From a virus: DNA of 64,000 bases. Positions within the stretch are counted from its first letter, which is position 1. Each line of letters starts with the position of its first letter. Both the position numbers and the translations under genes were made by a program. The DNA lies in IMG/VR virus record IMGVR_UViG_3300036886_000363, positions 1-64,000 of that record; one strand, given 5' to 3'. Under the pieces are notes generated by a model. It had not been told where the DNA came from. It ran no database searches and saw nothing but the letters and a program-made list of their open reading frames with translations. Positions 1 to 64,000 of the stretch are shown here, in pieces.

Positions 1-356
1 CGTGCTGCTGCCTCTGCTGCCCGTGCTGCCTCTGCTGCTGCCTCTTTATTTTTCACAGAGGGATTCTTAATACACGCCTTGGCAGCGTCTATGGCTTTCC
101 TCGAACTCTTATCATCGGGATATTTTTTCTCGTATAAATCAACGACCTGCTCAGCAGCGTACACAGCATAAGACACATACTGCTTATAGGTCATGTGCCT
201 GACGATAAGCCAGTTGCCCCAATCGCAATGCTTTAACTCGATGCACCGTTTAAGCACCTTAATCAGATCGGGTTCACAACCTTCTTTTTGCCATTGTGCT
301 ACCGCATCACTACAGGCGTTATTATCTTTTAGCCATTTCGCTGTTAGCTTTTTCAT
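1..356 (-). CDS. Imm5-like helical protein with Ala-rich repeat tail (3' truncated by window edge)
   Basis: Manual translation MKKLTAKWLKDNNAC...YAVYAAEQVVDLYEKKYPDDKSSRKAIDAAK...EAAAEAARAAEAAA; AAGGAGG RBS upstream; not in ORF track. Confidence 0.55.
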   Translation of the reverse strand, partial: MKKLTAKWLKDNNACSDAVAQWQKEGCEPDLIKVLKRCIELKHCDWGNWLIVRHMTYKQYVSYAVYAAEQVVDLYEKKYPDDKSSRKAIDAAKACIKNPSVKNKEAAAEAARAAEAAA

Positions 357-372
357 ACTGTGCCTCCTTACC

Positions 373-549
373 CTATCTTTCGTCATGCTGTGTTGCCTCC
401 TTCTTCTTTTTATGCAAAGCAAGAACATGCTTCAAGTCACCGCACAATCTGGCGGCATGGCAATCGGCACAGATTTTATTACGGCTTGACATCGTTTCTC
501 TATCTGGAACTGTTGCCTTCTTTTCATGGCATACAATACAAAGACTCAT
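373..549 (-). CDS. small zinc-finger protein (58 aa)
   Basis: Manual translation MSLCIVCHEKKAT...KICADCH; two CxxC pairs. Confidence 0.45.
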   Translation of the reverse strand: MSLCIVCHEKKATVPDRETMSSRNKICADCHAARLCGDLKHVLALHKKKKEATQHDER

Positions 550-877
550 CCCTCACCCTCCTTCCTCATTTATTGCCCTTACTCGCTTACCTTGTTCCCC
601 AGCATCTATCACTTCGTGGGGAATGCCGTGATAAAGCAAAACATCACCAATCCTTAATAAACTATCAAGGGCTTCTCGAAGTTCATCACCATTCTTAAAT
701 ATCCTTATAGTTTTACCTGGCATCTGCCACCCTCCTTACCCCCAAGGGGCTTCTGCTTATTTCTCCACGATTCAAATTCCTCTAACTCATCGGGGTTTTC
801 AGAAAACCATAATAATACGTCATCAAGGAGTTCCGCCGTTTCAGCATCTGAAAATCTTCGGTCTACATCTGCCTGAT

Positions 878-1249
878 TCATCTCCCCTCCTCCTTTCCAA
901 TCTCGCTTGCCAACGTCAGGATAGCCCTTGCGTAGCCTTGTGGGTATTTACCTTCTTTAATGTACAGGTCTCTCAGGACAGACATCTCGCCAAAACCACA
1001 AGTATTGACGATTTCAAATCTTGGCGGGTCTTCTATCAAGATTAAGATTTTCACTTTATTAACTGGTAATCTCACCACCACCTTATCCAGATCGTCCCTT
1101 CTGCTCAGCGGATTAAAGTAAAACACTGCACCATCATATTTGCAGAGAATCCCTATGATTGCTCCCATGCCATCTGGAAAAGGGAATATCTCAAACCCGC
1201 AGAACTTCGCCGCCGCAATCGTCAAGTCAAGGTCGCTGTGCTTAGTCAT
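878..1249 (-). CDS. hypothetical phage protein
   Basis: ORF in tightly packed minus-strand operon with GGAG RBS. Confidence 0.5.
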   Translation of the reverse strand: MTKHSDLDLTIAAAKFCGFEIFPFPDGMGAIIGILCKYDGAVFYFNPLSRRDDLDKVVVRLPVNKVKILILIEDPPRFEIVNTCGFGEMSVLRDLYIKEGKYPQGYARAILTLASEIGKEEGR

Positions 1250-1473
1250 GGTTGCTCCTTTGGCTTCTTTAATGTAAGAAAAACATTTCCATTGTCCATC
1301 GTATTATAAACAACGAAGACAAGACCATTGATACTTACCTCTTGACCCTTGGCGGGCATTTTGCCGATTACTGCATGAGTTACTTTGTCGCCAAGTTCAT
1401 CAAACCTTTTTGTTAATTCTTCCGCCTTTCCATAGAAAGCATCTACCAATTCTTTTTCATGATATGATTGCAT
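1246..1473 (-). CDS. hypothetical phage protein
   Basis: ORF with GGAGG RBS; ATGA overlap with next gene. Confidence 0.5.
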   Translation of the reverse strand: MQSYHEKELVDAFYGKAEELTKRFDELGDKVTHAVIGKMPAKGQEVSINGLVFVVYNTMDNGNVFLTLKKPKEQP

Positions 1474-1491
1474 CTCCCCCTCCGTAAAAGG

Positions 1492-1713
1492 TTAGTCCCC
1501 CTTTATACAATTTCTCTTGATTGCTTCCACATAACAATGATTTGAAAAAAAATCGTGTGTGTTCATCTTACAATACATCATTTCTTTGGATACCCTGTCG
1601 GACTGCTCCAATGTGCAATAATAATTTTTTATTTCATGTGCCTCCTTCAAATCGGTAATGGGATTGCAGGACTGCAAGCTGAGTCCAATTATTAAAATTA
1701 TTAGTCGCTTCAT
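1492..1713 (-). CDS. small predicted lipoprotein
   Basis: MKRLIILIIGLSLQSC: basic N-terminus, hydrophobic core, lipobox-like LQSC. Confidence 0.5.
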   Translation of the reverse strand: MKRLIILIIGLSLQSCNPITDLKEAHEIKNYYCTLEQSDRVSKEMMYCKMNTHDFFSNHCYVEAIKRNCIKGD

Positions 1714-2072
1714 TCTCCTCCCTTAAAATAGTCATATAGTAATGTAGCGAATCGGGGTTGCTGGATGAGCCACGCGATATTTCCCGATTCCGAGAGCCGC
1801 AATTCCCAGTGCCTTTGTCTCAACGCAAACTCCACAAAATTCCCAAACTCCCCCAATTCCACCAGCCTTGCAATGATGTCCTCCGCCTGACCCTTGGCGA
1901 AGTAGTCGGGGTTTCTGTGGGGAATGTCCCTACTATCAGTCCGTTCTCCACAGGAGCAGATAGACGGACAAGCAGCAGGATTATACAAATAAGGTGGATT
2001 CTCTTTCATCTCGTGCCACGGTTCTGGCATTTTCAACTTCTCGTGCAGAAATCTATTCCGTTCGTTATCCAT
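1710..2072 (-). CDS. hypothetical phage protein (likely start MDNERNRF)
   Basis: AGGAGG RBS before internal Met of the 132-aa track ORF. Confidence 0.45.
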   Translation of the reverse strand: MDNERNRFLHEKLKMPEPWHEMKENPPYLYNPAACPSICSCGERTDSRDIPHRNPDYFAKGQAEDIIARLVELGEFGNFVEFALRQRHWELRLSESGNIAWLIQQPRFATLLYDYFKGGE

Positions 2073-2272
2073 CGTGTCCTCCTGTGGGGCTAAGCAACTT
2101 CTATGCACAAATCTTCATGGTCTAATTCCATATCGGGTTCCTCTTGAACCATTTCTTTGATTGTTTCGATAGGCGATTTTCCGCTATTTGATGCTGACCA
2201 AATTCTTGTAATCCCATCTTTTTTACTCGTGGCCGCAATGATTATCTTCATTCTCCCCTCCTCTTTTAAATT

Positions 2273-2749
2273 TTAAAATTGAATTGATCTCTTATATGGC
2301 TTCTCATCTTTTTTCTTTGCCGATTCTTTCTCTTGTTTTCCTGCTGATCCTTTTTTTAGATCATTTATTTTGTCATACATTTTTCTGGTTTCTTCTTCTT
2401 TATCTGGAGTCAATCCTTGCTCTGTTGGAGGATTGGCGCTGCCTATATATCCTGGGAGGATCGGCCATGGTTTTTGAGAAGGGGGAGGAGAATCCGGCTG
2501 TTTAGGAAATCTCATTGGTTTGAATGGTTCATATTCCTCATCCAACCATCTTTCACGTTTTTCCTCCTCTTCCTGCCTTTGTTTTCTTGCTATCTCTTCC
2601 CTTCTTTTCTCCAAATCTTTTTGTCTTTTGGCTTCCTGTTCTAATCTTCTCCTCTCACTTTCATAAAGAGGATCCGTTGGTGGACGCCTCTTGCTCCAAA
2701 GGTCTTTGTTTCTTCTATTAAGGTCTGCGATGTATTCATTGATCTTCAT
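2273..2749 (-). CDS. charged coiled-coil protein ending in KRSIQF
   Basis: ORF track; E/K/R-rich helix, Pro-rich linker. Confidence 0.55.
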   Translation of the reverse strand: MKINEYIADLNRRNKDLWSKRRPPTDPLYESERRRLEQEAKRQKDLEKRREEIARKQRQEEEEKRERWLDEEYEPFKPMRFPKQPDSPPPSQKPWPILPGYIGSANPPTEQGLTPDKEEETRKMYDKINDLKKGSAGKQEKESAKKKDEKPYKRSIQF

Positions 2750-3033
2750 TATTTTGCGATTGGAGGCTCTGGCTTTTTATCAGCCAGTTTCTCAAACTCG
2801 TATTTGCCTTTTATAAAGAGGGCAAAAAAGTGGCCCTTTGAATCTGCCTTCAGGAATCCCTCTACGATTGTCAAAGGGACTTTCTTATATTTATATCTTG
2901 TCCCATTGGAAAATTCAATAATCAAATCTTCCGCAAGATCGTAATCCATTGTCTTGATATTTGAAGATTGGATTTTGACGTTTTTGTAAACCCGGACTCT
3001 TTCTGTTTTGTTTTCAGATTTTGTTTCAGTCAT
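2749..3033 (-). CDS. KTSC domain protein
   Basis: SSNIKTMDYD...LIIEFSNGTRYKYKKVP...FLKADSKGHFF matches the KTSC pattern. Confidence 0.85.
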   Translation of the reverse strand: MTETKSENKTERVRVYKNVKIQSSNIKTMDYDLAEDLIIEFSNGTRYKYKKVPLTIVEGFLKADSKGHFFALFIKGKYEFEKLADKKPEPPIAK

Positions 3034-3391
3034 TCTTTTTCACCACCTTTCCGACATAATTTAAATACTTCGAAACCCTTTCACTGATATATTTTTTCTT
3101 TGCCTCTTCGCCTATGGGAGGTTCATCCTTGACAACAATCTGCCCATCTTTGACGAGGATATCCTCCATTTCACCGCTTGCCGCCCATTGCTGCAATTTA
3201 TGGAGAATGGAAATTTGTGTCTCGATCACGATTTTTTTATTATCAGGAATCTTCGTCCGGATGCAACCTCCCAGTTGCATGACGAGAAGAACATCGGGAG
3301 AAGTCATACCATACTTCTCGAAGATCGGAGCCATCTCTTCAAGAGCTTGATCCATCTTTTGACAAAAGAGACAATTAATTTCTTCTTTCAT
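3026..3391 (-). CDS. hypothetical phage protein
   Basis: ORF track, operon context. Confidence 0.5.
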   Translation of the reverse strand: MKEEINCLFCQKMDQALEEMAPIFEKYGMTSPDVLLVMQLGGCIRTKIPDNKKIVIETQISILHKLQQWAASGEMEDILVKDGQIVVKDEPPIGEEAKKKYISERVSKYLNYVGKVVKKND

Positions 3392-3510
3392 CTTTCTGAG
3401 GCTCCTTTAAGTTTCTATGAAGAGGACAATACTTCTCAGTCTTGTGTTTTTTCTGTATCATAAAGGGTTTATTACATCCCGGTTCCTCACAATATCGAAT
3501 TCTGCTTTTC

Positions 3511-3777
3511 TTAGACATGGATATATTCCTTCTTTACAATTTCGAGCTGCTCTTCGGCGGTAGTCCTCTGGATCCTCTCATTAATATCAAATGTAATTTT
3601 CCCATCTCTACGAAGAGCTTTGAGTATTTCTTTCTCTGTCTTCAGAAGATTTCCAACGAGACTATAATGTTTGACACCGTTAATGAGAGCTGCTCGGGTG
3701 CTGGCAAGCAAGATATATGCATTCTCCAGAATCTTGCCGGATCTTCTACTTCTCATGGTGATTGTTTTTGTCGTCAT
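3511..3777 (-). CDS. hypothetical phage protein
   Basis: ORF track, AAGGA RBS. Confidence 0.45.
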   Translation of the reverse strand: MTTKTITMRSRRSGKILENAYILLASTRAALINGVKHYSLVGNLLKTEKEILKALRRDGKITFDINERIQRTTAEEQLEIVKKEYIHV

Positions 3778-3872
3778 AATTCCTTAACCTCGATCCCTAA
3801 TTTTTCTTTGAACCAGCTCGCGACGATAAATCTGTGACAACGATCGCCGGGCGATTTTATTATTGAAGGTAA

Positions 3873-4186
3873 TCAAAATGGGATCTTATCCTTATCCTTT
3901 CTTTTCTCGTCATCTGTCAAAGGATTTTCATTATCGTATTTGGTGTGGCAAGGACGGCAGAGCAATCTGAATTGTTCTGGATTTCTTTTGACAGCCATTA
4001 TTCTTTGATTCTTTCCCCGGTTGCCTCCAATTCTAACACGAAATCCTGCTTTATGCGCAAACTCTAATTTCTGGGGATCATCTTCTTCGCATTCCTCACA
4101 TTTGCTTCCAAATTGTTCTACAAGTTTCCACTTCCATTTCCAGATCCAGAGATTTTGTGGCTTCATTCCCCGAGGAGGGATCATTA
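3873..4186 (-). CDS. HNH-type zinc-binding endonuclease-like protein (start uncertain)
   Basis: CEEC...LEFAH...LLCRPCH motif. Confidence 0.6.
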
Positions 4187-4517
4187 TTTCCATGAGAAAT
4201 GACCAATCAATAAGAATGTGATTGCAACTCCAGCAATTGTCAGCCAGTAGATTATGAGTCTCTTGAAGGGACTCCAATTCTCCTCTTTGAGATCATCAAG
4301 ATTAATATAGTAGGGGCCGATTTTATAATAGTGTTTCATGTTCACCCCTCTTTGCTGGCAATCTCAATCCCCGCCCATGCCAAAGCGACATATCCAAGTT
4401 CTTTATGTTCCGTTTCATTGACAGCCGTCTCGATCTTTTTATAGACAGCTTCTACTTCTTTCTTGTCATCAGGGGAAAGACTTGCAACTATACCGCGGAT
4501 TATAAGTAGGTCTTGCA

Positions 4518-5174
4518 TTAGTATCGCCTCCTTCTTCCACTATTCTCCAGATTATAGACACCTTTGTTAGTTATCTCTTGAGCATTTGCATTTGCCCTGT
4601 CGATTCCAAAACTCATGCCTGTTTTATTATAAATTTGCATTGCAAGCCATGCATCGTAGAGGGCAGTATGGAGCTTCTCGGGATTGACTGAGATCCCCAG
4701 AGTCTTAGCAACAGTGGCAAGCTGGAAATTCTCCATGTCTGCCCTCTTGTCTTTCAGAGCTTCCATTGCAAGAGTTTGGACTTCAATCGGAGGATGCCAG
4801 AACCAGCTGCCATAGTACTGATCTCCATTTGACTCAAACCATCTCCTGAGAAACTTGGAGTCAAACTCAGCCCCGAAGTTTATGAAAACAAATTTATCTT
4901 TCTTATCGTATTTAACAACATGCCTTTCGATCAGGGCAATGAATTGTTGATAAGTCAGATAAGGATCTGGATATCCCCGCAGGTCTTCCGGCTTTACAGA
5001 TGTTTTTGTAAAGGCCTCGGGATTGATCTCGTCTTCCTCATAGATGTCACATTTGAATTCGAACTCTTCGTAGACTCTTTCATATCGTATGATCCCGCCG
5101 ATCTGATAGATTCCATGTTTCATGACCTCATTCCCGGTCGTCTCAAGATCGAGGAAGATTTGTTTGACGATCAT
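4518..5174 (-). CDS. dnaQ: DEDDh 3'-5' exonuclease (DNA polymerase III epsilon-like)
   Basis: DLETTG (ExoI), FDSKFL (ExoII), HTALYDA (ExoIII). Confidence 0.85.
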   Translation of the reverse strand: MIVKQIFLDLETTGNEVMKHGIYQIGGIIRYERVYEEFEFKCDIYEEDEINPEAFTKTSVKPEDLRGYPDPYLTYQQFIALIERHVVKYDKKDKFVFINFGAEFDSKFLRRWFESNGDQYYGSWFWHPPIEVQTLAMEALKDKRADMENFQLATVAKTLGISVNPEKLHTALYDAWLAMQIYNKTGMSFGIDRANANAQEITNKGVYNLENSGRRRRY

Positions 5175-5596
5175 TGTTGTTGTATCTCCTCTCTGATTTT
5201 CATTAAAGTGACACCCAGCATATTCAATCCTTTCCCTGTTCTCAAATTTATTCCCCAGTACTCATCTCCCCACCAATTCCCTTCTTGGAGTTCTTGATTG
5301 CCTGTGTTAAGTAGCAATTGTTTGAGAATAGGATTCTTAAACTTGACAATCAGTATTCCTGTCATGATGCCCAGTTTTACAGATTCCCAGTCTGGCCTGC
5401 ATCGGATCTTTTGTCCAAATTTCTTAGCTTGCCCGGGATCGATGAGCAGAGAGATCACTACCTTTGTTGCTTCATCTGGAGCTTTGGCAGCTTGATAAGC
5501 ATGCTCTGAAGAAGGATATGTTATTCCTTCATATTCAATGAGGCAAGGATAGAAGTTGCTCAGGAATCGATTCTCATTTTTGAATTCAGTTATCAT
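5171..5596 (-). CDS. NADAR (YbiA-like) N-glycosidase / ADP-ribosylhydrolase
   Basis: FLSNFY, SSEHAYQAAK, RPDW, LLLNTG, EGNWWGDEYWG, GLNMLGVTLMKIR. Confidence 0.9.
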   Translation of the reverse strand: MITEFKNENRFLSNFYPCLIEYEGITYPSSEHAYQAAKAPDEATKVVISLLIDPGQAKKFGQKIRCRPDWESVKLGIMTGILIVKFKNPILKQLLLNTGNQELQEGNWWGDEYWGINLRTGKGLNMLGVTLMKIREEIQQQ

Positions 5597-5937
5597 CACA
5601 GACTCCAAATCAAAATTGATGTATGTAGGAATTGATCGAATCCCAATAAGACAAAGAACCAATGTCTCTCTCCATCTTTCCAGAGTCTTGCATATAGTCT
5701 GCTTGTTACAAAATCTATTGCAAAATGAGAAACAAAATTAATCAAGAAAATATTCTTGTACTCTGCTCCCCAGATTGTTCCTATTTCCAGTCCTATAAAG
5801 AGGATCATGAAATAAAAGAATGTATGCAAAAGCACTATCTCTACTTGCTTGCTCTTGTTCAGAGTCATCCAATCTGGCTGACAGACAAAATCGGCGATCC
5901 AATGGACGAGCAGCATCCAAATTATAAGATTTCTCAT
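5596..5937 (-). CDS. DUF3307-like membrane protein
   Basis: HWIADFVCQ...SHFAID...GFDQFLH with several TM segments. Confidence 0.75.
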   Translation of the reverse strand: MRNLIIWMLLVHWIADFVCQPDWMTLNKSKQVEIVLLHTFFYFMILFIGLEIGTIWGAEYKNIFLINFVSHFAIDFVTSRLYARLWKDGERHWFFVLLGFDQFLHTSILIWSL

Positions 5938-6179
5938 TTCAGTCCTGTCTCCTTGAGATCGATGTAGATAAATCTCCGGCCGCAGTTGATGCAGTTGTCA
6001 TTTCTCAATAGTCTCCCAGATAAGTTTCTTCTCATGAGGAGAACTCCCTCTTTGCATTTAGGACATTTGCTTTTATATAGAGATTCTTTGTTGTATCTCT
6101 TTAATCTTTTATGTCTGACTTTTATGGCGGGCAGCTTAAAGTTTTTGAGCGCCCATTCATTGAATTCTTTGTCGTTCAT
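5934..6179 (-). CDS. small zinc-ribbon protein
   Basis: CPKC...CINCG. Confidence 0.5.
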   Translation of the reverse strand: MNDKEFNEWALKNFKLPAIKVRHKRLKRYNKESLYKSKCPKCKEGVLLMRRNLSGRLLRNDNCINCGRRFIYIDLKETGLK

Positions 6180-6415
6180 ATCTCTGGAGTCTCCTCAATA
6201 GAAGAATGGATCAACTGAGCTTCTACCAATGCAAATGCCTGTTCCCATGTCGGGGCATTTGTTGAAATCCCATGACCTATTTTTTCAGTCCCGAGGTAAA
6301 TACTACAGCTTGTTTCAATTTCACCGCTGCTGTCTTCAGTAAGTGAGAAAGCAAGATTATGGTACTTCCCTTTTGCCAACTCTTTCAACTTGTCTTTTGC
6401 CTCTTGAAATTTCAT
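6176..6415 (-). CDS. hypothetical phage protein
   Basis: ORF track; ATGA overlaps both sides. Confidence 0.5.
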   Translation of the reverse strand: MKFQEAKDKLKELAKGKYHNLAFSLTEDSSGEIETSCSIYLGTEKIGHGISTNAPTWEQAFALVEAQLIHSSIEETPEI

Positions 6416-6912
6416 GCTGCTCTCCTCTTTCTCTGCTCTTTGGCAGGTTTCTCCGCCTTCTCTTTCTCTTGCTCGTAGATATAGAAAACAAGCTCTGCAA
6501 CCCGTTTAGCCCAGCCAATATCATCTTTATTTAGCTCGACCTCGACCTCGAAATCTTCGATGTCATGTGGCTCGATCTGCCATGGATTTTTGGCGAAGGG
6601 ATTGTATTTGCAATGGCGCAGCTCATGTCTGACAAGACGGATTTTCTCTTTCTCTTTCATATTGAGCCATGCGATCTTATCAATGAAGAGAACATAATCG
6701 CAGCCTTCAGGAGAGAAGTTTTCTGTCAGGCGGCGGATCAGATCGTTTGCTTTCATCATCCTTCCCAGCACGACCTTGCTTCCCTTGAGTCTGATTTTTG
6801 TATCGAAGAGGATCATGATTTTTGCATTGGCAAGCTCTTCAAAACTCTTTTCCCTGATCTTCTCCATCATATCATAAGCATCTTGAGTTGCATGTTCAAA
6901 TCTTGAGTCCAT
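6412..6912 (-). CDS. putative phage metallopeptidase
   Basis: LVRHELRHC (HExxH) followed by PHDIEDF. Confidence 0.75.
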   Translation of the reverse strand: MDSRFEHATQDAYDMMEKIREKSFEELANAKIMILFDTKIRLKGSKVVLGRMMKANDLIRRLTENFSPEGCDYVLFIDKIAWLNMKEKEKIRLVRHELRHCKYNPFAKNPWQIEPHDIEDFEVEVELNKDDIGWAKRVAELVFYIYEQEKEKAEKPAKEQRKRRAA

Positions 6913-6939
6913 AAGCTCCTCCTTTTAGTTTATATCTAT

Positions 6940-6963
6940 ATTATATCATGGATTTGGATTGTT
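6940..6963 (-). promoter_or_regulatory. extended -10 promoter (ATGATATAAT), degenerate member of the CACAG-N13-TATAAT class
   Basis: AACAA-TCCAAATCC-ATGATATAAT upstream of GGAGG RBS of gene 6912. Confidence 0.55.
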
Positions 6964-7131
6964 CATTATTTTTTATATCTTGTGCTACAGGACAAATACT
7001 TTCTCTACAATTTCCTTCTGTATCTTCTGGATTGTCAGGGCAATTACAAAAAGTCAAAACAGGCAAAGAGTTTCTATCACTATCTTCCCATTTATTCTTC
7101 TGATGTATACATCCTTTCCCAAACCAATTGC

Positions 7132-7887
7132 TCATTGTCTTCGTCTCCTGACGGGAGTTGGTGTGATTTCAACTTTGACCTCTGGAGATTTGCGCTTTTT
7201 CTTGTTTTCCTTTGATATTTGATTTACAGGTTGGACATCGATCTTGACCTGTTGCTCTGCTTCCAACAAAGTGACATGAGATTCCCGGCCATCGTGATCT
7301 ACAGACCATGATCTGTCGGAAATTTCTATTAGAGCATCTTCATGAGTGATTATGATGAGCTGAAGCCCGAGTTCATGAGAGACTTCCCGGAGCATCTGTC
7401 CGAAAAGTGTGATGAGCTGCCCTAAGTTTTTCCCGGGTTCATCGAGTATGAATACATTTCTACTTCTTGGTTTTTCTAATGTAAACAGAACTATTCTCAA
7501 GGCAAAAGAGCAGATGTCAACAATCCCACCACCGAGTTCATTTTCGGCATCGTCGTAGTATTCCTTCTCTCCGCCGACGATTTCATAGATCACAGGCCGA
7601 CACTCCATCTTATCTCGCTTGCGCTCGAAGATTAGCTCGAACCCGAATGGGCGATCATAGACAGATTTGATTGCCATTGTTACAAGAGATTCAATCTTCT
7701 CTTTGAATCTCTCTTGAGTAAGTTTCTGAGCTTCTGTAAGAAGCCATTGTGCCTGAGTCAGATCATCGATGAGAAGATTTGTCTTGTCAATCTTATCTTC
7801 TTTAGCATCAAAGTCTGCTTGGAGGGATTTAATCCTGCCGGAGAGTTCATGGAATCTGCTTGTGATAGAGGGAAGATCAGTAGACAT
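7132..7887 (-). CDS. SbcC/Rad50-like ABC ATPase, C-terminal half
   Basis: Signature-like LGGG, Walker B FILDEP, H-loop ITHE; no Walker A; GAGG RBS before Met at 7887. Confidence 0.8.
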   Translation of the reverse strand: MSTDLPSITSRFHELSGRIKSLQADFDAKEDKIDKTNLLIDDLTQAQWLLTEAQKLTQERFKEKIESLVTMAIKSVYDRPFGFELIFERKRDKMECRPVIYEIVGGEKEYYDDAENELGGGIVDICSFALRIVLFTLEKPRSRNVFILDEPGKNLGQLITLFGQMLREVSHELGLQLIIITHEDALIEISDRSWSVDHDGRESHVTLLEAEQQVKIDVQPVNQISKENKKKRKSPEVKVEITPTPVRRRRQ

Positions 7888-8030
7888 ATTATTTAACCTC
7901 TTTTGCAGCTGGACCTTTATAGCATGCTGGCTCAAGACAGCATGGATTCTTTTCCCCAATATAATCTCCATGCTGATAGTAACAAACTTGCAGACATCCA
8001 CAATCTTTGCACCATTTAAACATATACTTA

Positions 8031-8264
8031 TCAATACCCATACTCTTTTAGTCTCCCTTCAACCCTCGTCATTAGTTTGTCTTTATCTGCCTTCTTGTCT
8101 TTGATCTGCTTTTCGAGACCTTCATATTTATTGTATGCCTCGTCGAGAGACTTGATCTTGAACTCTTTCTCAAGATCAGACATGACAGCTGTTTTCTCGC
8201 CCTCTTGCCGGGCAATATCTGTCTTAATTTTCTCCATTTTAGTTCTTAGTTGTTGTAGGTCCAT
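8031..8264 (-). CDS. small coiled-coil protein of the SbcCD cluster
   Basis: Heptad-like charged helix; lies between SbcD and SbcC C-half. Confidence 0.55.
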   Translation of the reverse strand: MDLQQLRTKMEKIKTDIARQEGEKTAVMSDLEKEFKIKSLDEAYNKYEGLEKQIKDKKADKDKLMTRVEGRLKEYGY

Positions 8265-9183
8265 TCCCTGTCACCTCACTCAAACTGTCTATAACACTCT
8301 GTTTTATATTATTTGCCCTTACCAGACTCCACAGTATTTCTATGAAGTCTGCTTCTTCTTTGATATCTGGATTATTGATCGATGAGATAAAGTCTTTCAG
8401 TACCGCATCTCCCTCTTTCTCATAATCCAAATGAGCCCGGGACAAAACTTCTTCCGCAGGGCGATGAGGAATTTCAACCCATTTAGGATCTTCATTCTTT
8501 GTTGTATCAAAAATATAGAAACCGGGCTTATGGGTAAAATTATAAACGGTGGATTCCTTGCGGATCAGAGGGCCCGTGTTGACAATCCATTTTGCCCCTC
8601 GATCCCATTTGATACAAAACCGACGATGGATATCTCCGCAGAGGATTAAATCATATTCTGGATGACTGGTTGCAAAGGTTTCTGCATCCATATAATTCTG
8701 CCCTGGCCACTCGGCATGCTCGGCAATCGGGGCATGGATAACAAGAACCGTAAAAAATTCCCGGAAGGGAGGTTCAATTTTTGGGATTTCCTGCCCATAA
8801 GAACAACCATAAATTGCCGCGGATAATTGCTCTGCGGTATAGAAGGGCTTGTCACTTAGGATATTGACCATGTCTGCGGCCTCGAGGATCCCCAAAGAGG
8901 TTGCCCTTCTCGTCTTCTCGCTATACATATAAGTATCATGTTGACCGAAAACACAATAGATCGGGACTTTATATTCCTTCAAAAGATACATGACTTCTGG
9001 GAGAAGATACCAGCTCCGAGGACGATTGAAGAAATCTCCTGCCTGTAATATAATCGCATTCTCAAGGGCAGCTGTCTGGAGGATAAATCTCCATTTATCA
9101 AACTGGGTTTCCCTGACATCATCGATCCTGCCTTGAGGTTTGTCCCAGAGCAGATGTCCATCACTGAGTAGTAGTAATTTCAT
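8239..9183 (-). CDS. sbcD: SbcD/Mre11-like metallophosphoesterase nuclease
   Basis: SDGH, AGDFF, GQHD, VIH, GDIH, NTG calcineurin-like motifs. Confidence 0.85.
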   Translation of the reverse strand: MKLLLLSDGHLLWDKPQGRIDDVRETQFDKWRFILQTAALENAIILQAGDFFNRPRSWYLLPEVMYLLKEYKVPIYCVFGQHDTYMYSEKTRRATSLGILEAADMVNILSDKPFYTAEQLSAAIYGCSYGQEIPKIEPPFREFFTVLVIHAPIAEHAEWPGQNYMDAETFATSHPEYDLILCGDIHRRFCIKWDRGAKWIVNTGPLIRKESTVYNFTHKPGFYIFDTTKNEDPKWVEIPHRPAEEVLSRAHLDYEKEGDAVLKDFISSINNPDIKEEADFIEILWSLVRANNIKQSVIDSLSEVTGNGPTTTKN

Positions 9184-9563
9184 TTTGTCCTCTGTATCTC
9201 TTCGACTGCAGACCTGAGTTTGGTATATTTTCTGAGTTCCGTTTTGCATTCTATAAGCTCTTCTTCGAGGCAGACAAAATATCTTGCCAATTCCTCGAAG
9301 ATGGCTTTCCCCCTTGGACTCATTTTTCTGACTTCTGCTTTGACAGTGACTTTTCTTGGATGATTGGAATTGGAAGGAGTAACATAACTGACAGATTTTG
9401 CTCCGAGTCTCCTGAGTTTTTCAGCGATGGCTCCAATGGTTCTATTTTCTGTAAATAGAATATTGAATTCTTCGGCGATCTGCAAAAGCTTTTCTGTTTC
9501 TATTTTCTCCGTCACCTGCTCTTTTAAATGATTGTCCTGTTCTTTACTATATGACTTTCCCAT
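9180..9563 (-). CDS. putative HTH (Myb/GcrA-like) DNA-binding protein with coiled coil
   Basis: YSKEQDNHLK...RTIGAIAEKLRRLG pattern. Confidence 0.4.
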   Translation of the reverse strand: MGKSYSKEQDNHLKEQVTEKIETEKLLQIAEEFNILFTENRTIGAIAEKLRRLGAKSVSYVTPSNSNHPRKVTVKAEVRKMSPRGKAIFEELARYFVCLEEELIECKTELRKYTKLRSAVEEIQRTK

Positions 9564-9686
9564 CTTCTTTCCTCCTTTTCAAGACTCTCTTTTTAAATGC
9601 CAAAAGAGTTCTATACAAGTCTTTCCAATCATCAACAGAAAAGACGATGTCTTTTGGAAGTTCTATCCTTTCAGCAACTTTTCTTT

Positions 9687-10787
9687 TCACTGCAGTCCCT
9701 TCTCCACTTTTTCTGTCATCTCTTTTACAACGGGACAGGGAAGACTGAAGATCGGACAAGTCTTCGTTCCCTTGAGCATCTTCAAATATGCTTCCTTACT
9801 TATATTATACTCTGCATTTGAGTTGTCGATCAATTTATTTATATATTCAATCCTACCGATATATGACTTCAGCAGATTAACCTCTGCTTCAGCCTCGAGG
9901 ATTTTCTCCAGCTCTTGTAAATCGCTCACAATCGATTGCATCCCCTTGATCTTCTCGTCTATCGCTTTGGCTTTTTGCGTGAGTGTTAGCTGCCTTTGCG
10001 TTGATGTGATTTCTATTTCCAGCTCTGCGATCTTCTTTATATCCTCTTCAATTGATAGTGCCGGCTTTATTTTGGCGAGATTGTCTTGTATGTTTTCCAT
10101 TTTGGCGAGCAGCTTGTCAAGACTGTCGAATTCCCTTTGCAGAATATCTAATTCAGCACATGCCCCCTGCAACTGCTCGAATTCGGTTTCGAGTGTTTCA
10201 AAGCCCTTATACTTGGCAAGCTCAATCTCGTATTGTTTTAGATCAGCTTCCCAGACCTCGACCTCATTCTTTGCCTTGTTGATTTTCTTTTTATAATCTG
10301 AAACCCACTCGTCCACCTGATCGAGTTTGGTGACACGATTGATTGTCCGGGCAACCTCTCCCGGGGATGCAAAGATCATAAATGGTGTGTCAAATTGTTT
10401 TTGGATATTCAGCTCTGTCAAATTGAGTGCTGCCTTGATCTGATCCGGGACTGATTTTTCGACAGATGAGAATTCAAGATCGCCCATCTTGTATGTTGTG
10501 TCGATGAGCTTCTTGGATTTATCAGCTTTCCTCTGGACTGTCCTCTCCATTATGATTAACGGGATCCCTGATGCCTTTAACTCGATCTCTGTCTTTCCTT
10601 CATCGGCTGCAAAATTAGAATACGACTTTGCTCCGAGAGGACGATTGTTTGCAAGCAAGTAAATTGCCCGGGCGAGAGCTGTCTTGCCATGGAGGGAAAC
10701 ACCAAAGATGACATTGACACCTTTGACAAATTCAAGGAAGGTATCTCGATGCGATTGGTAATTTTTTGCTCTGAGAGATTCAAACAT
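9687..10787 (-). CDS. SbcC/Rad50-like ABC ATPase, N-terminal half
   Basis: NYQSH, Walker A GVSLHGKT, Q-loop IQKQFD, long coiled coil ending in CPIFSLPC. Confidence 0.85.
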   Translation of the reverse strand: MFESLRAKNYQSHRDTFLEFVKGVNVIFGVSLHGKTALARAIYLLANNRPLGAKSYSNFAADEGKTEIELKASGIPLIIMERTVQRKADKSKKLIDTTYKMGDLEFSSVEKSVPDQIKAALNLTELNIQKQFDTPFMIFASPGEVARTINRVTKLDQVDEWVSDYKKKINKAKNEVEVWEADLKQYEIELAKYKGFETLETEFEQLQGACAELDILQREFDSLDKLLAKMENIQDNLAKIKPALSIEEDIKKIAELEIEITSTQRQLTLTQKAKAIDEKIKGMQSIVSDLQELEKILEAEAEVNLLKSYIGRIEYINKLIDNSNAEYNISKEAYLKMLKGTKTCPIFSLPCPVVKEMTEKVEKGLQ

Positions 10788-10788
10788 T

Positions 10789-11058
10789 TTAGACTTCCTT
10801 GTTGTAATTCAATTCAAAGTGTTTAGCTTCTTCTCCACAGCGGTCGCCCGGAACAATCATGCTTCTCATAAGATTGGCAGGCCAATGTTTTATCCTTATT
10901 GGTCTTCGGGTATAAACATTTCTGAAATTATTTTTATATTGATTGGCACCATAAGCTGCAGAAGGATGTAAACAAACTTCTTCATTTCTATGAATTAAAC
11001 CGAAGAATTTTTCTTCTACTTCGATTCCAAAAAACTTGCAGTCTTCACAGTATTTCAT
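10789..11058 (-). CDS. small Cys-rich phage protein
   Basis: MKYCEDCKFF...CLHP...RCGEEAKHFE. Confidence 0.5.
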   Translation of the reverse strand: MKYCEDCKFFGIEVEEKFFGLIHRNEEVCLHPSAAYGANQYKNNFRNVYTRRPIRIKHWPANLMRSMIVPGDRCGEEAKHFELNYNKEV

Positions 11059-11059
11059 T

Positions 11060-11713
11060 TTACTTTTCCTTTCTTGAATGGACAAATTTTATAGTCTCAG
11101 GTTTGAGCCAATTGAAAAAATTGTCATGCCTATAGAGATCAAGATGGAGATGTTGAGAATTATCTATTAACTCAATTCTTCGTGATCGTATATCCCCAAG
11201 TTTATCGACAATCCCTGCTTTTTGAAAAGTAGGATATTCTATACAGACTACAGGATCGTGAAAATCTCTTTTGAAGATCAAGAGAGGGATTCTCTGACTC
11301 AACCGAGCATCTTCATCGCATTGCTTCCAGAATTTTAGGATAGCGAGATTGTCATCAATTTTGTCACTATCGATGACATCTAAAAGATCCCATTGTGAAT
11401 TGCTGACAGCTGTCAGGGCAGGGGGCTTTCCTTTTCGTGCTCTCTCTGCATTTCTCTGGGCAAGCATCTTCTTGGCTCGATTAACGGTCACTCTCGCATA
11501 CCCTGATTTAAGTTCAAGATTAAATGTTTCAATAAATGGGAGGCCAATCGAATGAGTGCAGGTTATATCTCCCATTTGTTTTTCGGCATGGGGCGTTTTG
11601 CTCGTGATTTTGACCCGGTTACGCCAGAAAATGTCGTCCATCCTCTTCTCTGTCCACCAGAGAGATAAGAACCTGCATTCCTGCCTCTCAAATTTTCCGC
11701 CCTTGTCAGCCAT
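11060..11713 (-). CDS. Holliday junction resolvase (Hjc-like PD-(D/E)XK)
   Basis: KGGKFER...GDI...LELK; adjacent to RecA and 5' nuclease. Confidence 0.75.
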   Translation of the reverse strand: MADKGGKFERQECRFLSLWWTEKRMDDIFWRNRVKITSKTPHAEKQMGDITCTHSIGLPFIETFNLELKSGYARVTVNRAKKMLAQRNAERARKGKPPALTAVSNSQWDLLDVIDSDKIDDNLAILKFWKQCDEDARLSQRIPLLIFKRDFHDPVVCIEYPTFQKAGIVDKLGDIRSRRIELIDNSQHLHLDLYRHDNFFNWLKPETIKFVHSRKEK

Positions 11714-11725
11714 GATTATTCCTTT

Positions 11726-12598
11726 TTACTTCCTCCCTGTCTGTAAATTGAATGCCTTTCTCCATCGATCAAAATTCTCTGGAGAAACAAATGAATTGCA
11801 TCCCCATTTTTTGAACATATCGATAAAGTCAAGAGACCATAATTCATCTTCAATGATCTCAGGGACGACAATGGGGCGATCTCCATTGTATGGTAGGGCA
11901 ACAAGATTGCGGCATTCCTCTTTCAATCTCTTGCCCTCTTCAGATTCAATCTTGTTTTTGATTGATCCATCTTTGAGAGATTTATGAAGATACTTGATCG
12001 CAGATTCAGGGCCGACTCCCGGAATCCCTTTAACTTTGTCAGATGTACAACCACCTATTGCTTTGACTTCGATCCAATCGATAGGTCTGAGTCCATATTT
12101 ATTTGTGAAATAATCTGCAGTGATGATCTTCTTTTTTGACAGGTTATATATCTGGACAGGACAATATTTATCATCCCAGAGGAGTTGTAGCAGATCGTCA
12201 TCCCCAGTAACGATTGTATATTCATCCGGCTGCCGGGCGACGACCCATGCTATCAGATCGTCAGCCTCATATCCGGATTGCATGAAGACATTTTTAAAAC
12301 CCATTGCCGGGAGTATCTCTTTTCTCAGAAGATCGAATTGTGTGTGAGCTTGCTCGATCAGCTCTTGCTTCTCCGGATCATGATCTCTCTTTTTGTATCC
12401 CGGATAATCCATCTTGCGGAAAGACTGGCGGCTATCCCAAATGAATATAAACTGATTTGTCCCGAATTTTTCAGCGATGGACAGGAGTTGCGAGAGGAAG
12501 CCAAAAATCACTCCGGTTTTGTTGCCACCACTGTGAAGGGTGTCAAGATTATAAACAGTCCGGTAGGCCATACCGTTGCTATCTATCATTAGTTTCAT
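11726..12598 (-). CDS. 5'-3' exonuclease / flap endonuclease (T4 RNase H-like)
   Basis: IDSN, WD, YEADD, TGDDDLLQL, SDKVKGIPGVG (H3TH). Confidence 0.9.
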   Translation of the reverse strand: MKLMIDSNGMAYRTVYNLDTLHSGGNKTGVIFGFLSQLLSIAEKFGTNQFIFIWDSRQSFRKMDYPGYKKRDHDPEKQELIEQAHTQFDLLRKEILPAMGFKNVFMQSGYEADDLIAWVVARQPDEYTIVTGDDDLLQLLWDDKYCPVQIYNLSKKKIITADYFTNKYGLRPIDWIEVKAIGGCTSDKVKGIPGVGPESAIKYLHKSLKDGSIKNKIESEEGKRLKEECRNLVALPYNGDRPIVVPEIIEDELWSLDFIDMFKKWGCNSFVSPENFDRWRKAFNLQTGRK

Positions 12599-13671
12599 TC
12601 AAATCTCTTCTTCCGATCTTTGGGAGATATTTCGTTTTCAATTTCTTTCCATTCCTTCTCGCACATATCAGATAAGGTGTCTTCCAATCCCTCATCTTCG
12701 ATGTATTTGATAAGCTCAGCCCGGGAGAAGTCTTCATCTTCAAACTTTATTTTCTGAGCTTTCGGCCCCCAGTACCAGTCGATCATGGAACTGATATTAT
12801 CGAGTCCGTAATCATATAGGATTGTGAACTCAGCTTCTCTGAAAGGCTTTGCGACTTTGTTCCTTTCAAACTTGGCTTTGGATCGTATCGCATAGACTCT
12901 CTTTTCCTGTCTGAAAACCCTGCTCAACTTTTCGATCTCTGCGAGCCAGACTACTTGATGGGTGTAGAAGTCAAGGGCTTTCCCTCCTCCCCGATAATGT
13001 TTCTTGCCGAACATGGCGTTGATCTTTTCCCTGATCTGAGAAACGATAATCAGTGTAGCATCTTTCCCGCTGGAGATATCACAGATGTTTGAAAAGAATG
13101 AAGCGCTGCCATACTTAGCTTTTTCTGTTCCATAACTTGCCTCTTCTTCATTGTCTTTTTCGGCAGCTTTTTCAAATCTCTCTTTGCCTCTCTCCGATGT
13201 CAGGGCATCCCATGAATCAACAATATAGAGGAGAAACTCGCCGGGCTTGAGAGCCATTACCCTTCTTGCATAATCTCTGCTCATCGCTTCGATTGTCCCC
13301 GTCCTGATCCACTCGACTCCATCAACAAAAGCTTTCCCGTACATCGTCTCTATCGGGAAGTCCATAACGTCTTCGACATTGTTGAAAACGATATAGACTT
13401 TCTTGACTTTGGGAAATAGTTCAGATTCAACCTTCATGATGTTGTAGAATGTCCATGCAGCTGTTTCGAGGACGAGCAAAGTTTTTCCGGAAGATCCATC
13501 ACCGACGGCATTGCCGATTCTCCCCCTTGCCCATCCTCCCCGTCTGCCTTTGCCAGAACCAGCCAGATTTACCATGGTCGAGCCAGTTGAGATAAATTCT
13601 ACTCTCTCATCCTCTTCGACCATGGATCCTGTTCTGATGACCTCGGCTTGTTCTTCAATTGATTTGGACAT
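12595..13671 (-). CDS. recA: RecA/UvsX-like recombinase
   Basis: ISTGS, GDGSSGKT Walker A, IVDS, SQIRE, GGKALDFY, NKVAKPFREAEF. Confidence 0.9.
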   Translation of the reverse strand: MSKSIEEQAEVIRTGSMVEEDERVEFISTGSTMVNLAGSGKGRRGGWARGRIGNAVGDGSSGKTLLVLETAAWTFYNIMKVESELFPKVKKVYIVFNNVEDVMDFPIETMYGKAFVDGVEWIRTGTIEAMSRDYARRVMALKPGEFLLYIVDSWDALTSERGKERFEKAAEKDNEEEASYGTEKAKYGSASFFSNICDISSGKDATLIIVSQIREKINAMFGKKHYRGGGKALDFYTHQVVWLAEIEKLSRVFRQEKRVYAIRSKAKFERNKVAKPFREAEFTILYDYGLDNISSMIDWYWGPKAQKIKFEDEDFSRAELIKYIEDEGLEDTLSDMCEKEWKEIENEISPKDRKKRFE

Positions 13672-13673
13672 GA

Positions 13674-14822
13674 TTATTCCCTTCTTCGTCTGCGCCCACC
13701 TGCCGGTGCTCCTTCAGTCGAGGCTTCTGGAGCTGCCGATCCTCGTGTTCTCGATCTGCTTGTGTCTGCCGCCGATTCCTCTTTCTTTGGCTCTTCTTTC
13801 TTTTCCGGAGGATATTGATCTGCCTCTGTCAATTTGCGTGCCTCTCGTGAGCAATCTTTGTAAACCGTGCAGGGTTCACAATCTTCGGGAAATTTGTCAA
13901 TCTCTTTTCCAAAGACATGCCCTTTCGGGCAGGGATTTACCGAAGCGGACTTCTCAACCGGCGCTGCAGATTTTTTCTCTGCCTCTGCCGCCAATTCTGC
14001 CCGACTTCTCACGGGAGCAGCTACTTCTTCCTGTCCTTGACGAAGGGTTCTCTCTGAGGGCATGGCCTGACCTTTGCCATAATACCAGATCCCGATTTCC
14101 TCATAACTGGGAATATAAATCAGCTCATCGAGGACAAAAACCTTCTCCAAGATAGAGTCTGGGATCACATATCCCGGAGGAATCCTGTCGACGAATTGAT
14201 GAAGGACATATCTTGTATTTACAGATTCTCCTTCTCTTTTGTACTTGACAGATTTCCCGGTTTCCGGATCGCAGAAGTTAAAGATCGGATCGATCTTGCC
14301 TTCCATACCCGGCCTGATAATCACCTTCGCCATTTCCCGCAGGTAATCTGTCAACAGATAAGAACTGGTGTGAAGGACTTGGACACCTTTCTTTTCTTCT
14401 GCTTCTGTATCAAGGCAGATCACATTGAAAAGAGCCCGGGGACTTGGAGGATCCATTTTTGCAATGAGTTTTTTGTCAGCTCCTTGCGCTCTTTTCTTTG
14501 CCAAATCTTCAGATACCGGATCGGGAGTTCCGAATGTCTTTGCAAGAGAAAGTATTACACCGCTTGCTCCTGCTCCGATCTCTTTGGGATAGACATAAAA
14601 TTCAAAAACGAAAGCCACCTTGCCGGGCTTAGGATCATTCGCGCCGGCGATGTAATCAAGAATATCTATAGTGTGATATCCCTCTCCGTTTTTCATGAAA
14701 GGAATCTGGATATCTTTTCGAAAGAGATTTGAATAAAATCCTCCCTCTTTCCGATCCTGATCTTCCTTCATCCTGTCATGAAACCCTGCCCTCATTTCTT
14801 CTCGCGATCTTCGTTGTGACAT
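13674..14822 (-). CDS. single-stranded DNA-binding protein (gp32-like) with C-terminal Cys cluster
   Basis: Position between UvsY and RecA; low-complexity linker; CPKGHVFG...CEPC...C; inferred from context. Confidence 0.6.
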   Translation of the reverse strand: MSQRRSREEMRAGFHDRMKEDQDRKEGGFYSNLFRKDIQIPFMKNGEGYHTIDILDYIAGANDPKPGKVAFVFEFYVYPKEIGAGASGVILSLAKTFGTPDPVSEDLAKKRAQGADKKLIAKMDPPSPRALFNVICLDTEAEEKKGVQVLHTSSYLLTDYLREMAKVIIRPGMEGKIDPIFNFCDPETGKSVKYKREGESVNTRYVLHQFVDRIPPGYVIPDSILEKVFVLDELIYIPSYEEIGIWYYGKGQAMPSERTLRQGQEEVAAPVRSRAELAAEAEKKSAAPVEKSASVNPCPKGHVFGKEIDKFPEDCEPCTVYKDCSREARKLTEADQYPPEKKEEPKKEESAADTSRSRTRGSAAPEASTEGAPAGGRRRRRE

Positions 14823-14983
14823 AACAATTCTCCTTTTAATTTTTTATAGTAATCTCTTCTTGCTTGAAAATAGCTTCGGACAGCTCCGTAAGCCATTGCC
14901 CTTACCGCGATATAACAAATACATAGGCCGAGAATAATCAGTCCTATAATTTTTAAAGGGTCGTTGATAATTTGTTCAAACAT
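14792..14983 (-). CDS. small membrane protein
   Basis: Single hydrophobic segment IIGLIILGLCICYIAV. Confidence 0.45.
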   Translation of the reverse strand: MFEQIINDPLKIIGLIILGLCICYIAVRAMAYGAVRSYFQARRDYYKKLKGELLCHNEDREKK

Positions 14984-14985
14984 GC

Positions 14986-15474
14986 CTATGCCCTCTTTCT
15001 ACGACTATGTTCGCTTATATGATCTCTGAGCCGATCATCTTTTGTTTCTTCCTTTTCTATTTGCCCTGCACTTCGGGGATCAGCAAACAATCCTTTGATA
15101 ATTCCTTCCTGTATTTTCTCCATTGAGAATTTTCTCGATATGAATTCCCACTGAGCTGAATTCATGATTGAGGCTCTTTCCTTTGCATTGATCCATTCAT
15201 CTGTGATCTGCTCATACTCTGGATCTGTTCTGACCTCTGCTTCGATCATAACATCTGTCACCCTGAGTTCTGTTCTCATGAGTATCTTGCGATGTTTTTT
15301 GTACAACTCTGCCTTCTTTATTTTACGCCGCATCTCGATCTTGTCGAATTCTTTTTGGGCAATGGCAGCTTGCTTTCCCCAGTACATCGATTTCTCTGCC
15401 TGTTCATCCCACTCTCTGTCGAGGGAATTTTTGTTAATCTTTAATTCATCGAAGTAATTTCTATCTTCAGACAC
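14986..15474 (-). CDS. UvsY-like recombination mediator
   Basis: ELKINKNSLDREWDEQA...VTDVMIEAEVRTDPEY helical pattern; next to SSB and RecA. Confidence 0.65.
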   Translation of the reverse strand: MSEDRNYFDELKINKNSLDREWDEQAEKSMYWGKQAAIAQKEFDKIEMRRKIKKAELYKKHRKILMRTELRVTDVMIEAEVRTDPEYEQITDEWINAKERASIMNSAQWEFISRKFSMEKIQEGIIKGLFADPRSAGQIEKEETKDDRLRDHISEHSRRKRA

Positions 15475-15652
15475 TGGGAACTCCTTGCTCTGTTAATGCC
15501 CTCCAGAATTTCATTCTCATTTCTGTTTGCTTGAATGGTTCATCTTTCAATTCACAGCCGATAGCATTCTGAACCATGCCCTTCAACCATCTTGCTTCAT
15601 CTTCTGTAAGTTGCATGGTGAATGTGACTGACTGATTTTTGATTACTTTCAT
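15467..15652 (-). CDS. hypothetical phage protein
   Basis: First ORF after promoter, GGAGG RBS. Confidence 0.45.
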   Translation of the reverse strand: MKVIKNQSVTFTMQLTEDEARWLKGMVQNAIGCELKDEPFKQTEMRMKFWRALTEQGVPSV

Positions 15653-15672
15653 TTCCCTGCCTCCTAATCTAT

Positions 15673-15696
15673 ATTATATCATAGATTTTTACTGTG
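15673..15696 (-). promoter_or_regulatory. promoter CACAG-N13-TATAAT
   Basis: CACAGTAAAAATCTATGATATAAT; same spacing at four loci. Confidence 0.7.
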
Positions 15697-16597
15697 TAGC
15701 TTTAAAACAAGCGACGGTCAATCCCGGTCGCTTTGAATACATAAATGACTCCGAGAACCAATCTATGACCATTGCCGCCTGCTTGTCAGGTTTGTTGAGA
15801 AGGACGGCATTCATATATCCCATGACTGCATATCTCACGCTTTCCGGTTCATCTGTGATCTGTTTGAGGACAGCCGCGATCTCTGACCATGCTGCTTTCT
15901 TTATCAGTAAACGACAAAGGTCGATGATCTGAGCATTGCCTCTTGAGGAGAGAATGAGAGCGATTGCATCTTCATCTTTTGTCATGGCCTTGACCATATC
16001 GAGCGCAACGATCATTTCTCTGGGGATTCTCTCACATTGATCGATAATTGCCTGTTTGACGGGATCGGAGACATTCAGTTTTTCTTCTTGACAAATCCAG
16101 TCCAATAAATTCTTTGATTCAGATTGAGTCAGGGGTTTGACTTCATACTTAGCCGCCCGGCTCTGGATCGTCGTCTGCACCTTTGCAAGATCGGTAGTGC
16201 AGAGAACAAAATAACAATGAAGAGGAGGCTCTTCAAGAGTTTTGAGAAGGGCATCCATAGCGTTGCCCGTCAATCGATGACACTCATCGATTATGTATAT
16301 TTTGTTCTTCCCTTTGAGAGGCATGAATCCGGCATTTCTTTTGATCTCTCTTGCATCGTCGACCCCTGTATTGGTCGCCGCATCAATCTCTTTTATATCG
16401 ACATCGTCAATTCCTGCCTTATAGGCGATCAGTCTGCCGATGGTTGTCTTGCCGCATCCCCGTGGGCCATGCAGCAGATAAGTTCTTTTTGTCACAATCA
16501 GAGAGATAAGTGATTCCTTCTCTTTTGACCATCCTCTGAGTTCATCAAAATTCAAAGGTCGATATTTTAACTCAAGTTCCTTACGATCTTCTGACAT
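15689..16597 (-). CDS. dnaX: DNA polymerase III gamma/tau-like clamp loader
   Basis: KYRP, GPRGCGKTT, EIDAA, IIDECH, ALLKTLEEPP, TIQSR. Confidence 0.9.
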   Translation of the reverse strand: MSEDRKELELKYRPLNFDELRGWSKEKESLISLIVTKRTYLLHGPRGCGKTTIGRLIAYKAGIDDVDIKEIDAATNTGVDDAREIKRNAGFMPLKGKNKIYIIDECHRLTGNAMDALLKTLEEPPLHCYFVLCTTDLAKVQTTIQSRAAKYEVKPLTQSESKNLLDWICQEEKLNVSDPVKQAIIDQCERIPREMIVALDMVKAMTKDEDAIALILSSRGNAQIIDLCRLLIKKAAWSEIAAVLKQITDEPESVRYAVMGYMNAVLLNKPDKQAAMVIDWFSESFMYSKRPGLTVACFKATQ

Positions 16598-16613
16598 TCT
16601 TATTTCCTCCTAT

Positions 16614-18890
16614 TTATTGTTCTTCTGAAAATCTCGGAATTCTTTTTTTAAAAGCTAACTTTTGCATATTTTTAATGGATTGTTTATAATAGCTTTTTTT
16701 TAATTCCATTCCTATTGCATACCTATCCATTTCTACTGCACAATATGTAACCGTTCCTATCCCATTAAATGGGTCAAGAACGATATCTCCTTTTGTACTC
16801 CATAATTCTAAACACCGCTCCACAGTATCTAATTGGAGAGGGCAAACATGCTTCTCATCTTTCTCATCACGAGATAAATCTGAATTTAGAACTCTTGTTT
16901 GCCGAATATCAAACCACACAGGAGAAGCATATCTCTGCCATATTTCATGAGATAATTTATTCTTTTTTTGATTATCACTATATATTCCTGTCGGAGCATC
17001 GCTTTCTCCCACAAATTCTGAAAATCCGTTCTCTCTTGATATAGGAATAAGATTCTCCCCCGGCTTTCTCATCACAATAATATAATCTGGCAATCCTTGA
17101 CCGCAGCGAGATGAATCCTTAATTACTTGTTTGTGGGCGAGGGCCAATGCTTTTGTCCTGACTGCTTGTATAAGAGGATCTTTCCAGATACAAACTTCAG
17201 AATGAAATATAAATTTTTCTTGTTGAAACATCCAAATTAAATCTCCTCTGAAATCATGCAGCCCCATATATCCATCATGTGTGATTGTTGCCGGTAGATT
17301 CATGCAATGAACTGCAATGAGTCGACCAGGACACATTACCCTATATAATTCCTTAATTAAAAATCTAAAATGGTCAAGAAAAGTATTTATATCTTTACAA
17401 TTTCCCATGTCTCTTATTGAATTCGTATATGTGAATAGAGAGGCGAATGGGGGAGAAAACATAGAAAATCCGACATAGTTATCGGGCAAGGTTTTAATTA
17501 TTTCTATATTGTCTCCTAAATATAGTTCATATTTATTTGCTTCTTCATAATTGTCAATCTCGTAAATCTCTTCCAAATGAGATTGCTCTTTTAATTCTTG
17601 TTTGCTTATGTCTTTCATATTGGAAATCATCTCCCTTCTCATTTTTATTGCATCAGCTTCTTTTCTTTTTATATTATCTGCTACATTTCCTTCAACATCT
17701 GTTGTTATTATATAACAGTTTACTGGATTTTTCTGTCCAAATCTCCAACATCTTCGTATTGCCTGATAAAAAGCCTCATAGCTATCTGACAATCCACAAA
17801 AGATAATATTATGGCAATGTTGCCAATTCAATCCAAAGCCTGCAATTTTTGGCTTTGTAACAAGTATTTTTATTTCTTCATTTGAAAATTTGATCATATT
17901 ATTTTCTTTTATTTCATCTTTTTGCGATCCTGTTACTTCAACCGCTCCTTTTATTTCTCTTGATACTTCTTCACTTTCTTTATTTAAATCACACCAGATT
18001 AACCATGATTTATCAGATCCTAAAATTAAATCATTAATAATTTTTATCTTTTCACTTATTGATTCCCGTCTTGCATTTCTTCTTTCTCCCAATGTTTCTG
18101 CCTTTTGTATAGAAAAATGTCCTGGTTTGGGGGTTCCAAATGGAATAACTCTTTCTATTATATTTAAAGGTGGCAAAATAAATTTGTTGTCATCAAATCC
18201 TAATTCTGAAGGAAAAGAAAACATGATCGCCCATGAGCAAACCCACTCCCAAAATTTTTCTTGTCCATGTTTTTTTAATCTCCATGTTCCAACATTTGAT
18301 GTATCATTTATAAAAAATAATGATAGCATTTCTGGCCTTGATAAGACATTAAGGAATTCTGAATGATTGCCCAGTTCAATAAAATCATTGGGAGAAGGAG
18401 TTGCAGTACAACATAATTTATATGGTGTTCTTTGAAAAGAATCAATAATGTAATTTCTAAATTTTCCTGTATAAGATTTTAAAATTGAGGATTCATCCAG
18501 AACTATCCCTGCAAAAGAATCAGCATGAAATTTATGAAGTTTTTCATAGTTTGTGATATTGATCCCATTGACAATATCATTCTGTGATTCACAGATATTA
18601 ATGGGGATTTTGAATTTATCTCCTTCTCTTTTTGTCTGTTTAGAAACTGCTAAAGGGGCAAGAATTAAAACTGGTTTGTTGGTATATTTGCATACTTGTC
18701 TTGACCATTCAATTTGTATAGGAGTTTTGCCAAGTCCACAATCGGCAAAAACAGCAGCTCTTCCTTTTTTAATTGCCCATTTTACAATGGCTTCTTGAAA
18801 ATCATAAAGCATAGGGTTTACATTTTCAGGAAGAAATCCGGTCTGTCTATTTATAATATCCTTCTTTTTTAAAAAATCTTGATATCTCAT
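16614..18890 (-). CDS. SNF2-like helicase fused to N6-adenine/N4-cytosine DNA methyltransferase
   Basis: DCGLGKT, LDES, TATPSPN, QAIRRCWRFGQ; then FSPPF (motif IV) and VLDPFNGIGT (motif I); visibly AT-richer than flanks. Confidence 0.85.
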   Translation of the reverse strand: MRYQDFLKKKDIINRQTGFLPENVNPMLYDFQEAIVKWAIKKGRAAVFADCGLGKTPIQIEWSRQVCKYTNKPVLILAPLAVSKQTKREGDKFKIPINICESQNDIVNGINITNYEKLHKFHADSFAGIVLDESSILKSYTGKFRNYIIDSFQRTPYKLCCTATPSPNDFIELGNHSEFLNVLSRPEMLSLFFINDTSNVGTWRLKKHGQEKFWEWVCSWAIMFSFPSELGFDDNKFILPPLNIIERVIPFGTPKPGHFSIQKAETLGERRNARRESISEKIKIINDLILGSDKSWLIWCDLNKESEEVSREIKGAVEVTGSQKDEIKENNMIKFSNEEIKILVTKPKIAGFGLNWQHCHNIIFCGLSDSYEAFYQAIRRCWRFGQKNPVNCYIITTDVEGNVADNIKRKEADAIKMRREMISNMKDISKQELKEQSHLEEIYEIDNYEEANKYELYLGDNIEIIKTLPDNYVGFSMFSPPFASLFTYTNSIRDMGNCKDINTFLDHFRFLIKELYRVMCPGRLIAVHCMNLPATITHDGYMGLHDFRGDLIWMFQQEKFIFHSEVCIWKDPLIQAVRTKALALAHKQVIKDSSRCGQGLPDYIIVMRKPGENLIPISRENGFSEFVGESDAPTGIYSDNQKKNKLSHEIWQRYASPVWFDIRQTRVLNSDLSRDEKDEKHVCPLQLDTVERCLELWSTKGDIVLDPFNGIGTVTYCAVEMDRYAIGMELKKSYYKQSIKNMQKLAFKKRIPRFSEEQ

Positions 18891-18891
18891 A

Positions 18892-21800
18892 TTACTTTAC
18901 ATCTCCCAATAGTTTGATCTTGTCTGAAAAGTTTTTAATTCCTGCTTCGAAATCTTTTCTATTATTGGGATTGTGAAGAACTGCTGCAGGATGGATGCAC
19001 CAACAAATCCAGCAGCCGACCTTCTCGTTCCATTCTGTTTTGCCGCTTATTGATATTATACCCCCGTCTCGATCTGTTAATGCTTTTATTGCAGTGTTGC
19101 CAAATGCGAGTATCAGACAGGGATTGACAATCTTGATTTCTTGTTCAAGCCATTTCCAGCATGCTTTGATCTGAGTTTTATTCGGAGTTCGGCTTTTTGC
19201 AGGAAAACATTTTGCAATATTTGTAACATGAAAATCTTCCCGATATAATTCATACTTGAGAAGCTCTGGCCATAATATGTCTTTCCCTGCCCTGCCAATG
19301 AATCCATCTCCTTCTCTGTCTTCATCTGGCCCGGGAGCTTCTCCCAACGCCATGAGGTTATATTTTCCGGGAGAGGGAAGGACAGGGCCGAACTCACATT
19401 CTTTGCCGAGTTCGCAGGAACAACAATCTATTAAACCCCAGTCTACAGGGAAGAAGAATGTTTTCTCCTCTATATAATTCAGATGAGAAGCAGGGATATC
19501 CAGAGCCAGTAGTTTGTCTATATCGGGAAACATGAGATCAAGATTTCCCCTGAGCAATTTTGGATACATGAGTTTCTTATCAGTGAATACTCTGAAGGAA
19601 AAATACTTCCCGACATCTTTTGCAGGCTCATCCCCGAAGGCGCCGATCTCCGTTAACATTTTTTCCAGCTTGCTCATATTCTCTGTTCCCGTCCGGACAT
19701 TAAAGAAGCCCTGTAGTTGGTTATTGCTCCTTTTTCTTGCAGTCATACATTCAACAGCTGTCACTTCTCCAATTCCCTTGATCTCTTTGAAAGGGATATA
19801 AAGAGTATGATTTTTGGCAATCCATTTATCAGCATCGGAAACACCGACCTTTGGCAGGACAATCTTTAGTCCCAGACGATAAGCCTCTTCGATCAGCTCT
19901 ATTTTTTTTCTTGCATCTGAAGATCCATATGTCAAATTTGCACAAATAAATTCTGTCGGGTAATGATATTTAATAAAAGCAGTCCAATATCCGATCATTG
20001 CATATTCAACAGAGTGAGACCTGTTGAAAGAATAGTTGGCATGCTTTTGTAATGCAGTCCAGAATTCTTCTGCCTCTCGATCCGAGAAGGTCTTCAATTT
20101 TCGACAGCCTTCTATAAACGAATCTTTGAAGGGTTTGAACTCTTTTGCATCTCGTTTCTTGCCTATGATCTTGCGGATCTTATCGGCCGTTGCATAGGAT
20201 AGGCCGGCAACCTTATGAATGACTTCCATGATCTGCTCTTGATATGTTATGATTCCGTAGGTGTTTGCAGTGATCTCTTCATATATGGGATGTTTCTTTT
20301 CCCACCTCTCCCCTCTTTTTCTCTTGATGAAATCATCTGTCATGTGGGAATCAAATGGCCCGGGCCGGACAAGTGCAATGATATCTCCCAGAAGACTAAA
20401 ATTATCTGCTCCAATATCTTTTGCAAGTTTTGATGTCGCCCATGCACTAAATTGAAAGACACCAACATTGTTGCCCGCAGATATCTGAGCAAGGACATTT
20501 TTATCATCGAGGGGGATCTTCTCAAAAATGATATCTATACCATGATTCTGTTTGATAAGGTGTTTTGCCTCACTCAATATTGATAATGTATTCAGTCCGA
20601 GGATATCCAGTTTCATCAGCCCGACATATTCGGAGTCTTCCATATCCCAATTTGAAACAACATTTCCTGATCTCATAACGAGAGTGCATCGGGTTCCCTG
20701 AGTCAGATCATCCGCAGAGACAACAACAGCTGCGGCGTGCTGACCTGTTCCCATAACCTGCCTTTCCAGTTTGATTGCATGCTTGATGACATCTGGATAC
20801 TTGCGGGCAAATGCCTTGCCTTCCTCTGTATCTCTTATCGCTGATTCAATGATATCTTCATCTGGAGTTGTCTGGGCTGCGTTGTCTATAACTTTTGCAA
20901 ATCCGTCAACTTCTTTATTCTCGATGTCAAAGACCCGTGCGACATTTCTAATCGCTGCCCGGCCTTTCATTGTCAGGAAGGTGGATAGAGACGACACATT
21001 TTTTCTGCCATATAATTCTTCAAGGTGATCTCTGATTAAATGTCTCTTGCGATCTTCAAAATCCAGATCGATATCCGGAAGATCAATTCGTTCATCTGAT
21101 ATGAAGCGAGAAAACAAAAGGTTGAATTTAATCGGGTCGACGGTAGTGATTCCCAGCAGATAAGCAATCAGTGATCCGCCTACACTACCGCGACCCGGGC
21201 CAACCATGATATCATTCTTTCTGCACCACTCTGTTAATTCCCAGACAATCATGAAATACGGTGCGAACTTTTTGTCATGAATAATTTGCCATTCTTCAAT
21301 CAGTCGATCTTGATATTCCCTTTTTCCTTCTGGGAAAATCTCAAAGAGTTTTTCCCTACAAATATCCATGAGGAATTCTTCCGGATCAGCATTTTTATAT
21401 GCCGGAACCTTTGGCAAATAGATGTCTTGTTTCTTGATTGAGAATCCTTTGCATTTTTCTGCTATCTCTATTGTTGACTCAAGAGATTCTTGAATATCGT
21501 AATCGCTGAGGATTTCTTGTTGCCTGAAAGCATCGATCATTTCCTTTTCTGATCTCAGATGTAATCCATTGATTTCAAATTTATATCGATTTGTATCTGT
21601 CCATTTCGCCTTTGTCTGTATGGCAAGCAGTACTTCATGAGTCTGATCGTCATCGGCATTTATATAATGACAATCATTTGTAGCCACCAAACGGATATTC
21701 CAATTGTCTGCCGTCGAGACACAGAAAAGATTTGTCTGTTTTTGCCCGGCGAAATTGTGAGGCATTACTTCAAGGTAAAGATCATCTCGAAGCTTCTTAT

Positions 21801-22257
21801 TTAGATCACGGAGAAGATCGATTCCTCCCGGGAGATTGACAAAGGAGCTGTGACAGCCGGTCATGATAACCATCCCCTCACAAAATTCATAAAGCAGATC
21901 GAAGTCAATCCGGGGACGATGATAGAATCCTTCAAGATTGGCAATGGTCAGCATCTTGCACAGATTCTGGAATCCCTGCTCATTCTTTACAAGCAGGGTT
22001 ACATGCCCTCTGACCTCTTTTTCTTTGATTTCCAGCTTCTCGACGATATAGGCTTCGCATCCGAGGATTGGAATGATGTTTTGCTTTTTACAAGCTTTTT
22101 GGAATTTGATAAGACCGTCAATATTTCCATGATTTGTTAGTCCAAGATATCTCTGGTCAAGTTCTTTGGCTCTCTTGACATATCCTTCAGCCGTTCCAAA
22201 TCCATCAAGCAAACTGTATTCATCATGCACATGCAGATGACAAAAGTTATCGCTCAT
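18892..22257 (-). CDS. dnaE: DNA polymerase III alpha (PHP + Pol-C) with C-terminal family-4 uracil-DNA glycosylase domain
   Basis: HLHVHDEYSLLDG, GRGSVGGS, PDIDLD, KLDILGL, YSFNRSH; C-terminal CCSC, GEAPG, TNIAKCFP, HPAAVLH. Confidence 0.93.
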   Translation of the reverse strand: MSDNFCHLHVHDEYSLLDGFGTAEGYVKRAKELDQRYLGLTNHGNIDGLIKFQKACKKQNIIPILGCEAYIVEKLEIKEKEVRGHVTLLVKNEQGFQNLCKMLTIANLEGFYHRPRIDFDLLYEFCEGMVIMTGCHSSFVNLPGGIDLLRDLNKKLRDDLYLEVMPHNFAGQKQTNLFCVSTADNWNIRLVATNDCHYINADDDQTHEVLLAIQTKAKWTDTNRYKFEINGLHLRSEKEMIDAFRQQEILSDYDIQESLESTIEIAEKCKGFSIKKQDIYLPKVPAYKNADPEEFLMDICREKLFEIFPEGKREYQDRLIEEWQIIHDKKFAPYFMIVWELTEWCRKNDIMVGPGRGSVGGSLIAYLLGITTVDPIKFNLLFSRFISDERIDLPDIDLDFEDRKRHLIRDHLEELYGRKNVSSLSTFLTMKGRAAIRNVARVFDIENKEVDGFAKVIDNAAQTTPDEDIIESAIRDTEEGKAFARKYPDVIKHAIKLERQVMGTGQHAAAVVVSADDLTQGTRCTLVMRSGNVVSNWDMEDSEYVGLMKLDILGLNTLSILSEAKHLIKQNHGIDIIFEKIPLDDKNVLAQISAGNNVGVFQFSAWATSKLAKDIGADNFSLLGDIIALVRPGPFDSHMTDDFIKRKRGERWEKKHPIYEEITANTYGIITYQEQIMEVIHKVAGLSYATADKIRKIIGKKRDAKEFKPFKDSFIEGCRKLKTFSDREAEEFWTALQKHANYSFNRSHSVEYAMIGYWTAFIKYHYPTEFICANLTYGSSDARKKIELIEEAYRLGLKIVLPKVGVSDADKWIAKNHTLYIPFKEIKGIGEVTAVECMTARKRSNNQLQGFFNVRTGTENMSKLEKMLTEIGAFGDEPAKDVGKYFSFRVFTDKKLMYPKLLRGNLDLMFPDIDKLLALDIPASHLNYIEEKTFFFPVDWGLIDCCSCELGKECEFGPVLPSPGKYNLMALGEAPGPDEDREGDGFIGRAGKDILWPELLKYELYREDFHVTNIAKCFPAKSRTPNKTQIKACWKWLEQEIKIVNPCLILAFGNTAIKALTDRDGGIISISGKTEWNEKVGCWICWCIHPAAVLHNPNNRKDFEAGIKNFSDKIKLLGDVK

Positions 22258-22416
22258 CGATTCTCTCTTTCTTGATTTGTTCTAATCGATATTTGAATTC
22301 ATCTTGGAATTCTCCACCGATGCAAGAATAATGAAGGTGTAAAGGCGGTCAGCCTGATAACCCATAAGTGTCTTCTCACGAGGAACGGTTATATTTCCTG
22401 CCAAGTAGATTTTCAT
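22247..22416 (-). pseudogene. DpdA-N-terminus-like mini-ORF, copy 5 (44 aa to TAG at 22282; 56 aa with a -1 shift)
   Basis: MKIYLAGNITVPREKTLMGYQADRLYTF; the -1 frame continues HYSCIGGEFQDEFKYRLEQIKKERIDER and overlaps the dnaE start. Confidence 0.5.
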
Positions 22417-22580
22417 TGTTTACTACATCCCAGAGCATAGAAGGCTCCAACCGATGATATGATTATTCCAAGAACGTACTTGCCGGGAAATTCAGGAGCA
22501 AAACTAACCAAAGTTAATCCTGCAAACATAGCTATCGTTCCGAGTGCTTCTTTTTGATATGGAGATATTTTTGTTTTCAT
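22413..22580 (-). CDS. small two-TM membrane protein (55 aa)
   Basis: Manual translation MKTKISPYQKEALGTIAMFAGLTLVSFAPEFPGKYVLGIIISSVGAFYALGCSKQ. Confidence 0.5.
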   Translation of the reverse strand: MKTKISPYQKEALGTIAMFAGLTLVSFAPEFPGKYVLGIIISSVGAFYALGCSKQ

Positions 22581-22587
22581 AATTTTC

Positions 22588-22775
22588 TGGAGGAGACGGG
22601 CATCTTCGGAAGCCTTTCACAATCAGGATATAACCGGCATCTGACTGCTCTTTGAAGCGCATACTATTTTGGAGCATAGACATAGCCTTATTAGTCGCTC
22701 CCCGGTCACTATTAGATGTTTTCAGACCGTCTCGCTATCGCTCCCACTCAAAGTAGTTTTTCTTGTCCCGTCTCC
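22588..22775 (-). ncRNA. putative 188-nt structured RNA ending in UCCA
   Basis: 5' GGAGACGGG pairs with 3' CCCGUCUCC followed by UCCA; nested internal stems; no long ORF. Confidence 0.5.
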
Positions 22776-22782
22776 ATCTGTC

Positions 22783-22856
22783 TGGAGGCGGTGAAGGAGG
22801 GTCACAGTTTTCCTCCTGCTGTAACAGGATTTGCTCCGCATCTCCCTCCCACCGCC
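22783..22856 (-). ncRNA. putative 74-nt tRNA-like RNA ending in UCCA (non-canonical)
   Basis: GGCGGUG/CACCGCC 7-bp acceptor-like stem plus UCCA, extended by GGAGGG/CCCUCC; no T-psi-C loop. Confidence 0.5.
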
Positions 22857-22864
22857 ATAAAATT

Positions 22865-23884
22865 TTAACCCGGTTTGAGAGCCATTAGGTGCTGGAAATT
22901 CCCGGCATCAAATAAGGCTCGATTGTCTTTGTAGATCATCTTGGAGCTGTGTTCAAGTATCTTCAAGAGGAACATTGGATTAATCGAGAAGATGATCTTG
23001 TCATGAGAGGATATGATGTCTGTTTCATTTTCGATCTCGCCGACCTCACTCTTGCCGCGACACCTGATTTTATTCTTCTCAATCTCGATCTCCACAAGTT
23101 TATCAGTATCAAATTCCCCTTCTGTAAGAATCGCAGCTGTCTCAATCATTGCCCCGATATCTTTTGGCAGATCAATCTGAAGCCCCTCAAAGTTTTCAAA
23201 ATACTTTGAGTAGTCATTGAATTTGCCTTCGACCATCCGGCAACAAAAGAGGACATCATCTTTTGTTGCGAAGAATGCCCATCCTCCGGTGACACAATAA
23301 TCGACTACCGGAAATTTGATAAGCTCTGTGATCGCAGTTGCCGGGATCAGGATCGAACAATTCATTGCCTTCTTCATCTTGTATTGGCTGATCCTGAGAT
23401 CATCGGAAGACATTATATAATCGTCTTCAATGAGCAGACAGGTCAATGATGGGTGGCTCATGTCTTTGGAAGCCGAGAAGGAACACAGCTCCGCGCCGGC
23501 GACAAAATCTTCCGGCAATGGTTCCAGTTTCTTCATGATCGCTCCCAGCTCCAGAGTCTTTATCATATCGAGGACCTTCTCTCCAGATGAAGTGGCAAGG
23601 CTCGCTTTTGTCTTCGCACTCTTGATCTTCAATTTGTCCTCTTCAAGGGTTAGTTCGACATCCTCAGCCGACATCCCTGCCATGATCTTATAGAATTCAT
23701 TGGCAGAGATCGAGCATTTAAAATCTGAATCGAAGGGGTGGATAATACAAATCTGATCGTTGTATGTCATAACATCCTGGCCAGTAAAAATGAAATGTGT
23801 TGCCGCCTCGACGATCTCACGGCGGGCTAATCCGGGTTTTATTGCTGTTAGAGCTTTTACTAATTCTCCCCTTTTTACTTTCAT
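22865..23884 (-). CDS. dnaN: DNA polymerase III beta sliding clamp-like protein
   Basis: About 340 aa; ELVKAL N-terminus, SDDLRI, RMVEGKFNDY, C-terminal LMALK resemble the clamp; next to dnaE. Confidence 0.75.
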   Translation of the reverse strand: MKVKRGELVKALTAIKPGLARREIVEAATHFIFTGQDVMTYNDQICIIHPFDSDFKCSISANEFYKIMAGMSAEDVELTLEEDKLKIKSAKTKASLATSSGEKVLDMIKTLELGAIMKKLEPLPEDFVAGAELCSFSASKDMSHPSLTCLLIEDDYIMSSDDLRISQYKMKKAMNCSILIPATAITELIKFPVVDYCVTGGWAFFATKDDVLFCCRMVEGKFNDYSKYFENFEGLQIDLPKDIGAMIETAAILTEGEFDTDKLVEIEIEKNKIRCRGKSEVGEIENETDIISSHDKIIFSINPMFLLKILEHSSKMIYKDNRALFDAGNFQHLMALKPG

Positions 23885-23901
23885 AACTCCTCCCTTTATT
23901 A

Positions 23902-24708
23902 TTATTGGCTGGCAAAAACCGATTGCCATCCTTCCCTATCTTTATTTGTTCTACCATGACATGGATGACACAATGTAATAAAATTATCAAAACAGTCGTT
24001 TTTCTTATCATAATCTATATGATGAATGACCAATCCTTGTTTCAAAAGCATCCCTTCTAATTCATTTTCATGAACAAAACATAACTGACATGCATTCCCA
24101 TCCCTATCTTTTATTATTTTTTTTAAGTTTCTTGACCAATTTTGAGAATATGGTTCTTTTGAAATGCCTCCTTGCCAATTAGAATTATTTTCTCCAGTAT
24201 GTTTTTTCTTAACTTCAGGTTTGTTTTGAGCTATTTTCATGTTTGCTTTTGCTTCTTCTGATTTTGGTTTCCTCATGTTTTGTTTTGCTTCTTCTGATTT
24301 TGGTTTCCTCATGTTTTGTTTTGCTTCTTCTGACCGCCTTTGCCCAAAATTACCTTCTTTTATTTTATTCCTCGTTTCCTTAGAACAACGTTTAATTCTC
24401 GCATCAGTTTCAGCGGTTAATCCCTTTTTTGAAGAAATTAATCCTTTTCTTGATTTTCCACTATTTTTACCATATGCAGCAACTCTTTTGTCCGTCTCTT
24501 TTGTAAATCCTTTATTCCAAGGTATTTGAGATCCTTTCATTCCTTTATTCCAAGGAGTCCGTCCCAAATTATGAGAATTTCCTTTTGTGTGATGATTATG
24601 AATATATATGTTCCAATTATAAGGAGGAATTTTACTTCTCTCAACAGGATATCCACAATTACATTTACATAAAGGAGGTATATTTTGAGACTCTCGCTTG
24701 ACTTTCAT
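23902..24708 (-). CDS. HNH homing endonuclease with NUMOD-like repeats
   Basis: LCKCNCG, PWNKG repeats, NSNWQGG, CQLC...VIHHIDYDKKND...LCHPCH; AT-rich. Confidence 0.85.
   Translation of the reverse strand: MKVKRESQNIPPLCKCNCGYPVERSKIPPYNWNIYIHNHHTKGNSHNLGRTPWNKGMKGSQIPWNKGFTKETDKRVAAYGKNSGKSRKGLISSKKGLTAETDARIKRCSKETRNKIKEGNFGQRRSEEAKQNMRKPKSEEAKQNMRKPKSEEAKANMKIAQNKPEVKKKHTGENNSNWQGGISKEPYSQNWSRNLKKIIKDRDGNACQLCFVHENELEGMLLKQGLVIHHIDYDKKNDCFDNFITLCHPCHGRTNKDREGWQSVFASQ
24236..24332. repeat. 36-bp tandem coding repeat (KPKSEEAKQNMR), about 2.7 copies
   Basis: tttgcttcttctgattttggtttcctcatgttttg recurs with a 36-bp period. Confidence 0.8.
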
Positions 24709-24878
24709 TTCTTCCTCCTTAGTTTTGATGATGCGATTCCTGTTGTAACATATTCCGGCAGATATTCCTTCTGCAGGTCTTTCAAATGGAAATAGGAATA
24801 GAGCCTGCTCTTGACTGATTGTTTGGTGAGGACGACCGCTTGATTATCCTCCATCCATGTTGCGAAGTAGACTTTCAC
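24705..24878 (-). CDS. DpdA-N-terminus-like mini-ORF, copy 4 (57 aa, GTG start)
   Basis: MKVYFATWMEDNQAVVLTKQSVKSRLYSYFHL...; GTGA overlap with copy 3. Confidence 0.6.
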   Translation of the reverse strand: MKVYFATWMEDNQAVVLTKQSVKSRLYSYFHLKDLQKEYLPEYVTTGIASSKLRRKK

Positions 24879-25042
24879 TTCTTCTTCCTTTTTATCTTCT
24901 TTATCTTCTTCCAGATATGGAGAACCCGGCGACATTGATTCTTTGGATCGAGGGCATAGGAAAACATACGATATAACACTCCTGATTTTCTCAGTTGATT
25001 TGAATATTTTGGCTCGCCGCCTCCGACAAAGTAGATTTTCAT
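24875..25042 (-). CDS. DpdA-N-terminus-like mini-ORF, copy 3 (55 aa)
   Basis: MKIYFVGGGEPKYSNQLRKSGVLYRMFSYALDPKNQCRRVLHIWKKIKKIKRKKK. Confidence 0.6.
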   Translation of the reverse strand: MKIYFVGGGEPKYSNQLRKSGVLYRMFSYALDPKNQCRRVLHIWKKIKKIKRKKK

Positions 25043-25192
25043 TTATACCTTTTTATAAGATGTTCCCATTCAGCTTTGCCATCTCCAGTTTGGATTTCAA
25101 AAAAGCTGACGAGTTTTGGTTATATACTTCATCCAAATTTCAAGTCTTCCAATATTTTGAATTCCTGACATCCCCGCAAAGTAGATTTTCAT
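25039..25192 (-). pseudogene. DpdA-N-terminus-like mini-ORF, copy 2 (31 aa to TGA at 25097; about 50 aa with a +1 shift)
   Basis: MKIYFAGMSGIQNIGRLEIWMKYITK; the +1 frame at ACC-AAA-A gives LVSFFEIQTGDGKAEWEHLIKRYK ending in an ATGA overlap with copy 3. Confidence 0.5.
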
Positions 25193-26139
25193 TTGAAGCC
25201 GAAGCCTTCCACCTTCTTGATCTTGAAAGCCCATGGCCATGGAGGCAGATTGTCCTGGAGATCGAGAAAGTATATGATATTCAGTTCATCTCTGAGACGA
25301 TAGTCATTGCTCAATCCGGCTGTCTTAATTAATTCTATGATCCCGTCTTCTTTCCAAGCCGTGATCGGTTTATATCCCATGCCCATCTCGACATATTCTC
25401 TCTGGGCGTCTGCAAGCTCTTTCCCATACCAGCGCTCGCCTTCTTTAGGTTTGTAAGTTTTGGGATCTTCCTGCCGGAACTCACTTTCACCCATCTCAAA
25501 TCCTTTGGCCATAAAGTACTCGAGGATTTCTTTCTGCTCCATCTGAGAATATGTCGAGAAGTGCTGTCCTTCCTCTTTGTCTTTAGGAGATCGATTGGAG
25601 ACATTGATCGTCATCGAGTTCTGCATATAATCATACTTGCCCATTTTTTTCTTTGGGACATAGACAGCTCCGAAGCGCCCGGTCAAAACCCAACTTGTCG
25701 AATCAACAGAATACCATGGAAATCTGAGCATGAGATCAAGAGAGGTCATACCAAAGCCATGGATTTTGACTTTTGGCATTCCCTTGTCGTCACAGATAAA
25801 TTTGGAGAAGAGATTGTCGAGCCATTCTATTAATGAGACATTAGGGATCGGGACCATGCCTCCCAGAGAGACATAATCATAATTGTCCAGGTAATTTGTG
25901 AGGTAGTTTAAAGGCTCGCCATAGTGAAAGCAGGGAATCGGCTTCAATCCGGCATCCTCCATGATCTTCTGATTCTTTAATGTCTGGACGGGATCACCGA
26001 TTGCATCAAGGACAGAATAGTGATCGAGATAATCAATGTGATCCTTGATGAATTGGATATACTCTTGAATATTGATCTCGATCTTTTTTGACCATGCAGA
26101 GTATGCACCCGAGTCTAAAAACAATTCCACCTTTTTCAT
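25189..26139 (-). CDS. dpdA: DpdA-like tRNA-guanine-transglycosylase-family DNA deazaguanine-inserting enzyme
   Basis: LFLDSGAYS, VLDAIGD, PCFH, LGGMV, KIHGFG, SVDSTSW TGT-barrel motifs; directly downstream of queC-folE; frame is open upstream to 26307. Confidence 0.75.
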   Translation of the reverse strand: MKKVELFLDSGAYSAWSKKIEINIQEYIQFIKDHIDYLDHYSVLDAIGDPVQTLKNQKIMEDAGLKPIPCFHYGEPLNYLTNYLDNYDYVSLGGMVPIPNVSLIEWLDNLFSKFICDDKGMPKVKIHGFGMTSLDLMLRFPWYSVDSTSWVLTGRFGAVYVPKKKMGKYDYMQNSMTINVSNRSPKDKEEGQHFSTYSQMEQKEILEYFMAKGFEMGESEFRQEDPKTYKPKEGERWYGKELADAQREYVEMGMGYKPITAWKEDGIIELIKTAGLSNDYRLRDELNIIYFLDLQDNLPPWPWAFKIKKVEGFGFK

Positions 26140-26200
26140 TTTGCCTCTTTCGTAGACCTCCCAAAGTTTTGTCGCTGGTTGGAGCTTACCTACTTCAATG

Positions 26201-26320
26201 CTATAATATGACATAAGTCTTGATGTCATACCGACACTTGCCATCCATCTTTCTTTCAAGCAAATCGATTTCGGCAACTCCACCCGGACGATCTGCATAT
26301 GAAGCAAGATAGAGTTTCAT
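26201..26320 (-). CDS. DpdA-N-terminus-like mini-ORF, copy 1 (39 aa; a +1 shift fuses it to dpdA)
   Basis: MKLYLASYADRPGGVAEIDLL...; ATGA overlap with folE stop; the +1 frame reads ERWMASVGMTSRLMSYY...MKKVELFLDSG. Confidence 0.55.
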   Translation of the reverse strand: MKLYLASYADRPGGVAEIDLLERKMDGKCRYDIKTYVIL

Positions 26321-27234
26321 CTTTGTATCCTTGCCATGAATTCATCTTTGCAACCGTTCCGATTTTCCGCAAAGTATCCCCGAACGGCGATGGGTTCATA
26401 AGGGGAATTCCACTTTTTGACTCCTCTCATCTCTTTGCAAAGATGCCGGGCCTTCATGACCAGTACTTGCCCGAGTGGCTTTGTCACTTCTTCAAAATAG
26501 TCAACAACATTATTTATCAATCTCTCTGCAATTTGAAGTCTCCCAGAATAATAGTCAATGACCCGCGCGATCTTGCTTGTTCCCATGATCCATTTATCTG
26601 GAATGTAAGCATAATAATATTCTCCGAAGAAAGGAATCATGTGATGTTCACAATAAGAAAAGAAGTATCCTGAGTCAATGAGCATCTCATTATAAATGAC
26701 TCCATCGATGCCATTTTCAAAAAGAGTTACTTTTGGCATGCGGGCAGGATCATAAGCGCAGAAGAATTCATTATACATCTTTGCGATTCTCTGGGGAGTA
26801 TCTTTGAGCCCGGGCCGATCAGGATCTTCTCCGATAAATTCGAGGATGCGGACAATGTTATCTTCGATGGTGGAATCTGCATCACTGACTTCCCAGAAGT
26901 ATTGAATCCAACCATCAACTTGATTTGCATGATAGGTTGGCAAGGAATCTATAGGAGTTGTTGATTTGATATGCAGGCAGGCAAAATCGTGTTGTGAATA
27001 TCTCTTTCTTGTCTGCCCACTATCAACAACATCATCGACAACAAGAGTCTCTCCCACCCATGCGATTTCTGTCATTGGAATTTGTAATAGATGAGACAGA
27101 TCTATCGCCAATGGGATTCCTCCCCGTGGAACACCATAGATATTTTTGTATGTTCCCCCTGCCTGCATGATTTGCTGTGCAAGCTTTGCCGCATCTCTAT
27201 AAAAGTCGTCCAGACTATAGATAATGTCTATCAT
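26317..27234 (-). CDS. folE: type I phosphoribosyltransferase domain fused to GTP cyclohydrolase I
   Basis: N-terminal GVPRGG, LVVDDVVDSGQT, WIQYFWE; C-terminal GEDPDRPGLKDTPQR, CEHHMIPF, SKIAR, RLQIAERL, HLCKEMRGV. Confidence 0.9.
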   Translation of the reverse strand: MIDIIYSLDDFYRDAAKLAQQIMQAGGTYKNIYGVPRGGIPLAIDLSHLLQIPMTEIAWVGETLVVDDVVDSGQTRKRYSQHDFACLHIKSTTPIDSLPTYHANQVDGWIQYFWEVSDADSTIEDNIVRILEFIGEDPDRPGLKDTPQRIAKMYNEFFCAYDPARMPKVTLFENGIDGVIYNEMLIDSGYFFSYCEHHMIPFFGEYYYAYIPDKWIMGTSKIARVIDYYSGRLQIAERLINNVVDYFEEVTKPLGQVLVMKARHLCKEMRGVKKWNSPYEPIAVRGYFAENRNGCKDEFMARIQR

Positions 27235-27908
27235 TTCTTCACCGGGCTTTCATATTGAATAGGGTCGGTTCTTCCGATATTTGCAAAAGCCTCAAGTCTT
27301 TCCTGACAAGAGCCGCATTTCCCGCAGCTTAGAAATTGATCTTTGTAACAAGTTCTGGTCAGCTCGTAGGGAACAGCAGGAGAGATTCGATATCCCAATT
27401 TTAAGATTGAAGTTTTGTTATCGTAAAGAAAGGGAGCTGAGAGCTGCACCCTTGCTCCGGATCCATCGACGACTGCTTTCTGCATCGAGAAGATAAACTC
27501 TGGTCTGCAATCTTCATAAATGGCATGATCGCCTGCATGAACTCCAACTGCAACAATATCGGCTCCAATCGACCATGCATATCCCATCATGATTGCGACG
27601 AAGATAGTGTTTCTGCCGGGGACGACTGTCTGAGACATCGATGCATCGTTATAATGACCTTCGGGGATATCTCCGCCTGTCTTGAGAAGATTGGATTTGA
27701 AGAGCTGGCCGATGAAGGGGAGATCGATGTTGACAATTTCAGGCAGCTCATAAAACTTCGCGATCTTTTCAGCTGCCTCTGTCTCGTATTTGTTGTGCTT
27801 GCTCCCATAATTAAAATTGACAGGGTGTATCTCCGCTCCGAGATGTCTAAAATACCCACAAAGAGTAGCACTGTCCATACCGCCGGATAGACCTAACACT
27901 ACTTTCAT
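27231..27908 (-). CDS. queC: 7-cyano-7-deazaguanine synthase
   Basis: SGGMDS, YGSKH, VPGRN, YEDCRPEF, TRTCY...CGKCGSC. Confidence 0.95.
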   Translation of the reverse strand: MKVVLGLSGGMDSATLCGYFRHLGAEIHPVNFNYGSKHNKYETEAAEKIAKFYELPEIVNIDLPFIGQLFKSNLLKTGGDIPEGHYNDASMSQTVVPGRNTIFVAIMMGYAWSIGADIVAVGVHAGDHAIYEDCRPEFIFSMQKAVVDGSGARVQLSAPFLYDNKTSILKLGYRISPAVPYELTRTCYKDQFLSCGKCGSCQERLEAFANIGRTDPIQYESPVKK

Positions 27909-27945
27909 ATCTCTGCCTCCTATATAATGTTTGATATTTGATTAT

Positions 27946-27969
27946 ATTATATCATGATTTTTTGCTGTG
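27946..27969 (-). promoter_or_regulatory. promoter CACAG-N13-TATAAT for the queC-folE-dpdA operon
   Basis: CACAGCAAAAAATCATGATATAAT. Confidence 0.7.
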
Positions 27970-27973
27970 CGAT

Positions 27974-28008
27974 AAAATAAAAAGGGGGAGCATCAATGTG
28001 CTCCCCTC
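27974..28008 (-). terminator. Rho-independent terminator
   Basis: GGGGAGCA-cattga-TGCTCCCC followed by a T-rich tract, after gene 28038. Confidence 0.75.
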
Positions 28009-28037
28009 TCTTCAGATAGAGGCACAATCACGAATAT

Positions 28038-28610
28038 TTACTTTATGCTGTATTCACCCTTCTCACTCTTGACGAATTTGACCTTCTTTTCCTTTTCCAT
28101 GCGGGTCTGTTTCTTGCCGCCGATCTGGACTTGAACCGTCTTTGCCATCTTCGCCTCTTCCCTGTCAGGAAACTTCTTGACAAGCGCGGCCAGGATCTTC
28201 TCTTTGGTGATCGGACCTTTCTCTTTGATGATCTCAAGAATTGATTCGATGACTCCCGGGCCTTTGTCAGCTTTCTTCTCGCCCTTCTTGCCTGCTGCCT
28301 TTTTCTTTCCCTTTGTCTTGCCGTCGCCTGCTTCGGGTGTGCCTGCTTCAGCTGCCTTTGCGGCTTTCTCTTCCATCTCGAGAACGAGGTTGTTGAATGC
28401 CAGAGCTTCTTTCGGGCCGGGGAACTTGCCTTCGACATCGGGGATAACTCCCATCGCGTCCATGAACTTTTTGAGGATGACTTCTTTCTCTGCTCCAACG
28501 AGTTCGATCAAGGCCAACTTATTGGCTTCGAGGATCCCACTTTTGTTGAGGGCGGTTACTGCCACTCTCAAATCCTTAAACTTTACATCAACCACTGCTG
28601 TCTTTCCCAT
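28038..28610 (-). CDS. Lys/Ala-rich putative DNA-binding protein with C-terminal winged-helix-like region
   Basis: K/A-rich linker, then GVIESILEIIKEKGPITKEKIL...FPDRE; own promoter and terminator. Confidence 0.5.
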   Translation of the reverse strand: MGKTAVVDVKFKDLRVAVTALNKSGILEANKLALIELVGAEKEVILKKFMDAMGVIPDVEGKFPGPKEALAFNNLVLEMEEKAAKAAEAGTPEAGDGKTKGKKKAAGKKGEKKADKGPGVIESILEIIKEKGPITKEKILAALVKKFPDREEAKMAKTVQVQIGGKKQTRMEKEKKVKFVKSEKGEYSIK

Positions 28611-28681
28611 AATCTTTTCTCCTTTCATCTTTTGTCTGGTTTGAATTTCTGTATCGCCTGTACCTCTCTGATCTTGAATAT

Positions 28682-28692
28682 ATTATATCATG
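28682..28692 (-). promoter_or_regulatory. extended -10 promoter (CATGATATAAT)
   Basis: TGnTATAAT upstream of gene 28610; lacks the CACAG box. Confidence 0.5.
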
Positions 28693-28736
28693 CGGTTTGG
28701 CCAATGCGATATTTTTGTTTGGTGTCGGTTTGTACT

Positions 28737-30299
28737 CTACAAAACATCAAGAAATTTATGTAGTTGTAGAGAAATTACCACTCCTTTTTTCTTGAGCATG
28801 TTCACTTTGTCCATCCATCCTACAAGGATTTTTGGATCGAGCTTGTCATGAGAGGGTGAAAAGGCAAATCGACAGCCTTGATGTCTGAAAAGATGGACAA
28901 TATAAAGAGCATCTTCGAAGTCAGCCCAATCTGCAATAACAAATTTAATGAAAGATTCTCTGCCTAAGTTTTCAAAGTTTTTAACCCACTTATAATGACT
29001 CATTCCGCTTGATGGACCTTTCCAATCTGCGACATAATGGATCCCCGGATATGGATGCATATAGATCGAGCCATTGGTTTCAATCGAGACTTGAAATTTA
29101 TCCATGAAAAGTTCTTTAGCAACCATGATAATATCTGATTGCAGAAGGGGCTCGCCTCCTGTGATAGTAATGTTTGTATTCCCGAAGGAGACAGTCTTTT
29201 TGAGAACATCATCGATTGACATCTCTTGCCCGGCGGTCTCATCTTGAGCATAAGGGGTATCGCAATTATGAACCCACATATAATCAAGCAAAAAACTATT
29301 ATAAGGAGAACAAGACAAATTATACACTTTCAATAGATTTGGCCTCAGAGAAGGAGGATAATTATTCCTATTAATTTCCTTGATTGAAAGGATTTTAAGT
29401 CCATTTATTGCAGATAATTTTTTGCCGTCTTTTCTATTATTTTTCCAAAAGTTATATCCTATTTCATGGGTAGAATAATGACAAGATTCACATTCAACTT
29501 TTAGATTTTCTGAAGAATCATTTTTTCTATTGCTGTCTTTATGATGAACATCTAAAGACTTCTTTCTTTTGCAAATAGAACATTCTTTTATTTTTCCTTC
29601 TTTTATATCTTGTTTTAATTTATCATAATTGGGTGTTTTTGATCCTCCACTCCAATTAGGATTTTTGTCTCCCATTTTTGGTAAGGATTGTTTTTTTCTT
29701 AATTCTTCTTTTTGTTTTTTTGAAAGAGAATTATAAGGAGAAATATAAGTTCCTTCTTCTTGTTTCTTTTTAATTGTGTTGCTAATTTTTTTTCCAGAGA
29801 TACTATAGTTAGTGTTTTCAATAGATTTTTTCTTAATATCATTGTCTTTCATCGGATTTTTAATTCCTGTTATTCTAAATGATAATTTATCCTTGAAATT
29901 AGAATGATAGATTTCGTTCCCTATTTGTAAATCTTTAGCTTTCTTTATTCCTTGAGTTGTAAAAAAGGGATGCTCTTCAGTTACATAATACTCGTGTTTT
30001 TCTATTTTTATTCTTAACCAAGAATTAACCTCTCTAACAATGATATTTGTAATTTCTGTTTCTACCAAATTCTTTTCTTTATCAAAGGTCAATAATTTAT
30101 CTCCAACTTCAACATTATATATTTTTTTGTTGGGTTTGGAAGACAGAATGACTTTAGGGACATGGCGTCCTGGCATAACCCCAAAACAGTAACTACATTT
30201 CAGATTGCAGCCCGCGAGACGGATGAAGGTACAAAGACTCCCTTGATGTGAGGCAGAGATTTCCCCATTGATGCTACTAAAAATACTATGAACTTTCAT
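28737..30299 (-). CDS. queE: 7-carboxy-7-deazaguanine synthase (radical SAM), intein-containing
   Basis: IFSSINGE, FIRLAGCNLKCSY / CDTPY, ITGGEPLLQ, IETNGS, SLQLHK. Confidence 0.92.
   Translation of the reverse strand: MKVHSIFSSINGEISASHQGSLCTFIRLAGCNLKCSYCFGVMPGRHVPKVILSSKPNKKIYNVEVGDKLLTFDKEKNLVETEITNIIVREVNSWLRIKIEKHEYYVTEEHPFFTTQGIKKAKDLQIGNEIYHSNFKDKLSFRITGIKNPMKDNDIKKKSIENTNYSISGKKISNTIKKKQEEGTYISPYNSLSKKQKEELRKKQSLPKMGDKNPNWSGGSKTPNYDKLKQDIKEGKIKECSICKRKKSLDVHHKDSNRKNDSSENLKVECESCHYSTHEIGYNFWKNNRKDGKKLSAINGLKILSIKEINRNNYPPSLRPNLLKVYNLSCSPYNSFLLDYMWVHNCDTPYAQDETAGQEMSIDDVLKKTVSFGNTNITITGGEPLLQSDIIMVAKELFMDKFQVSIETNGSIYMHPYPGIHYVADWKGPSSGMSHYKWVKNFENLGRESFIKFVIADWADFEDALYIVHLFRHQGCRFAFSPSHDKLDPKILVGWMDKVNMLKKKGVVISLQLHKFLDVL
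29265..30188 (-). mobile_element. intein (308 aa) with HNH endonuclease in queE
   Basis: Starts CFG, block B VTEEHPF, ends VYNL...WVHN followed by +1 Cys; internal CSIC...VHHKD...N...CESCH; AT-rich. Confidence 0.9.
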
Positions 30300-30666
30300 T
30301 TTATGCTCTCCCTATTATTTGCTTTTCTACTCCCTTTTGTACTCTTTTAATATACTCCATAGTTTTTACTTGATTTGCCAGTATGTCTAACCAAGGCTTT
30401 AGTTCACAATTGTCCTTGTGTTTTTCTAACATTTCTTTTGATTCTCTAATGGCATCTTCTATCGACTCATTTTTCATTTTTGTGTCCTCTCCTCAGACAA
30501 TCTTTCGTGATACAATTGCCCTCTGGATCAACCTGAATATGACCGCATCCTTCGCAAATTACACACGCAGCCATATCCTTTGCCCAGTCCTCAGGTTTGG
30601 TTATTCCTTTCATATCTCCAAAATCTTGCCTGAAAATTTTCTCAGAACATTGCTTGCAATAATCGC

Positions 30667-30876
30667 TCATGATTTGTGACTCCTGATTCCCCTGACTTGT
30701 TGAATGGCAAACCATACTGAGACAAAAAGCATTCCCCATTGCTCGGCTGTCCACTCTGCATATAACCAAAATGGTGCCCCGCAAAGTCCGCAGATGAATC
30801 CTTGCCTATATCTCTTCCCTGCCAGAAGCCAGATCGAGAGACAAGAACAAATTACAATCCCTGTCTGACAGATCAT
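30667..30876 (-). CDS. small multi-TM membrane protein
   Basis: Hydrophobic segments, GFICGLCGAPFWLY...QWGMLFVSVWF; ATGA overlap with queD. Confidence 0.5.
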   Translation of the reverse strand: MICQTGIVICSCLSIWLLAGKRYRQGFICGLCGAPFWLYAEWTAEQWGMLFVSVWFAIQQVRGIRSHKS

Positions 30877-31235
30877 GGGATTACCTCGCAGAAACTATTC
30901 TCTGTTTCCTTGAGAATAATCTTTTGGATATAAACACCCTGATTCATGAAAGGGCCAATCAACATATTAACAATATGGTTGGCCAGCAATTCGGATGTTG
31001 GAATAAAATGGACAACCTCATTGAGAACCTTATGATCGAATTGATCGATGACATTCTCTTCAACAATCTTTTTCAGATCGGCATAATCCATTACCATCCC
31101 ATTTTGAAGCATACCTGCAATTTCAACGATCAACTCCCAGCGATGGCCATGGAGATTCTTGCATTTGCCCGGGTGATCCGGCAGGAAATGTGCCGCCTCA
31201 AAAGTAAACCTTCTACTTATTTTTGTTTTTGACAT
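30873..31235 (-). CDS. queD: 6-carboxy-5,6,7,8-tetrahydropterin synthase
   Basis: FEAAHFL, CKNLHGHRW, GMVMDY, FDHKVLN, PTSE, ETENS. Confidence 0.95.
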   Translation of the reverse strand: MSKTKISRRFTFEAAHFLPDHPGKCKNLHGHRWELIVEIAGMLQNGMVMDYADLKKIVEENVIDQFDHKVLNEVVHFIPTSELLANHIVNMLIGPFMNQGVYIQKIILKETENSFCEVIP

Positions 31236-32764
31236 TAATCCTCCTCCTTTCTATTCCACTCTGAATCGAGAAATGGCTGGCCAAGTTTTAATTGTTGCAA
31301 GACGATGACCTGCCCTTTCTCTATTCCCTCATCATGACGATGAACGAGAATTTCAAACCTTATCATCCCCCGTTTTTTCTCTTGCTCTGTCTGGTTAAGA
31401 GTTATGTCCATATCAACATGCTGGAGCTTCTTGATATTTCCACCAGTATGTTTTTGCTTCATGTTTTTACTTTCTTCTGATCCTCTATTTCCTTGATTGC
31501 AATTAACAAAGAGAAGATGCAATAATCCTGCCAGACCTTTTGATCTCTTCCATTTACGATTCTCATCTTCAAGCTCATTTGCTACTTCTGCAGCTGTGAT
31601 ATCGAGATAATCAAAGAGGACGACATCGGCATCAAATCCTTGTCGTCTTAAATTCTCAAGCTCTGCAATCGCTTCATCTAATCCGGCAGTGAAAGCCGGA
31701 AAGCAACGAAGGCGAAGATTGTCTCCAAAAAGTTTCTTGAATGTTTTGACCTTCTTTTTAATTGCCTCCGGAGATAGATTTTCCTTTTGGTATTGTGTTT
31801 GCCACCATGATGTCGGTTGATAATCTTTTGTTTTTAATTTGCGACATGCAGTGCATGGCTTGTAATCCATATCTTTTGTATAGGTAGGAAGTTCATCTGC
31901 ACTATTCAAGAGAGTGATTTTGTTTTCTCTTTCTGTTTTAGTGCAGGTTCCTTTTTGATTTCTCTTGCAGTCAAAGACAGGGAAGGCATATTCTCCTCCG
32001 TTCTCTGCCATTGCCGTCATTTTTTTGTAGACTCTTTTTTTATAAACAGTTTTATTCATCTCAAATGAGAAAATAGCAACCTTGAGACCAGCGCAAAGAG
32101 CATGGAACCCGATTTCCCATTCATAGAAAGACTTCCCCTTTTTTGCGGAACCCATGATTGAGACAAACCAGCCTCTCTGCAACCATCCTATCAGATCGCC
32201 CAGAGGCCCGGGCAGCTTGAACAATTTGTTTTCTTCATCTTCATCAAAAGTTTTATCTATCTCCGACTCATCAAGAGGATTTATCCATTGACTCACATTC
32301 TGGGCAACTTTGCCATAATTAAAAAGTGTCTCCTCTGCTTTTGTAAAATTGCCTTCGAGTCTGTATCCCTCAATTGTCTTTTGTAAAATTTCCAGACTTC
32401 GATCTCTGCAGAAAGTAACGGTCTCATCAAATCGCAACTCTTTATTAAAAGGGTAAGAATCTTGATTGTCAGAAATATATTGGTCAGAAAGACTTTGAAG
32501 GAAAGACTCCATGATCTCCAGTTCTGCTGCTTTGAGCTTTGCCGTCTTCGCATAAAAGATCGACTCAAAATCTTTCCCGGGAGCAGCTTTATATTTTTTA
32601 TAATACTCGAGGATCCATTGTGAGATTTTTCGAATATAATCTACCTTGAAATGTTTGGGATCGATCATTAAGTGAGTATCTCTGAGATAGTCAGAGCTGA
32701 CAATCATTGCTGTCAGAATGCGTTTCTCGATATCAGAATTTACTTCGATGCGGCTGTATTCCAT
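31235..32764 (-). CDS. DnaB/gp41-like replicative helicase with Cys-rich insertion
   Basis: Walker A GSAKKGKS, FSFEM, FDYLDI, NQGNR; insert CKRNQKGTC...CTAC. Confidence 0.8.
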   Translation of the reverse strand: MEYSRIEVNSDIEKRILTAMIVSSDYLRDTHLMIDPKHFKVDYIRKISQWILEYYKKYKAAPGKDFESIFYAKTAKLKAAELEIMESFLQSLSDQYISDNQDSYPFNKELRFDETVTFCRDRSLEILQKTIEGYRLEGNFTKAEETLFNYGKVAQNVSQWINPLDESEIDKTFDEDEENKLFKLPGPLGDLIGWLQRGWFVSIMGSAKKGKSFYEWEIGFHALCAGLKVAIFSFEMNKTVYKKRVYKKMTAMAENGGEYAFPVFDCKRNQKGTCTKTERENKITLLNSADELPTYTKDMDYKPCTACRKLKTKDYQPTSWWQTQYQKENLSPEAIKKKVKTFKKLFGDNLRLRCFPAFTAGLDEAIAELENLRRQGFDADVVLFDYLDITAAEVANELEDENRKWKRSKGLAGLLHLLFVNCNQGNRGSEESKNMKQKHTGGNIKKLQHVDMDITLNQTEQEKKRGMIRFEILVHRHDEGIEKGQVIVLQQLKLGQPFLDSEWNRKEED

Positions 32765-32782
32765 ATCTCTCCTTTTGCTTAT

Positions 32783-32806
32783 ATTATATCATGGAGATGG
32801 TCTGTG
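32783..32806 (-). promoter_or_regulatory. promoter CACAG-N13-TATAAT for helicase-queD-queE
   Basis: CACAGACCATCTCCATGATATAAT. Confidence 0.7.
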
Positions 32807-32813
32807 GATTATT

Positions 32814-34127
32814 TTAATTCTCTCTGTCAAGAATGTCGTGGTGTTTGAGATAGCGGGGGAGATTGCTTTCAAACATTGATGGGTGACAGAGCCATCCCGG
32901 TGTGACATTGAAATCATTCTCTCGTCCTTCTATTCTAAATAGGATTGCATCAACGAGATATTTGACCAGTGAACTCGGTTCATTTATACTTTCAGTGGAA
33001 TCTGTACTTATCTTCCTGCCATTCTTCTTTAGATAATCAACAAAGAGACCAGAAGCCTTTATGAAACAGTTTTCGTCTTGAGGTCTTGAATTGGTAAAGC
33101 CTTTTTGTTTCCAGATTGATTTGAGACGGGCAGTCACATTCGGATATGGATCTTCAAGGGCAGCAGGTTTGAGTCCATAAGCTCCGAGAAGATATTCTTT
33201 GCCCTGCACGCATTCCCAAAACCATGAATCGATGTTCTTTGCGATGTTTTGTGTTTTTAAAGCTTCTTTTTCTATCCTGTCTTGTTTCATAAATCTGGAA
33301 ATGCTGACCCGATGCCCTATATAATTTATTCGTAGTTTGTATAAATCCGGATTGTCGAGCATTTCATGATATAAGTCCATTGCCTCTGCTATCTCTGCTT
33401 TTGTATATCCTCTTTCAAGCTCGCCTTTAATTCGAGAGATAGCTGTCTCAAATAACTTTGTTGGTTTGCCTTTTATTTCTTTAACATGAGAAAGGAGGGG
33501 TTCTCCAATCATATTCCAATAATCGAAAAGATCCTCTGCTGTTTTATAAAGAGGCTCTGGAATGGCAACAGCGCTATCGGCGCTGATCCCTACTGGGATA
33601 TACTTATTTAAATCTATATTTATATTCGTGGACGAAATTGTCCTGCCCTCTGGACTTGTTTGTCCTGCCTCATTTTCCGCTGGACTTGTTTGTCCTGGGG
33701 CATGGACTTCCACGATTTTATTTATCATTGTTGATAGCAACTCATAAAGGGGTGTTGCCTCTAATTCATTTGCATATTCAAAATATGTATTGACGAGGGG
33801 CTTATAAATAATAGTATATTCGGGATTGATTGCGATTACTCTTGAAGTGCCTTGACGGGAAGGAATTAATTCGATGGTTATGTAGGAGTAATTTTGAAGA
33901 TTTTTTAGAGCCCTTGAAATTACTCGGGGGACAACCCCTCCGACCAGCTTCCCCAAATACTCGTTTGATGCCCAGCAGTGCTTTGATGTCCGATCTAAGT
34001 TTTGTAAATATCCAAAGAGGATTTTTTCTGTCTGAGTAAGGAAACAATTATATGCGACTTCTCCCGGGATTCCTATTCCTCCCGGTCTTTGCTCATGTTG
34101 TTCTATTTTTGGATTTTCCTGTTCCAT
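32814..34127 (-). CDS. phage replication initiator with N-terminal winged HTH
   Basis: LTQTEKILFG...CWASNEYLG...ISRALKNLQNYSYITI; located between primase and helicase; internal iterons. Confidence 0.75.
   Translation of the reverse strand: MEQENPKIEQHEQRPGGIGIPGEVAYNCFLTQTEKILFGYLQNLDRTSKHCWASNEYLGKLVGGVVPRVISRALKNLQNYSYITIELIPSRQGTSRVIAINPEYTIIYKPLVNTYFEYANELEATPLYELLSTMINKIVEVHAPGQTSPAENEAGQTSPEGRTISSTNINIDLNKYIPVGISADSAVAIPEPLYKTAEDLFDYWNMIGEPLLSHVKEIKGKPTKLFETAISRIKGELERGYTKAEIAEAMDLYHEMLDNPDLYKLRINYIGHRVSISRFMKQDRIEKEALKTQNIAKNIDSWFWECVQGKEYLLGAYGLKPAALEDPYPNVTARLKSIWKQKGFTNSRPQDENCFIKASGLFVDYLKKNGRKISTDSTESINEPSSLVKYLVDAILFRIEGRENDFNVTPGWLCHPSMFESNLPRYLKHHDILDREN
33601..33697. repeat. 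putative replication origin: three GGAC-N6-GTCC iterons plus AT-rich tract inside the initiator gene
   Basis: tggacgaaattgtcctg (33629), ctggacttgtttgtcctg (33650 and 33680); AT-rich 33601-33627. Confidence 0.6.
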
Positions 34128-34339
34128 ATTTCTCCTTTCGGTTAAAAATAAAAACCCCTTAGAAGAGGAATCAAGATCGATGAGAATCAGCCAAGACTTT
34201 CAACGATCCTGCCTTGGGAGCGAGGACTCGTTTTAGCATCGAATCCCGATCCCTCTTCTAAAGGGTTTTTGCAAAACATTACTTGGCTGATTCCTTTCTA
34301 AGAACAATCAATAGGGTTGCCCAGACTTCTATTGATCTT
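34128..34339 (-). promoter_or_regulatory. structured 5' leader of the initiator gene (attenuator-like)
   Basis: Crossing stems GAATCAGCCAAG/CTTGGCTGATTC and AAAAACCCTTTAGAAGAGG/CCTCTTCTAAGGGGTTTTT plus a U tract. Confidence 0.6.
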
Positions 34340-34380
34340 TATCTATATAAACGATTTTGAGGCAGTTGTAAATTTATTAT
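34340..34380 (-). promoter_or_regulatory. sigma70-like promoter TTTACA-17-TATATA
   Basis: ATAATAAATTTACA-N8-AAAATCGTTTATATAGATA, same conserved blocks as 44370-44410. Confidence 0.7.
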
Positions 34381-34385
34381 TTTTT

Positions 34386-35303
34386 TTAGAAGCCTATGTC
34401 CTTCTTTAACTTCCTGATTGTGTCGGGATTCATGTCTTTGGGATCTCCTTCTTTGAAAGAGATTTGCTCGACATAGGGTATGATACCGGAGAGCTGAGTT
34501 GCCATGTCCTTACCTTTGCTTTCCGCATCTGGATCAAAGAGAACGAAAGCCCTCCTGATCTTCTTGCGGGCAATCATTGCAATCTGCTCCTTTGTCAGAT
34601 GGGAAGTAAAAGAAGCAACAGATTCATCTCCAAATCGCCAAACCCCGGTGCAGCCTTCAAACATCAGCATCTTGTCCTTGACGGTATCGATATTATATAT
34701 GCAATGCTTGACCGGGATGATCGCCCGCTCCGGAGGGCAATCGAGATATGGAGGACGTTTGTCTTGACGTAAAATATCCATCCCCGTAAAGCTTACAATC
34801 TGCCGATTGATAATGATCGGGATAATGACTCTAAATCGATATTGCCCGAGTTGCCAGACTGGGTGGAGATGGTATTTCTTAATGAGAGAATGTGGTTCGA
34901 AGCCCCTTGATCTGAGGTAGTCAAGGTGGATTTGTGGCCAAGTTTTCTCGATCTCGTTTTCCGGGAGTAGACTTTGCCATGTCCTTTTAGGGGGAGCAGG
35001 ATCTTCCCATGGTGATTCGTTTGTTATATCCAGAGGGAATTCCCGGGCAATCTTTCTTGCCTGTTCATAATTGCAGTTTTCAATCAACTCGATGAGATGA
35101 TAGACATGACCGGGCGGATTGTCGCACATCCAGCATTTGTATTGGAGGCTCTTGAGATTGATGCCTAAGTGCTCGCTGTGATCGACGCAGCCCGGGAGAA
35201 TGCAATTTATCTCTATCCAGCCTCGTGTAACATTCTTTCCGCCTGTCTTGATCTTGATATCCCGGGAAGTCAGATAGGCTTTTATGTCAAAGTTGTTTTT
35301 CAT
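34386..35303 (-). CDS. DNA primase (zinc finger + TOPRIM)
   Basis: CILPGC..H...CWMC; RVIIPI; FEG..G; LFDPD; GDP. Confidence 0.85.
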   Translation of the reverse strand: MKNNFDIKAYLTSRDIKIKTGGKNVTRGWIEINCILPGCVDHSEHLGINLKSLQYKCWMCDNPPGHVYHLIELIENCNYEQARKIAREFPLDITNESPWEDPAPPKRTWQSLLPENEIEKTWPQIHLDYLRSRGFEPHSLIKKYHLHPVWQLGQYRFRVIIPIIINRQIVSFTGMDILRQDKRPPYLDCPPERAIIPVKHCIYNIDTVKDKMLMFEGCTGVWRFGDESVASFTSHLTKEQIAMIARKKIRRAFVLFDPDAESKGKDMATQLSGIIPYVEQISFKEGDPKDMNPDTIRKLKKDIGF

Positions 35304-35479
35304 TTTTTAAACTTCAAATACACTCTTCTCATTTGAATTCATGAATGTCTGTTGGTCCCCATTTTTGCCAACTCCAATTTGTTAAATTATCAAGAGACTG
35401 TCCGATGAATCTTTTTATGATAGGAGCAGCGTCTATAATTATTTTATTCTTATCTGTCTGGACATAACAAGTAAATTTT

Positions 35480-36889
35480 TTATTCGATATTTGGAGTTCC
35501 ATAATTTAGCCACCCCTCCTCAGCATAGACAATCAGCCGGGCAACAGTATGCCGGGCGACGTATTCATAAGGATCCAAAAAGTCAGTGATCTTGATTACC
35601 TTCTTGTCAGCTGTCGCCCGGGATCCTCTGCCGATCTTTTGAAGAGTTGTTCTTTCTTTTAATCCCCCTGCCGCATTGATGACATGATTGAGTGAAGGGA
35701 TATTGATGCCCTCCTTCCAAACGACGTTGGAAATCACTGCCTTGATCTCTTTTGATTCAAGCATATCTTGCAGCTCTTGCCGGGACTGCTTATCTGTTTT
35801 GCCATAGACAAAAGGGATATCCAGATCGAAGAGATCCATCGCCATTTCTTTTAAGATATGTCCGTGATCTGTATCGGCAGATGTTAAGATCAAAACAGAT
35901 TCACCTGCTAAGATAGACTTATGAGCCTCTGTTAAGATCATACGATTGCGGGCGCGGTTTTCCATGATCCCTTTTTGATAGATGTCTTTGAATCTCTGAA
36001 GTTCTCCGATAGTCGGAGAATAGGGAACAGCCAGTAAGTTTATTAGTGGTCGTGCCAAAATTCCTGCCTCCATTCCTTCTTGATAGGAGAAGTCTCCTAT
36101 GATCGGGCCTAAGTATCCTTCAAGAGTTAATAGTTCTTTCCTTTCTTTGATTTTGTGAGAAGGAGGGGTTGCTGTCAATCCGATTCTGATAGGGGCCAAA
36201 GTGTCTTCGAGGACTTTTGCAAACATTCCATTTTTATCTGAAAGATGGTGACATTCATCAAGTATGATGATATCTGCCCAGTCACAATGTTTTCTCAAAT
36301 CTAAGTTTTTGTAAGTCTGGATTGTTGATATGAGGATTGTTGGTTCCTCAGGCCAATCAAAATAATTCTCTCCTCCTCCCAGTACCCAAACATTATTGAA
36401 CTTGAATTGTTGCCTGAATACACGTTCTGCCTGACTTAGCAGATCGAGAGTGTGGCAGAGAAAGGAGATATGCCGACTGGGCCAGATAGAGCATATCCCT
36501 CCGGCGAGGATAGTCTTGCCCGTTCCTGTCGCACTTTTAATGACTCCTCTTTGGTTATCTATAATCGATTCAAGTATACTGATTTGATCTTCTCTGAATG
36601 TGATCCCGGGAAGCCGGGGAAGTTGTTCTGGCAGGAGTTCTTCGGGGAGATAGGGAATTGTCAAGGAGATGCCATTTTCATGACAATGTTTTTGAATACG
36701 AGGGAGGAGGCCTGAGAGAAATTTGCCTCCTCCCCTATGGATCATGCTTGCTTCATATTTGTTTTTTGTTTTCCCGTAAACCCCTCTCCTCCAATGTTCA
36801 TGGGGATAAGACAAGCAGGGAATAACCAGCTCTAAGTCTTCGAGGGGTTTTAATCGGGAATAAGTTTGATCGATGACTTCAACTTCCAT
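35480..36889 (-). CDS. UvsW-like superfamily 2 DNA helicase
   Basis: ATGTGKT, LDECH, GLTAT, EGINIP, QKIGRGSR. Confidence 0.88.
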   Translation of the reverse strand: MEVEVIDQTYSRLKPLEDLELVIPCLSYPHEHWRRGVYGKTKNKYEASMIHRGGGKFLSGLLPRIQKHCHENGISLTIPYLPEELLPEQLPRLPGITFREDQISILESIIDNQRGVIKSATGTGKTILAGGICSIWPSRHISFLCHTLDLLSQAERVFRQQFKFNNVWVLGGGENYFDWPEEPTILISTIQTYKNLDLRKHCDWADIIILDECHHLSDKNGMFAKVLEDTLAPIRIGLTATPPSHKIKERKELLTLEGYLGPIIGDFSYQEGMEAGILARPLINLLAVPYSPTIGELQRFKDIYQKGIMENRARNRMILTEAHKSILAGESVLILTSADTDHGHILKEMAMDLFDLDIPFVYGKTDKQSRQELQDMLESKEIKAVISNVVWKEGINIPSLNHVINAAGGLKERTTLQKIGRGSRATADKKVIKITDFLDPYEYVARHTVARLIVYAEEGWLNYGTPNIE

Positions 36890-37322
36890 TATTGAGAGCC
36901 TCAATCTTTGCTGCAAAGTTGAATATCTCGTTGAACATTTGCTTGACAGGGCGAGCCTCGCCCCACTGCTTTTTTATAAGTTTCATGAGTCTTTTTATGT
37001 TGACCTGATCCAGCTGATCCCTGACACAGATTCTTATCATTTCAGCCGGGCAGTCAGCAATGATTGCGATTGCCTGTTTGGCTTCCTCTGATAAAGAAGC
37101 GAACAGTTTTTTCTTCTTCTCTGCGATCTCTTTCATCATATAGAGAGATTCCGGAGTATGAGCATTGGTGGAATCTGCGATCTCTTTTTCTATCTGAGAG
37201 ATCATATTTCTTTCCAGAGTTGCAAGATGATCGAGATGAATATAATTGTTAAGATTGAGAACAGCCAGCGCCGCATCAAGAGCAAAAGAAGATTGAGGAT
37301 CTTTTTGCTTTTTCTTTTTCAT
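36879..37322 (-). CDS. hypothetical protein, possibly a sigma-region-4-like regulator
   Basis: LFASLSEEAKQAIAII helical C-terminus; weak resemblance only. Confidence 0.35.
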   Translation of the reverse strand: MKKKKQKDPQSSFALDAALAVLNLNNYIHLDHLATLERNMISQIEKEIADSTNAHTPESLYMMKEIAEKKKKLFASLSEEAKQAIAIIADCPAEMIRICVRDQLDQVNIKRLMKLIKKQWGEARPVKQMFNEIFNFAAKIEALNNGS

Positions 37323-37693
37323 GATTTCTCCTCCTCCTCAGTGATATTATATATCAGATTTTCGCTGTGGATAGATTTATTTTTCTTCTTGCCGCAGAGT
37401 GCATGTTGCCTTCTGAATTGATCGAGATATTCTTTTTCCAGATAAGACGGATGGATATCCTCGAAACACCATCTCTTTGCCCCGCACCAACATTCTGCGA
37501 GGAGCCTAAATTCAACTTCCTCTTCGACAATTGTTTCTACCCTTCCTCCCGGAATGACTCTTTTGACAATCCAGTTTTCAATCACATGATCCCAAACGAT
37601 AAAGCGATCATCGTCAGGTAGAGTAATAATTAGAGGGCCTTTGTAATCTTTGCCGAAGTCTTCATGATCTTCAAAGTGTCTATGTCTTGCCAT
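37319..37693 (-). CDS. hypothetical phage protein
   Basis: ORF track; likely start MARHRH. Confidence 0.45.
   Translation of the reverse strand: MARHRHFEDHEDFGKDYKGPLIITLPDDDRFIVWDHVIENWIVKRVIPGGRVETIVEEEVEFRLLAECWCGAKRWCFEDIHPSYLEKEYLDQFRRQHALCGKKKNKSIHSENLIYNITEEEEKS
37346..37369 (-). promoter_or_regulatory. promoter CACAG-N13-TATAAT
   Basis: CACAGCGAAAATCTGATATATAAT before a GGAGG RBS. Confidence 0.65.
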
Positions 37694-37956
37694 TAGCGCC
37701 TCCTTAGACAATCAATGGCAGCTTGTATTCTGCCAGCAGCCCTTAGTGAGTTAAGTTTTTCTTTTAGTTTGATGAATCCCTTTTTGTCTTCGGAGGCGGC
37801 GAGGAAATAAGTTCCATCTTCTTCTTTGATATAATCAAAGAGATGATAGTCGTAGATTCTTTGCCCTGCAATTGTGTCGTGGATCTGATATCTTTCCGGG
37901 ATTGGATTTCGAACTTCTGCAACGGGGATTTCATTGAGTCCTGTTGTTTTTGTCAT
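37693..37956 (-). CDS. hypothetical phage protein
   Basis: ORF track, AAGGAGG RBS. Confidence 0.5.
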   Translation of the reverse strand: MTKTTGLNEIPVAEVRNPIPERYQIHDTIAGQRIYDYHLFDYIKEEDGTYFLAASEDKKGFIKLKEKLNSLRAAGRIQAAIDCLRRR

Positions 37957-37968
37957 GGTCTGGCCTCC

Positions 37969-38160
37969 TTATCGTGGTGGTAAGTAATGAGTTTCGATAC
38001 CGCACTTTTCCCGCCTGATAATTCTCCGGGCTTCCTTTTCAAGAACTTCAGAAGCGTAGGTGGCAGGCAATATATTATTTCGCTTTGCCTCTCTTTGCAA
38101 GGCTTTTTTTGCATCCACAGAGATATATGATCCCTGCACAACTCGTTTAATCCTTGGCAT
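37969..38160 (-). CDS. ribbon-helix-helix-like DNA-binding protein
   Basis: Basic strand, then ISVDAKKALQREAKRNNILPATYASEVL two-helix pattern. Confidence 0.45.
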   Translation of the reverse strand: MPRIKRVVQGSYISVDAKKALQREAKRNNILPATYASEVLEKEARRIIRREKCGIETHYLPPR

Positions 38161-38449
38161 TATCTATTCCCTCCTGATCGTAGAATTTTTCCCACTTCTT
38201 TGACTCTCCTTTTTTGCAAGTTTTGTAATGGACGATGAGATCGGGATCATCGTCGGCAAGGGCTCCACAATTGATGCATTCATAGACATCCAGATTATCT
38301 GTGTGATGAATGACTTCAAGCTCATTGCATTTTTCTTTATCAATCAAAGTTTTTGTTTCTTGTTTGTGATCTTCCCATGTTCTTCTAAATTGCCAACCCA
38401 ACCAAAAGGATATTCCGATAAGCAAAATCACTCCTATTGCCAATTCCAT
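38147..38449 (-). CDS. N-terminally anchored membrane protein with zinc-ribbon-like motif
   Basis: TM segment, YECINCGA...HYKTC. Confidence 0.5.
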   Translation of the reverse strand: MELAIGVILLIGISFWLGWQFRRTWEDHKQETKTLIDKEKCNELEVIHHTDNLDVYECINCGALADDDPDLIVHYKTCKKGESKKWEKFYDQEGIDNAKD

Positions 38450-38784
38450 AATTTACCTCCTTATCCTTTTCCTTTATTAATTTTGAGCTTCATTTGATAG
38501 ATGTCTTGTTTGCGGATTACTTTTCCTCCAGTTGCTTTAATCATAGCAAGATGCAAATGCCATGGGGCTTTGATCCATTCAGTTTTCATCTCTGCCTCCC
38601 TCAGGTTATTTCCCAGCAGATTAAATCCTCATCGACGCGGACAAGTCTCAACTCTTCACCGTTTTTCTTTGGCTTGTTTTCTCTTGCCTCTTTTAGAGTC
38701 TCGTAGTTTTGCCCTTTTGAAACCAGTTCTCGCCTTTAAGGACTTCCCAGTGATAGCTTGTTTTGGTTAATTGGTAGATTCGTT

Positions 38785-39213
38785 TCATGATTCCAAAGTC
38801 TCCTTTACAAAGTTTTTGAGATTGCGATTCATCTTCATCATTAACTCGATGACCTTCTCTACTCCGGCAGTGCATTTGAATTCCCACTGGATTGGATTGC
38901 CGAGAAAGTCTGTCTCTTCATTCATCATCTCTTTGGCCAATCCTCCCGGGCTGATTGTGTAAGTATACCAGTTGGCTGGATCGATGAATCTTGCCTGACC
39001 GATAGGAGTTATTTTTTGCAAGAAACTTGACCATCTCGCAATTGTTGGTTTCTTGTTGTTGATATAGGCGACAACTCCCGGGTAATCATCACAATGATAG
39101 CAATGATCGTATCGGAGCATATCGCCTATTGGTAGGGTTGCCGGATTGAGTTGATCTTCGACTTCATACATCTCGATCTTTTTCACTATGATTTTTGTTG
39201 ACTTCTTTTTCAT
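38785..39213 (-). CDS. hypothetical early protein
   Basis: ORF track, operon context. Confidence 0.5.
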   Translation of the reverse strand: MKKKSTKIIVKKIEMYEVEDQLNPATLPIGDMLRYDHCYHCDDYPGVVAYINNKKPTIARWSSFLQKITPIGQARFIDPANWYTYTISPGGLAKEMMNEETDFLGNPIQWEFKCTAGVEKVIELMMKMNRNLKNFVKETLES

Positions 39214-39434
39214 GATTTCTCTTCCTCCTTTATTTTATGTTTGTTGAGAAGGGCAAGAGCTGTGCCATGCAGTCCTCTTCCCTTCTTGTAATACATCTCA
39301 AACCTGCGGGAAATATATTCCGATTTGAGATGATAGGTATATCTCTTAATATTGTCTGGCTCTTTAACGACAAATAGAGAGATATCAATCACGCCATCTG
39401 GATGTTTTACTGTTGCTTCATGAATCAAATGCAT
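39210..39434 (-). CDS. hypothetical early protein
   Basis: ORF track, GGAGG RBS. Confidence 0.5.
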   Translation of the reverse strand: MHLIHEATVKHPDGVIDISLFVVKEPDNIKRYTYHLKSEYISRRFEMYYKKGRGLHGTALALLNKHKIKEEEKS

Positions 39435-39450
39435 TTGTCTTGCCCTCCTT

Positions 39451-39657
39451 TCAGGCTGACCCTTCTGTTCTCAGTGCTTCGGCAAGATCGCCCAGTTCGT
39501 TATATGCCTTGTCAAAAGCGCTTTCTACAAAGGGAATCTTTTCTTCTTTAAAAATAGGCTCCATTATTTTTCGGATTTCGTTTTTTGGGATGTAAAGTGT
39601 TTTCTTTTGATTGGCGATGTCAAGGACAAAATCTGTGTAGTCAATTAATGTTGGCAT
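39451..39657 (-). CDS. hypothetical early protein
   Basis: ORF track, AAGGAG RBS. Confidence 0.5.
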   Translation of the reverse strand: MPTLIDYTDFVLDIANQKKTLYIPKNEIRKIMEPIFKEEKIPFVESAFDKAYNELGDLAEALRTEGSA

Positions 39658-39678
39658 GATTGTCTCCTTTCTCTAAGT

Positions 39679-40080
39679 TTAAAAATCGAGGGCTCTTTTT
39701 AGATGCCCTTCCTGTGGTTTCGGTTTGTCTGGTTTCTTTTGAGGTATAAAGGGAGGATATTCACCCGGTCTTAAATCCCTTCGTTTGTTTGCCATGTCTT
39801 GTAAAGTTCGGGAAGTTTTTCGGAGAGGCTTCCCATCCGATAATTTTCTTGCATCATATCGTCTGCGATCTGTATCCAGAGACTCTTTAATAGTTTTATT
39901 TCCCAGTGAAGACAATCTTCTCTCTGCAGCTCTTGCCAATGCAGGGTATCCAAATACTTCAGCTGCTTTTATGAAGCTTCTGAGCTTATCTGTCTTTGTG
40001 ATTTTGTTGAGACGGGTAAGAAGCTGTCCGGTAGTCATTTCTTGAAATCTTTTCCTTTCGTGATCCATCAGGTCTTTCAT
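39679..40080 (-). CDS. hypothetical early protein ending in KRALDF
   Basis: ORF track; strong RBS downstream of hammerhead. Confidence 0.55.
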   Translation of the reverse strand: MKDLMDHERKRFQEMTTGQLLTRLNKITKTDKLRSFIKAAEVFGYPALARAAERRLSSLGNKTIKESLDTDRRRYDARKLSDGKPLRKTSRTLQDMANKRRDLRPGEYPPFIPQKKPDKPKPQEGHLKRALDF

Positions 40081-40112
40081 ATCTCCTCCTTTCTCTTCTC
40101 TAAGTTTTGTTT

Positions 40113-40170
40113 GATCTCATCAGTGCTGTCATTAACAGCAGACCCGGGCATTCTATCCCGGGTTTCGATC
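40113..40170 (-). ncRNA. hammerhead ribozyme (type II), copy 1
   Basis: GAUC-GAAA-CCCGGG(auagaaug)CCCGGG-UC / UGCUGU(uaaug)ACAGCA-CUGAUGA-GAUC; complete catalytic core; predicted cut 40141/40140. Confidence 0.88.
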
Positions 40171-40176
40171 TTTGAG

Positions 40177-41061
40177 TTAGAATTGGATATCTCTCTTGAG
40201 TGGTGTATCAATGTAAGTATTGATCTGCTCAAGGAGCTTCTCCGCTACTTTGGCGACCTTCGTCTTCGTCTTGTCATTTTGCAGGTCTGTATCAGAGATG
40301 CTTGCCACCTTCAAATTTACCTCGCCCAGAGTTTCCGTGAGGGCTTTGTCTCCGGAGATATTGAGAACCGGGAGCAACGAGATCAAATCGCGCAGGCCTG
40401 ACATGACAGCCTTATCTTCTTGAAATCTCATTCTATCGGCGCTCAGGCGATCAACGATTGTCTTCACCGCCTCTGCCAATCTCTTCCAAAGATCCTTGGA
40501 GATATTGCCGTAACGATCAGAGATCGAGCCGACTAAGTTTTTCCTGACCTCTGCGAGAAGTTTTTTGTTTGCTTCGATTACAAAATGCCCGCTATTAGGA
40601 ACCGGGAAGTAATCAATCTGGATCGACCACTTTGCCGCGAATTCGTCGAAGCTCAGATAATCATTTTCATCCCAGAGATCGCCCAGCGATGCCTTCGCCT
40701 TTACAAAGACCGCCTCTTGATACTTCGGTTTAAAGTCTATCAATTTGTCTTTCAATTCCTGAGAAAGCTCTTCATGGGTTTTGTTAAGTTTCTCCATGTT
40801 GGCGACGGGCAGCATCCGGACTCCTTTTGTCCATGGAACGGTCAGGGAATAAAACATCTTGAGCATTTTTCTTTGAGTATAATGGAGAGGTCCGGCATCT
40901 GTCAAGAGCTTCTTGATTACCCGGGCGCTGGTCTCATCGGCATGCTTTCTCGTTGTAAGTTCATCGGAAGCTTCTTTGTCATGTTTATTGACACCAAACT
41001 CTGTCATGGTAAGGTCAGCCAGTACCGCCACTTTTCCTAAATCTTGAATTTCTTCTTTCAT
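40177..41061 (-). CDS. DUF3150-like early protein ending in KRDIQF
   Basis: Helical 294-aa protein with KHDKEAS...KKLL...VPW..GVRMLP...DYLS pattern; follows the AAA/DUF1257/DUF2997 genes. Confidence 0.55.
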   Translation of the reverse strand: MKEEIQDLGKVAVLADLTMTEFGVNKHDKEASDELTTRKHADETSARVIKKLLTDAGPLHYTQRKMLKMFYSLTVPWTKGVRMLPVANMEKLNKTHEELSQELKDKLIDFKPKYQEAVFVKAKASLGDLWDENDYLSFDEFAAKWSIQIDYFPVPNSGHFVIEANKKLLAEVRKNLVGSISDRYGNISKDLWKRLAEAVKTIVDRLSADRMRFQEDKAVMSGLRDLISLLPVLNISGDKALTETLGEVNLKVASISDTDLQNDKTKTKVAKVAEKLLEQINTYIDTPLKRDIQF

Positions 41062-41098
41062 GATTGTTCTCCTTTTTATATGAGTTGTAAGTTATTGG

Positions 41099-41299
41099 TT
41101 AGTGAGAATGTGCATGATCGTGATCGTGAGCCCCGTGATCGGCATCTGGATCCTCTTCAATAGTGACCTTGCCGCCCATAAGTTTATCCATCTTTGTGAG
41201 AAGCTCGTCAGCCGACATATGATTGCCGCTGCTGATCTCAGATGTCGTGACAACGATCGTTCCGTCTTCCAATATTTTGAATGTGATGCTATCTGCCAT
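41099..41299 (-). CDS. DUF2997-like small protein with His-rich tail
   Basis: MADSITFKILEDGTIVVTT...MGGKVT; tail DHGAHDHDHAHSH. Confidence 0.6.
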   Translation of the reverse strand: MADSITFKILEDGTIVVTTSEISSGNHMSADELLTKMDKLMGGKVTIEEDPDADHGAHDHDHAHSH

Positions 41300-41310
41300 G
41301 ATTGACCTCC

Positions 41311-41643
41311 TTAAAATCTTTGGAGCTGGAAAGTATTTTCGTCCAGCTGATTTTTGAACCACTGATCCTCTTCGCTGATCTCATCAATGACACACTCGCT
41401 ATATGTCCTCTTGAGCGAGTTGGAGAAGTCTGCAAGTTCTCTGTCATTCATGCTTGTGCTTTGCAGCATCCCGTTTCGGAGATCGATGACAAAAGAGTTG
41501 TATCCACCGCTATTTGCGACGATTGTATATCCATCGCTTCTCATATAATGTCCGAGTCCTTGTTTCTCCAAAGCCTTTTTCAGGATATCAATATTCTCAA
41601 CTCTGAATTGAACTGTTGCTGTTCTTATCTCGTAGCAAGGCAT
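41311..41643 (-). CDS. DUF1257/Ycf35-like protein
   Basis: TVQFRVENIDILKKALEKQG...LKRTYS...; synteny with the AAA ATPase and DUF2997. Confidence 0.6.
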   Translation of the reverse strand: MPCYEIRTATVQFRVENIDILKKALEKQGLGHYMRSDGYTIVANSGGYNSFVIDLRNGMLQSTSMNDRELADFSNSLKRTYSECVIDEISEEDQWFKNQLDENTFQLQRF

Positions 41644-41667
41644 ATTCTGTTCCTCCTCTAAGTTTTG

Positions 41668-41695
41668 TGAAGGGGCAGGGATGACCTGCCCTTGT
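41668..41695 (-). terminator. GC-rich hairpin after the AAA ATPase (weak terminator or processing stem)
   Basis: GGGCAGG-tcatc-CCTGCCC-CTTTC. Confidence 0.4.
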
Positions 41696-41699
41696 TTGA

Positions 41700-43256
41700 T
41701 TACATATCAAGTTTGCGACCGGAAGATTTCTTTTCGGCGACGACCATTGCCTTTGATGCCGGGACTGTCCTGCCTTCCTTCCATTGAAGCAACCAATCGA
41801 TATCTTCCTTCATAGTTTTGCTTATGGGAAGAATGAGCTGATCGGCGTCGTTGGCATCTTTGCCTTTTGAAATCTTCTTAGCTGCGAGCTTGCACCAAGT
41901 CTCAAGTTCTGCTCCCGACCACCCTTCTGTATCTACTTTCGGGCATGCCTTTGCAGGCAGACCGTAGACTTTTTTGTGATGATTGAGAATCGCTTCTCTC
42001 TCTGCGATGTTCGGCAGATTGACAAAGATCGGAGCTGTATCCCACCTGCCTGCCCGTAAGTATTCAGCGGGCAGAGAGGAGATATCGTTGCAGGTCGCGA
42101 AGACAATTATTCCCGGGATCCGATTGCTCAGAAATTTAAGGAGCAGTGAATTGCTTCTGTCTGTCGATCCGCTATCTCCACCACCTTGTCTTCCCATCTT
42201 TGATGTTCCGGCTAATCCTTTTTCCAGTTCATCGATGAAGACATAAATCGGATTTAATGGATTTGCATTGGCTGTGATGACTGCGATTGATTTCGCATAG
42301 GCATTCTCTTTCTGCCCGACGAGACCTTCACCTTGCATCTGCGCCAATTCCCACTCGATGCACATTGTATCGTAATGCGCGGCGAGCAGCTGAACGAATC
42401 TTGATTTGCCAGTCCCTGGAGGGCCGACAAAGATCATGCCCTTTGCATTTGGATCATCTCTCCACTCATCGGCTAATTCTTTGGCAATCTCGAAGCCAAT
42501 CAGATCAGTGAGCTTGCCTGTATACTTACCAATCTTTAATCCGGGTGTTGAGTTGATCTCTTCAGCCCTCAATTCCTCGACTGTCTTTGGATCAAAGTAT
42601 CCAGCATTCTTGACGAGGCTGTAAGAGAAAACTTTGATGATCTCTGCGCTGCTCAGACCTTTCGCGCCGGCAATGATCCTCTGCTTATCTTTGGTATCTG
42701 GCTCTTTGAACTGTGGATTTCCCTTTGCCGAGTAAACAATAAACTGATAAAGGGTCTCGATCTCTTTTTCATCGGGCAGGTCGTAGCTGACCTTTGCAAA
42801 TTCCCTCTTGAGAATAGACGGGATCGCTTTATCGAAGCTTTCCTCTCCGACGATGATAAGTATCTTGCGATACTCGGGAGATGAAAACTTCGTCGATCTG
42901 TTTAGCAGCCATGCAACGGTCTCTTTATTTGACTTGCCGTATTGATCGACGACAAACCAGTTATAGTTTTTTGCGATCACGATTTGCCCGGCTTCGATCT
43001 GGTCTCTCTCCTCTCTGATATTTTCGAGGAGGTTAATCATCTCTTTTGGATTGTTGTACTTGCTCTGCCCATTGTCTCCTGTCGACTCATAATCCCAAAC
43101 GGCAACCCGATATTTCGTGCCGTTGGTGTTTGCCTTGAAATATTCTTCGAGGCTGTCTTTGACATCTTGGACTGTCTTGTTTGGTTCTTGAGTCTCAATG
43201 TAAAAATAAGCATATCCGCTCTTGATACCGAATATCAATTCTGATGTTCCTTTCAT
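41700..43256 (-). CDS. Ycf46-like AAA+ ATPase
   Basis: Degenerate N-terminal AAA; GPPGTGKS, FIDELEK, ATCNDISSLPAEYLRAGRWD, EGWSGAELE. Confidence 0.85.
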   Translation of the reverse strand: MKGTSELIFGIKSGYAYFYIETQEPNKTVQDVKDSLEEYFKANTNGTKYRVAVWDYESTGDNGQSKYNNPKEMINLLENIREERDQIEAGQIVIAKNYNWFVVDQYGKSNKETVAWLLNRSTKFSSPEYRKILIIVGEESFDKAIPSILKREFAKVSYDLPDEKEIETLYQFIVYSAKGNPQFKEPDTKDKQRIIAGAKGLSSAEIIKVFSYSLVKNAGYFDPKTVEELRAEEINSTPGLKIGKYTGKLTDLIGFEIAKELADEWRDDPNAKGMIFVGPPGTGKSRFVQLLAAHYDTMCIEWELAQMQGEGLVGQKENAYAKSIAVITANANPLNPIYVFIDELEKGLAGTSKMGRQGGGDSGSTDRSNSLLLKFLSNRIPGIIVFATCNDISSLPAEYLRAGRWDTAPIFVNLPNIAEREAILNHHKKVYGLPAKACPKVDTEGWSGAELETWCKLAAKKISKGKDANDADQLILPISKTMKEDIDWLLQWKEGRTVPASKAMVVAEKKSSGRKLDM

Positions 43257-43298
43257 GGCTTTTCTCCCTTTAAGTTTTGTCTGAGTTATTTGTTCATT

Positions 43299-43649
43299 TT
43301 ATAGTTTTTCATGTATCTTCTGGATCTCTCTCCATGAGAGACTATTGAAACATTCTTCGCTGCAAAAATCTCCCTTATTTGTTTTTTTGTAGGCTTCATT
43401 GTGGAATAAGAATTGACCGCATACAACACAGGAATTTTCATAATCTTCTTTTTTATTGATTTCTTTGTCCATCAGATTTTTCAGCTCGGTGTAAATCAGG
43501 CTCTTGCATGTCTGGTGGCTAAGCTTATCCAGATCATAATTGTAATCCATCAAAAGTTCTGTGATGTCATCTGTCCATGAATCTTCGAGTTTGTCGAAGA
43601 GATATGCCGCTAATTGATCGATCGTCTTTTTTGTAAGTTTTGTCTTCAT
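43299..43649 (-). CDS. hypothetical early protein with C-terminal TRASH-like zinc finger
   Basis: CVVCG...FCSEEC. Confidence 0.5.
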   Translation of the reverse strand: MKTKLTKKTIDQLAAYLFDKLEDSWTDDITELLMDYNYDLDKLSHQTCKSLIYTELKNLMDKEINKKEDYENSCVVCGQFLFHNEAYKKTNKGDFCSEECFNSLSWREIQKIHEKL

Positions 43650-43756
43650 GATTATCTTCCTCCCTCTCTTAAACAAGCGTGCATGAAAATGATTATCCAA
43701 ATAACTAAACCGCCCATCATTGCCGCAAATCCTGTCATGATATTTTCCTCCCTAAG

Positions 43757-43981
43757 TTATGCTCCGATTGTTAAGTAATAACCGGCGGCTGTTACTCTGA
43801 TTTTGCCGTTTGGCTTGTTGATAAATAATGGACATGATCCGGTAAAATGGATGATTGCCTCTGCAATCAGGTCCAGATTCTCTTTTGAAGAAATTGTTGA
43901 GTTTATCCGGTTTTTCCAGTTCTTTTTATTGCTGACTTTGTTAAACGCTTCTTTCAATTGTTCCTGAGAATATTTTTTCAT
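43757..43981 (-). CDS. hypothetical early protein (first gene after the early promoter)
   Basis: MKKYSQEQLKEAFNKV...AAGYY; GGAGG RBS. Confidence 0.55.
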   Translation of the reverse strand: MKKYSQEQLKEAFNKVSNKKNWKNRINSTISSKENLDLIAEAIIHFTGSCPLFINKPNGKIRVTAAGYYLTIGA

Positions 43982-44006
43982 GATCTTTTCCTCCAAAATT
44001 TATTTT

Positions 44007-44060
44007 GATCTCATCAGTGCTGTCATTAACAGCAGACCCGGATTTAACCGGGTTTCGATC
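44007..44060 (-). ncRNA. hammerhead ribozyme (type II), copy 2
   Basis: GAUC-GAAA-CCCGG(uuaaau)CCGGG-UC / UGCUGU(uaaug)ACAGCA-CUGAUGA-GAUC; predicted cut 44035/44034. Confidence 0.88.
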
Positions 44061-44207
44061 TAATAACCTCATGGGAGATTTCCAGTCATCCCTCAGATCA
44101 AGACTTGATGTTGCCCTGCCAACCTTCTGGCAGGATCGGCGTTGGATCGCCTCTCTCTGATTATGTGCATGTTGTTTTTTTCTTGATCCCTCTGTCTTGT
44201 TGACCTA

Positions 44208-44236
44208 AATATATGATATTGAGATGTTCATGTCAA
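44208..44236 (-). promoter_or_regulatory. strong sigma70 early promoter TTGACA-17-TATATT
   Basis: Perfect -35 box and 17-bp spacer at the head of the minus-strand arm. Confidence 0.8.
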
Positions 44237-44369
44237 CATAATTCTGCATCCCAAACGAAAAAAGATTGTATATAATATCACATAGTTAGCTCAATATATT
44301 TTAAAAATCCTTTAAAAAACAGCTGTTTCCGGCGAAAACAGAGGAAAAATCAGGTTTCTGCCATACCAA

Positions 44370-44410
44370 ATAATAAATTTACAGACGAGGGAAAATCGTT
44401 TATATAGATA
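44370..44410 (+). promoter_or_regulatory. sigma70-like promoter TTTACA-17-TATATA for the plus-strand arm
   Basis: ATAATAAATTTACA-GACGAGGG-AAAATCGTTTATATAGATA directly before the TerS RBS. Confidence 0.7.
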
Positions 44411-44421
44411 GGGAGACAATC

Positions 44422-45018
44422 ATGAGTAGCACAGATATCGAAGTAGTTTATAATTTCATCGATGAGGAAGAGGATCCTCAAATCAAAAAGAAAACCAAGA
44501 AAGAATCCAAAACCAAAACAGAGGAGAAAAAGAAAAATGGCAGACCTTCCCTATACTCAGAGGAGCTTGCAAACAAGATATGTCAATGGCTGAGTGAAGG
44601 GAAATCTCTTACAAGTCTGTGCAAACAAGACGACATGCCGACATACGCAACTGTGATGAATTGGTTGTGGAAGGAATCTGATTTCAAGAAGGGGTTTTTA
44701 GAGAGATACGAGACAGCCCGTGAGCAGCAGGCAGAATGCCTGGCTGACGAGTTGATAGACATAGCGGATGACGGGACAAATGATTACATGGAAAAGACCA
44801 GAAAGGACGGATCCAAATTTATCGTTGTTGATGGGGAGAATATACAGAGGAGCAGATTGCGGGCTGATACGAGGAAATGGATTGCAGCCAAGCTGAGGCC
44901 CAAGAAGTATGGAGACTCTTCCCAGTTGAAACTGACAGATGGAGAAGGGACGGGCTCTGCCATTTTCAAAGTTATTTATGAGAATCGCCCGATACCAAAG
45001 AGAGAGGACGGATTATGA
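44422..45018 (+). CDS. terminase small subunit (Sf6/P22-like)
   Basis: GRPSLYSEELANKIC...GKSL...MP...TV..WL; RSRLRADTRKWIAAKLRPKKYGD. Confidence 0.9.
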   Translation: MSSTDIEVVYNFIDEEEDPQIKKKTKKESKTKTEEKKKNGRPSLYSEELANKICQWLSEGKSLTSLCKQDDMPTYATVMNWLWKESDFKKGFLERYETAREQQAECLADELIDIADDGTNDYMEKTRKDGSKFIVVDGENIQRSRLRADTRKWIAAKLRPKKYGDSSQLKLTDGEGTGSAIFKVIYENRPIPKREDGL

Positions 45019-45419
45019 AATATATCGTAGAGAAGAGGAGAGATAAGGATTTATGGTTGGTGATTCCTTTTCAAGAAATGGCTGAAGGAGATATTGTCAG
45101 ATTCCGTTTCCCCGACACCCTTGAATTAGTTTCTCTCCTTGATGAAACGATATTTAGAGTGGCTTCTAAACCGGAACCATTCAGCGATCCAAATAATCCA
45201 GATGTGGAATGGATGGTCGAGATTGATGTCGGGAATCTTACTGTCTTGCAATCAAATGACAGGATCGTAGATCCGAGAGATGTCCCCGAAAATTATGTTT
45301 ATTTTGGGACTGCGGCAATCCCAGCCTTTAAAGGAGGAAGGGAATACGACGAAGAAGAGATTTCAGAACCTGTCAATCGTTTCAGAGAATCAATAATAAA
45401 AGGAGAACCCAGGCAATGA
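45015..45419 (+). CDS. hypothetical phage protein
   Basis: ORF track, ATGA overlaps. Confidence 0.5.
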   Translation: MKYIVEKRRDKDLWLVIPFQEMAEGDIVRFRFPDTLELVSLLDETIFRVASKPEPFSDPNNPDVEWMVEIDVGNLTVLQSNDRIVDPRDVPENYVYFGTAAIPAFKGGREYDEEEISEPVNRFRESIIKGEPRQ

Positions 45420-45958
45420 AAATCCAGATAATAAAAGAATTGGCGGAGAAGGTGGAGAGGATTGATACTCTTATTGGAAGGAGGCAGTCTCTTCAGAAGG
45501 GGGTAAAAGAGATAGGATTGGCAGGATTTAAAAGAGATAGTATTGAATGCGTGATGGTTCCGGCTGAAATATTTATGAGTGTCACAAAAGAAATCCTCTA
45601 CTATTATGATAGAGAGATAGAGAGACAGAAAAAAGAGATCGAGGATTATCACGAAAAGCCTATCACTTATGGAAGACTTAGAGCAGAAGAAGGAGGGTCT
45701 CCTCGTCATTGGGATCCGGGTAAGCCTCCTCAGTTTCTTGCTGGGGTTGATCGCGGCCAGGAAAGGGATCAGGTAGTTGTTGCTCTTTGGGGAAGTGATC
45801 CTGCCGGGAATTTTAAATTACTCAGAATGAAGACAACGGTTTATTTTTCGCAGGATCGCCCTTCAAGCAGAGAGATAGAAGAGCAAATCAGGGAAATGTG
45901 TATGGCAGAAAGTTTGTCAACAAAAGAAACAGAAGATGTACTCAGATCCTTGAGGTAG
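45416..45958 (+). CDS. hypothetical phage protein
   Basis: ORF track, ATGA overlap. Confidence 0.5.
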   Translation: MKIQIIKELAEKVERIDTLIGRRQSLQKGVKEIGLAGFKRDSIECVMVPAEIFMSVTKEILYYYDREIERQKKEIEDYHEKPITYGRLRAEEGGSPRHWDPGKPPQFLAGVDRGQERDQVVVALWGSDPAGNFKLLRMKTTVYFSQDRPSSREIEEQIREMCMAESLSTKETEDVLRSLR

Positions 45959-46149
45959 GAAATGAAAAAGCAACAATTGACAATCGCAGAACTTGAAGCC
46001 CTTCTCGATCAGGATGAAGAGACGGCAATTGTTCTCTCTGCCGGAAAAGTTGATGATTATATCCGCTGCGATATAAAAATTACCAACGAAGAATTATGGG
46101 AAAGAGCAATGATGCAAGGAAGGCCATTACAAGTGAGGGTGGGGTATAA

Positions 46150-46776
46150 ATGAACTCTCAAGAGATAGAAAAGATATATAGAGACGAACCAAGATTCCAG
46201 AGAGTCTTCCAGCTCAAGCATGTCCAGAAATACTCGACATATGCAGTCGCCTCAATTATAAACTGGCTGGTCGAAAAGATGAATCCGCAATATTGTTATC
46301 TTGATGTTGGTGTGTGGCATGGTTTCTCCCTCCTCGCCGGTGCAATAGGCAATCCTCAAAAGCGTTGCATCGGCGTTGATAATTTCTCCCAGACTGACGG
46401 GATCGATGATCTGGAGCGTAATATCGAGCCATTCGAGAATGTCGAATTCTTCAAGATGGGGTATCAAAAATATCTTCAGCAGATTCACAAACAATCAATA
46501 GGGGTGTATCATTATGACGCAGACCACAGAGAGGATAGCCAGTATTATGGGCTTACCCTTGCAAAACGCTTCCTTCGAGAAGGCTCAATTATTATTATTG
46601 ACGATTGGTCTTGGCTCCATGTCCAGACTGCGACGAGATGGTTCCTTAAAGACAATCCCGAATATCATATCATCTTTGAAGAGACCTATAACAAGCCGAT
46701 AGAGGAATGTAATCTCTGGAATGGAATCTGCCTAATCAAAAAAGGCAAAGAAGGAAGGGCATATTATGGGTATTAG
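46150..46776 (+). CDS. class I SAM-dependent methyltransferase (Methyltransf_24-like)
   Basis: YLDVGVWHGFS, GVDNF, HYDADH, IIIDDW. Confidence 0.8.
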   Translation: MNSQEIEKIYRDEPRFQRVFQLKHVQKYSTYAVASIINWLVEKMNPQYCYLDVGVWHGFSLLAGAIGNPQKRCIGVDNFSQTDGIDDLERNIEPFENVEFFKMGYQKYLQQIHKQSIGVYHYDADHREDSQYYGLTLAKRFLREGSIIIIDDWSWLHVQTATRWFLKDNPEYHIIFEETYNKPIEECNLWNGICLIKKGKEGRAYYGY

Positions 46777-46966
46777 TCCGCAATATACATGGGGCGAGTT
46801 TGTCGAATATTTTAAGAAAGATGACTTGGTGCAATTTTTTACTCAGCCTCAGCCTGGAGGGAATGTTTTCCTTTATAGATCAAAGGATCCATCAGTTCCG
46901 ATGGAGATTCAAGAGAAGCAGCCTGAGGAAAAGAATATTGTGTTGAAAAGAGCTTTGGAGTTTTAA
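46766..46966 (+). CDS. small protein ending in KRALEF
   Basis: ORF track. Confidence 0.45.
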   Translation: MGISPQYTWGEFVEYFKKDDLVQFFTQPQPGGNVFLYRSKDPSVPMEIQEKQPEEKNIVLKRALEF

Positions 46967-47141
46967 TTATGCAAGAATGGCAACAAGGGCATGATCGATT
47001 TACAAAGGCAAAACAAAAGCAGCTTGCCGCCAATAGGGAAAGGCTTATAAGGGAAAGGATCGGCAGGAAGTGCTCAAAGGTCGCTAACGACAACTATCTA
47101 AATCATTATGACGAGACATTCGGGAAGAAGGAGGAGAGATC

Positions 47142-47564
47142 ATGAAGAAAAGATTTGGGACAATGTTGTGGATAATTTTGATTTGCCTTTTGGTTTCATA
47201 TGGGATTGTTCATGCCGGCGCTCTGACTTCGATGAAAGCGGTCAAGGCTGTCCCAGATGGAGCGCAAGTATTTCTTGATGGATATGTCTCTCCGGGATTT
47301 GTTGATGCGGAAGTCCTGACAGGCGGAGCAGCGGTAGTTCATTATGTTCCATATCAGGGAACGACGACTCTTGTAAAAATAAAATGTACTGGCGATGTCT
47401 GGGTGAATGTGGGAGCAGCCGCCGCTGTCCCCGGAGCTGCCATAACAGATGGCTCCAGTTCAATATTGAATCCACCCGGCTTCTTATCTATCGGATCGGC
47501 GACATATATAGGATTGATCGCAGCGGCGAATAATAAGTGTTCTCTTGAGTGGTTCAAGCCATAG
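47142..47564 (+). CDS. signal-anchored, beta-rich putative virion or exported protein
   Basis: N-terminal hydrophobic signal, G/A/V-rich body. Confidence 0.5.
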   Translation: MKKRFGTMLWIILICLLVSYGIVHAGALTSMKAVKAVPDGAQVFLDGYVSPGFVDAEVLTGGAAVVHYVPYQGTTTLVKIKCTGDVWVNVGAAAAVPGAAITDGSSSILNPPGFLSIGSATYIGLIAAANNKCSLEWFKP

Positions 47565-47682
47565 ATGAAAATCATATATGTCTATACTGACCAGACATAT
47601 TGCAAGAAGACAGGCGAGCCCTGTAAAGAGCCAGATAAACCTTGTCCTCATAAAGTGAGGAAGGAAGATATGGAGAGAGAAG

Positions 47683-47859
47683 ATGAAGGGAGAGGATTTG
47701 CACGGAGGCGAGATACTTAGTAAGGAGGAATATCCGGAGTTGTATGCAGCCATCTGTTCTTCATATAGGTTTGTTCCAGAAAAATTTACTCTGCCGGATT
47801 TGAGAGGCAGATTTATGAGAGGATGGACTGAAGACTTTTCAGATGGAGGAGGAATATAA
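47683..47859 (+). CDS. stand-alone phage tail-collar domain peptide (58 aa)
   Basis: Manual translation ...GEILSKEEYPELYAAI...FTLPDLRGRFMRG. Confidence 0.65.
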   Translation: MKGEDLHGGEILSKEEYPELYAAICSSYRFVPEKFTLPDLRGRFMRGWTEDFSDGGGI

Positions 47860-47860
47860 A

Positions 47861-48361
47861 ATGTCAAGATCACAGACAGGAAATAGAAATGCCTTCTTAG
47901 ACATGATTGCAGATTCGGAATTAGGCCAGAGGATACTCGCCGGATCTGATGATGGATATAATGTCGAGGTCGGCAGTACCCCGGATAACATTATCCTGAT
48001 CGCGAACTACGACGATCATCCCCATATTGTTGAGCATATTCATCGCAGAGACGGGACGGATATTCCCTCAAGTGCTGCCGGGCGTTATCAGGCGCTTGGA
48101 CATATTTTCGATTCTTATCGGAAGAGCCTCAATCTGCAAGCTCCTTATTTTTCTCCTGAAAATCAAGATGCAGTCACAATCCAGCAAATAAGAGAATGTC
48201 ATGCACTGCCGGATATCGATGCAGGCAATATCGAATCTGCTATTCCAAAGGTCGCGCATCTCTGGGCAAGTTTCCCGGGTGCAGGATATAAAGATCAGCA
48301 CATGAATAAGATCACTCAACTACTCGCAGCATTTACAGCTGCTGGTGGAATATTGGCATAG
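47861..48361 (+). CDS. endolysin, lambda R-like lytic transglycosylase (GH104)
   Basis: AFLDMIADSE, SSAAGRYQ, FSPENQD, WASFPG. Confidence 0.9.
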   Translation: MSRSQTGNRNAFLDMIADSELGQRILAGSDDGYNVEVGSTPDNIILIANYDDHPHIVEHIHRRDGTDIPSSAAGRYQALGHIFDSYRKSLNLQAPYFSPENQDAVTIQQIRECHALPDIDAGNIESAIPKVAHLWASFPGAGYKDQHMNKITQLLAAFTAAGGILA

Positions 48362-48373
48362 GGAGGTGAATAT

Positions 48374-48562
48374 ATGGTAACATTGAAGGTCATCATTGCA
48401 ATTGTGATTGTTCTTTTGATTCTCGCCGTTGTTGGAGTTTTTGTCTATCGAAATAACAAGGCGAAGATTCTCGCAGCAGCCGACAAGGCGACAGCAGTAG
48501 CAGACAAGGTGGTTGATGCAGAACAGAAAGCAAAAGATATTGCGGCGACATTAAAGAAGTAA
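48374..48562 (+). CDS. small single-TM protein (lysis-associated candidate)
   Basis: N-terminal TM then basic helix; follows the endolysin. Confidence 0.5.
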   Translation: MVTLKVIIAIVIVLLILAVVGVFVYRNNKAKILAAADKATAVADKVVDAEQKAKDIAATLKK

Positions 48563-48598
48563 CGGCGCAAAGAAAAGTGATGACAAGCTAACGAAAAA

Positions 48599-48670
48599 GG
48601 AGAGGGTGTGAAACAAACTAAACTATCGTCCGCAACGAGGGTTAGGTCACGACATTCCCTCTCCATTTTT
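48599..48670 (+). terminator. long hairpin followed by a T run
   Basis: GGAGAGGG-TGTGA...TCACG...CCCTCTCC-ATTTTTT. Confidence 0.45.
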
Positions 48671-48887
48671 TAAAAAGGAATTATCATGACAACAGCAAAT
48701 ACAATGTCAATAGGCGATATCCAGCAGGCATTAAATGAGTTCAATAATAAAGACCTTGCAGTTTATGTATCGATTGCCGGTGTCGCATATTCGATTTCAT
48801 CGATAGGATTAAATCCGGTGCTGGGGCAAGATGTCCAGATAGTTATCTATTGTCAACCAATGGCAATTTCATAAAAGGAGGTCAGAG

Positions 48888-49208
48888 ATGCCAAGTCCAG
48901 ATGAGAATAAAAAGGTCAATGAAGGGTTTTTTAGAATGCTCAATTCGGAGCCGAGGAATGGTGCGGGCGCCTTCTTGAATAATTATGAGGAGAGAATGAA
49001 TGTTCAAATCGGCAGTCCTTTCCTCAAAGTTCTTCAGGAAGAAAAGGTGGAGGAAGATACATATTACAATCTTGTTTGCAGAATTGACAAACTTGAAAAG
49101 AAGATCAATAAAATAATGATCCATCTGGGCATCGATGACAAATCAGAAATTTTGGTTGTTGGAAAGGCAATGATAAATCCATATAAGATGAAAGGAGGTC
49201 AGTCATGA
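48888..49208 (+). CDS. hypothetical phage protein
   Basis: ORF track, AGGAGG RBS. Confidence 0.45.
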   Translation: MPSPDENKKVNEGFFRMLNSEPRNGAGAFLNNYEERMNVQIGSPFLKVLQEEKVEEDTYYNLVCRIDKLEKKINKIMIHLGIDDKSEILVVGKAMINPYKMKGGQS

Positions 49209-49477
49209 AATTTAGCGAGCAAGCAAAGGTCTGGTTGAAAGGATTTATCTCTGCGGTCATCTCAGGGTTGTCAGGTGGGGTAGGATGTTTAATCGCAGAG
49301 CCTACTACCTTTAATTTTACGGAGACCGGATTTATATCGCTGGCAAAGGTTTGCGGAGTGTCTGCATTGATAGGAGCTGCCAATTATATAAAGCAGTCGC
49401 CATTGCCATCCAGTAATTGTGGGCCTCCGCCTGCAATGCCTGATCCGGCGGCAGCTCCCGGGACACCGACAAAATGA
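49205..49477 (+). CDS. holin-like membrane protein
   Basis: Two hydrophobic segments and a YIKQSPLP tail; lysis region. Confidence 0.55.
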   Translation: MKFSEQAKVWLKGFISAVISGLSGGVGCLIAEPTTFNFTETGFISLAKVCGVSALIGAANYIKQSPLPSSNCGPPPAMPDPAAAPGTPTK

Positions 49478-49794
49478 CGATAAAGGGAAAGGAGACCAGT
49501 CATGAAAAAGGATGAAATAATGTTAACGGCCTTTGCAGATAAATTGATGGCCAAATTTATGGAGTTGAATCCGGACGACAAGCCGATATCATGGTGTATA
49601 AAACTTATTAGCAACGATCAGGAATATAAGAATGCTGCATTGATGAGTCTTTCAAATGATGTTAGTCTTCTTTGTCTTCCTGAGAAGATCCACGATGTCA
49701 TAACAAACGAAGCTGTCTTTGATTTCTTTGAAATGGAAGATAGTTGGTATTTATTCGCTCTCGTACAGAGCAAATTTGCATAAGGAGAATAATC

Positions 49795-50274
49795 ATGTTA
49801 GGACTACCGCCTTATCTAAATCCGAAAAACATATTGCTGACTCTTCTGGGCATCGCACTGATCTCAACCGGATTCCTCTATCTTACCCAGAGGACGACCC
49901 TCGCGACAACGAAGGCCAATCTCGAAAGTTGCCAGAAAGACCTTTCTATCGAGAAGATTGATCTTGCCGATTGTGAAAAGAATGTCGCAGCTGTGAAGAC
50001 CCAGTACGAGCAGGCAGAGCAGACCAATGCCAATACAAATACCGTGAGAGATAAAATATGGACGATTGTTAATAAACATACAGTCACGGCGCCCGGGCCT
50101 GCCCAAACAAATCCTCAAATAGTAACCGCTGCCCCTGCAGCCCAGCCAAAGGAGATGGTGATCGACAATGAAACACAGAAAAAACTTGATGATCTGTTTG
50201 CTGTTGCCAATAGTACTGTCGTTGCTTTTAATACAAGGGTGCGCGCATCGGCAGGAGTTGGTGGTTCCAAATGA
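49795..50274 (+). CDS. Rz-like inner-membrane spanin
   Basis: N-terminal TM followed by a coiled coil with Cys; overlaps a lipoprotein gene. Confidence 0.6.
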   Translation: MLGLPPYLNPKNILLTLLGIALISTGFLYLTQRTTLATTKANLESCQKDLSIEKIDLADCEKNVAAVKTQYEQAEQTNANTNTVRDKIWTIVNKHTVTAPGPAQTNPQIVTAAPAAQPKEMVIDNETQKKLDDLFAVANSTVVAFNTRVRASAGVGGSK

Positions 50275-50473
50275 GCCTGTAAAGTGCGGGGATCCCCTTG
50301 CTCCTCAGCTCATAGCAACGAAGCCCTGCATTCCATTGACGACAATGGAAGATTATCTTCAATGTCTTGTCGCCAATACTGGCATCCTCGCAAATGATCT
50401 CAATGAAATGAACGGATATACGGAGAAGCTCGAAGATGCAGTACGCTGCTACAAATCTTCAAACACAAAGTAG
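50168..50473 (+). CDS. Rz1-like outer-membrane lipoprotein spanin
   Basis: Signal peptide with lipobox LIQGC; Pro/Cys-rich; overlaps the 3' end of the i-spanin. Confidence 0.65.
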   Translation: MKHRKNLMICLLLPIVLSLLLIQGCAHRQELVVPNEPVKCGDPLAPQLIATKPCIPLTTMEDYLQCLVANTGILANDLNEMNGYTEKLEDAVRCYKSSNTK

Positions 50474-51785
50474 CACTATTCCGGAGATCATTGTCCGGCT
50501 CCCGATGCCGACTCCGAAGCAGCGGGATTTTATTTACAGTCCTGCCAAACGGAAAATAGTTAAAGCCGGAAGGCGAGGAGGCAAGACTGTTGGTGTCGGT
50601 ATAATGGGGATCGAAGACTTTATGTCTAATTATAGGGTCTTGTATGCAGCGCCGACTCAGGAACAGATTGCGAGATTCTGGTTTACGGTTTGCAAGGCAT
50701 TGGAAGAGCCCCTTGAAAAAGGATATCTCTACAAAAATGAATCGGATCACATTATTGAATGGGAAGATTGGATCCTCAAGAAATGGCAGGAACAGGGAAT
50801 CGACCGATCTGAAAATAGGATACGGGCAAAGACAGCATGGAATGCAGATACCCTTCGAGGAGATTATGCAGACAAGCTGCTTCTCGATGAGTGGCAGTTA
50901 ATGAATGAGGATGCATGGGGATATGTCGGAGCGCCCATGCTCATGGATACAAATGGAGATGTCGTTTTTATTTACACCCCTCCGAGTCTCCAATCAAGAT
51001 CGGTAAGCAAAGCGCGGGATCCCCAGCATGCCGCAAAGCTCTTTAAAAAGATATCAGCGCTACAGAAGGTAAGGCCAGACAGATATGCTGCATTCCATTT
51101 TACATCTCGTGACAATCCTCATCTCAGTGAAGAGGCTCTAAACGAGATCGCAGATGATATGACATCTGAAGCTTATAGAATGGAAATTCTCGCAGAGGAT
51201 CTTGATGAAGCGCTCGGCTCTCTCTGGAAGCGTGCGACAATCGAGAAGTATCGAATCCAGACATGGGATACAGAAAAGCTTCCCCGCGAGTATGAACTTA
51301 TTATGGTTGGTGTCGATCCCTCTGCAACAAGTACGGGTGATGAGGCGGGGATAATTGCAGCAGGCAAGAAAGGGAAAGAAGGATTTACACTTAAAGATGC
51401 GTCTGTCCAAGGATCTCCTCTCACATGGGCAAAGGCCGCTGTTGCTTTGTACCACGATCTCAAGGCGAATAAGATCGTGGCAGAAGCTAACAATGGAGGA
51501 GAGATGGTTTCGACGGTTATTGCTCAGGTTGATCCCAATGTCCCCGTCACTCTTGTCCATGCGTCAAGAGGCAAGCAGACAAGGGCTGAACCTGTTTCTG
51601 CTCTTGCCGAGAAGGGGAAGGATCATCATGTAGGCAATTTCCCATATCTCGAAGATGAAATGTGTTTATGGGTGCCCGGAAGGCCATCTCCGAATAGGAT
51701 GGATGCAAAGGTCTGGGCTTATACAGGACTTGGATTGGTCGGTACTGGCGGTACTGATTGGGAGGCAGTTGTCGGAGGAAATTAA
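50436..51785 (+). CDS. terminase large subunit
   Basis: AGRRGGKT, LLDEW, YTPP, DNPHL, VGVDPS, EANNGG, SPNRMDA. Confidence 0.93.
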   Translation: MQYAATNLQTQSSTIPEIIVRLPMPTPKQRDFIYSPAKRKIVKAGRRGGKTVGVGIMGIEDFMSNYRVLYAAPTQEQIARFWFTVCKALEEPLEKGYLYKNESDHIIEWEDWILKKWQEQGIDRSENRIRAKTAWNADTLRGDYADKLLLDEWQLMNEDAWGYVGAPMLMDTNGDVVFIYTPPSLQSRSVSKARDPQHAAKLFKKISALQKVRPDRYAAFHFTSRDNPHLSEEALNEIADDMTSEAYRMEILAEDLDEALGSLWKRATIEKYRIQTWDTEKLPREYELIMVGVDPSATSTGDEAGIIAAGKKGKEGFTLKDASVQGSPLTWAKAAVALYHDLKANKIVAEANNGGEMVSTVIAQVDPNVPVTLVHASRGKQTRAEPVSALAEKGKDHHVGNFPYLEDEMCLWVPGRPSPNRMDAKVWAYTGLGLVGTGGTDWEAVVGGN

Positions 51786-51787
51786 AA

Positions 51788-52147
51788 ATGCCAACAATTC
51801 AATTGAGTGATGCAAATGGAGTTAAATATTATTTTCAATGTACTCAGGGAGATGGATCTTTAGCCAACCCATTCATCCCAGATAGTGAAGATACTAATCT
51901 TGAATTTATGCTTCATATTCTGCTTGATCTGCTTTCAAACCCTGTCTGGTTAAATGCAGCTTTGAATGCTCTTCAAGTTTCTCAGGCGACAGCTGCAAAC
52001 TTGAACTGCACGGCTTCAATCGCCGGCGCTCAAACCCTTGCGACCTTAACAAACGTGGCTCAACATGGAGCAGTTCCTGCGGATCCTCTTGTCCCCGGGA
52101 TGATGGATGCCGCGTGGGGATCAGATATCAGAGCGATTTTGACATAG
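51788..52147 (+). CDS. putative virion structural protein
   Basis: GDGSLANPF motif, A/T-rich; structural cluster. Confidence 0.45.
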   Translation: MPTIQLSDANGVKYYFQCTQGDGSLANPFIPDSEDTNLEFMLHILLDLLSNPVWLNAALNALQVSQATAANLNCTASIAGAQTLATLTNVAQHGAVPADPLVPGMMDAAWGSDIRAILT

Positions 52148-52156
52148 GAGGATAAA

Positions 52157-53788
52157 ATGCCAATACTTGATAAGGTAAAACCAATAATAGATTACCCGCG
52201 TTGGAGACAACCTGCACCAACCCTTAACGCTCATGCTGCTGGATCTGCGATTTGTTTTGACAAGAGGAATGATAATAGCAGGCATCCCCTTCTATATCAA
52301 CTTGTCTCCGCGGCGGTATTGAATGCCTATGATCCAAGACAGGACGGATGGTCATTCGTTGGCAACCCCGGCCTCTCTGCCTTTGGAGCTGGATCGTGTG
52401 CAGTATTTTGTCCTTCTCAGGGAGTCAGGGGAACACTGGGCAGCGGTTCGACGAGCACTTCAATTGTCGTTGGAAGTGTTCTTACTGCGGTTATCGCAGG
52501 GCAACTTACGGGAAATAGAATCCGCATGATCGGGAATAATAATGCGGGAAGTTGCGGGAGAATAGAAGAGAGAATGATAATTGGCAACTCTGCAGGAACA
52601 AGTCCTACAATTTATCTCGATAGTCCTCTTTCATATTCCTACATAAGTGGCGATGCATTTGAAATTCATTCGGGCAGGGTCTATATGTTGGGCACGACAG
52701 CTGGAGCAACCCAGTTGAGATATTATGATACGATTTATCAGACATTGACAAGTGCAGGCAATACCACCTTGACAATCGCGGTTGATTCTGAAATGGTTTG
52801 TCTCGATGAAGACTATGTCCCTTATGATAGAAAGCCTGGCGAGGGGTTGGTTGTTACATCTTCTTCTCCTGCAATCACTTACGATACTGGAGGGATCGTA
52901 AAGTATTGTTTACAGGCATCTGCGGTGGGAGTTGGAACAGTGACAGGATCTGCAGCGGGGGGAGACAATAATATTCTTGCAAATGAATATCGAAATTTCC
53001 AGATTAGGATTGTCGAAGATACGACAACTCCAACTGCTGTTGGACAAAGGGCTACAATCGCGTCTCATACGGCAGGAGCTGCTTCTCCTCTTATTGTTTA
53101 TACTCTGGGCGCCAACTGGGGAGTGAGGCCTTCAAACAATGCCAAGTATGTCATCGAGAATCCGAATGTCATATTGCTCTTCGCTCAGGCTGCGGGCACA
53201 ACAATTTATACTTATAATCCGACACCTGCGACAATCAATAATGGAACAAATACGATCACAACAGGAGCTTTCTCCACGCCCTATTTCGGAGTGAGGGGTT
53301 CGGCTGTTGGAGCAGGAACTTTTTATCTTCCATCATGGTCTCATGAGCCTGTTCTCAATGCAGACGGAACAAAACAATCTCGTCATAGTTTCATTTACTC
53401 TATCAGGGGAGGAGGCGGCACTCAGATTGATATGCTTGATATTGCCGGAGGTACGACAGGAGCCTGGACAAATGCTCTTGCATATATTGGTCAGCAGACA
53501 GCATTCAATACTGCTTCTTGTGGGAATATGGCTCCATTCGATCAGAATGGAATGTATGGATATTGTATTCTAAATGCAACAAATAATATGTATCGTTTTG
53601 ATATCAAGAATAGAATCATGTGGCCATGGAAGCAGTTGCCTGTTCAGTCCGGAGCCGCGGCAGTGGGAGGAAGAGTTGAAATAATTCCATATATGACTAC
53701 AGGAAATTCTCCGACAGACAAAGTGAGTCTGGTATTTGTAAACAGTCATCTTTCAACGGTCATGTATAGGGCGGAGGTAATATCATGA
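52157..53788 (+). CDS. beta-rich virion structural protein (possible propeller or receptor-binding)
   Basis: 543 aa, G/A/T/S-rich with repeated beta motifs. Confidence 0.55.
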   Translation: MPILDKVKPIIDYPRWRQPAPTLNAHAAGSAICFDKRNDNSRHPLLYQLVSAAVLNAYDPRQDGWSFVGNPGLSAFGAGSCAVFCPSQGVRGTLGSGSTSTSIVVGSVLTAVIAGQLTGNRIRMIGNNNAGSCGRIEERMIIGNSAGTSPTIYLDSPLSYSYISGDAFEIHSGRVYMLGTTAGATQLRYYDTIYQTLTSAGNTTLTIAVDSEMVCLDEDYVPYDRKPGEGLVVTSSSPAITYDTGGIVKYCLQASAVGVGTVTGSAAGGDNNILANEYRNFQIRIVEDTTTPTAVGQRATIASHTAGAASPLIVYTLGANWGVRPSNNAKYVIENPNVILLFAQAAGTTIYTYNPTPATINNGTNTITTGAFSTPYFGVRGSAVGAGTFYLPSWSHEPVLNADGTKQSRHSFIYSIRGGGGTQIDMLDIAGGTTGAWTNALAYIGQQTAFNTASCGNMAPFDQNGMYGYCILNATNNMYRFDIKNRIMWPWKQLPVQSGAAAVGGRVEIIPYMTTGNSPTDKVSLVFVNSHLSTVMYRAEVIS

Positions 53789-53988
53789 GGGCTGTAAGAA
53801 AAGCATTGGAAGTAGATGTCCAGATAGTTGCGTTTGCTTGTCTGATTCCTGTAAAGTCTCCAAATGGAGGCCCAGATAAATTGGAACAGGCAAATCCGGG
53901 AGACTATTTAATAACAAATTCTCAGGGAGAAAGTTATCCGATACGGGCAGACCTTTTTCTTGCCCAGTATGATATAGTGGAAGAATAA
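53785..53988 (+). CDS. PGDYG-like small protein
   Basis: ANPGDYLITNSQGESYPIRADLFLAQYD. Confidence 0.6.
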   Translation: MRAVRKALEVDVQIVAFACLIPVKSPNGGPDKLEQANPGDYLITNSQGESYPIRADLFLAQYDIVEE

Positions 53989-54647
53989 TGAACGTTACTC
54001 AGGAAATATTGCTGAAACTTCTCAATCCGACTATTGCAAAAAAACAAGTCGCATCTGGAGGATTGTTAGTATCCGGACAAGCTCAGACAATTGAGAAGAT
54101 GAAACAGATCGCATCTGGAGGCCTGACGATATCAGGGAGTCCGAGATATCTTTCAAAGATGGTCTGTTCTGCGACGGGAGGGATCAATGTCGGAGGGGCA
54201 GCGGGATTCCTTGCAAAATTGGCATGTTCTCCTTCTGGAGGACTCTTTATATCCGGACATGCTCTTGCGACTATACTTCAGGATTTTGTTGCTATCGGAC
54301 AGGGAGGATTGCTTGTTTCCGGGCAGGCGAGTTATCGCTTAAAGCCTTCAGCCTTTAATTATATCGGATCCGGAGAGTTAGATATTGCCGGCATTTCTCA
54401 GATTGCATTCATATTGAAACAGATTACCGAAGGAGAGATTGATGTAAGCGGTCATGCTCTCTATGCCCATAATGTCGGCAAGATGAAATTTGGAGTTGTT
54501 GTTGATTGCCCATTTGCAAAAGCTCGTGTGATAACGATGACCGGCAGTGCAAGGGTGGTATCTCCGTCGGCAAAGGGAGAAACAATTGTAACTGAAGCGT
54601 CCTCGGAAGTGCTTGCTCCATCCGGGACAGCAAAAATATTAGATTAG
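53988..54647 (+). CDS. Gly-rich repeat virion protein
   Basis: About seven ASGGLxVSGxA-type repeats of roughly 20 aa. Confidence 0.55.
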   Translation: MNVTQEILLKLLNPTIAKKQVASGGLLVSGQAQTIEKMKQIASGGLTISGSPRYLSKMVCSATGGINVGGAAGFLAKLACSPSGGLFISGHALATILQDFVAIGQGGLLVSGQASYRLKPSAFNYIGSGELDIAGISQIAFILKQITEGEIDVSGHALYAHNVGKMKFGVVVDCPFAKARVITMTGSARVVSPSAKGETIVTEASSEVLAPSGTAKILD

Positions 54648-54659
54648 GAGGGATTGAAA

Positions 54660-55067
54660 ATGACATTACTTGCTCCCAATGTTGGTGATGCGCAACTTCT
54701 GGGAATCGCATTGAATAAGAATGCTCAGGAGAACCAGATATTGAAGCTATTTACAAATAATAAAGTCCCGGCAAAGGGAGATACCGCCGCCAACTATACA
54801 GAAGCTGCCGGCAATGGATATGCGGCAATCCCTCTCACCGGAGCAAACTGGTCGATTGCCCTTGCCGGATCCCCGTCTGTTGAAACGGCTTCATACGCGA
54901 TGCAGGAATTTGATTTCACCGGGGCGCTCGGAAATGTCTACGGCTATTTTATTGTCGGAGCGATCTCCGGGATACTTCTCTGGGCGGAAGCTTTTACCGG
55001 TGGTCCTTTTAATGTAACCGGATCCCAGACACCGATCCAAGTAACACCGCAGATCACATTGAATTGA
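54660..55067 (+). CDS. putative tail/virion structural protein
   Basis: LKLFTNN...YTEA.GNGYAAI.L...W...YGYF...LLWAE. Confidence 0.55.
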   Translation: MTLLAPNVGDAQLLGIALNKNAQENQILKLFTNNKVPAKGDTAANYTEAAGNGYAAIPLTGANWSIALAGSPSVETASYAMQEFDFTGALGNVYGYFIVGAISGILLWAEAFTGGPFNVTGSQTPIQVTPQITLN

Positions 55068-55075
55068 GGTGAACC

Positions 55076-55423
55076 ATGAGCAGCACACAGCTTCTACCAA
55101 ATGCGAGAGAGCAGAGCAGTTATGGGATCGAGGTTTCGAGTTTTGATTCGGCGGGAAATCCCTGCATCCCAAAGACGATGAATTGGTCTCTCATGGATAA
55201 ACAAAAGAATATCATCAACAGCCGACAGAATGTTCCTATCATCCCCACAGGTGTCTTCACGATCATAACTCTTGAAGGGGATGATCTCCAGATCGTAGAT
55301 CCTACGATGATTGTAGAGAATCGGGTTCTTGTTGTACAGGGAACAAATGATGATATCACGCTTGGCCAGGATTCTCCCTTTGAATATAGTTTCTTATTTG
55401 ATGTGGAAAGCATGGTGACATAA
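55076..55423 (+). CDS. putative virion structural protein
   Basis: ORF track; structural context. Confidence 0.45.
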   Translation: MSSTQLLPNAREQSSYGIEVSSFDSAGNPCIPKTMNWSLMDKQKNIINSRQNVPIIPTGVFTIITLEGDDLQIVDPTMIVENRVLVVQGTNDDITLGQDSPFEYSFLFDVESMVT

Positions 55424-55621
55424 TGCAAGAGAGCTGGACTCCCCGTCGGGCAAAATCGACCTCTTGTATTTGTCCTCGTTGTATGGTCAAACATAGGATG
55501 AAATTGTTTTGGACGGGTGAATTGCCAGCTCGCAAGTTTTGCAATAGTTGTAATCAGATCGCGGAGAGAGATTATACTCCAGATTCTCTTTCAATCAGCC
55601 CAGATATACTGGAGGTTATGA

Positions 55622-56662
55622 ATGCTTCTTTATGATTTCTTGAAAGGTCTTCCCGGAAGCAGATATTTGAAAACCAGAGATGCTGGTTTCAAGGAGGAAG
55701 AGCATCCTCGTGGACAGCCGAATAATCCCGGGCAATTTGTTGAAGGGGGAGGATCGAGTTCATCCGGATCCGAGGAGTCTGAATCAAAGAAGGAAGAATC
55801 ACAGTCACAGGAGAAGAGTAACGAAGAGAAACTGAAAGAGGCGAGAAAGGCTCACAAGGAAGCGCGGGAGAAAAATGATTTTGATGAAATGGTAAAACAT
55901 CGAAAGACCATAAATGAACTCGAAAAAGTATTGGCTCCTCCTCCTACAGAGATCGGCAAGACGACATGGGAAGAACAGGCAAAGAGACAGGTCGCGAATA
56001 GATATATCAAGGCCAACTTCAATATTAATAGTGTCTCTGGATCAATCGAGCAGGTCAATGCAACTGGCAGTCATTTATCGAAGCTTTGTAATCAATTCCC
56101 GGAAGTGCATTTCCAGTTAAAGAAACATCGTATGAGTTTTATTAAGTATCAGGGAGAGAATGAAGTTCTTAAATCGAGATATGGACATGAAATGGGAAGA
56201 AGATCTCGGGGAGTTTATGAGGACAAAACGGGAGATGGTGCAATGCCTGCAATTACAATGAAGGCTTTGAAAAGAAGAGATGCACTTAAATTTGATACAG
56301 ATGCTGGCAAGGTTGGATATGTTTTTGGCTCGGAGAATAATGGGCACAGCGATGGAGATGTTTTGAATCATGAATTAGGCCACCACATGATGTTTTGCAT
56401 AGGTAAAAAAGCCCGAAGAGAATGGTATGATGTTTGTGAAAAAATGGGAGGGTCTATTGCTCTGGAAAAGACAGTTTCAAAGTATGCTGGAACAATAATA
56501 AAAGCAACTCCAATGGGAGTTGATAGAAATCCGGAAGATTGGTATCAGGAAGGATTTGCAGAGAGTTTCGCAAAATTTACAAATCCTAATTATAAGAAAG
56601 GCAATCTGCCTCAATCAATTGAAAATTATATGACCAAGTATTTTAAAAAGGACAAATCATGA
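55622..56662 (+). CDS. head-associated zinc metallopeptidase-like protein with shared leader and EEEHPRG motif
   Basis: MLLYDFLKGL...TRDA, FKEEEHPRGQPNNPGQF; HELGHH, VSKYA, EGFAESF. Confidence 0.75.
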   Translation: MLLYDFLKGLPGSRYLKTRDAGFKEEEHPRGQPNNPGQFVEGGGSSSSGSEESESKKEESQSQEKSNEEKLKEARKAHKEAREKNDFDEMVKHRKTINELEKVLAPPPTEIGKTTWEEQAKRQVANRYIKANFNINSVSGSIEQVNATGSHLSKLCNQFPEVHFQLKKHRMSFIKYQGENEVLKSRYGHEMGRRSRGVYEDKTGDGAMPAITMKALKRRDALKFDTDAGKVGYVFGSENNGHSDGDVLNHELGHHMMFCIGKKARREWYDVCEKMGGSIALEKTVSKYAGTIIKATPMGVDRNPEDWYQEGFAESFAKFTNPNYKKGNLPQSIENYMTKYFKKDKS

Positions 56663-56862
56663 TCGGAGAACCGAATTGTTATAAGCGTAAATGCAAATGG
56701 CTAAGAGGAGTGATTCAACCAGAGGGGACAGAAAAAGATGAGTCTCCGTCTTGTAAAGCTTTCCCAGAGGGGATCCCCGACGAGATAGCATACGGAGATA
56801 ATAAACATTTGGCTCCGATCAAAGGACAGAAAAACGACATTGTCTACGAGAAGGAGAAGTAA
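56659..56862 (+). CDS. small Cys-rich partner protein
   Basis: CYKRKCKW...CKAFPEGIPDEI...H..P; translationally coupled to the peptidase. Confidence 0.65.
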   Translation: MIGEPNCYKRKCKWLRGVIQPEGTEKDESPSCKAFPEGIPDEIAYGDNKHLAPIKGQKNDIVYEKEK

Positions 56863-57432
56863 ATGCTTCTCTATGATTTCCTAAAAGGATTGAAGGGCAG
56901 CAAGTATCTCAAGACAAGAGATGCGATGTCGATTCCCTTCACTCCCGAGCATTTTAGTGAAGAGTGGAAAGCAGATCAGAAGAAGGTTTTGAAAGAGACT
57001 TATCCAGATTTGAGTGAGGATGACTCCCTTCACGAGATCAACTTTCAAGGACTGACGATCTCGATAGAGAATCCGGAGGGATCAACCCGGGAAGGCACGA
57101 AGCCTGACGGCTCTCCATGGCAGACAAAATTCTTTCATCCATATGGCTTTATAAAACATACATTAGGAGTTGATGGGGATGAGGTTGATTGTTTCATCGG
57201 CCCGAATCCGACATCACAGAATGTTTATATCATCCATCAGAGGATTAATGGAAAGTATGATGAAGATAAGGTCATGCTGGGCTTCGATGATGAGGAGCAT
57301 GCAAGAGATGCCTATTTGGCGCACTATGACACCCAGCAGAGGTTAGGCCCTATTACATTCATGCCGTTCAGCCAATTCAAGGAAGTTCTTGAAGAGAAGG
57401 GCAAAGCAGGAATCAAACTAAAAGAGGATTAA
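56863..57432 (+). CDS. inorganic-pyrophosphatase-like domain protein with shared leader
   Basis: MLLYDFLKGL...TRDA; IENPEGSTREG, YGFIKHTLGVDGDEVDCFIG, YDEDKVMLGF. Confidence 0.8.
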   Translation: MLLYDFLKGLKGSKYLKTRDAMSIPFTPEHFSEEWKADQKKVLKETYPDLSEDDSLHEINFQGLTISIENPEGSTREGTKPDGSPWQTKFFHPYGFIKHTLGVDGDEVDCFIGPNPTSQNVYIIHQRINGKYDEDKVMLGFDDEEHARDAYLAHYDTQQRLGPITFMPFSQFKEVLEEKGKAGIKLKED

Positions 57433-57435
57433 TCA

Positions 57436-60207
57436 ATGTCAAAAAAGAAGACAAAAGATTCAACGCCGGATTTCAAGAGAGATTTTGTTGAACCAATAAG
57501 AAGAGCAGCAGACAATATCGGAGGAGTATTGCCTCCACAACTTGTCTCTTCAGCTCTCCCTCTCTTGCAGCCTTATCCTGTAATTACTCAACCTCCGGTC
57601 TGGAGAAAAAGATATGGTGTAGATGATTCTGTCCCCAAAGATGCGACATTGAAACAATCATCGATGGCAACAGACAGCTTCGCAAATTTTACTGCTCGTC
57701 TGGGGATCCAGGCCAGCAATATATCTTCTACGGCAGGATATGCACTCGGACCTTTCATCACGAGAAACAGAATCGCTCTTGAAGCAGCTTATCGTGATAG
57801 TTGGGTTGTCGGGAAGGCGATTGATTGCATCGCCGAAGACATGACTCAAGCTGGGATTTCGATGCATTCCAAATTGAAACCAGCGGAGATCAAAGATATG
57901 CAAGTTGCTATCAGCGAATTCAAGATATGGCATGATCTGGGAATGGCGATCAAGTGGGCAAGACTTTATGGAGGTTGTCTTGCTGTCATGATGATAGACG
58001 GACATAATTATGAAGCTCCTCTCGACATTACAAGAGTCGGGAAAGATAAATTCAAGGGGCTTGTTGTCCTTGATAGATGGATGGTTCAACCCAGTATGGG
58101 AGAGTTAATAACCGATCTGGGAACGGATATTGGCATGCCGAAATTCTATCAGGCGATGCCGGGGGTCTCTACTTTCCCATCAAAGAAGATCCACCATACA
58201 CGCTGTCTCCGATTTGACGGGATCGAGCTTCCTTATTATCAGAAATTGTTTGAAAATCTCTGGGGATTGTCTGTCGTCGAAAGATGCCTCGATCGTCTTC
58301 TGGCCTTCGATTCTGCAACTCAGGGTGCTGCCCAGTTGTTGTATAAATCTCATCTCCGGGTTATCAGGGTGAAGGATTTTCGTCTTGCCCTTGCTGCAGG
58401 TGGCAATCAGGAAGAGGCCATGATGAAGATGTTCATGTATATCCGGTCAATGCAGACAAATGAAGGATTGACAGTCCTTGATGCTGAAGACGAATTTGCG
58501 ACTCATTCATATACCTTTGCAGGTGTGTCGGATGCCCTCCAGCAGTTCGGCCAGCAGATCGCCGGTTCTATTGATACTCCTCTCGTCAGGTTATTTGGAC
58601 AGAGTCCTGCCGGATTCAGTACGGGAGATACCGACATAAGAAACTATTATGACGGGATTAAGAAGAGACAGGAGAACGATCTCCGTCCCCGGCTTGATCC
58701 ATTGCTTGCAGTCATAGCGATGTCGAGGTTAGGCCATGCCCTCCCCGATGACTTTGAATTCAAGTTTATCCCATTATGGCAAATGTCTGAGAATGAAAAA
58801 TCAGAGATTGCAGGCAAGGTTGTTGATACGGTTGTCAAGGCAAAGGATGCCGGGTTAATCCCTCTGCATACCGCGATGAAAGAGTTGCAGGAATCTTCCC
58901 GGATAACTGGAGTATTTACAAATATAACCGATGAGGATATTGAAGAAGCCGAGAATAATCCTCCTGAAGCTCCGATGCCGGGAGCACCCGGTGCTGAGGG
59001 CGGGCCAGAAGGAGGAGAGAAGAAGCCAGATGAAACAAAAGGAGCCGAAAAGCCAAATGAGAGACTCGGAGCTGCGGATCCCGATGTTGAAAAGGAGAAG
59101 ATTCCTGAAAAAGAAACTCAAGATGTCGGGAGATCATCTGTTAGAGATATTTTTAATATTTGGAGAGAGAAGAGAAGGAAGATATTAAATTCTCTTGATA
59201 CGATTTTTAAAGAGGAAGAACATCCCAGAGGATCAGGGGAGAAAGGCGGGCAGTTTGTCAGCAAGGGGGAAGGTGGAACATCGGGAAAGAAGGAAGGAGA
59301 AGGTAAAGAATCTAAAGCGGGAACACAGACAGTCAAGCGCACTAAGTCTACCCAGTCTTTTGAAGAGACGAAACGGGATAAAGAAGGCAAGGTCGTATTG
59401 TCATCGGGCAAGCCTCTTCCAAAGCATATGGTTAATACCTATATAGCACCGGCGTGGGAAAATGTCCTTATTAATCCCGATCCCAAAGGAGACTTGTGGG
59501 CTGTTGGTCATAACAAGGAAGGTAAAATTGTTGGCTGGGTCTATAGTGATGAGCATAATAGTGGGAAGGACATTGCTAAGGATAGTATGTACCAAGAGCT
59601 GAGAAAGCAATATACGTCTATCGTTCAACAGCTCAATAACGATTATAAGGATAAGGATAAAAAGGAGTCAGCTTTCGTTACAAAGATAATAGCTAACACT
59701 GGTGCAAGGATAGGCAGTCAGAAAGAAGCTATCGGCATAAAGGGGATAAAAACTTACGGCGCATCGACGCTAGAAGCGAGACATATAGTTGCTGAGAAAG
59801 ACGGTACGGTTAAATTAGATTTTATTGGTAAAGACGCCAAGCGTAATATCTACACTGTTACAGATAAGAAGGTTGCCGATGAGTTGAAGAGTTTGGTAGC
59901 AGGTAAGAAGCCTGCGGATAATTTATTTGCTGCCAATTATAATATGTGTCTTAATTATGTCAAGTCTCTTGATGGTGGAGGATTTACTCCTAAGAGTTTT
60001 AGGCTTAAGATAGCGACGGACTTAGCATTGCAAACAATGAAGACAATGGGAGCGCCAACAGATCCAAAAGATTATAAGAAGAAGGTTTTGGCGGTTGCCA
60101 AAACAGTAGCCGAACAATTAAATAATACTCCAGCAATAGCTTTGAAGCAGTATATAGTCGCAAGTATATGGACTGACTGGAAGACTAAAGCCGGAGTCGG
60201 GGTATAA
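57436..60207 (+). CDS. portal protein (DUF1073-like) fused to C-terminal DNA topoisomerase IB
   Basis: YRDSWVVGKAIDCIAEDM, WARLYGG, IHHTRCLRFDG, PLVRLFGQSPAG, FIPLWQMS; then PAW, GARIG, LDFIGKD, PKSFR, LNNTPAIALKQYI. Confidence 0.88.
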   Translation: MSKKKTKDSTPDFKRDFVEPIRRAADNIGGVLPPQLVSSALPLLQPYPVITQPPVWRKRYGVDDSVPKDATLKQSSMATDSFANFTARLGIQASNISSTAGYALGPFITRNRIALEAAYRDSWVVGKAIDCIAEDMTQAGISMHSKLKPAEIKDMQVAISEFKIWHDLGMAIKWARLYGGCLAVMMIDGHNYEAPLDITRVGKDKFKGLVVLDRWMVQPSMGELITDLGTDIGMPKFYQAMPGVSTFPSKKIHHTRCLRFDGIELPYYQKLFENLWGLSVVERCLDRLLAFDSATQGAAQLLYKSHLRVIRVKDFRLALAAGGNQEEAMMKMFMYIRSMQTNEGLTVLDAEDEFATHSYTFAGVSDALQQFGQQIAGSIDTPLVRLFGQSPAGFSTGDTDIRNYYDGIKKRQENDLRPRLDPLLAVIAMSRLGHALPDDFEFKFIPLWQMSENEKSEIAGKVVDTVVKAKDAGLIPLHTAMKELQESSRITGVFTNITDEDIEEAENNPPEAPMPGAPGAEGGPEGGEKKPDETKGAEKPNERLGAADPDVEKEKIPEKETQDVGRSSVRDIFNIWREKRRKILNSLDTIFKEEEHPRGSGEKGGQFVSKGEGGTSGKKEGEGKESKAGTQTVKRTKSTQSFEETKRDKEGKVVLSSGKPLPKHMVNTYIAPAWENVLINPDPKGDLWAVGHNKEGKIVGWVYSDEHNSGKDIAKDSMYQELRKQYTSIVQQLNNDYKDKDKKESAFVTKIIANTGARIGSQKEAIGIKGIKTYGASTLEARHIVAEKDGTVKLDFIGKDAKRNIYTVTDKKVADELKSLVAGKKPADNLFAANYNMCLNYVKSLDGGGFTPKSFRLKIATDLALQTMKTMGAPTDPKDYKKKVLAVAKTVAEQLNNTPAIALKQYIVASIWTDWKTKAGVGV

Positions 60208-60216
60208 GGAGGCGTT

Positions 60217-60375
60217 ATGGAAGATTATCCAGAGACACAATACGGAAATATTAGAACAGATAAATTTGATTGGCGCAAGTATAGTAACGATACGGATGAC
60301 GATGTTGATGAACCTGCGTCTGCTATGCTAATTAAAATGTTGGGGTTCAATCCCGACGAGGACGAAGAGGAATAA
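60217..60375 (+). CDS. small acidic protein downstream of the TopIB domain (52 aa)
   Basis: Manual translation MEDYPETQYG...FDWRKYSNDTDDDVDE...MLGFNPDEDEEE; AGGAGG RBS. Confidence 0.6.
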   Translation: MEDYPETQYGNIRTDKFDWRKYSNDTDDDVDEPASAMLIKMLGFNPDEDEEE

Positions 60376-60545
60376 TGTACACCCTCCCATACAGAACGAC
60401 AGAAGCTCCCAAAGATGAGAAGGCCTATAAAAAAGCGGTTCTCAAGGTTGCAAAAGAGGTCGCAGCCAAACTCGGCAATACTCCTGCAGTTGCTCTGAAG
60501 GCCTATATTAGTCCTGTAGTTTTTGCGCAATGGAGGACAAAGTAA
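60375..60545 (+). pseudogene. orphan second TopIB C-terminal fragment (56 aa)
   Basis: MYTLPYRTTEAPKDEKAYKKAVLKVAKEVAAKLGNTPAVALKAYISPVVFAQWRTK aligns with the portal-TopIB C-terminus. Confidence 0.75.
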
Positions 60546-60997
60546 TGTTGCTCACCGATATGAGGATAAGGAAGGGAAGATTCATACAAAAAGATGCTGA
60601 AGAGGTTTACAAAGGAATCGGCTCTTTATTGGGAGAAGCAGGTCATGTTGAATCTGGATTAATCGAATTATTCGCCGATAACAAAAAAGTGAAAGATAGC
60701 GAGATTCATAAAATGGCTGAACAACTGGGTTGGGAGGCTGATAAATTGGAAGAGATGGTTTATTCCCTCCTTCAGTCATTCCTTTCTCAGGGCAAGTTTA
60801 TGAAGGAGGGGCAGGGCAAACAATTCGATGATAAAGAAGTTGAGATGGGAAAGAAAGTCGAGCTTGAACATACAAACAATCCCATTCTCTCATTGAGAAT
60901 AACATTGGATCATTTAACAGAGATACCAGACTACTATACTCGATTGGCGCAGATGGAGAAAGAAGGGAAGGCGGCAATGAAGGGAGGACAAGAATAA
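60545..60997 (+). CDS. DUF5661-like head-region protein with shared leader
   Basis: Start MLLTDMRIRKGRFIQKDA (TAATG overlap); EVEMGKKVELEHT...DHLTEIPDYYTRL. Confidence 0.7.
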   Translation: MLLTDMRIRKGRFIQKDAEEVYKGIGSLLGEAGHVESGLIELFADNKKVKDSEIHKMAEQLGWEADKLEEMVYSLLQSFLSQGKFMKEGQGKQFDDKEVEMGKKVELEHTNNPILSLRITLDHLTEIPDYYTRLAQMEKEGKAAMKGGQE

Positions 60998-61749
60998 TGG
61001 CAGACCTGATTCAAGACTTACCGGAAGCTCCTTTTCAAAAGTCAAAGGCGATCCAGGAGGAGTATGCCCGTGCTCTGAGAGGGGTATCCAGACAAGTTGG
61101 AAATTTAATTAAAGGTTACAACCCGACCGATCCTCTTTCAGCAGAGAGGTTAAGGAAAGCGCTGAGAGCTTATTCAGAACTTATTGGGCCATGGGCAGAG
61201 ACAATCAGCAAAAGGATCCTTGTGGCTGTCAACAATCAAGATTACAATGCTTGGAGGCAGCATAGCCGGGAAATGTCCCTCAAGATGAGGCAAGAGATAT
61301 TGTCGTCAAATGTGGGCGAGACCTTTCAAAGACTCATGAGGGAGAATGTCGAACTCATCAAATCGATACCTTTGAAGGCTGCAGAGAGAGTCCATGAATT
61401 GGTCACAGAGAATCTTATGCAGAGCGCCCGGGCAGATGAGATATCACAGAAGATAATGGAGTCCGAGAAGGTATCCAAAGTGGTCGCAACCCGGATTGCC
61501 CGGACAGAGATTGCAAGAGCATCGAGTACTTTGCTTCAATCAAGGGCTTTGTCTATTGGGAGTACGGGCTACATTTGGAAGACCTCTAAAGATTTGTTAG
61601 TTAGGAAATCACACAAGATAATGGAAGGCAAATTTATTAAGTGGAATGATCCGCCAAAACTAAGTGATGGTACGATAACCCATGCCGGGCAAATTTACAA
61701 TTGCAGATGCTGGCCGGATGTTCAAATTCCTGAAGGAAATTATTCATGA
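60997..61749 (+). CDS. phage head morphogenesis protein (MuF / SPP1 gp7 family)
   Basis: RIARTE, YIWKTSKD..VRKSH, HAGQIYNCRC. Confidence 0.9.
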   Translation: MADLIQDLPEAPFQKSKAIQEEYARALRGVSRQVGNLIKGYNPTDPLSAERLRKALRAYSELIGPWAETISKRILVAVNNQDYNAWRQHSREMSLKMRQEILSSNVGETFQRLMRENVELIKSIPLKAAERVHELVTENLMQSARADEISQKIMESEKVSKVVATRIARTEIARASSTLLQSRALSIGSTGYIWKTSKDLLVRKSHKIMEGKFIKWNDPPKLSDGTITHAGQIYNCRCWPDVQIPEGNYS

Positions 61750-62411
61750 AATATGAACTTTATAATTTAATCTTTCTGAATGGGAAAAGATACATTGGAA
61801 TTTCTCAGGATTCAAAGAAAAGATTTGTAACCCATAAAGCGCTTGCGAGAAGTGGATATCCTCAAGCTGTTTATAGAGCAATTAGAAAATATGGAGATAA
61901 TTCAGTCAAACTTAAAATTTTGGCTGTTGGAGAAAAGGATTATATTCTTGAAATGGAAAAGAAAGCTATTTTTATTTTTAAAACAATGAATAAGAAGTTT
62001 GGGTATAATATGTCTCCCGGAGGAGAAATAAGTCCTGTTGCTGGCATTGGTCATTCGAAGAAGAGTAAAAGAAAAATGAGCATCTCTCAAAAAAATAGAA
62101 TTCATACTCCAGAAGAAATTGCTAAGATGGCTGCTTCTTTAAAGGGAAGAGTTTTTTCAGAAGAACATAAAGAGAAGTTAAGCTTTGCCGCCTCCAAAAG
62201 AAAGATCCCAGAACAGATAAGAACAAAAATAAGTGCTTCTTTAAAAGGAAATATCCCGTGGAATAAAGGGATCCCTCGTTCTAATGAAGTTAAAAGAAGA
62301 ATATCTGATTCTTTAAAAGGACATTCAGCGACGATTGGTTTTACTGGCAGAAAACATTCTGAAGAAACAAAACAGAGAATGAGAGAATCTCATTTGAAAA
62401 GGGTTGCGTAA
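61746..62411 (+). CDS. GIY-YIG homing endonuclease with NUMOD3 repeats
   Basis: LYNL...KRYIGIS...R...H, E, GYNMSPGG; HSEETKQRM-type repeats; AT-rich. Confidence 0.85.
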   Translation: MKYELYNLIFLNGKRYIGISQDSKKRFVTHKALARSGYPQAVYRAIRKYGDNSVKLKILAVGEKDYILEMEKKAIFIFKTMNKKFGYNMSPGGEISPVAGIGHSKKSKRKMSISQKNRIHTPEEIAKMAASLKGRVFSEEHKEKLSFAASKRKIPEQIRTKISASLKGNIPWNKGIPRSNEVKRRISDSLKGHSATIGFTGRKHSEETKQRMRESHLKRVA

Positions 62412-62426
62412 ATAGGAGGGAGTGAA

Positions 62427-62792
62427 ATGTTGCTCAGTGATTTTTTATCCAAAGGCGTCAAGAACGGGATGTATGCAAAGACAAAAGAGGGGAAGGCTTT
62501 TGCCCGGGATGCCTCAATATTAAAATCAAATAAAGACTCCGACATCATAATCAATATTAATGTTGGAGAAGGAGATCAGCCCGGGCCAGAGATCATAGCG
62601 GCAGAGAATGTTGAAATCCCCGCAGAGACACCGACCAATACAGAGGGCACAGAGTATAAGGGATATACAATCAAGCAAGAGAATGATGGCAGATTTCTTA
62701 TCTACTCGATTGGCGGTGCACTGATAACCGAAGCGGCTTCCCTTGAGCTTGCCATGAATATCATTAATGGAATGGCGATAGATGGAGAATAA
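62427..62792 (+). CDS. head-region protein with shared leader
   Basis: MLLSDFLSKG...FARDA; C-terminal EYKGYTI. Confidence 0.6.
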   Translation: MLLSDFLSKGVKNGMYAKTKEGKAFARDASILKSNKDSDIIININVGEGDQPGPEIIAAENVEIPAETPTNTEGTEYKGYTIKQENDGRFLIYSIGGALITEAASLELAMNIINGMAIDGE

Positions 62793-62795
62793 AAT

Positions 62796-63119
62796 ATGAG
62801 CCAGCAAGTTCTACCTCCCGATCCTACAAGGGCGCAGATATATCAGAACTCAAATTTCATAGCAACGAAGGTCTTGCTCCCCGATGGATCGGTTGTTGAT
62901 GGTCTTCCCGTTGATGTTCAGGGGAGTATAATCAATCTTAGTGATCTTGTTCCCTATCCCAAAGATGAGGCTGATTGCAGTTATGATGTGAATATGAATT
63001 TGTCACAGGTAGACTTTTATTATCAGGGAGTAAAAGTGGCAACACTTGTATTGAGTTATGTGTCTGCCGGATCCCCGGTTTCATATTATATTTCTAAGAT
63101 CAAGAGGACATTTCCATAA
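62796..63119 (+). CDS. putative virion protein
   Basis: ORF track; VATLVLSY beta-rich. Confidence 0.45.
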   Translation: MSQQVLPPDPTRAQIYQNSNFIATKVLLPDGSVVDGLPVDVQGSIINLSDLVPYPKDEADCSYDVNMNLSQVDFYYQGVKVATLVLSYVSAGSPVSYYISKIKRTFP

Positions 63120-63346
63120 TGGGAAAATTTATCTTCAACCCTTTTACTTGCAATCTCGACTATACAGAAACTGGTGGAGGAGGCGGAACTCCCGGTCCTC
63201 CTGGCCAAGGTGTCCCAGTTGGTGGGTCTCCTAATCAAGTTTTAGCTAAGAAAACTGCTGCCGATTATGATACTCAATGGCAAGACCAATCTGGTGGCGG
63301 GATAACTGTTCAGCAAGCAATCATGTATTCATTAATAGGTGGATAA
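63119..63346 (+). CDS. small virion protein with collagen-like and tail-fibre motifs
   Basis: FNPFTCNLD, GPPGQGVPVGGSPNQVLAKKTAADYDTQW. Confidence 0.6.
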   Translation: MGKFIFNPFTCNLDYTETGGGGGTPGPPGQGVPVGGSPNQVLAKKTAADYDTQWQDQSGGGITVQQAIMYSLIGG

Positions 63347-64000
63347 ATGTTAGCATTAAATAATGGAGATATAATCCAAGGAGATGCTACCAATGCAAAT
63401 CAGGTAGATTATTCCTTTTATGGATATAAAAATAGCGTATTGACAGCTCTCGCAAATGGGCAGCTCCCAGCGGTCAAGGGGATTCTTTATACAGCGGCTT
63501 CTGCTGATGCTGTTTTATCTATCGTCCTTGTTAATACAGGCGCAATGGTAAACAATATCAATCTTTATTATCTTCCAGCGTCTTCTCCTCAAACTTCAAG
63601 AAGGCTTATTGCCCAGAACTTACAGCTGCCGGCTGGATATTCTTTGCATTTTGATGGGCACACTGTAACAGTTCTTAGCAATACTGGAGCTGTTGTTTAT
63701 GTAGGTGCAACAGGTCAGGGATTTAATTGGCGTGGTGCATGGGTCTCGGGCAATAATTATGCAGCTTACGATGTATTGACTAATGCCGGGAATAGTTATC
63801 AGTGTATTCTTGCAATAAATAATTCAATTACAGTTCCGGGATCAGATCCAACTCACTTCTCATTGTTTGTTTCAATAGGCAGCACAGGGTCTCCTGGTTC
63901 TGTCTGGTATAATAGTATTGGTGTTCCAAGTGGAGCAACAGGAATTCTTGGCGATTATGATTTGAATGTTGTGAATGGAGATGTTTACCAGAAGCAGGGC
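63347..64000 (+). CDS. tail-fibre-like virion protein with CBM5/12-like module (3' truncated)
   Basis: Manual translation MLALNNGDII...FNWRGAWVSGNNYAAYDVLTNAGNSYQC...GILGDYDLNVVNGDVYQK; open to the window end. Confidence 0.6.
   Translation, partial: MLALNNGDIIQGDATNANQVDYSFYGYKNSVLTALANGQLPAVKGILYTAASADAVLSIVLVNTGAMVNNINLYYLPASSPQTSRRLIAQNLQLPAGYSLHFDGHTVTVLSNTGAVVYVGATGQGFNWRGAWVSGNNYAAYDVLTNAGNSYQCILAINNSITVPGSDPTHFSLFVSIGSTGSPGSVWYNSIGVPSGATGILGDYDLNVVNGDVYQKQG

Follow-up and report, generated by a model that had tools for sequence, protein, structure and literature searches.

The DNA examined here is a viral stretch of 64,000 nucleotides (IMG/VR record IMGVR_UViG_3300036886_000363, hereafter the window), and part of its minus strand probably carries the dpdA (7-deazaguanine DNA transglycosylase) locus of a peat phage, in which one catalytic core is accompanied by several separately encoded N-terminal heads. 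We give a probability of roughly 65% to the overall explanation that the core has been cut from its own head and is completed in trans by the intact head genes, while copies 1 and 2 are decaying. The five mini-ORFs around the core (copies 1 to 5) are real and homologous to the N-terminal head that precedes the FLDSG motif in single-chain phage DpdAs, and the head types are conserved across phages. The best reading of the locus is that a split DpdA core receives its heads in trans and that those copies which are broken represent paralogues in decay.

The dpdA-like frame is open from a TTG at 26307 to 25189 and, in agreement with the initial annotation, contains an ATG at 26139 with AGAGG just 5' of it. 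The 372-aa frame matches phrog_887 in a PHROG profile search (E 1.5e-57, residues 40-273) and retrieves 227 phage records by tblastn; searches with it gave no match in Pfam and no sequence-level match to PDB chains. The core carries two aspartates, D9 (FLDSG) and D146 (SVDS), both invariant in 25 sequences, and mapping by motif suggests that they correspond to the catalytic Asp63 and Asp206 named for CAjan DpdA (PMC7544227) and to Asp95 and Asp256 of the Salmonella enzyme (PMC10164549). Because the FLDSG aspartate of Salmonella DpdA, Asp95, lies at the end of strand 3 (PMC10164549), the core from 26139 is predicted to begin at strand 3, without barrel strands 1 and 2. Eight strands in one polypeptide are not encoded in the window, the head being in another frame after the extra A at 26248. 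The linked preQ0 synthesis genes (FolE, QueC, PTPS/QueD and a radical-SAM QueE-like gene) are all present and intact (Table 1).

Table 1. Features of the dpdA-like locus, with positions in the window.
Feature	Position	Strand	Basis or remark
QueD (PTPS)	31235-30873	-	further upstream
Radical-SAM QueE-like gene	30299-28737	-	further upstream
Context block, QueC + FolE fusion	26317..27908	-	directly upstream of copy 1
QueC	27908-27231	-	directly upstream of FolE fusion
PRTase-like/GTP cyclohydrolase I fusion (FolE)	27234-26317	-	directly upstream of copy 1
Copy 1, N-terminal piece, 39-aa ORF (MKLYLASYADRPGG..)	26201..26320	-	putative strand 1 of dpdA's own head
Head remnant in DpdA frame, WMASVGMTSRLMSYYS (putative strand 2) + linker to internal start	26140..26307	-	HMM, BLASTP
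Extra A, copy 1 frameshift	26248..26248	-	between AAG (K24 of copy 1) and TGG (W, DpdA frame)
DpdA core, 316 aa	25189..26139	-	SD + ATG start, MKKVELFLDSG.., phrog_887 match
Copy 2, broken head-like gene	25039..25192	-	1-nt shift at ~25114-25117 (ACC AAA A)
18-nt repeat across copy 3 start	25027..25044	+	identical at 25177-25194 (copy 2 start)
Copy 3, intact 55-aa head-like gene, Lys-rich tail	24875..25042	-	heads-only HMM, E 0.006
Copy 4, intact 57-aa head-like gene, 'ATW' type, GTG start	24705..24878	-	co-fold partner
Copy 5, head-like gene just before dnaE	22247..22416	-	shifted after RLYTF in this record

The annotated starts of the mini-ORFs (26320, 25192, 25042, 24878 and 22416) and their translational coupling can all be read in the sequence, as can the intact frames of copies 3 and 4. 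ATGA/GTGA overlaps join FolE to copy 1 (whose ATG overlaps the FolE stop), DpdA to copy 2, the shifted copy 2 to copy 3, copy 3 to copy 4, copy 4 to the HNH gene, and a 55-aa ORF to copy 5. A heads-only HMM, made from 24 heads that are fused to DpdA in relatives and run on the six-frame translated window, recovers copies 5 and 3 (E 0.002 and 0.006), which bears out the proposed kinship with DpdA N-termini; copy 4 reaches an E of only 0.56 with it, and its matches to the copy 1 and copy 2 pieces are weak. The remnant in the DpdA frame has a weak C-terminal match to a combined HMM (E 0.34) and is related to the head of the fused protein P0019 by BLASTP (2.7e-5). The paralogues of the window are old; identity among them does not exceed 34% (over 29 aa), and copies 4 and 5 have orthologues in other phages at 45-61% identity. 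The reported 18-nt repeat is exact, and a third site with two mismatches lies at 22401-22418, at the start of copy 5; four matches came up in none of 100 shuffles. Apart from this one shared 18-mer, we found no sign of the recombination that had been suggested as a way of exchanging heads.

The statement that related TGT-like proteins carry such an N-terminus ahead of FLDSG proved correct for the DpdAs of CAjan, vB_Ade_ART, S0112 and Sulfitobacter M39. Each of them opens with the hydrophobic strand M-x-[VIL]-[FY]-x-A-[GA] and continues with ..LESYHY.., some 60 aa ahead of VFLDSGAF. The nearest IMG/VR relative with a visible start (L009, 61% identity) has FolE and then, where copy 1 lies in the window, a DpdA with a fused head. 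By gene-caller starts, FLDSG is preceded by fewer than 20 aa in 89 of the best 120 relatives and by at least 40 aa, including a head, in 26. Automated sorting of 82 related loci gave 35 fused, 35 headless and 12 with a broken head (30, 31 and 10 of 71 clusters after de-replication at 95%), with some loci misfiled, since inspection by eye shows L011, L048 and L080 to be fused and finds remnants in L038 and L077. Fused and split forms coexist within one clade. Nearly all 82 loci also carry one to five free head genes, encoded on the dpdA strand, and when both strands of 85 related loci were searched with the HMM of 24 fused heads, all but one of the 294 matches at E<=1 fell on the dpdA strand, adjoining dpdA.

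Several head types occur naturally fused to a core: the copy 4 type in P0128 (E 2.5e-13), and others in P0019, P0057, P0093 and P0113. The copy 4 type is conserved, with 41 intact ORFs in 40 loci, residues A6, W8, L26, S28 and Y43 invariant in 36 aligned sequences, and matches at E<=1e-3 to 452 of 1153 candidate proteins of 25-128 aa. Of 33 fused genes, 29 keep an internal ATG located 3-16 aa upstream of FLDSG; an SD-like motif accompanies 17 of these, compared with 53 of 549 control internal Mets.

Three co-folding runs of the window core with copy 4 scored ipSAE 0.88, 0.86 and 0.87, whereas the best of three controls scored 0.00; the predicted binding rests on the model's own confidence, with alignments made for this analysis as input. 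Among solved complexes, 58 of 80 attain the mark applied, as do 2 of 110 mismatched pairs. Contact agreement between runs was at least 95% and partner pLDDT at least 82. Residues 1-6 of copy 4 are placed against core residues 141-148 (the WYSVDS strand, last of the barrel) and residues 22-33 against core residues 1-12 (the FLDSG strand), which in the model is the neighborhood expected for strands 8-1 and 2-3 in barrel completion. Resemblance to a continuous barrel may account for part of this score, because single-chain TGT and DpdA barrels have been solved. Together with the natural fused and split forms, the co-fold supports the suggested supply of heads in trans. The TGT-like (beta/alpha)8 barrel itself was judged on the model of the fused relative P0093, which aligns with DpdA 7ui4 (Z 12.2, rmsd 4.1, 239 aligned residues, model 5-329 on chain 12-410) and, as its top structural match, with QTRT1 6h42_B (Z 12.3, rmsd 3.8, 219 aligned); its core alone (46-329) aligns to Z. 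mobilis TGT from residue 91 onward. Foldseek alone gave weak matches for the relative's model (E ~1e-2), the head of the AF2 model of P0093 has low confidence (pLDDT 38-54), and in the AF2 model of P0128 the head lies outside the TGT-aligning part, the alignment being faulty.

A rather unlikely alternative is that the mini-proteins are functional without completing the barrel, for instance by regulating or inhibiting DpdA, by tethering it to replisome proteins or by self-assembly. Free intact heads are indeed about as frequent beside fused-head DpdAs (mean 2.0 per locus) as beside headless ones (2.3), so that completing a headless core would not be their sole role, unless the internal start of fused genes yields a core as well. 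Head types also keep fixed places among the replication genes, the copy 5 type immediately preceding the polymerase gene in L006, L011 and the window. Against this alternative stand the fusion of several head types to cores elsewhere, the modeled position of copy 4 exactly where strands 1-2 are expected, and the headless cores themselves, which are short of two barrel strands.

It is quite improbable that the 5' end of dpdA was partially duplicated again and again and that the mini-ORFs are what remains, without function, beside a headless DpdA that is dead or works alone. Such an origin would suit the two broken copies of the window and, among 279 head units in relatives, the 28 that are frameshifted or stopped and the 33 fragments; however, 218 of these units are intact, and orthologous head types occur in phages whose DpdAs share only 45-67% identity. 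The invariant residues and 452 relatives of the copy 4 type speak against this reading too, as do the intact preQ0 pathway genes and a variant strain of ~85-90% in which, by manual count, 10 of 17 substitutions in copy 4 fall on third codon positions.

Programmed recoding, in which ribosomal +1 or -1 frameshifting would restore a full-length copy 1-DpdA fusion and copy 2, had been suggested as another source of heads and is very improbable. Copy 1 does join the DpdA frame by a +1 shift, as claimed; the break falls between ..LLERK and the DpdA-frame segment, a position deduced from relatives with ..E-[EK]-W-M-I.. in a single frame; copy 1 is most like the L012 4699 ORF and the P0019 fused head. 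For copy 2 the +1 shift at ACC-AAA-A (~25114) was confirmed, the in-frame ORF ending at a stop at 25097 and the shifted frame (KLVSFFEIQ..) at a TGA that overlaps the copy 3 start; its relatives are intact at L016 3952 and broken at L050 6042. The conserved motif RL-x-S-[YF] reappears in the shifted frames, as do the overlaps that couple stop and start codons, and the two breaks are stable across samples, all of which recoding would predict. The sites (GAAAGAAAG-A-TGG and ACC-AAA-ACT), however, are ordinary ones, off simple-sequence tracts and with neither a known slippery heptamer nor a stop-codon pause, intact orthologues need no shift, and the shift in copy 5 is an indel that the other runs lack. 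The breaks in relatives vary in direction and place (15 '+1', 10 '-1' and 3 in-frame stops). Most breaks in relatives lie on DNA-level slippage tracts: (AG)5-8 and G7-9 tracts occur in their head genes at 1.58/kb versus 0.051/kb elsewhere, a 31-fold enrichment, and 19 of 25 frameshifts sit in head units holding such a tract. No (AG)>=5, G/C>=7 or A/T>=9 tract is present in the head units of the window.

That the frameshifts are errors of this single assembly holds for copy 5 but is exceedingly unlikely for the others, the copy 1 break region being identical with 0 gaps in the X12 and X14 contigs and that of copy 2 in the X12, X14 and X15 contigs, from runs of which none is flagged as a possible source of the window DNA. 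The breaks in copies 1 and 2 are real, although all the runs that reproduce them are peat metagenomes and may sample one phage population. In copy 5, all three other covering runs have one more base after + strand position 22332 (depth 10/10 in X12, 6.4/6.4 in X14 and 3.2/3.2 in X18), which gives a single ORF, 22416-22247, ending inside the dnaE start; an intact orthologue occurs at L011 7369. Only this record has the frameshift in copy 5, and of the three broken copies initially annotated two stand: with copy 5 intact in the other runs, two of five copies are broken in the population. As to ON and OFF forms, copy 5 differs by one base between the record and the three runs while copies 1 and 2 have one form, in a comparison of contigs, which drop rare variants.

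In our preferred explanation, completion of a split core in trans, the head would be the first quarter of a TIM barrel, made of strand 1, helix 1, strand 2 and a further helix. Copy 1 would be the gene's own head, severed by a 1-nt insertion, so that the core would most likely be made from its own SD and ATG at 26139, without two of the eight barrel strands. These would be provided by copy 3, copy 4 or the population-intact copy 5, and copies 1 and 2 would be knocked-out, decaying paralogues whose loss the phage may tolerate because the heads are redundant. We infer both the core start at 26139 and the binding of head and core into an active enzyme. In bacterial DpdA, the loops after strands 1 and 2 lie in the DNA surface and flank the active site (PMC10164549), and by analogy with this published placement a tuning or switching of specificity by the heads is putative.

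Among known systems, the closest is the single-chain phage DpdA1 (CAjan, 9g type; PHROG 887), which belongs to the same family, with 43% identity over the core and the same aspartates, and whose locus shares the gene order FolE - dpdA - small ORF - clamp - polymerase with the window. CAjan-type enzymes have the head in the same chain, whereas in the window it is detached and accompanied by four further head genes; no head-like ORF was seen in the two flanking small genes of the CAjan-type locus that were translated. We found no publication describing a phage DpdA laid out as a core with alternative free heads. Bacterial DpdA (Salmonella Montevideo, 7UI4) has the TIM-barrel fold in common with the P0093 model; it is described as a single chain, dependent on DpdB and ATP, with a structural zinc site of the form CXCX2C..H (PMC10164549). 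The window DpdA differs in being split and in having no such Cys cluster in the translated 316-aa core.

Restriction-modification phasevarions and switching hsdS genes are examples of phase-variable specificity, and the tract-borne frameshifts of phase-variable systems resemble those in the heads of the relatives, not those in the window. Slippage tracts are also reported for the T2 DNA-modification gene agt in a bioRxiv preprint on phage contingency loci (Gomez, Barrick and Waters, 10.1101/2025.10.21.683753), which has 0 occurrences of DpdA, deazaguanine or transglycosylase. The eukaryotic TGT heterodimer QTRT1/QTRT2 is likewise a TGT-family enzyme of two polypeptides, but it consists of two complete barrels, whereas the window would encode one barrel made of a 6-strand core and a 2-strand protein of ~55 aa with several alternative partners. 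Laboratory-split (beta/alpha)8 barrels, such as the HisF halves, reassemble from pieces, and the likeness to the proposed DpdA lies in a barrel put together in this way.

The dpdA-like gene of the window encodes, from the ATG at 26139, a core of 316 residues (26139-25189, minus strand), accompanied by five mini-ORFs (copies 1 to 5, starting at 26320, 25192, 25042, 24878 and 22416, the fourth with GTG). Re-reading of the sequence confirmed the 18-nt repeat and all five mini-ORFs with their ATGA/GTGA overlaps, as described in the initial annotation. The dpdA frame matches phrog_887 (E = 1.5e-57) and no family in Pfam. The DpdAs of phages CAjan, vB_Ade_ART, S0112 and Sulfitobacter M39 start with a hydrophobic strand motif followed by ..LESYHY.., about 60 residues upstream of VFLDSGAF, and the related IMG/VR locus L009 (61% identity) has a DpdA with a fused head directly after FolE. 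At the matching place, one frame of the window reads MKLYLAS..LLERK and the next frame WMASVGMTSRLMSYYS..MKKVELFLDSG. The related locus L012 and protein P0019 read ..E-[EK]-W-M-I..RL-x-SY unbroken in one frame, and the break of copy 1 is therefore one extra A at 26248. By these comparisons, copy 1 is the N-terminus of the window's own dpdA. The initial observation largely holds: the DpdA that had been described as headless is a core cut from its head, and the head it lost, through that extra A, was its own. A frameshift has only recently divided a fused gene here, and in this clade split cores accompanied by several free heads are usual. The window catches the passage from fused to split, with the cis head newly cut off and the trans heads still present.

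In the Salmonella DpdA structure report (PMC10164549), the FLDSG-type aspartate, Asp95, lies just ahead of the loop after strand 3. The head therefore comprises strand 1, helix 1 and strand 2 plus a helix, and strand 3 is the first strand of a core that starts at ATG 26139. Consistent with that, the core trimmed from a relative's model superposes on Z. mobilis TGT starting at residue 91; the whole model aligns with residues 12-410 of DpdA 7ui4 (Z = 12.2, rmsd 4.1, 239 aligned). These alignments required VIA-align, as Foldseek against the PDB gave weak rows only. A PDB sequence search with a DpdA profile returned no match.

Gene row of the window around dpdA, running from 31235 to 18892
Feature	Coordinates	Strand	Position
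QueD		minus	first in gene row
Radical-SAM QueE-like gene, 520 aa, HINT domain	28737-30299	minus	after QueD
196-aa ORF		minus	between QueE-like gene and QueC
QueC		minus	after 196-aa ORF
PRTase-like/GTP cyclohydrolase I fusion	26317-27234	minus	after QueC
dpdA-like gene, then three small ORFs		minus	after GTP cyclohydrolase I fusion
HNH endonuclease	23902-24708	minus	after third small ORF (copy 4), ATGA common to both
Clamp-like gene, 55-aa ORF, fifth small ORF (copy 5)		minus	in that order after HNH gene
DnaE-UDG fusion		minus	after copy 5; end of gene row

The source record has 83,436 bases, 64 kb of which form the window. The HINT-type domain of the QueE-like protein spans residues 56-156 and is probably an intein; a phosphoribosyltransferase-like segment (Pfam PF00156, E = 2.3e-6, residues 3-57) precedes GTP cyclohydrolase I; the HNH endonuclease gene contains an internal tandem peptide repeat, SEEAKQNMRKPK; within 16614-22257, the DnaE-type polymerase ends in a uracil-DNA-glycosylase-superfamily domain, and the following gene encodes an SNF2-type helicase joined to an N6/N4 DNA methylase. 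No Rfam match at E<=1 was obtained for 22200-26500, no tRNA or other gene by ARAGORN for 22300-23000, and no terminator-like site on the minus strand of 27985-22000; promoter-like matches were set aside.

The initial annotation had proposed a search of DpdA N-termini with an HMM of the mini-ORFs. An HMM of six intact minis gave no usable match to known heads (E about 8-9), and the reverse test was therefore built, a heads-only HMM made from 24 fused heads of relatives and nothing else. It was run on the window and ten loci, translated in six frames. This HMM does find window copies 5 (E = 0.002) and 3 (E = 0.006), together with the fused head of L009 (1.4e-9) and mini-ORFs of the related loci L006 (1e-8, 2e-4 and 7e-4), L008 (0.003) and L007 (0.006); copy 4 reached 0.56 and the pieces of copies 1 and 2 scored weak. 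Applied to 85 related IMG/VR loci, both strands included, it gave 294 matches at E<=1, all except one on the dpdA strand and clustered directly before and after dpdA. The profile matches indicate that the mini-ORFs are DpdA heads. Pfam and PHROGs assigned the minis to no family at the thresholds used; a weak phrog_31958 row for copy 4 (E = 0.034) was disregarded.

Copy 4 is of the 'ATW' type, of which 40 loci contain 41 intact ORFs, in many loci immediately following dpdA; an alignment of 36 shows five invariant residues. Of 1153 candidates in a profile search for this type, 452 proteins of 25-128 aa matched at E<=1e-3, and none of these has an informative name. Among longer proteins the search found P0128, which joins such a head to a DpdA core (E = 2.5e-13), P0127 on another contig, where it is in-frame with an HNH/NUMOD-type endonuclease, and a short chimera. 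Regex typing beyond 'ATW' is too crude (108/167 untyped), so that other type names are descriptions only. The paralogues of the window have little in common past MKIY-x-A, and copies 4 and 5 are nearer to orthologues of other phages than to their paralogues; the array is therefore old and not a recent duplication.

Comparison with related phages revealed DpdAs with fused, absent or broken heads in 82 loci, with breaks that vary in place; automated sorting, in which a few loci are misfiled, put 35 loci in the fused class, 35 in the headless class and 12, the window included, among those with an out-of-frame head remnant. By eye, DpdA of L006 and L008 begins M..LFLDSG right after an unrelated gene and is followed by head genes, while in L007 it begins likewise and the sole head gene lies ahead of the polymerase. 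Free heads are similarly frequent beside fused DpdAs (2.0 per locus on average) and beside headless ones (2.3). Chaining matches of a combined HMM across frames gave 218 intact head units, 15 needing +1, 10 needing -1, three with an in-frame stop and 33 fragments (191, 13, 8, 2 and 30 after de-replication at 95% core identity into 71 clusters). An ATG lies 3-16 aa upstream of FLDSG in 29 of 33 fused dpdA genes (33 loci), with an SD-like motif in 17/33. True starts of headless genes have the motif in the same share (18/37), and other internal Mets in 53/549. An internal start may therefore release a headless core, which suggests that fused genes also yield free core.

Co-folding of the window core with copy 4 (alignments of 25 and 36, respectively) gave ipSAE values of 0.88, 0.86 and 0.87, the best of three controls being 0.00; the mark was reached by 58/80 solved complexes and 2/110 mismatched pairs, a calibration that holds only roughly because author-built alignments were used. 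At least 95% of contacts are common to the runs, and copy 4 has a pLDDT of at least 82. Residues 1-6 of copy 4 contact core residues 141-148, and residues 22-33 contact core residues 1-12, a predicted contact pattern that matches closure of the barrel. TGT and DpdA barrels have been solved as single chains and may aid the model, so the result speaks for likeness to a whole barrel rather than proving binding. AF2 placed the head of the fused P0093 at low confidence. For the fused P0128 (alignment A4), the head reached pLDDT 83-90 and residues 58-86, including FLDSG, fell below 50; TGT matches of this model span 72-361 only (Z = 8.9). MAFFT had misaligned the FLDSG of core rows onto head columns, and this run is therefore uninformative on docking. 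With the co-fold scores and the coexistence of fused and split forms, supply of the first strands in trans, among the routes named in the initial annotation, is the best supported, with a probability of about 0.65.

Assembly error is an unlikely source of the frameshifts, except at copy 5. The stretch is contained in 19 runs, mostly peat metagenomes (14 studies), and contigs of four, none marked as a possible source, were compared. The copy 1 site (runs X12 and X14) and the copy 2 site (X12, X14 and X15) are identical to the window without gaps, in contigs that hide rare variants. At copy 5, every covering run has one more base after plus-strand position 22332 (X12 10/10, X14 6.4/6.4, X18 3.2/3.2; X15 is without cover), which gives a single ORF, 22416-22247, whose continuation resembles an intact orthologue at L011 7369. 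Two of the three reported breaks, those of copies 1 and 2, therefore belong to the population, although a single phage population may underlie all the runs. The break of copy 5 is confined to this record, as an error or else a rare variant. A gapped-pattern search for ON/OFF variants of copy 1 in metagenome and viral contigs, from which the window's own genome records may be absent, had no matches. In another relative (L006 8226-8406) the copy 5 orthologue needs a -1 shift at another place, a C4 run (ACA CCC CAC).

Run X12 also contains a ~85-90% variant strain in which 22416 is joined to 22781. With 22417-22780 missing, this strain has neither the 55-aa membrane-like ORF (22580-22413) nor most of the ~285 non-coding nt that follow the clamp gene. 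A further 67 nt are absent where copies 3 and 4 meet (24877-24945), the site of the Lys-rich tail of copy 3; in copy 4, 10/17 substitutions fall on third codon positions.

Programmed recoding, by which broken heads would be restored, is unlikely: the copy 1 and copy 2 sites have no slippery motif, breaks in relatives run in both directions, vary in place and include stops, and intact orthologues exist. The two breaks of the window look like ordinary, stable knock-outs.

Head genes of relatives (loci L012-L089, e.g. L049 4884, L054 4710, L018 7193-7658 and L070 209/374/2194) are rich in (AG)5-8 and G7-9/C7-8 tracts. Frameshifts in relatives cluster just past strand 1 on (AG)5-8, G7-9 or C8 tracts. 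Tract-bearing head units account for 19/25 frameshifts, and 35 more tracts lie in intact units. The density is 59 tracts in 37.3 kb of head units (1.58 per kb) vs 39 in 766 kb elsewhere (0.051 per kb), a 31-fold difference. Of 15 RERE/ERER peptides in intact minis, 10 have perfect (AG)6 or (GA)6 as their coding sequence, with ~1% expected from core codon use. Related contigs vary in tract length. The tracts bear the apparent signature of slippage-prone contingency loci, and the pattern resembles on/off switching driven by repeats. No such tract occurs in the heads of the window itself. A preprint on phage contingency loci (bioRxiv 10.1101/2025.10.21.683753) leaves DpdA unmentioned in its available part.

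No paper describing a split DpdA was found among those listed on DpdA, 7-deazaguanine and phage, as judged by title and opening of the abstract, and their data tables could list short DpdAs; in the accessible text of the Hutinet 2023 preprint, 'split' occurs just in 'Graph Splitting', and 'truncated' and 'small protein' do not occur.

DpdA sets which guanines of a phage genome become 7-deazaguanines, and so picks the restriction systems that the phage escapes. Specificity switching by heads would be an attractive extension of supply in trans, by analogy with bacterial DpdA, whose DNA surface and active site are lined by the loops that follow strands 1 and 2 (PMC10164549). Head subunits would carry these loops, each directing DpdA to a different sequence context or substrate, and a phage lineage could alter its repertoire by switching heads off and on. 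The full picture, a naturally split TIM barrel in which one core and interchangeable ~55-aa heads, switched on and off, give multi-specificity 7-deazaguanine DNA modification, is tentative and rather doubtful. If true, a core with exchangeable first-quarter subunits would be a natural split (beta/alpha)8 barrel and a new route to diversify a DNA-modification enzyme, and dpdA annotation would change: many 'short' DpdAs and their adjoining small hypothetical ORFs would be one enzyme. Such head switching would resemble a phasevarion; in many relatives, slipping (AG)n or poly-G tracts would drive it, and in the window plain indels.

Follow-up and report, generated by a model that had tools for sequence, protein, structure and literature searches.

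It has been predicted that effectors fused to the portal or MuF proteins of phages travel packaged in the virion and are injected (Iyer, Burroughs, Anand, de Souza and Aravind, 2017; PMC5512222). In such "polyvalent" proteins, for instance the portal-InPase protein BcepF1.124 of the same source, an N-terminal virion anchor is combined with a C-terminal enzyme cargo. Type IB topoisomerase (TopIB) is not among the polyvalent domains in the main text of that paper, where "topo" occurs only in the title of a reference. [quoted passage not shown]

Two kinds of TopIB are closest to the enzyme considered here. That of Deinococcus radiodurans (2f4q, 3m4a) has a two-domain layout and the catalytic set R-K-R-N-Y, with Asn in the fourth position. 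That of poxviruses (vaccinia and variola; 2h7f, 1a41) is a small two-domain enzyme of a DNA virus, with His in place of Asn as its fourth catalytic residue; we know of no acidic partner for it. Poxviruses are the textbook case of a topoisomerase carried in the virion, and encapsidation of the vaccinia enzyme was reportedly described by Shaffer and Traktman in 1987; for phages, a literature search brought up no account of such a virion enzyme. The vaccinia type I topoisomerase "primarily functions in early transcription" (PMC12188299).

The protein studied here is encoded by an uncultured peat phage, a myovirus whose ~90%-complete, 83,436-bp record is a single metagenome-derived contig, linear and incomplete. 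The stretch of this record that was analysed, 64,000 nucleotides long, is referred to as the window. A portal and a TopIB are fused in one gene, the parts of which are listed below; no published description of a portal-TopIB fusion was found in a literature search.

57436..60207, + strand: portal-TopIB fusion gene, 923 aa, stop codon included, ORF uninterrupted
57436..57750, + strand: N-terminal extension, aa 1-105, predicted disordered (pLDDT mostly <50)
57751..58953, + strand: portal fold (Phage_portal_3 / DUF1073), aa 106-506, pLDDT about 80-94
58954..59139, + strand: acidic, Pro/Gly-rich disordered linker, aa 507-568, pLDDT <50 for aa 511-567
59140..59205, + strand: lone predicted helix, aa 569-590, pLDDT about 64-76 in the full-length model
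59206..59352, + strand: HPR tag FKEEEHPRGSGEKGGQF (aa 591-607) and a Gly/Lys-rich stretch to aa 639, disordered in both models
59353..60204, + strand: type IB topoisomerase, aa 640-923, with an N-terminal beta domain (640-703) and a catalytic domain (705-923)
59707-59709, 59830-59832, 60001-60003, 60124-60126 and 60151-60153, + strand: codons of the catalytic residues R758, K799, R856, N897 and Y906

An initial annotation had described one 923-aa ORF without an internal stop, in which a DUF1073-type portal, an acidic/Pro linker, an EEEHPRG motif and a TopIB follow each other. The structural reading, that of a genuine portal fused to a complete TopIB with its catalytic set intact, was borne out. 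The ORF list and the translation gave a single open frame, with the acidic/Pro linker lying between portal and TopIB and the sequence FKEEEHPRG at aa 591-599 (nt 59206-59232). Contigs from four sequencing runs contained neither a stop codon nor an indel: in runs X1 and X5, which may be the source sample, contigs covered positions 57400-60600 unbroken with 0 differences, and fragments from runs X15 and X16, which belong to other studies, were identical too, with no indels or joints.

The portal assignment was confirmed by a match of aa 114-466 to PF06381 (Phage_portal_3; E 3.1e-105, 352 bits against a cut-off of 33.8). In phmmer searches, the portal part matched the Pam3 portal 8hds with E 4.4e-34 and E217 gp19 8fvh with E 1.5e-14, and 1515 phage records matched the protein over aa ~60-502 only. 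Pam3 and E217 thus have a homologous portal fold, and they share a head gene set with the peat phage (cement protein PF22758, major capsid protein PF09950); unlike the peat phage portal, theirs carry no topoisomerase. The Pam3 chain is 621 aa long and the match ends at its residue 404, about 215 residues short of its end. The chosen start codon of the fusion is supported by the N-terminal sequence, which is partly shared with a relative (P0016). The genes around the fusion, in the numbering of the record, are as follows.

50436-51785: TerL, head module of the record
55622..56662, + strand: 346-aa HExxH protein, with a leader like that of the InPase gene and a second EEEHPRG tag (window-wide motif scan)
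56863..57432, + strand: InPase-family gene, PF18823, E 4.4e-42, leader MLLYDFLKGL...TRDA
60545..60997, + strand: DUF5661 gene, PF18905, E 1.1e-11, probable start at the ATG of MLLTD (60545), TAATG junction
60997..61749, + strand: MuF-like head protein, PF04233, E 1.3e-14
68273: DUF2213 protease, head module
70526: major capsid protein, PF09950

Profile searches of the whole 83,436-bp record returned one match to PF06381 and one to PF01028 (76.3 bits), both in the portal-TopIB ORF. No other portal family was detected among the part of the late proteins that was scanned with Pfam or PHROGs, several of which had no match (e.g., 52157-53788). Since the record is ~90% complete and holds no second PF06381 protein, and since the gene is placed between TerL and the other head genes (MuF, the DUF2213 protease, the cement protein and the major capsid protein), we conclude from sequence and gene order that the portal-TopIB gene is the phage's working portal. 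InPase and DUF5661 are separate neighbour genes in the peat phage and not part of portal-TopIB; among relatives, P0021, P0031 and L014 have portal, InPase and TopIB in one protein, and in P0021 DUF5661 is likewise joined to portal and TopIB. The product of ORF 55622 had no Pfam, PHROG or PDB match, and its Atlas leads were no better than 17% (ATLF) and 20% (M90); as a lead only, it is a possible zincin peptidase.

The C-terminal domain matched PF01028 (Topoisom_I) over aa 710-902 (E 4.2e-20, 72.5 bits against a cut-off of 23.7). Its completeness, as first described, was upheld; its start was not, for the fold begins near nt 59353 (aa 640) rather than at 59410. All five catalytic residues that had been read from the motifs GARIG (R), IGKD (K), KSFR (R), LNNT (N) and KQYI (Y) were recovered by alignment: R758, K799, R856, N897 (the second N of LNNT) and Y906 aligned with R137, K174, R239, N280 and Y289 of 2f4q (phmmer, E 8.1e-12; 2f4q positions counted by hand), which we take to be the catalytic residues of the Deinococcus enzyme. 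R758, R856 and Y906 did not vary among 39 relatives, and conservation of K799 and N897 was 90% or higher; the seven closest relatives have Asp for Asn at the fourth position. Catalysis is under selection, as 241 of 250 relatives have kept the whole R-K-R-N/H-Y pentad.

An AlphaFold2 model of aa 589-923 had pLDDT >90 across aa 640-923, and Foldseek placed it in the TopIB fold, as the initial annotation had assumed. The best matches were all TopIB: 3m4a (5.9e-14), 2f4q (5.0e-13) and variola 2h7f (7.7e-13; 294 columns). There were 22 matches at E <=0.001 and, among the matches listed, all were TopIB; the best match to a tyrosine recombinase had an E of only 1.9e-2. The bacterial-type N-terminal domain PF21338 scored 18.9-20.2 bits in the peat phage protein, under the 27-bit cut-off, and was found at E <=1e-4 in 55/70 and 15/24 relatives (70/94). 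Judged from conserved residues and the predicted fold, the TopIB domain is apparently active and catalytically competent. The Deinococcus enzyme is the best match in both sequence and fold, with about 24% identity to 3m4a, and shares with the phage enzyme the two-domain layout and the Asn-type pentad. Sequence similarity to the poxvirus enzyme is weak (E 0.0059), and the latter is a free protein, whereas the TopIB of the peat phage is fused to a structural protein. Cellular TopIBs scored only 28-56 bits against the phage enzyme and form a separate branch (support 100).

Between portal and TopIB, the HPR tag was the sole element conserved across 29 fusions, and 97 of 241 relatives have an HPR-like motif no more than 130 aa ahead of TopIB. 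The helix that precedes the tag (aa 569-590) resembles the N-terminal leaders of neighbouring head proteins (compared by eye with the leader of ORF 55622). The motif [KR]DA, a putative protease motif, stands at the leader ends of five head proteins encoded nearby, and the protease-scaffold protein contains it four times. In the fusion protein it is present in the N-terminal extension (aa 68-70, VPKDATLKQ); a motif scan of aa 507-640, the linker, found none, and the corresponding position there is LDT. Family-wide, [KR]DA was not enriched in linkers (1.26 versus 1.10 per 1000 aa) and was present in the linkers of only 13 of 54 fusions. Release of TopIB from the portal in the peat phage is thus not supported by the linker sequence.

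Two short ORFs follow the fusion gene.

60217..60375, + strand: acidic partner gene, 52 aa, 17 acidic and 5 basic residues, motif DWR...acidic run...MLGFNPDE
60375..60545, + strand: orphan second copy of the TopIB C-terminal tail, 56-aa ORF with GNTP...KAYI, TAATG overlaps with both neighbours

The first of these is a dedicated acidic partner gene directly downstream of TopIB, which the initial annotation had missed. A Shine-Dalgarno sequence, TAAGGAGG, lies 4 nt ahead of its ATG. An HMM of the partner detected this ORF alone in the whole window (E 3.4e-18), and its motif was present at 75 of 80 related viral TopIB loci. The partner gene is thus near-obligate: of 65 non-redundant loci, 52 had it as an ORF of its own no more than 120 nt away and 9 at a greater distance, and in 4 it was fused in frame. 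Cellular TopIB genes, which are free-standing (350-411 aa), had neither the acidic partner gene beside them (0/6) nor the HPR tag (0/6). The partner had no Pfam or PDB relative.

A model of the TopIB-partner complex scored 0.70 (runs 0.67, 0.70 and 0.83) against 0.02 for the best control. Of 80 solved complexes, 58 attained the mark set by the TopIB-partner model, as did 2 of 110 mismatched pairs; the score is the confidence of the model on alignments built for this analysis, and says nothing of inhibition. The runs agreed in at least 55% of contacts, with a partner pLDDT of at least 64. The modelled interface takes in K799, N897 and residues 848-854, 899-905 and 909-922. The partner is therefore predicted to bind the active-site cleft of TopIB.

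The second ORF, the orphan tail, was 80% identical over 60402-60536 to the C-terminus of P0016 (tblastn; 170 HSPs in all). It was unique to the peat phage among 81 sources, and cassette swapping is for this reason not a habit of the family.

The portal-TopIB fusion is one form of a widespread cassette of tag, TopIB and partner, and it conforms to what is known of portal/MuF-fused effectors; both points had escaped the initial annotation. At least 108 of the 250 relatives collected have TopIB in one polypeptide with MuF, with the head protease or with a portal from one of four Pfam families. In-house HMMs labelled 72 of the 250 with PF06381, 5 with PF05136 and 2 with PF06074; for the 94 distinct remaining long proteins, Pfam added MuF (14), Portal_Mu (8), Phage_portal_2 (2), Phage_portal (2) and DUF2213 (3). 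Co-fused domains in these 94 were NUDIX (10), InPase (7), ADPrib_exo_Tox (7), ART-PolyVal (4), Zeta_toxin (2) and Acb1 (1), and 2H domains are also combined with TopIB in relatives. Ten of the 80 viral loci have TopIB as a free gene next to a portal gene of the same locus, 8 of the ten with MuF as well. The phage-borne clade comprised 398 clusters at E <=1e-30. Among 50,697 GenBank phage records, 8 matched the TopIB domain, all weakly and none in linkage with a portal.

As in the polyvalent proteins, the cargo is shuffled among portal, MuF and free forms in the company of ART-PolyVal, InPase, NUDIX and 2H domains. Portal-TopIB consists of an anchor plus cargo, as members of the polyvalent class do, and is encoded among head genes, but it carries one enzyme cargo, not two or more effector domains in one polypeptide. 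What sets TopIB apart from the described polyvalent cargo is an acidic partner gene of its own and an HPR tag that recurs. Portal-TopIB thus extends the known portal/MuF-fused effectors by a TopIB cargo.

We consider it about an even bet (a probability of roughly 0.5) that TopIB is a cargo loaded into the head on the working portal, masked by its partner and acting on the phage's own genome. In homologous portals the order of parts, with barrel and crown first, runs from the inside of the head to the outside, and crown and barrel are C-terminal in portals; the C-terminal extension of this portal is therefore expected to point into the head. TopIB would hang by a flexible linker of ~135 residues from the portal end inside the head. 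With the enzyme tied to the working portal, every virion would be built with up to twelve copies beside the DNA gate; twelve per head is what we infer from the stoichiometry of portals. The acidic partner would occupy the DNA cleft and keep the enzyme off DNA during portal and prohead assembly, until packaged DNA displaces it. TopIB would then most likely serve as an ATP- and Mg-independent swivel for the phage genome at its exit from the head and during first transcription and replication, as modelled on the virion-packaged TopIB of poxviruses. The fusion, the fold, the conserved catalytic residues, the recurrence of the cassette on anchors of the head interior and the near-obligate partner gene were observed, whereas head location, inhibition by the partner, the substrate and whether the enzyme is released are the parts of this explanation that we infer.

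A different function is somewhat unlikely but to be taken seriously. TopIB may never be released and stay tethered to the portal crown as a DNA clamp and gate swivel that bleeds off twist between the motor or tail channel and the spooled genome in packaging and/or ejection. Torsion relief in the head was the first of two functions suggested in the initial annotation, the second being cleavage and injection, and either may apply. The absence of [KR]DA from the peat phage linker favours tethering, as does the size of the enzyme: folded, 33 kDa and joined to the portal, it would have no way out of the head. Every anchor in use, be it a portal, MuF or the protease-scaffold, puts TopIB in the head interior, the long disordered linker would let the enzyme reach the channel axis, and packaging motors rotate DNA. 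However, TopIB is often a free gene or shares one protein with ART, NUDIX, Acb1 and Zeta-toxin domains, which are meaningful only in the host cell, and most phages package without such an enzyme. It is doubtful that a nicked duplex can rotate when DNA is packed so densely, and a partner predicted to block the cleft is harder to reconcile with an enzyme needed once DNA enters.

The co-fused host-directed and anti-defence domains (ART, Zeta toxin, NUDIX, Acb1) would fit an injected effector that relaxes the host chromosome and so shuts off the host, or counters a topology-dependent defence, the acidic protein being an immunity factor in the producing cell. The tight linkage of an enzyme gene with that of a small acidic protein is reminiscent of toxin-immunity pairs, and the orphan TopIB tail resembles the displaced gene ends that occur in polymorphic toxin loci. 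Such a tail was present in 1 of 81 sources only, however, and the catalytic domain is conserved (241/250 intact), not hypervariable. At most 12 molecules per infection would face hundreds of host gyrase molecules, and no release site is evident in the peat phage. We regard a host target as improbable.

Capture of a genome end by TopIB is far less probable still. The enzyme would cleave near the last-packaged end and become covalently linked to it, shielding it from exonucleases on entry, or joining it to the other end and so circularising the genome without ligase or ATP. Poxvirus TopIB forms covalent 3'-phosphotyrosyl adducts and strand transfer is possible, and the phage enzyme would be placed where the last-packaged, first-ejected end lies; the proposal is nonetheless purely speculative. 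That the fusion is an artefact (an assembly chimera or a missed stop or frameshift), as a single metagenome-derived contig might suggest, or that TopIB is a decaying passenger, can practically be dismissed given identical contigs in four runs, dozens of independent fusions of the same domain order from other samples, and conserved catalytic residues.

The reading of TopIB as a partner-masked cargo of the head suggests that the virions of some phages contain a topoisomerase, as those of poxviruses do. Bacterial TopIB was proposed by Forterre and Gadelle (2009) to stem from a "not yet discovered" group of viruses (PMC2647321). A broader proposal, which we hold to be somewhat unlikely, is that tailed phages build TopIB into the virion as a twelve-fold gate swivel silenced by a DNA-mimicking partner, and that the phage-borne clade is this viral source. 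The large virus-borne clade allows the viral origin of bacterial TopIB (PMC2647321) to be tested. For biochemistry, the cassette also supplies two proteins to work with: a small TopIB and a candidate inhibitor, 52 residues long, that belongs to no known family. If true, a portal-tethered, ATP-independent swivel would bear on the long-standing problem of how twist is handled in genome packing and ejection.

Translation of the window, in agreement with the ORF list, gave the fusion gene as a single uninterrupted frame of 923 codons (57436-60207, plus strand). Pfam analysis of the product identified Phage_portal_3 (PF06381, the DUF1073 family) at residues 114-466 (E 3.1e-105) and the type IB topoisomerase (TopIB) catalytic core, PF01028, at residues 710-902 (E 4.2e-20), both far over the curated cut-offs; the bacterial TopIB N-domain, PF21338, matched weakly, with a score under its cut-off. 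When the C-terminal 335 residues were compared with PDB sequences, the best match was Deinococcus TopIB (2f4q, E 8.1e-12), followed by human Top1 and variola TopIB. Counted along the alignment, R758, K799, R856, N897 and Y906 pair with R137, K174, R239, N280 and Y289 of 2f4q, which we take to be the catalytic residues of that enzyme; these are the five residues that the initial annotation had named as the apparent catalytic set.

In an AlphaFold2 model of the C-terminal part (39 relatives aligned), residues 640-923 had pLDDT >90, and residues 589-639 were disordered. A Foldseek search with the TopIB model returned 22 matches at E <=0.001, TopIB throughout among the matches listed, and the best tyrosine recombinase match reached E 0.019 only. 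Variola TopIB bound to DNA aligned across 294 columns, so the protein has the small N-terminal domain as well as the catalytic one. The full-length model, built on 29 aligned fusions (mean pLDDT 72.6, pTM 0.42), was divided as follows.

Segments of the full-length model of the fusion protein
Residues 1-105, disordered N-terminus
Residues 106-506, portal fold
Residues 511-567, acidic/Pro linker, disordered
Residues 569-590, lone helix
Residues 591-639, HPR tag (EEEHPRG-type motif) and Gly-rich stretch, disordered
Residues 640-923, TopIB

Domain parsing by AlphaFold recovered a portal fold and a separate, complete TopIB fold, as the initial annotation had proposed, and the pTM of 0.42 fits what two bodies without fixed mutual placement would give. 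Logan contigs from two runs, possibly of the source sample, cover 57400-60600 in one piece with zero differences and no stop codon between the domains, and fragments from two further studies are identical to the window, with neither indel nor joint. Given these identical contigs and the independent same-order fusions in many other samples, it is very unlikely that a stop was missed or that the fusion is a chimera. No RNA runs were listed for the junction stretch, which has no bearing on expression.

The record is a viral contig of 83,436 bp, about 90% complete according to CheckV. Its minus strand, to about 44 kb, carries early and replication genes, and its plus strand carries late genes. The late module, with positions above 64,000 lying in the rest of the record, is ordered as follows.

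Late module of the phage (plus strand)
50436-51785, large terminase
55622-56662, HExxH protein with leader
56863-57432, InPase
57436-60207, portal-TopIB fusion gene
60217-60375, acidic partner gene
60375-60545, orphan TopIB tail
Next in order, DUF5661 gene
60997-61749, MuF
61746-62411, GIY-YIG/NUMOD3 homing-endonuclease-like gene, after MuF and before the next head gene with a leader
68273-69784, DUF2213 head protease
Between the DUF2213 protease and the major capsid protein, cement protein
70526-71515, major capsid protein
After the major capsid protein, neck, sheath, tape measure and baseplate hub

The phage is a myovirus. Within the window, no RNA family was found by Rfam at the gathering threshold (two proposed type II hammerhead ribozymes at 40112-44061 did not reach the gathering score), and no tRNA was found by ARAGORN. 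The fusion gene is the only PF06381 portal and the only TopIB of the record; since there is no other such portal, the fusion protein must serve as one. [quoted passage not shown] The crown and barrel of a portal are its C-terminal parts. From this homology and the C-terminal position of crown and barrel, the TopIB extension should, by analogy, sit inside the head.

The TopIB stop codon is directly followed by TAAGGAGG and, after 4 nt, by the ATG of the acidic partner, an ORF of 52 codons with 17 acidic and 5 basic residues. An HMM derived from the partner had this ORF as its sole match in the 64-kb window (E 3.4e-18) and matched 75 of 80 viral loci, while in the other five just 1-821 nt of DNA follow TopIB; in two loci, L014 (E 1.1e-08) and L017 (E 2.6e-17), the match was on the strand opposite TopIB. 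The shared motif reads LPDVHFG...DWR...acidic run...TPxDVxxMLGFDP. In 52 of 65 non-redundant loci it begins, in a separate ORF, no more than 120 nt from the TopIB end; it lies farther away in nine and is fused in frame in four. Each of the 61 separate partner ORFs has its own start codon, and the ORFs are distributed over all three frames (33/22/6), so production of the partner by frameshift or read-through was rejected. Forty of these ORFs encode short proteins; in the other 21 the partner makes up the N-terminal end of the next, longer protein. No Pfam family was assigned to any of 60 partners, and no PDB relative was found (best E 0.15). Neither the partner nor the HPR tag accompanies six cellular-type TopIB genes of Gammaproteobacteria, which match this TopIB at only 28-56 bits and group on a single branch of their own in the tree; a seventh such gene, of an unpublished genome, was excluded.

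Complex prediction for TopIB and its partner gave a median score of 0.70 (runs 0.67, 0.70 and 0.83) versus 0.02 for the best control, the score being model confidence with in-house alignments and not a value for affinity or inhibition. In calibration, 58 of 80 solved complexes attained the 0.70 mark, as did 2 of 110 mismatched pairs. Contact agreement between runs was at least 55%, with partner pLDDT of at least 64. The confident predicted interface (residues 698-721, K799, 848-854, N897, 899-905 and 909-922) is the active-site cleft, and the models support binding of the partner there.

The orphan tail (56 codons) duplicates the final ~48 residues of a TopIB, with the catalytic Asn and Tyr positions among them. 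It shares 80% identity with the C-terminal end of a database relative (P0016), is nearer the family consensus than the fusion gene's own tail, and is joined to both neighbours through TAATG overlaps (translational chaining). We read it as a local recombination scar, in which an older end was replaced by the present TopIB 3' part and the partner gene. Because it was found in 1 of 81 sources, this phage only, it reflects no family habit, and habitual cassette swapping of the polymorphic-toxin kind was rejected as a family trait.

In GenBank, the portal part alone is matched by 1515 of 50,697 phage records, and no record matches the fusion protein over 80% of its length. The TopIB part had eight weak matches there (27-32% identity; Rhizobium phages, phiRSL1 and one uncultured phage), none of them portal-linked. 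A word-indexed search confined to metagenome proteins of 507-1616 residues yielded 26 matches, 19 with PF06381 and PF01028 and some others with a Mu-type (PF06074) or lambda-type (PF05136) portal and TopIB; one relative, P0021, combines portal, DUF5661, InPase and TopIB in one protein. An exhaustive search of representatives returned 3040 clusters at E <=0.001, the weakest of which will include cellular TopIBs, 1601 at 1e-10 and 398 at 1e-30. In IMG/VR, an alignment-based scan confirmed 182 relatives from 196 candidate stretches, and 80 loci were kept; a single-protein scan of viral contigs gave eight pattern matches, none confirmed as a relative. A pattern search of bacterial genomes gave eight stretches, every one in metagenome bins, and yielded no named host. 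In three of the eight (L085, L089 and L090) phmmer detected no TopIB, and these probably matched by chance.

The 250 TopIB-bearing proteins pooled for comparison (170 from the fusion protein and protein searches, 80 locus ORFs) contain 234 distinct TopIB domains. In-house HMMs counted 72 fusions to PF06381 portals, 5 to PF05136, 2 to PF06074 and 73 short stand-alone genes; for anchors they were under-sensitive, finding zero MuF and missing L028, and Pfam tallies, which are counts without per-protein labels, were used instead. Among the 94 distinct remaining long proteins, Pfam found as anchors MuF (14), Portal_Mu (8), Phage_portal_2 (2), Phage_portal (2) and DUF2213 head protease (3), and as co-fused domains NUDIX (10), InPase (7), ADPrib_exo_Tox (7), ART-PolyVal (4), Zeta_toxin (2), 2H-type ligase (2) and anti-CBASS Acb1 (1). 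Together, the two sets of counts put portal fusions at no fewer than 91 of 250 and fusions to any head-interior anchor at no fewer than 108. A separate TopIB gene accompanies a portal gene in 10 of 80 loci, eight of which also have MuF. In a FastTree tree of 240 TopIB domains, the change between the portal-fused and the stand-alone state must have occurred at least 30 times, a rough number with many branches weakly supported and with contig-edge fragments possibly counted as stand-alone genes. TopIB domains under 200 residues (in the tree), L100 (an unpublished genome) and, where stated, duplicate sequences were left out. Of the 250, 241 keep the catalytic pentad intact; two are truncated, and seven, the closest relatives of this TopIB (P0004-P0007, P0009, L004 and L005), have Asp for Asn at the fourth position (R-K-R-D-Y). 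Intein domains occur in 3 of 24 long TopIB proteins; a 1665-residue protein of a viral contig (L012:3942-8936) consists of MuF, an intein splicing domain and TopIB.

In 29 fusions, nothing between portal and TopIB is conserved except the HPR tag, F-x-E-x-x-HPRG-x-G-x-x-GG-x-F. Of 241 relatives, 97 have an HPR-like motif in the 130 residues that precede TopIB, and on that count the tag was rejected as an obligatory part of the cassette; elsewhere there are 21 occurrences in 75,968 residues. The window has two, in the portal and in the N-terminal part of ORF 55622. The 346-residue product of the latter combines a leader, this second EEEHPRG tag, a Ser/Glu-rich stretch and a C-terminal HELGHH (HExxH). 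It had no Pfam, PHROG or PDB match and weak Atlas leads to zincin families (ATLF, 17%, and M90, 20% of members). That it is a processing peptidase is possible; with HExxH and these leads as its basis, the assignment was set aside.

Five neighbouring head-module proteins of unrelated families (55622-56662, 56863-57432, 60545-60997 and 62427-62792 in the window; 66415-67554 in the genome) share an N-terminal leader (MLLYDFLKGL... or MLL.D...) ending in [KR]DA at residues 16-27. Over 11,618 late-gene residues this motif was counted 17 times, 16 of them within head-module proteins and none in tail proteins; four lie in the C-terminal half of the DUF2213 protease-scaffold and one in the portal, at residue 68. 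The pattern suggests a capsid-targeting leader, with [KR]DA as a putative head-protease cut site. Some relatives read [KR]DA-x-F-x-E-x-E-HPR, the matching position in this phage being LDT. Since the linker of this phage (residues 507-640) has no [KR]DA, and the family as a whole shows no linker enrichment (1.26 versus 1.10 per 1000 residues), the sequences do not support [KR]DA as a general release site, nor cutting of TopIB from this portal.

We conclude that this protein works as the portal and carries an intact TopIB on a flexible tether, that the cassette has been attached repeatedly to head-interior anchors in evolution, and that the partner gene is dedicated to it. In the reading we prefer, TopIB would be built into the head, the acidic partner would mask its DNA cleft during assembly, and the enzyme, needing no ATP, would then serve as a swivel for the phage genome at delivery and during early expression; we give this whole a probability of about 0.5. 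Poxvirus TopIB is a precedent (PMC12188299). A swivel that works inside the head while still tethered is a possible but rather doubtful account of the same protein. An effector directed at the host is less probable again: at most 12 TopIB copies suit one incoming genome better than they suit a host chromosome. Capture of genome ends is very improbable.

The closest described kind is that of the portal- and MuF-fused effectors, among them portal fusions of PBECR, 2H and InPase, in Iyer et al. 2017 (PMC5512222). The main text of that paper includes no topoisomerase IB among the cargo domains. A full-text literature search found no description of TopIB tied to a phage portal, MuF or virion, and passages of a jumbo-phage survey (PMC7824862) describe no such TopIB. 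Forterre and Gadelle (2009; PMC2647321) proposed an undiscovered viral group as the source of bacterial TopIB; the phage-borne TopIB clade is a candidate for that group, although the tree presented here is unrooted.
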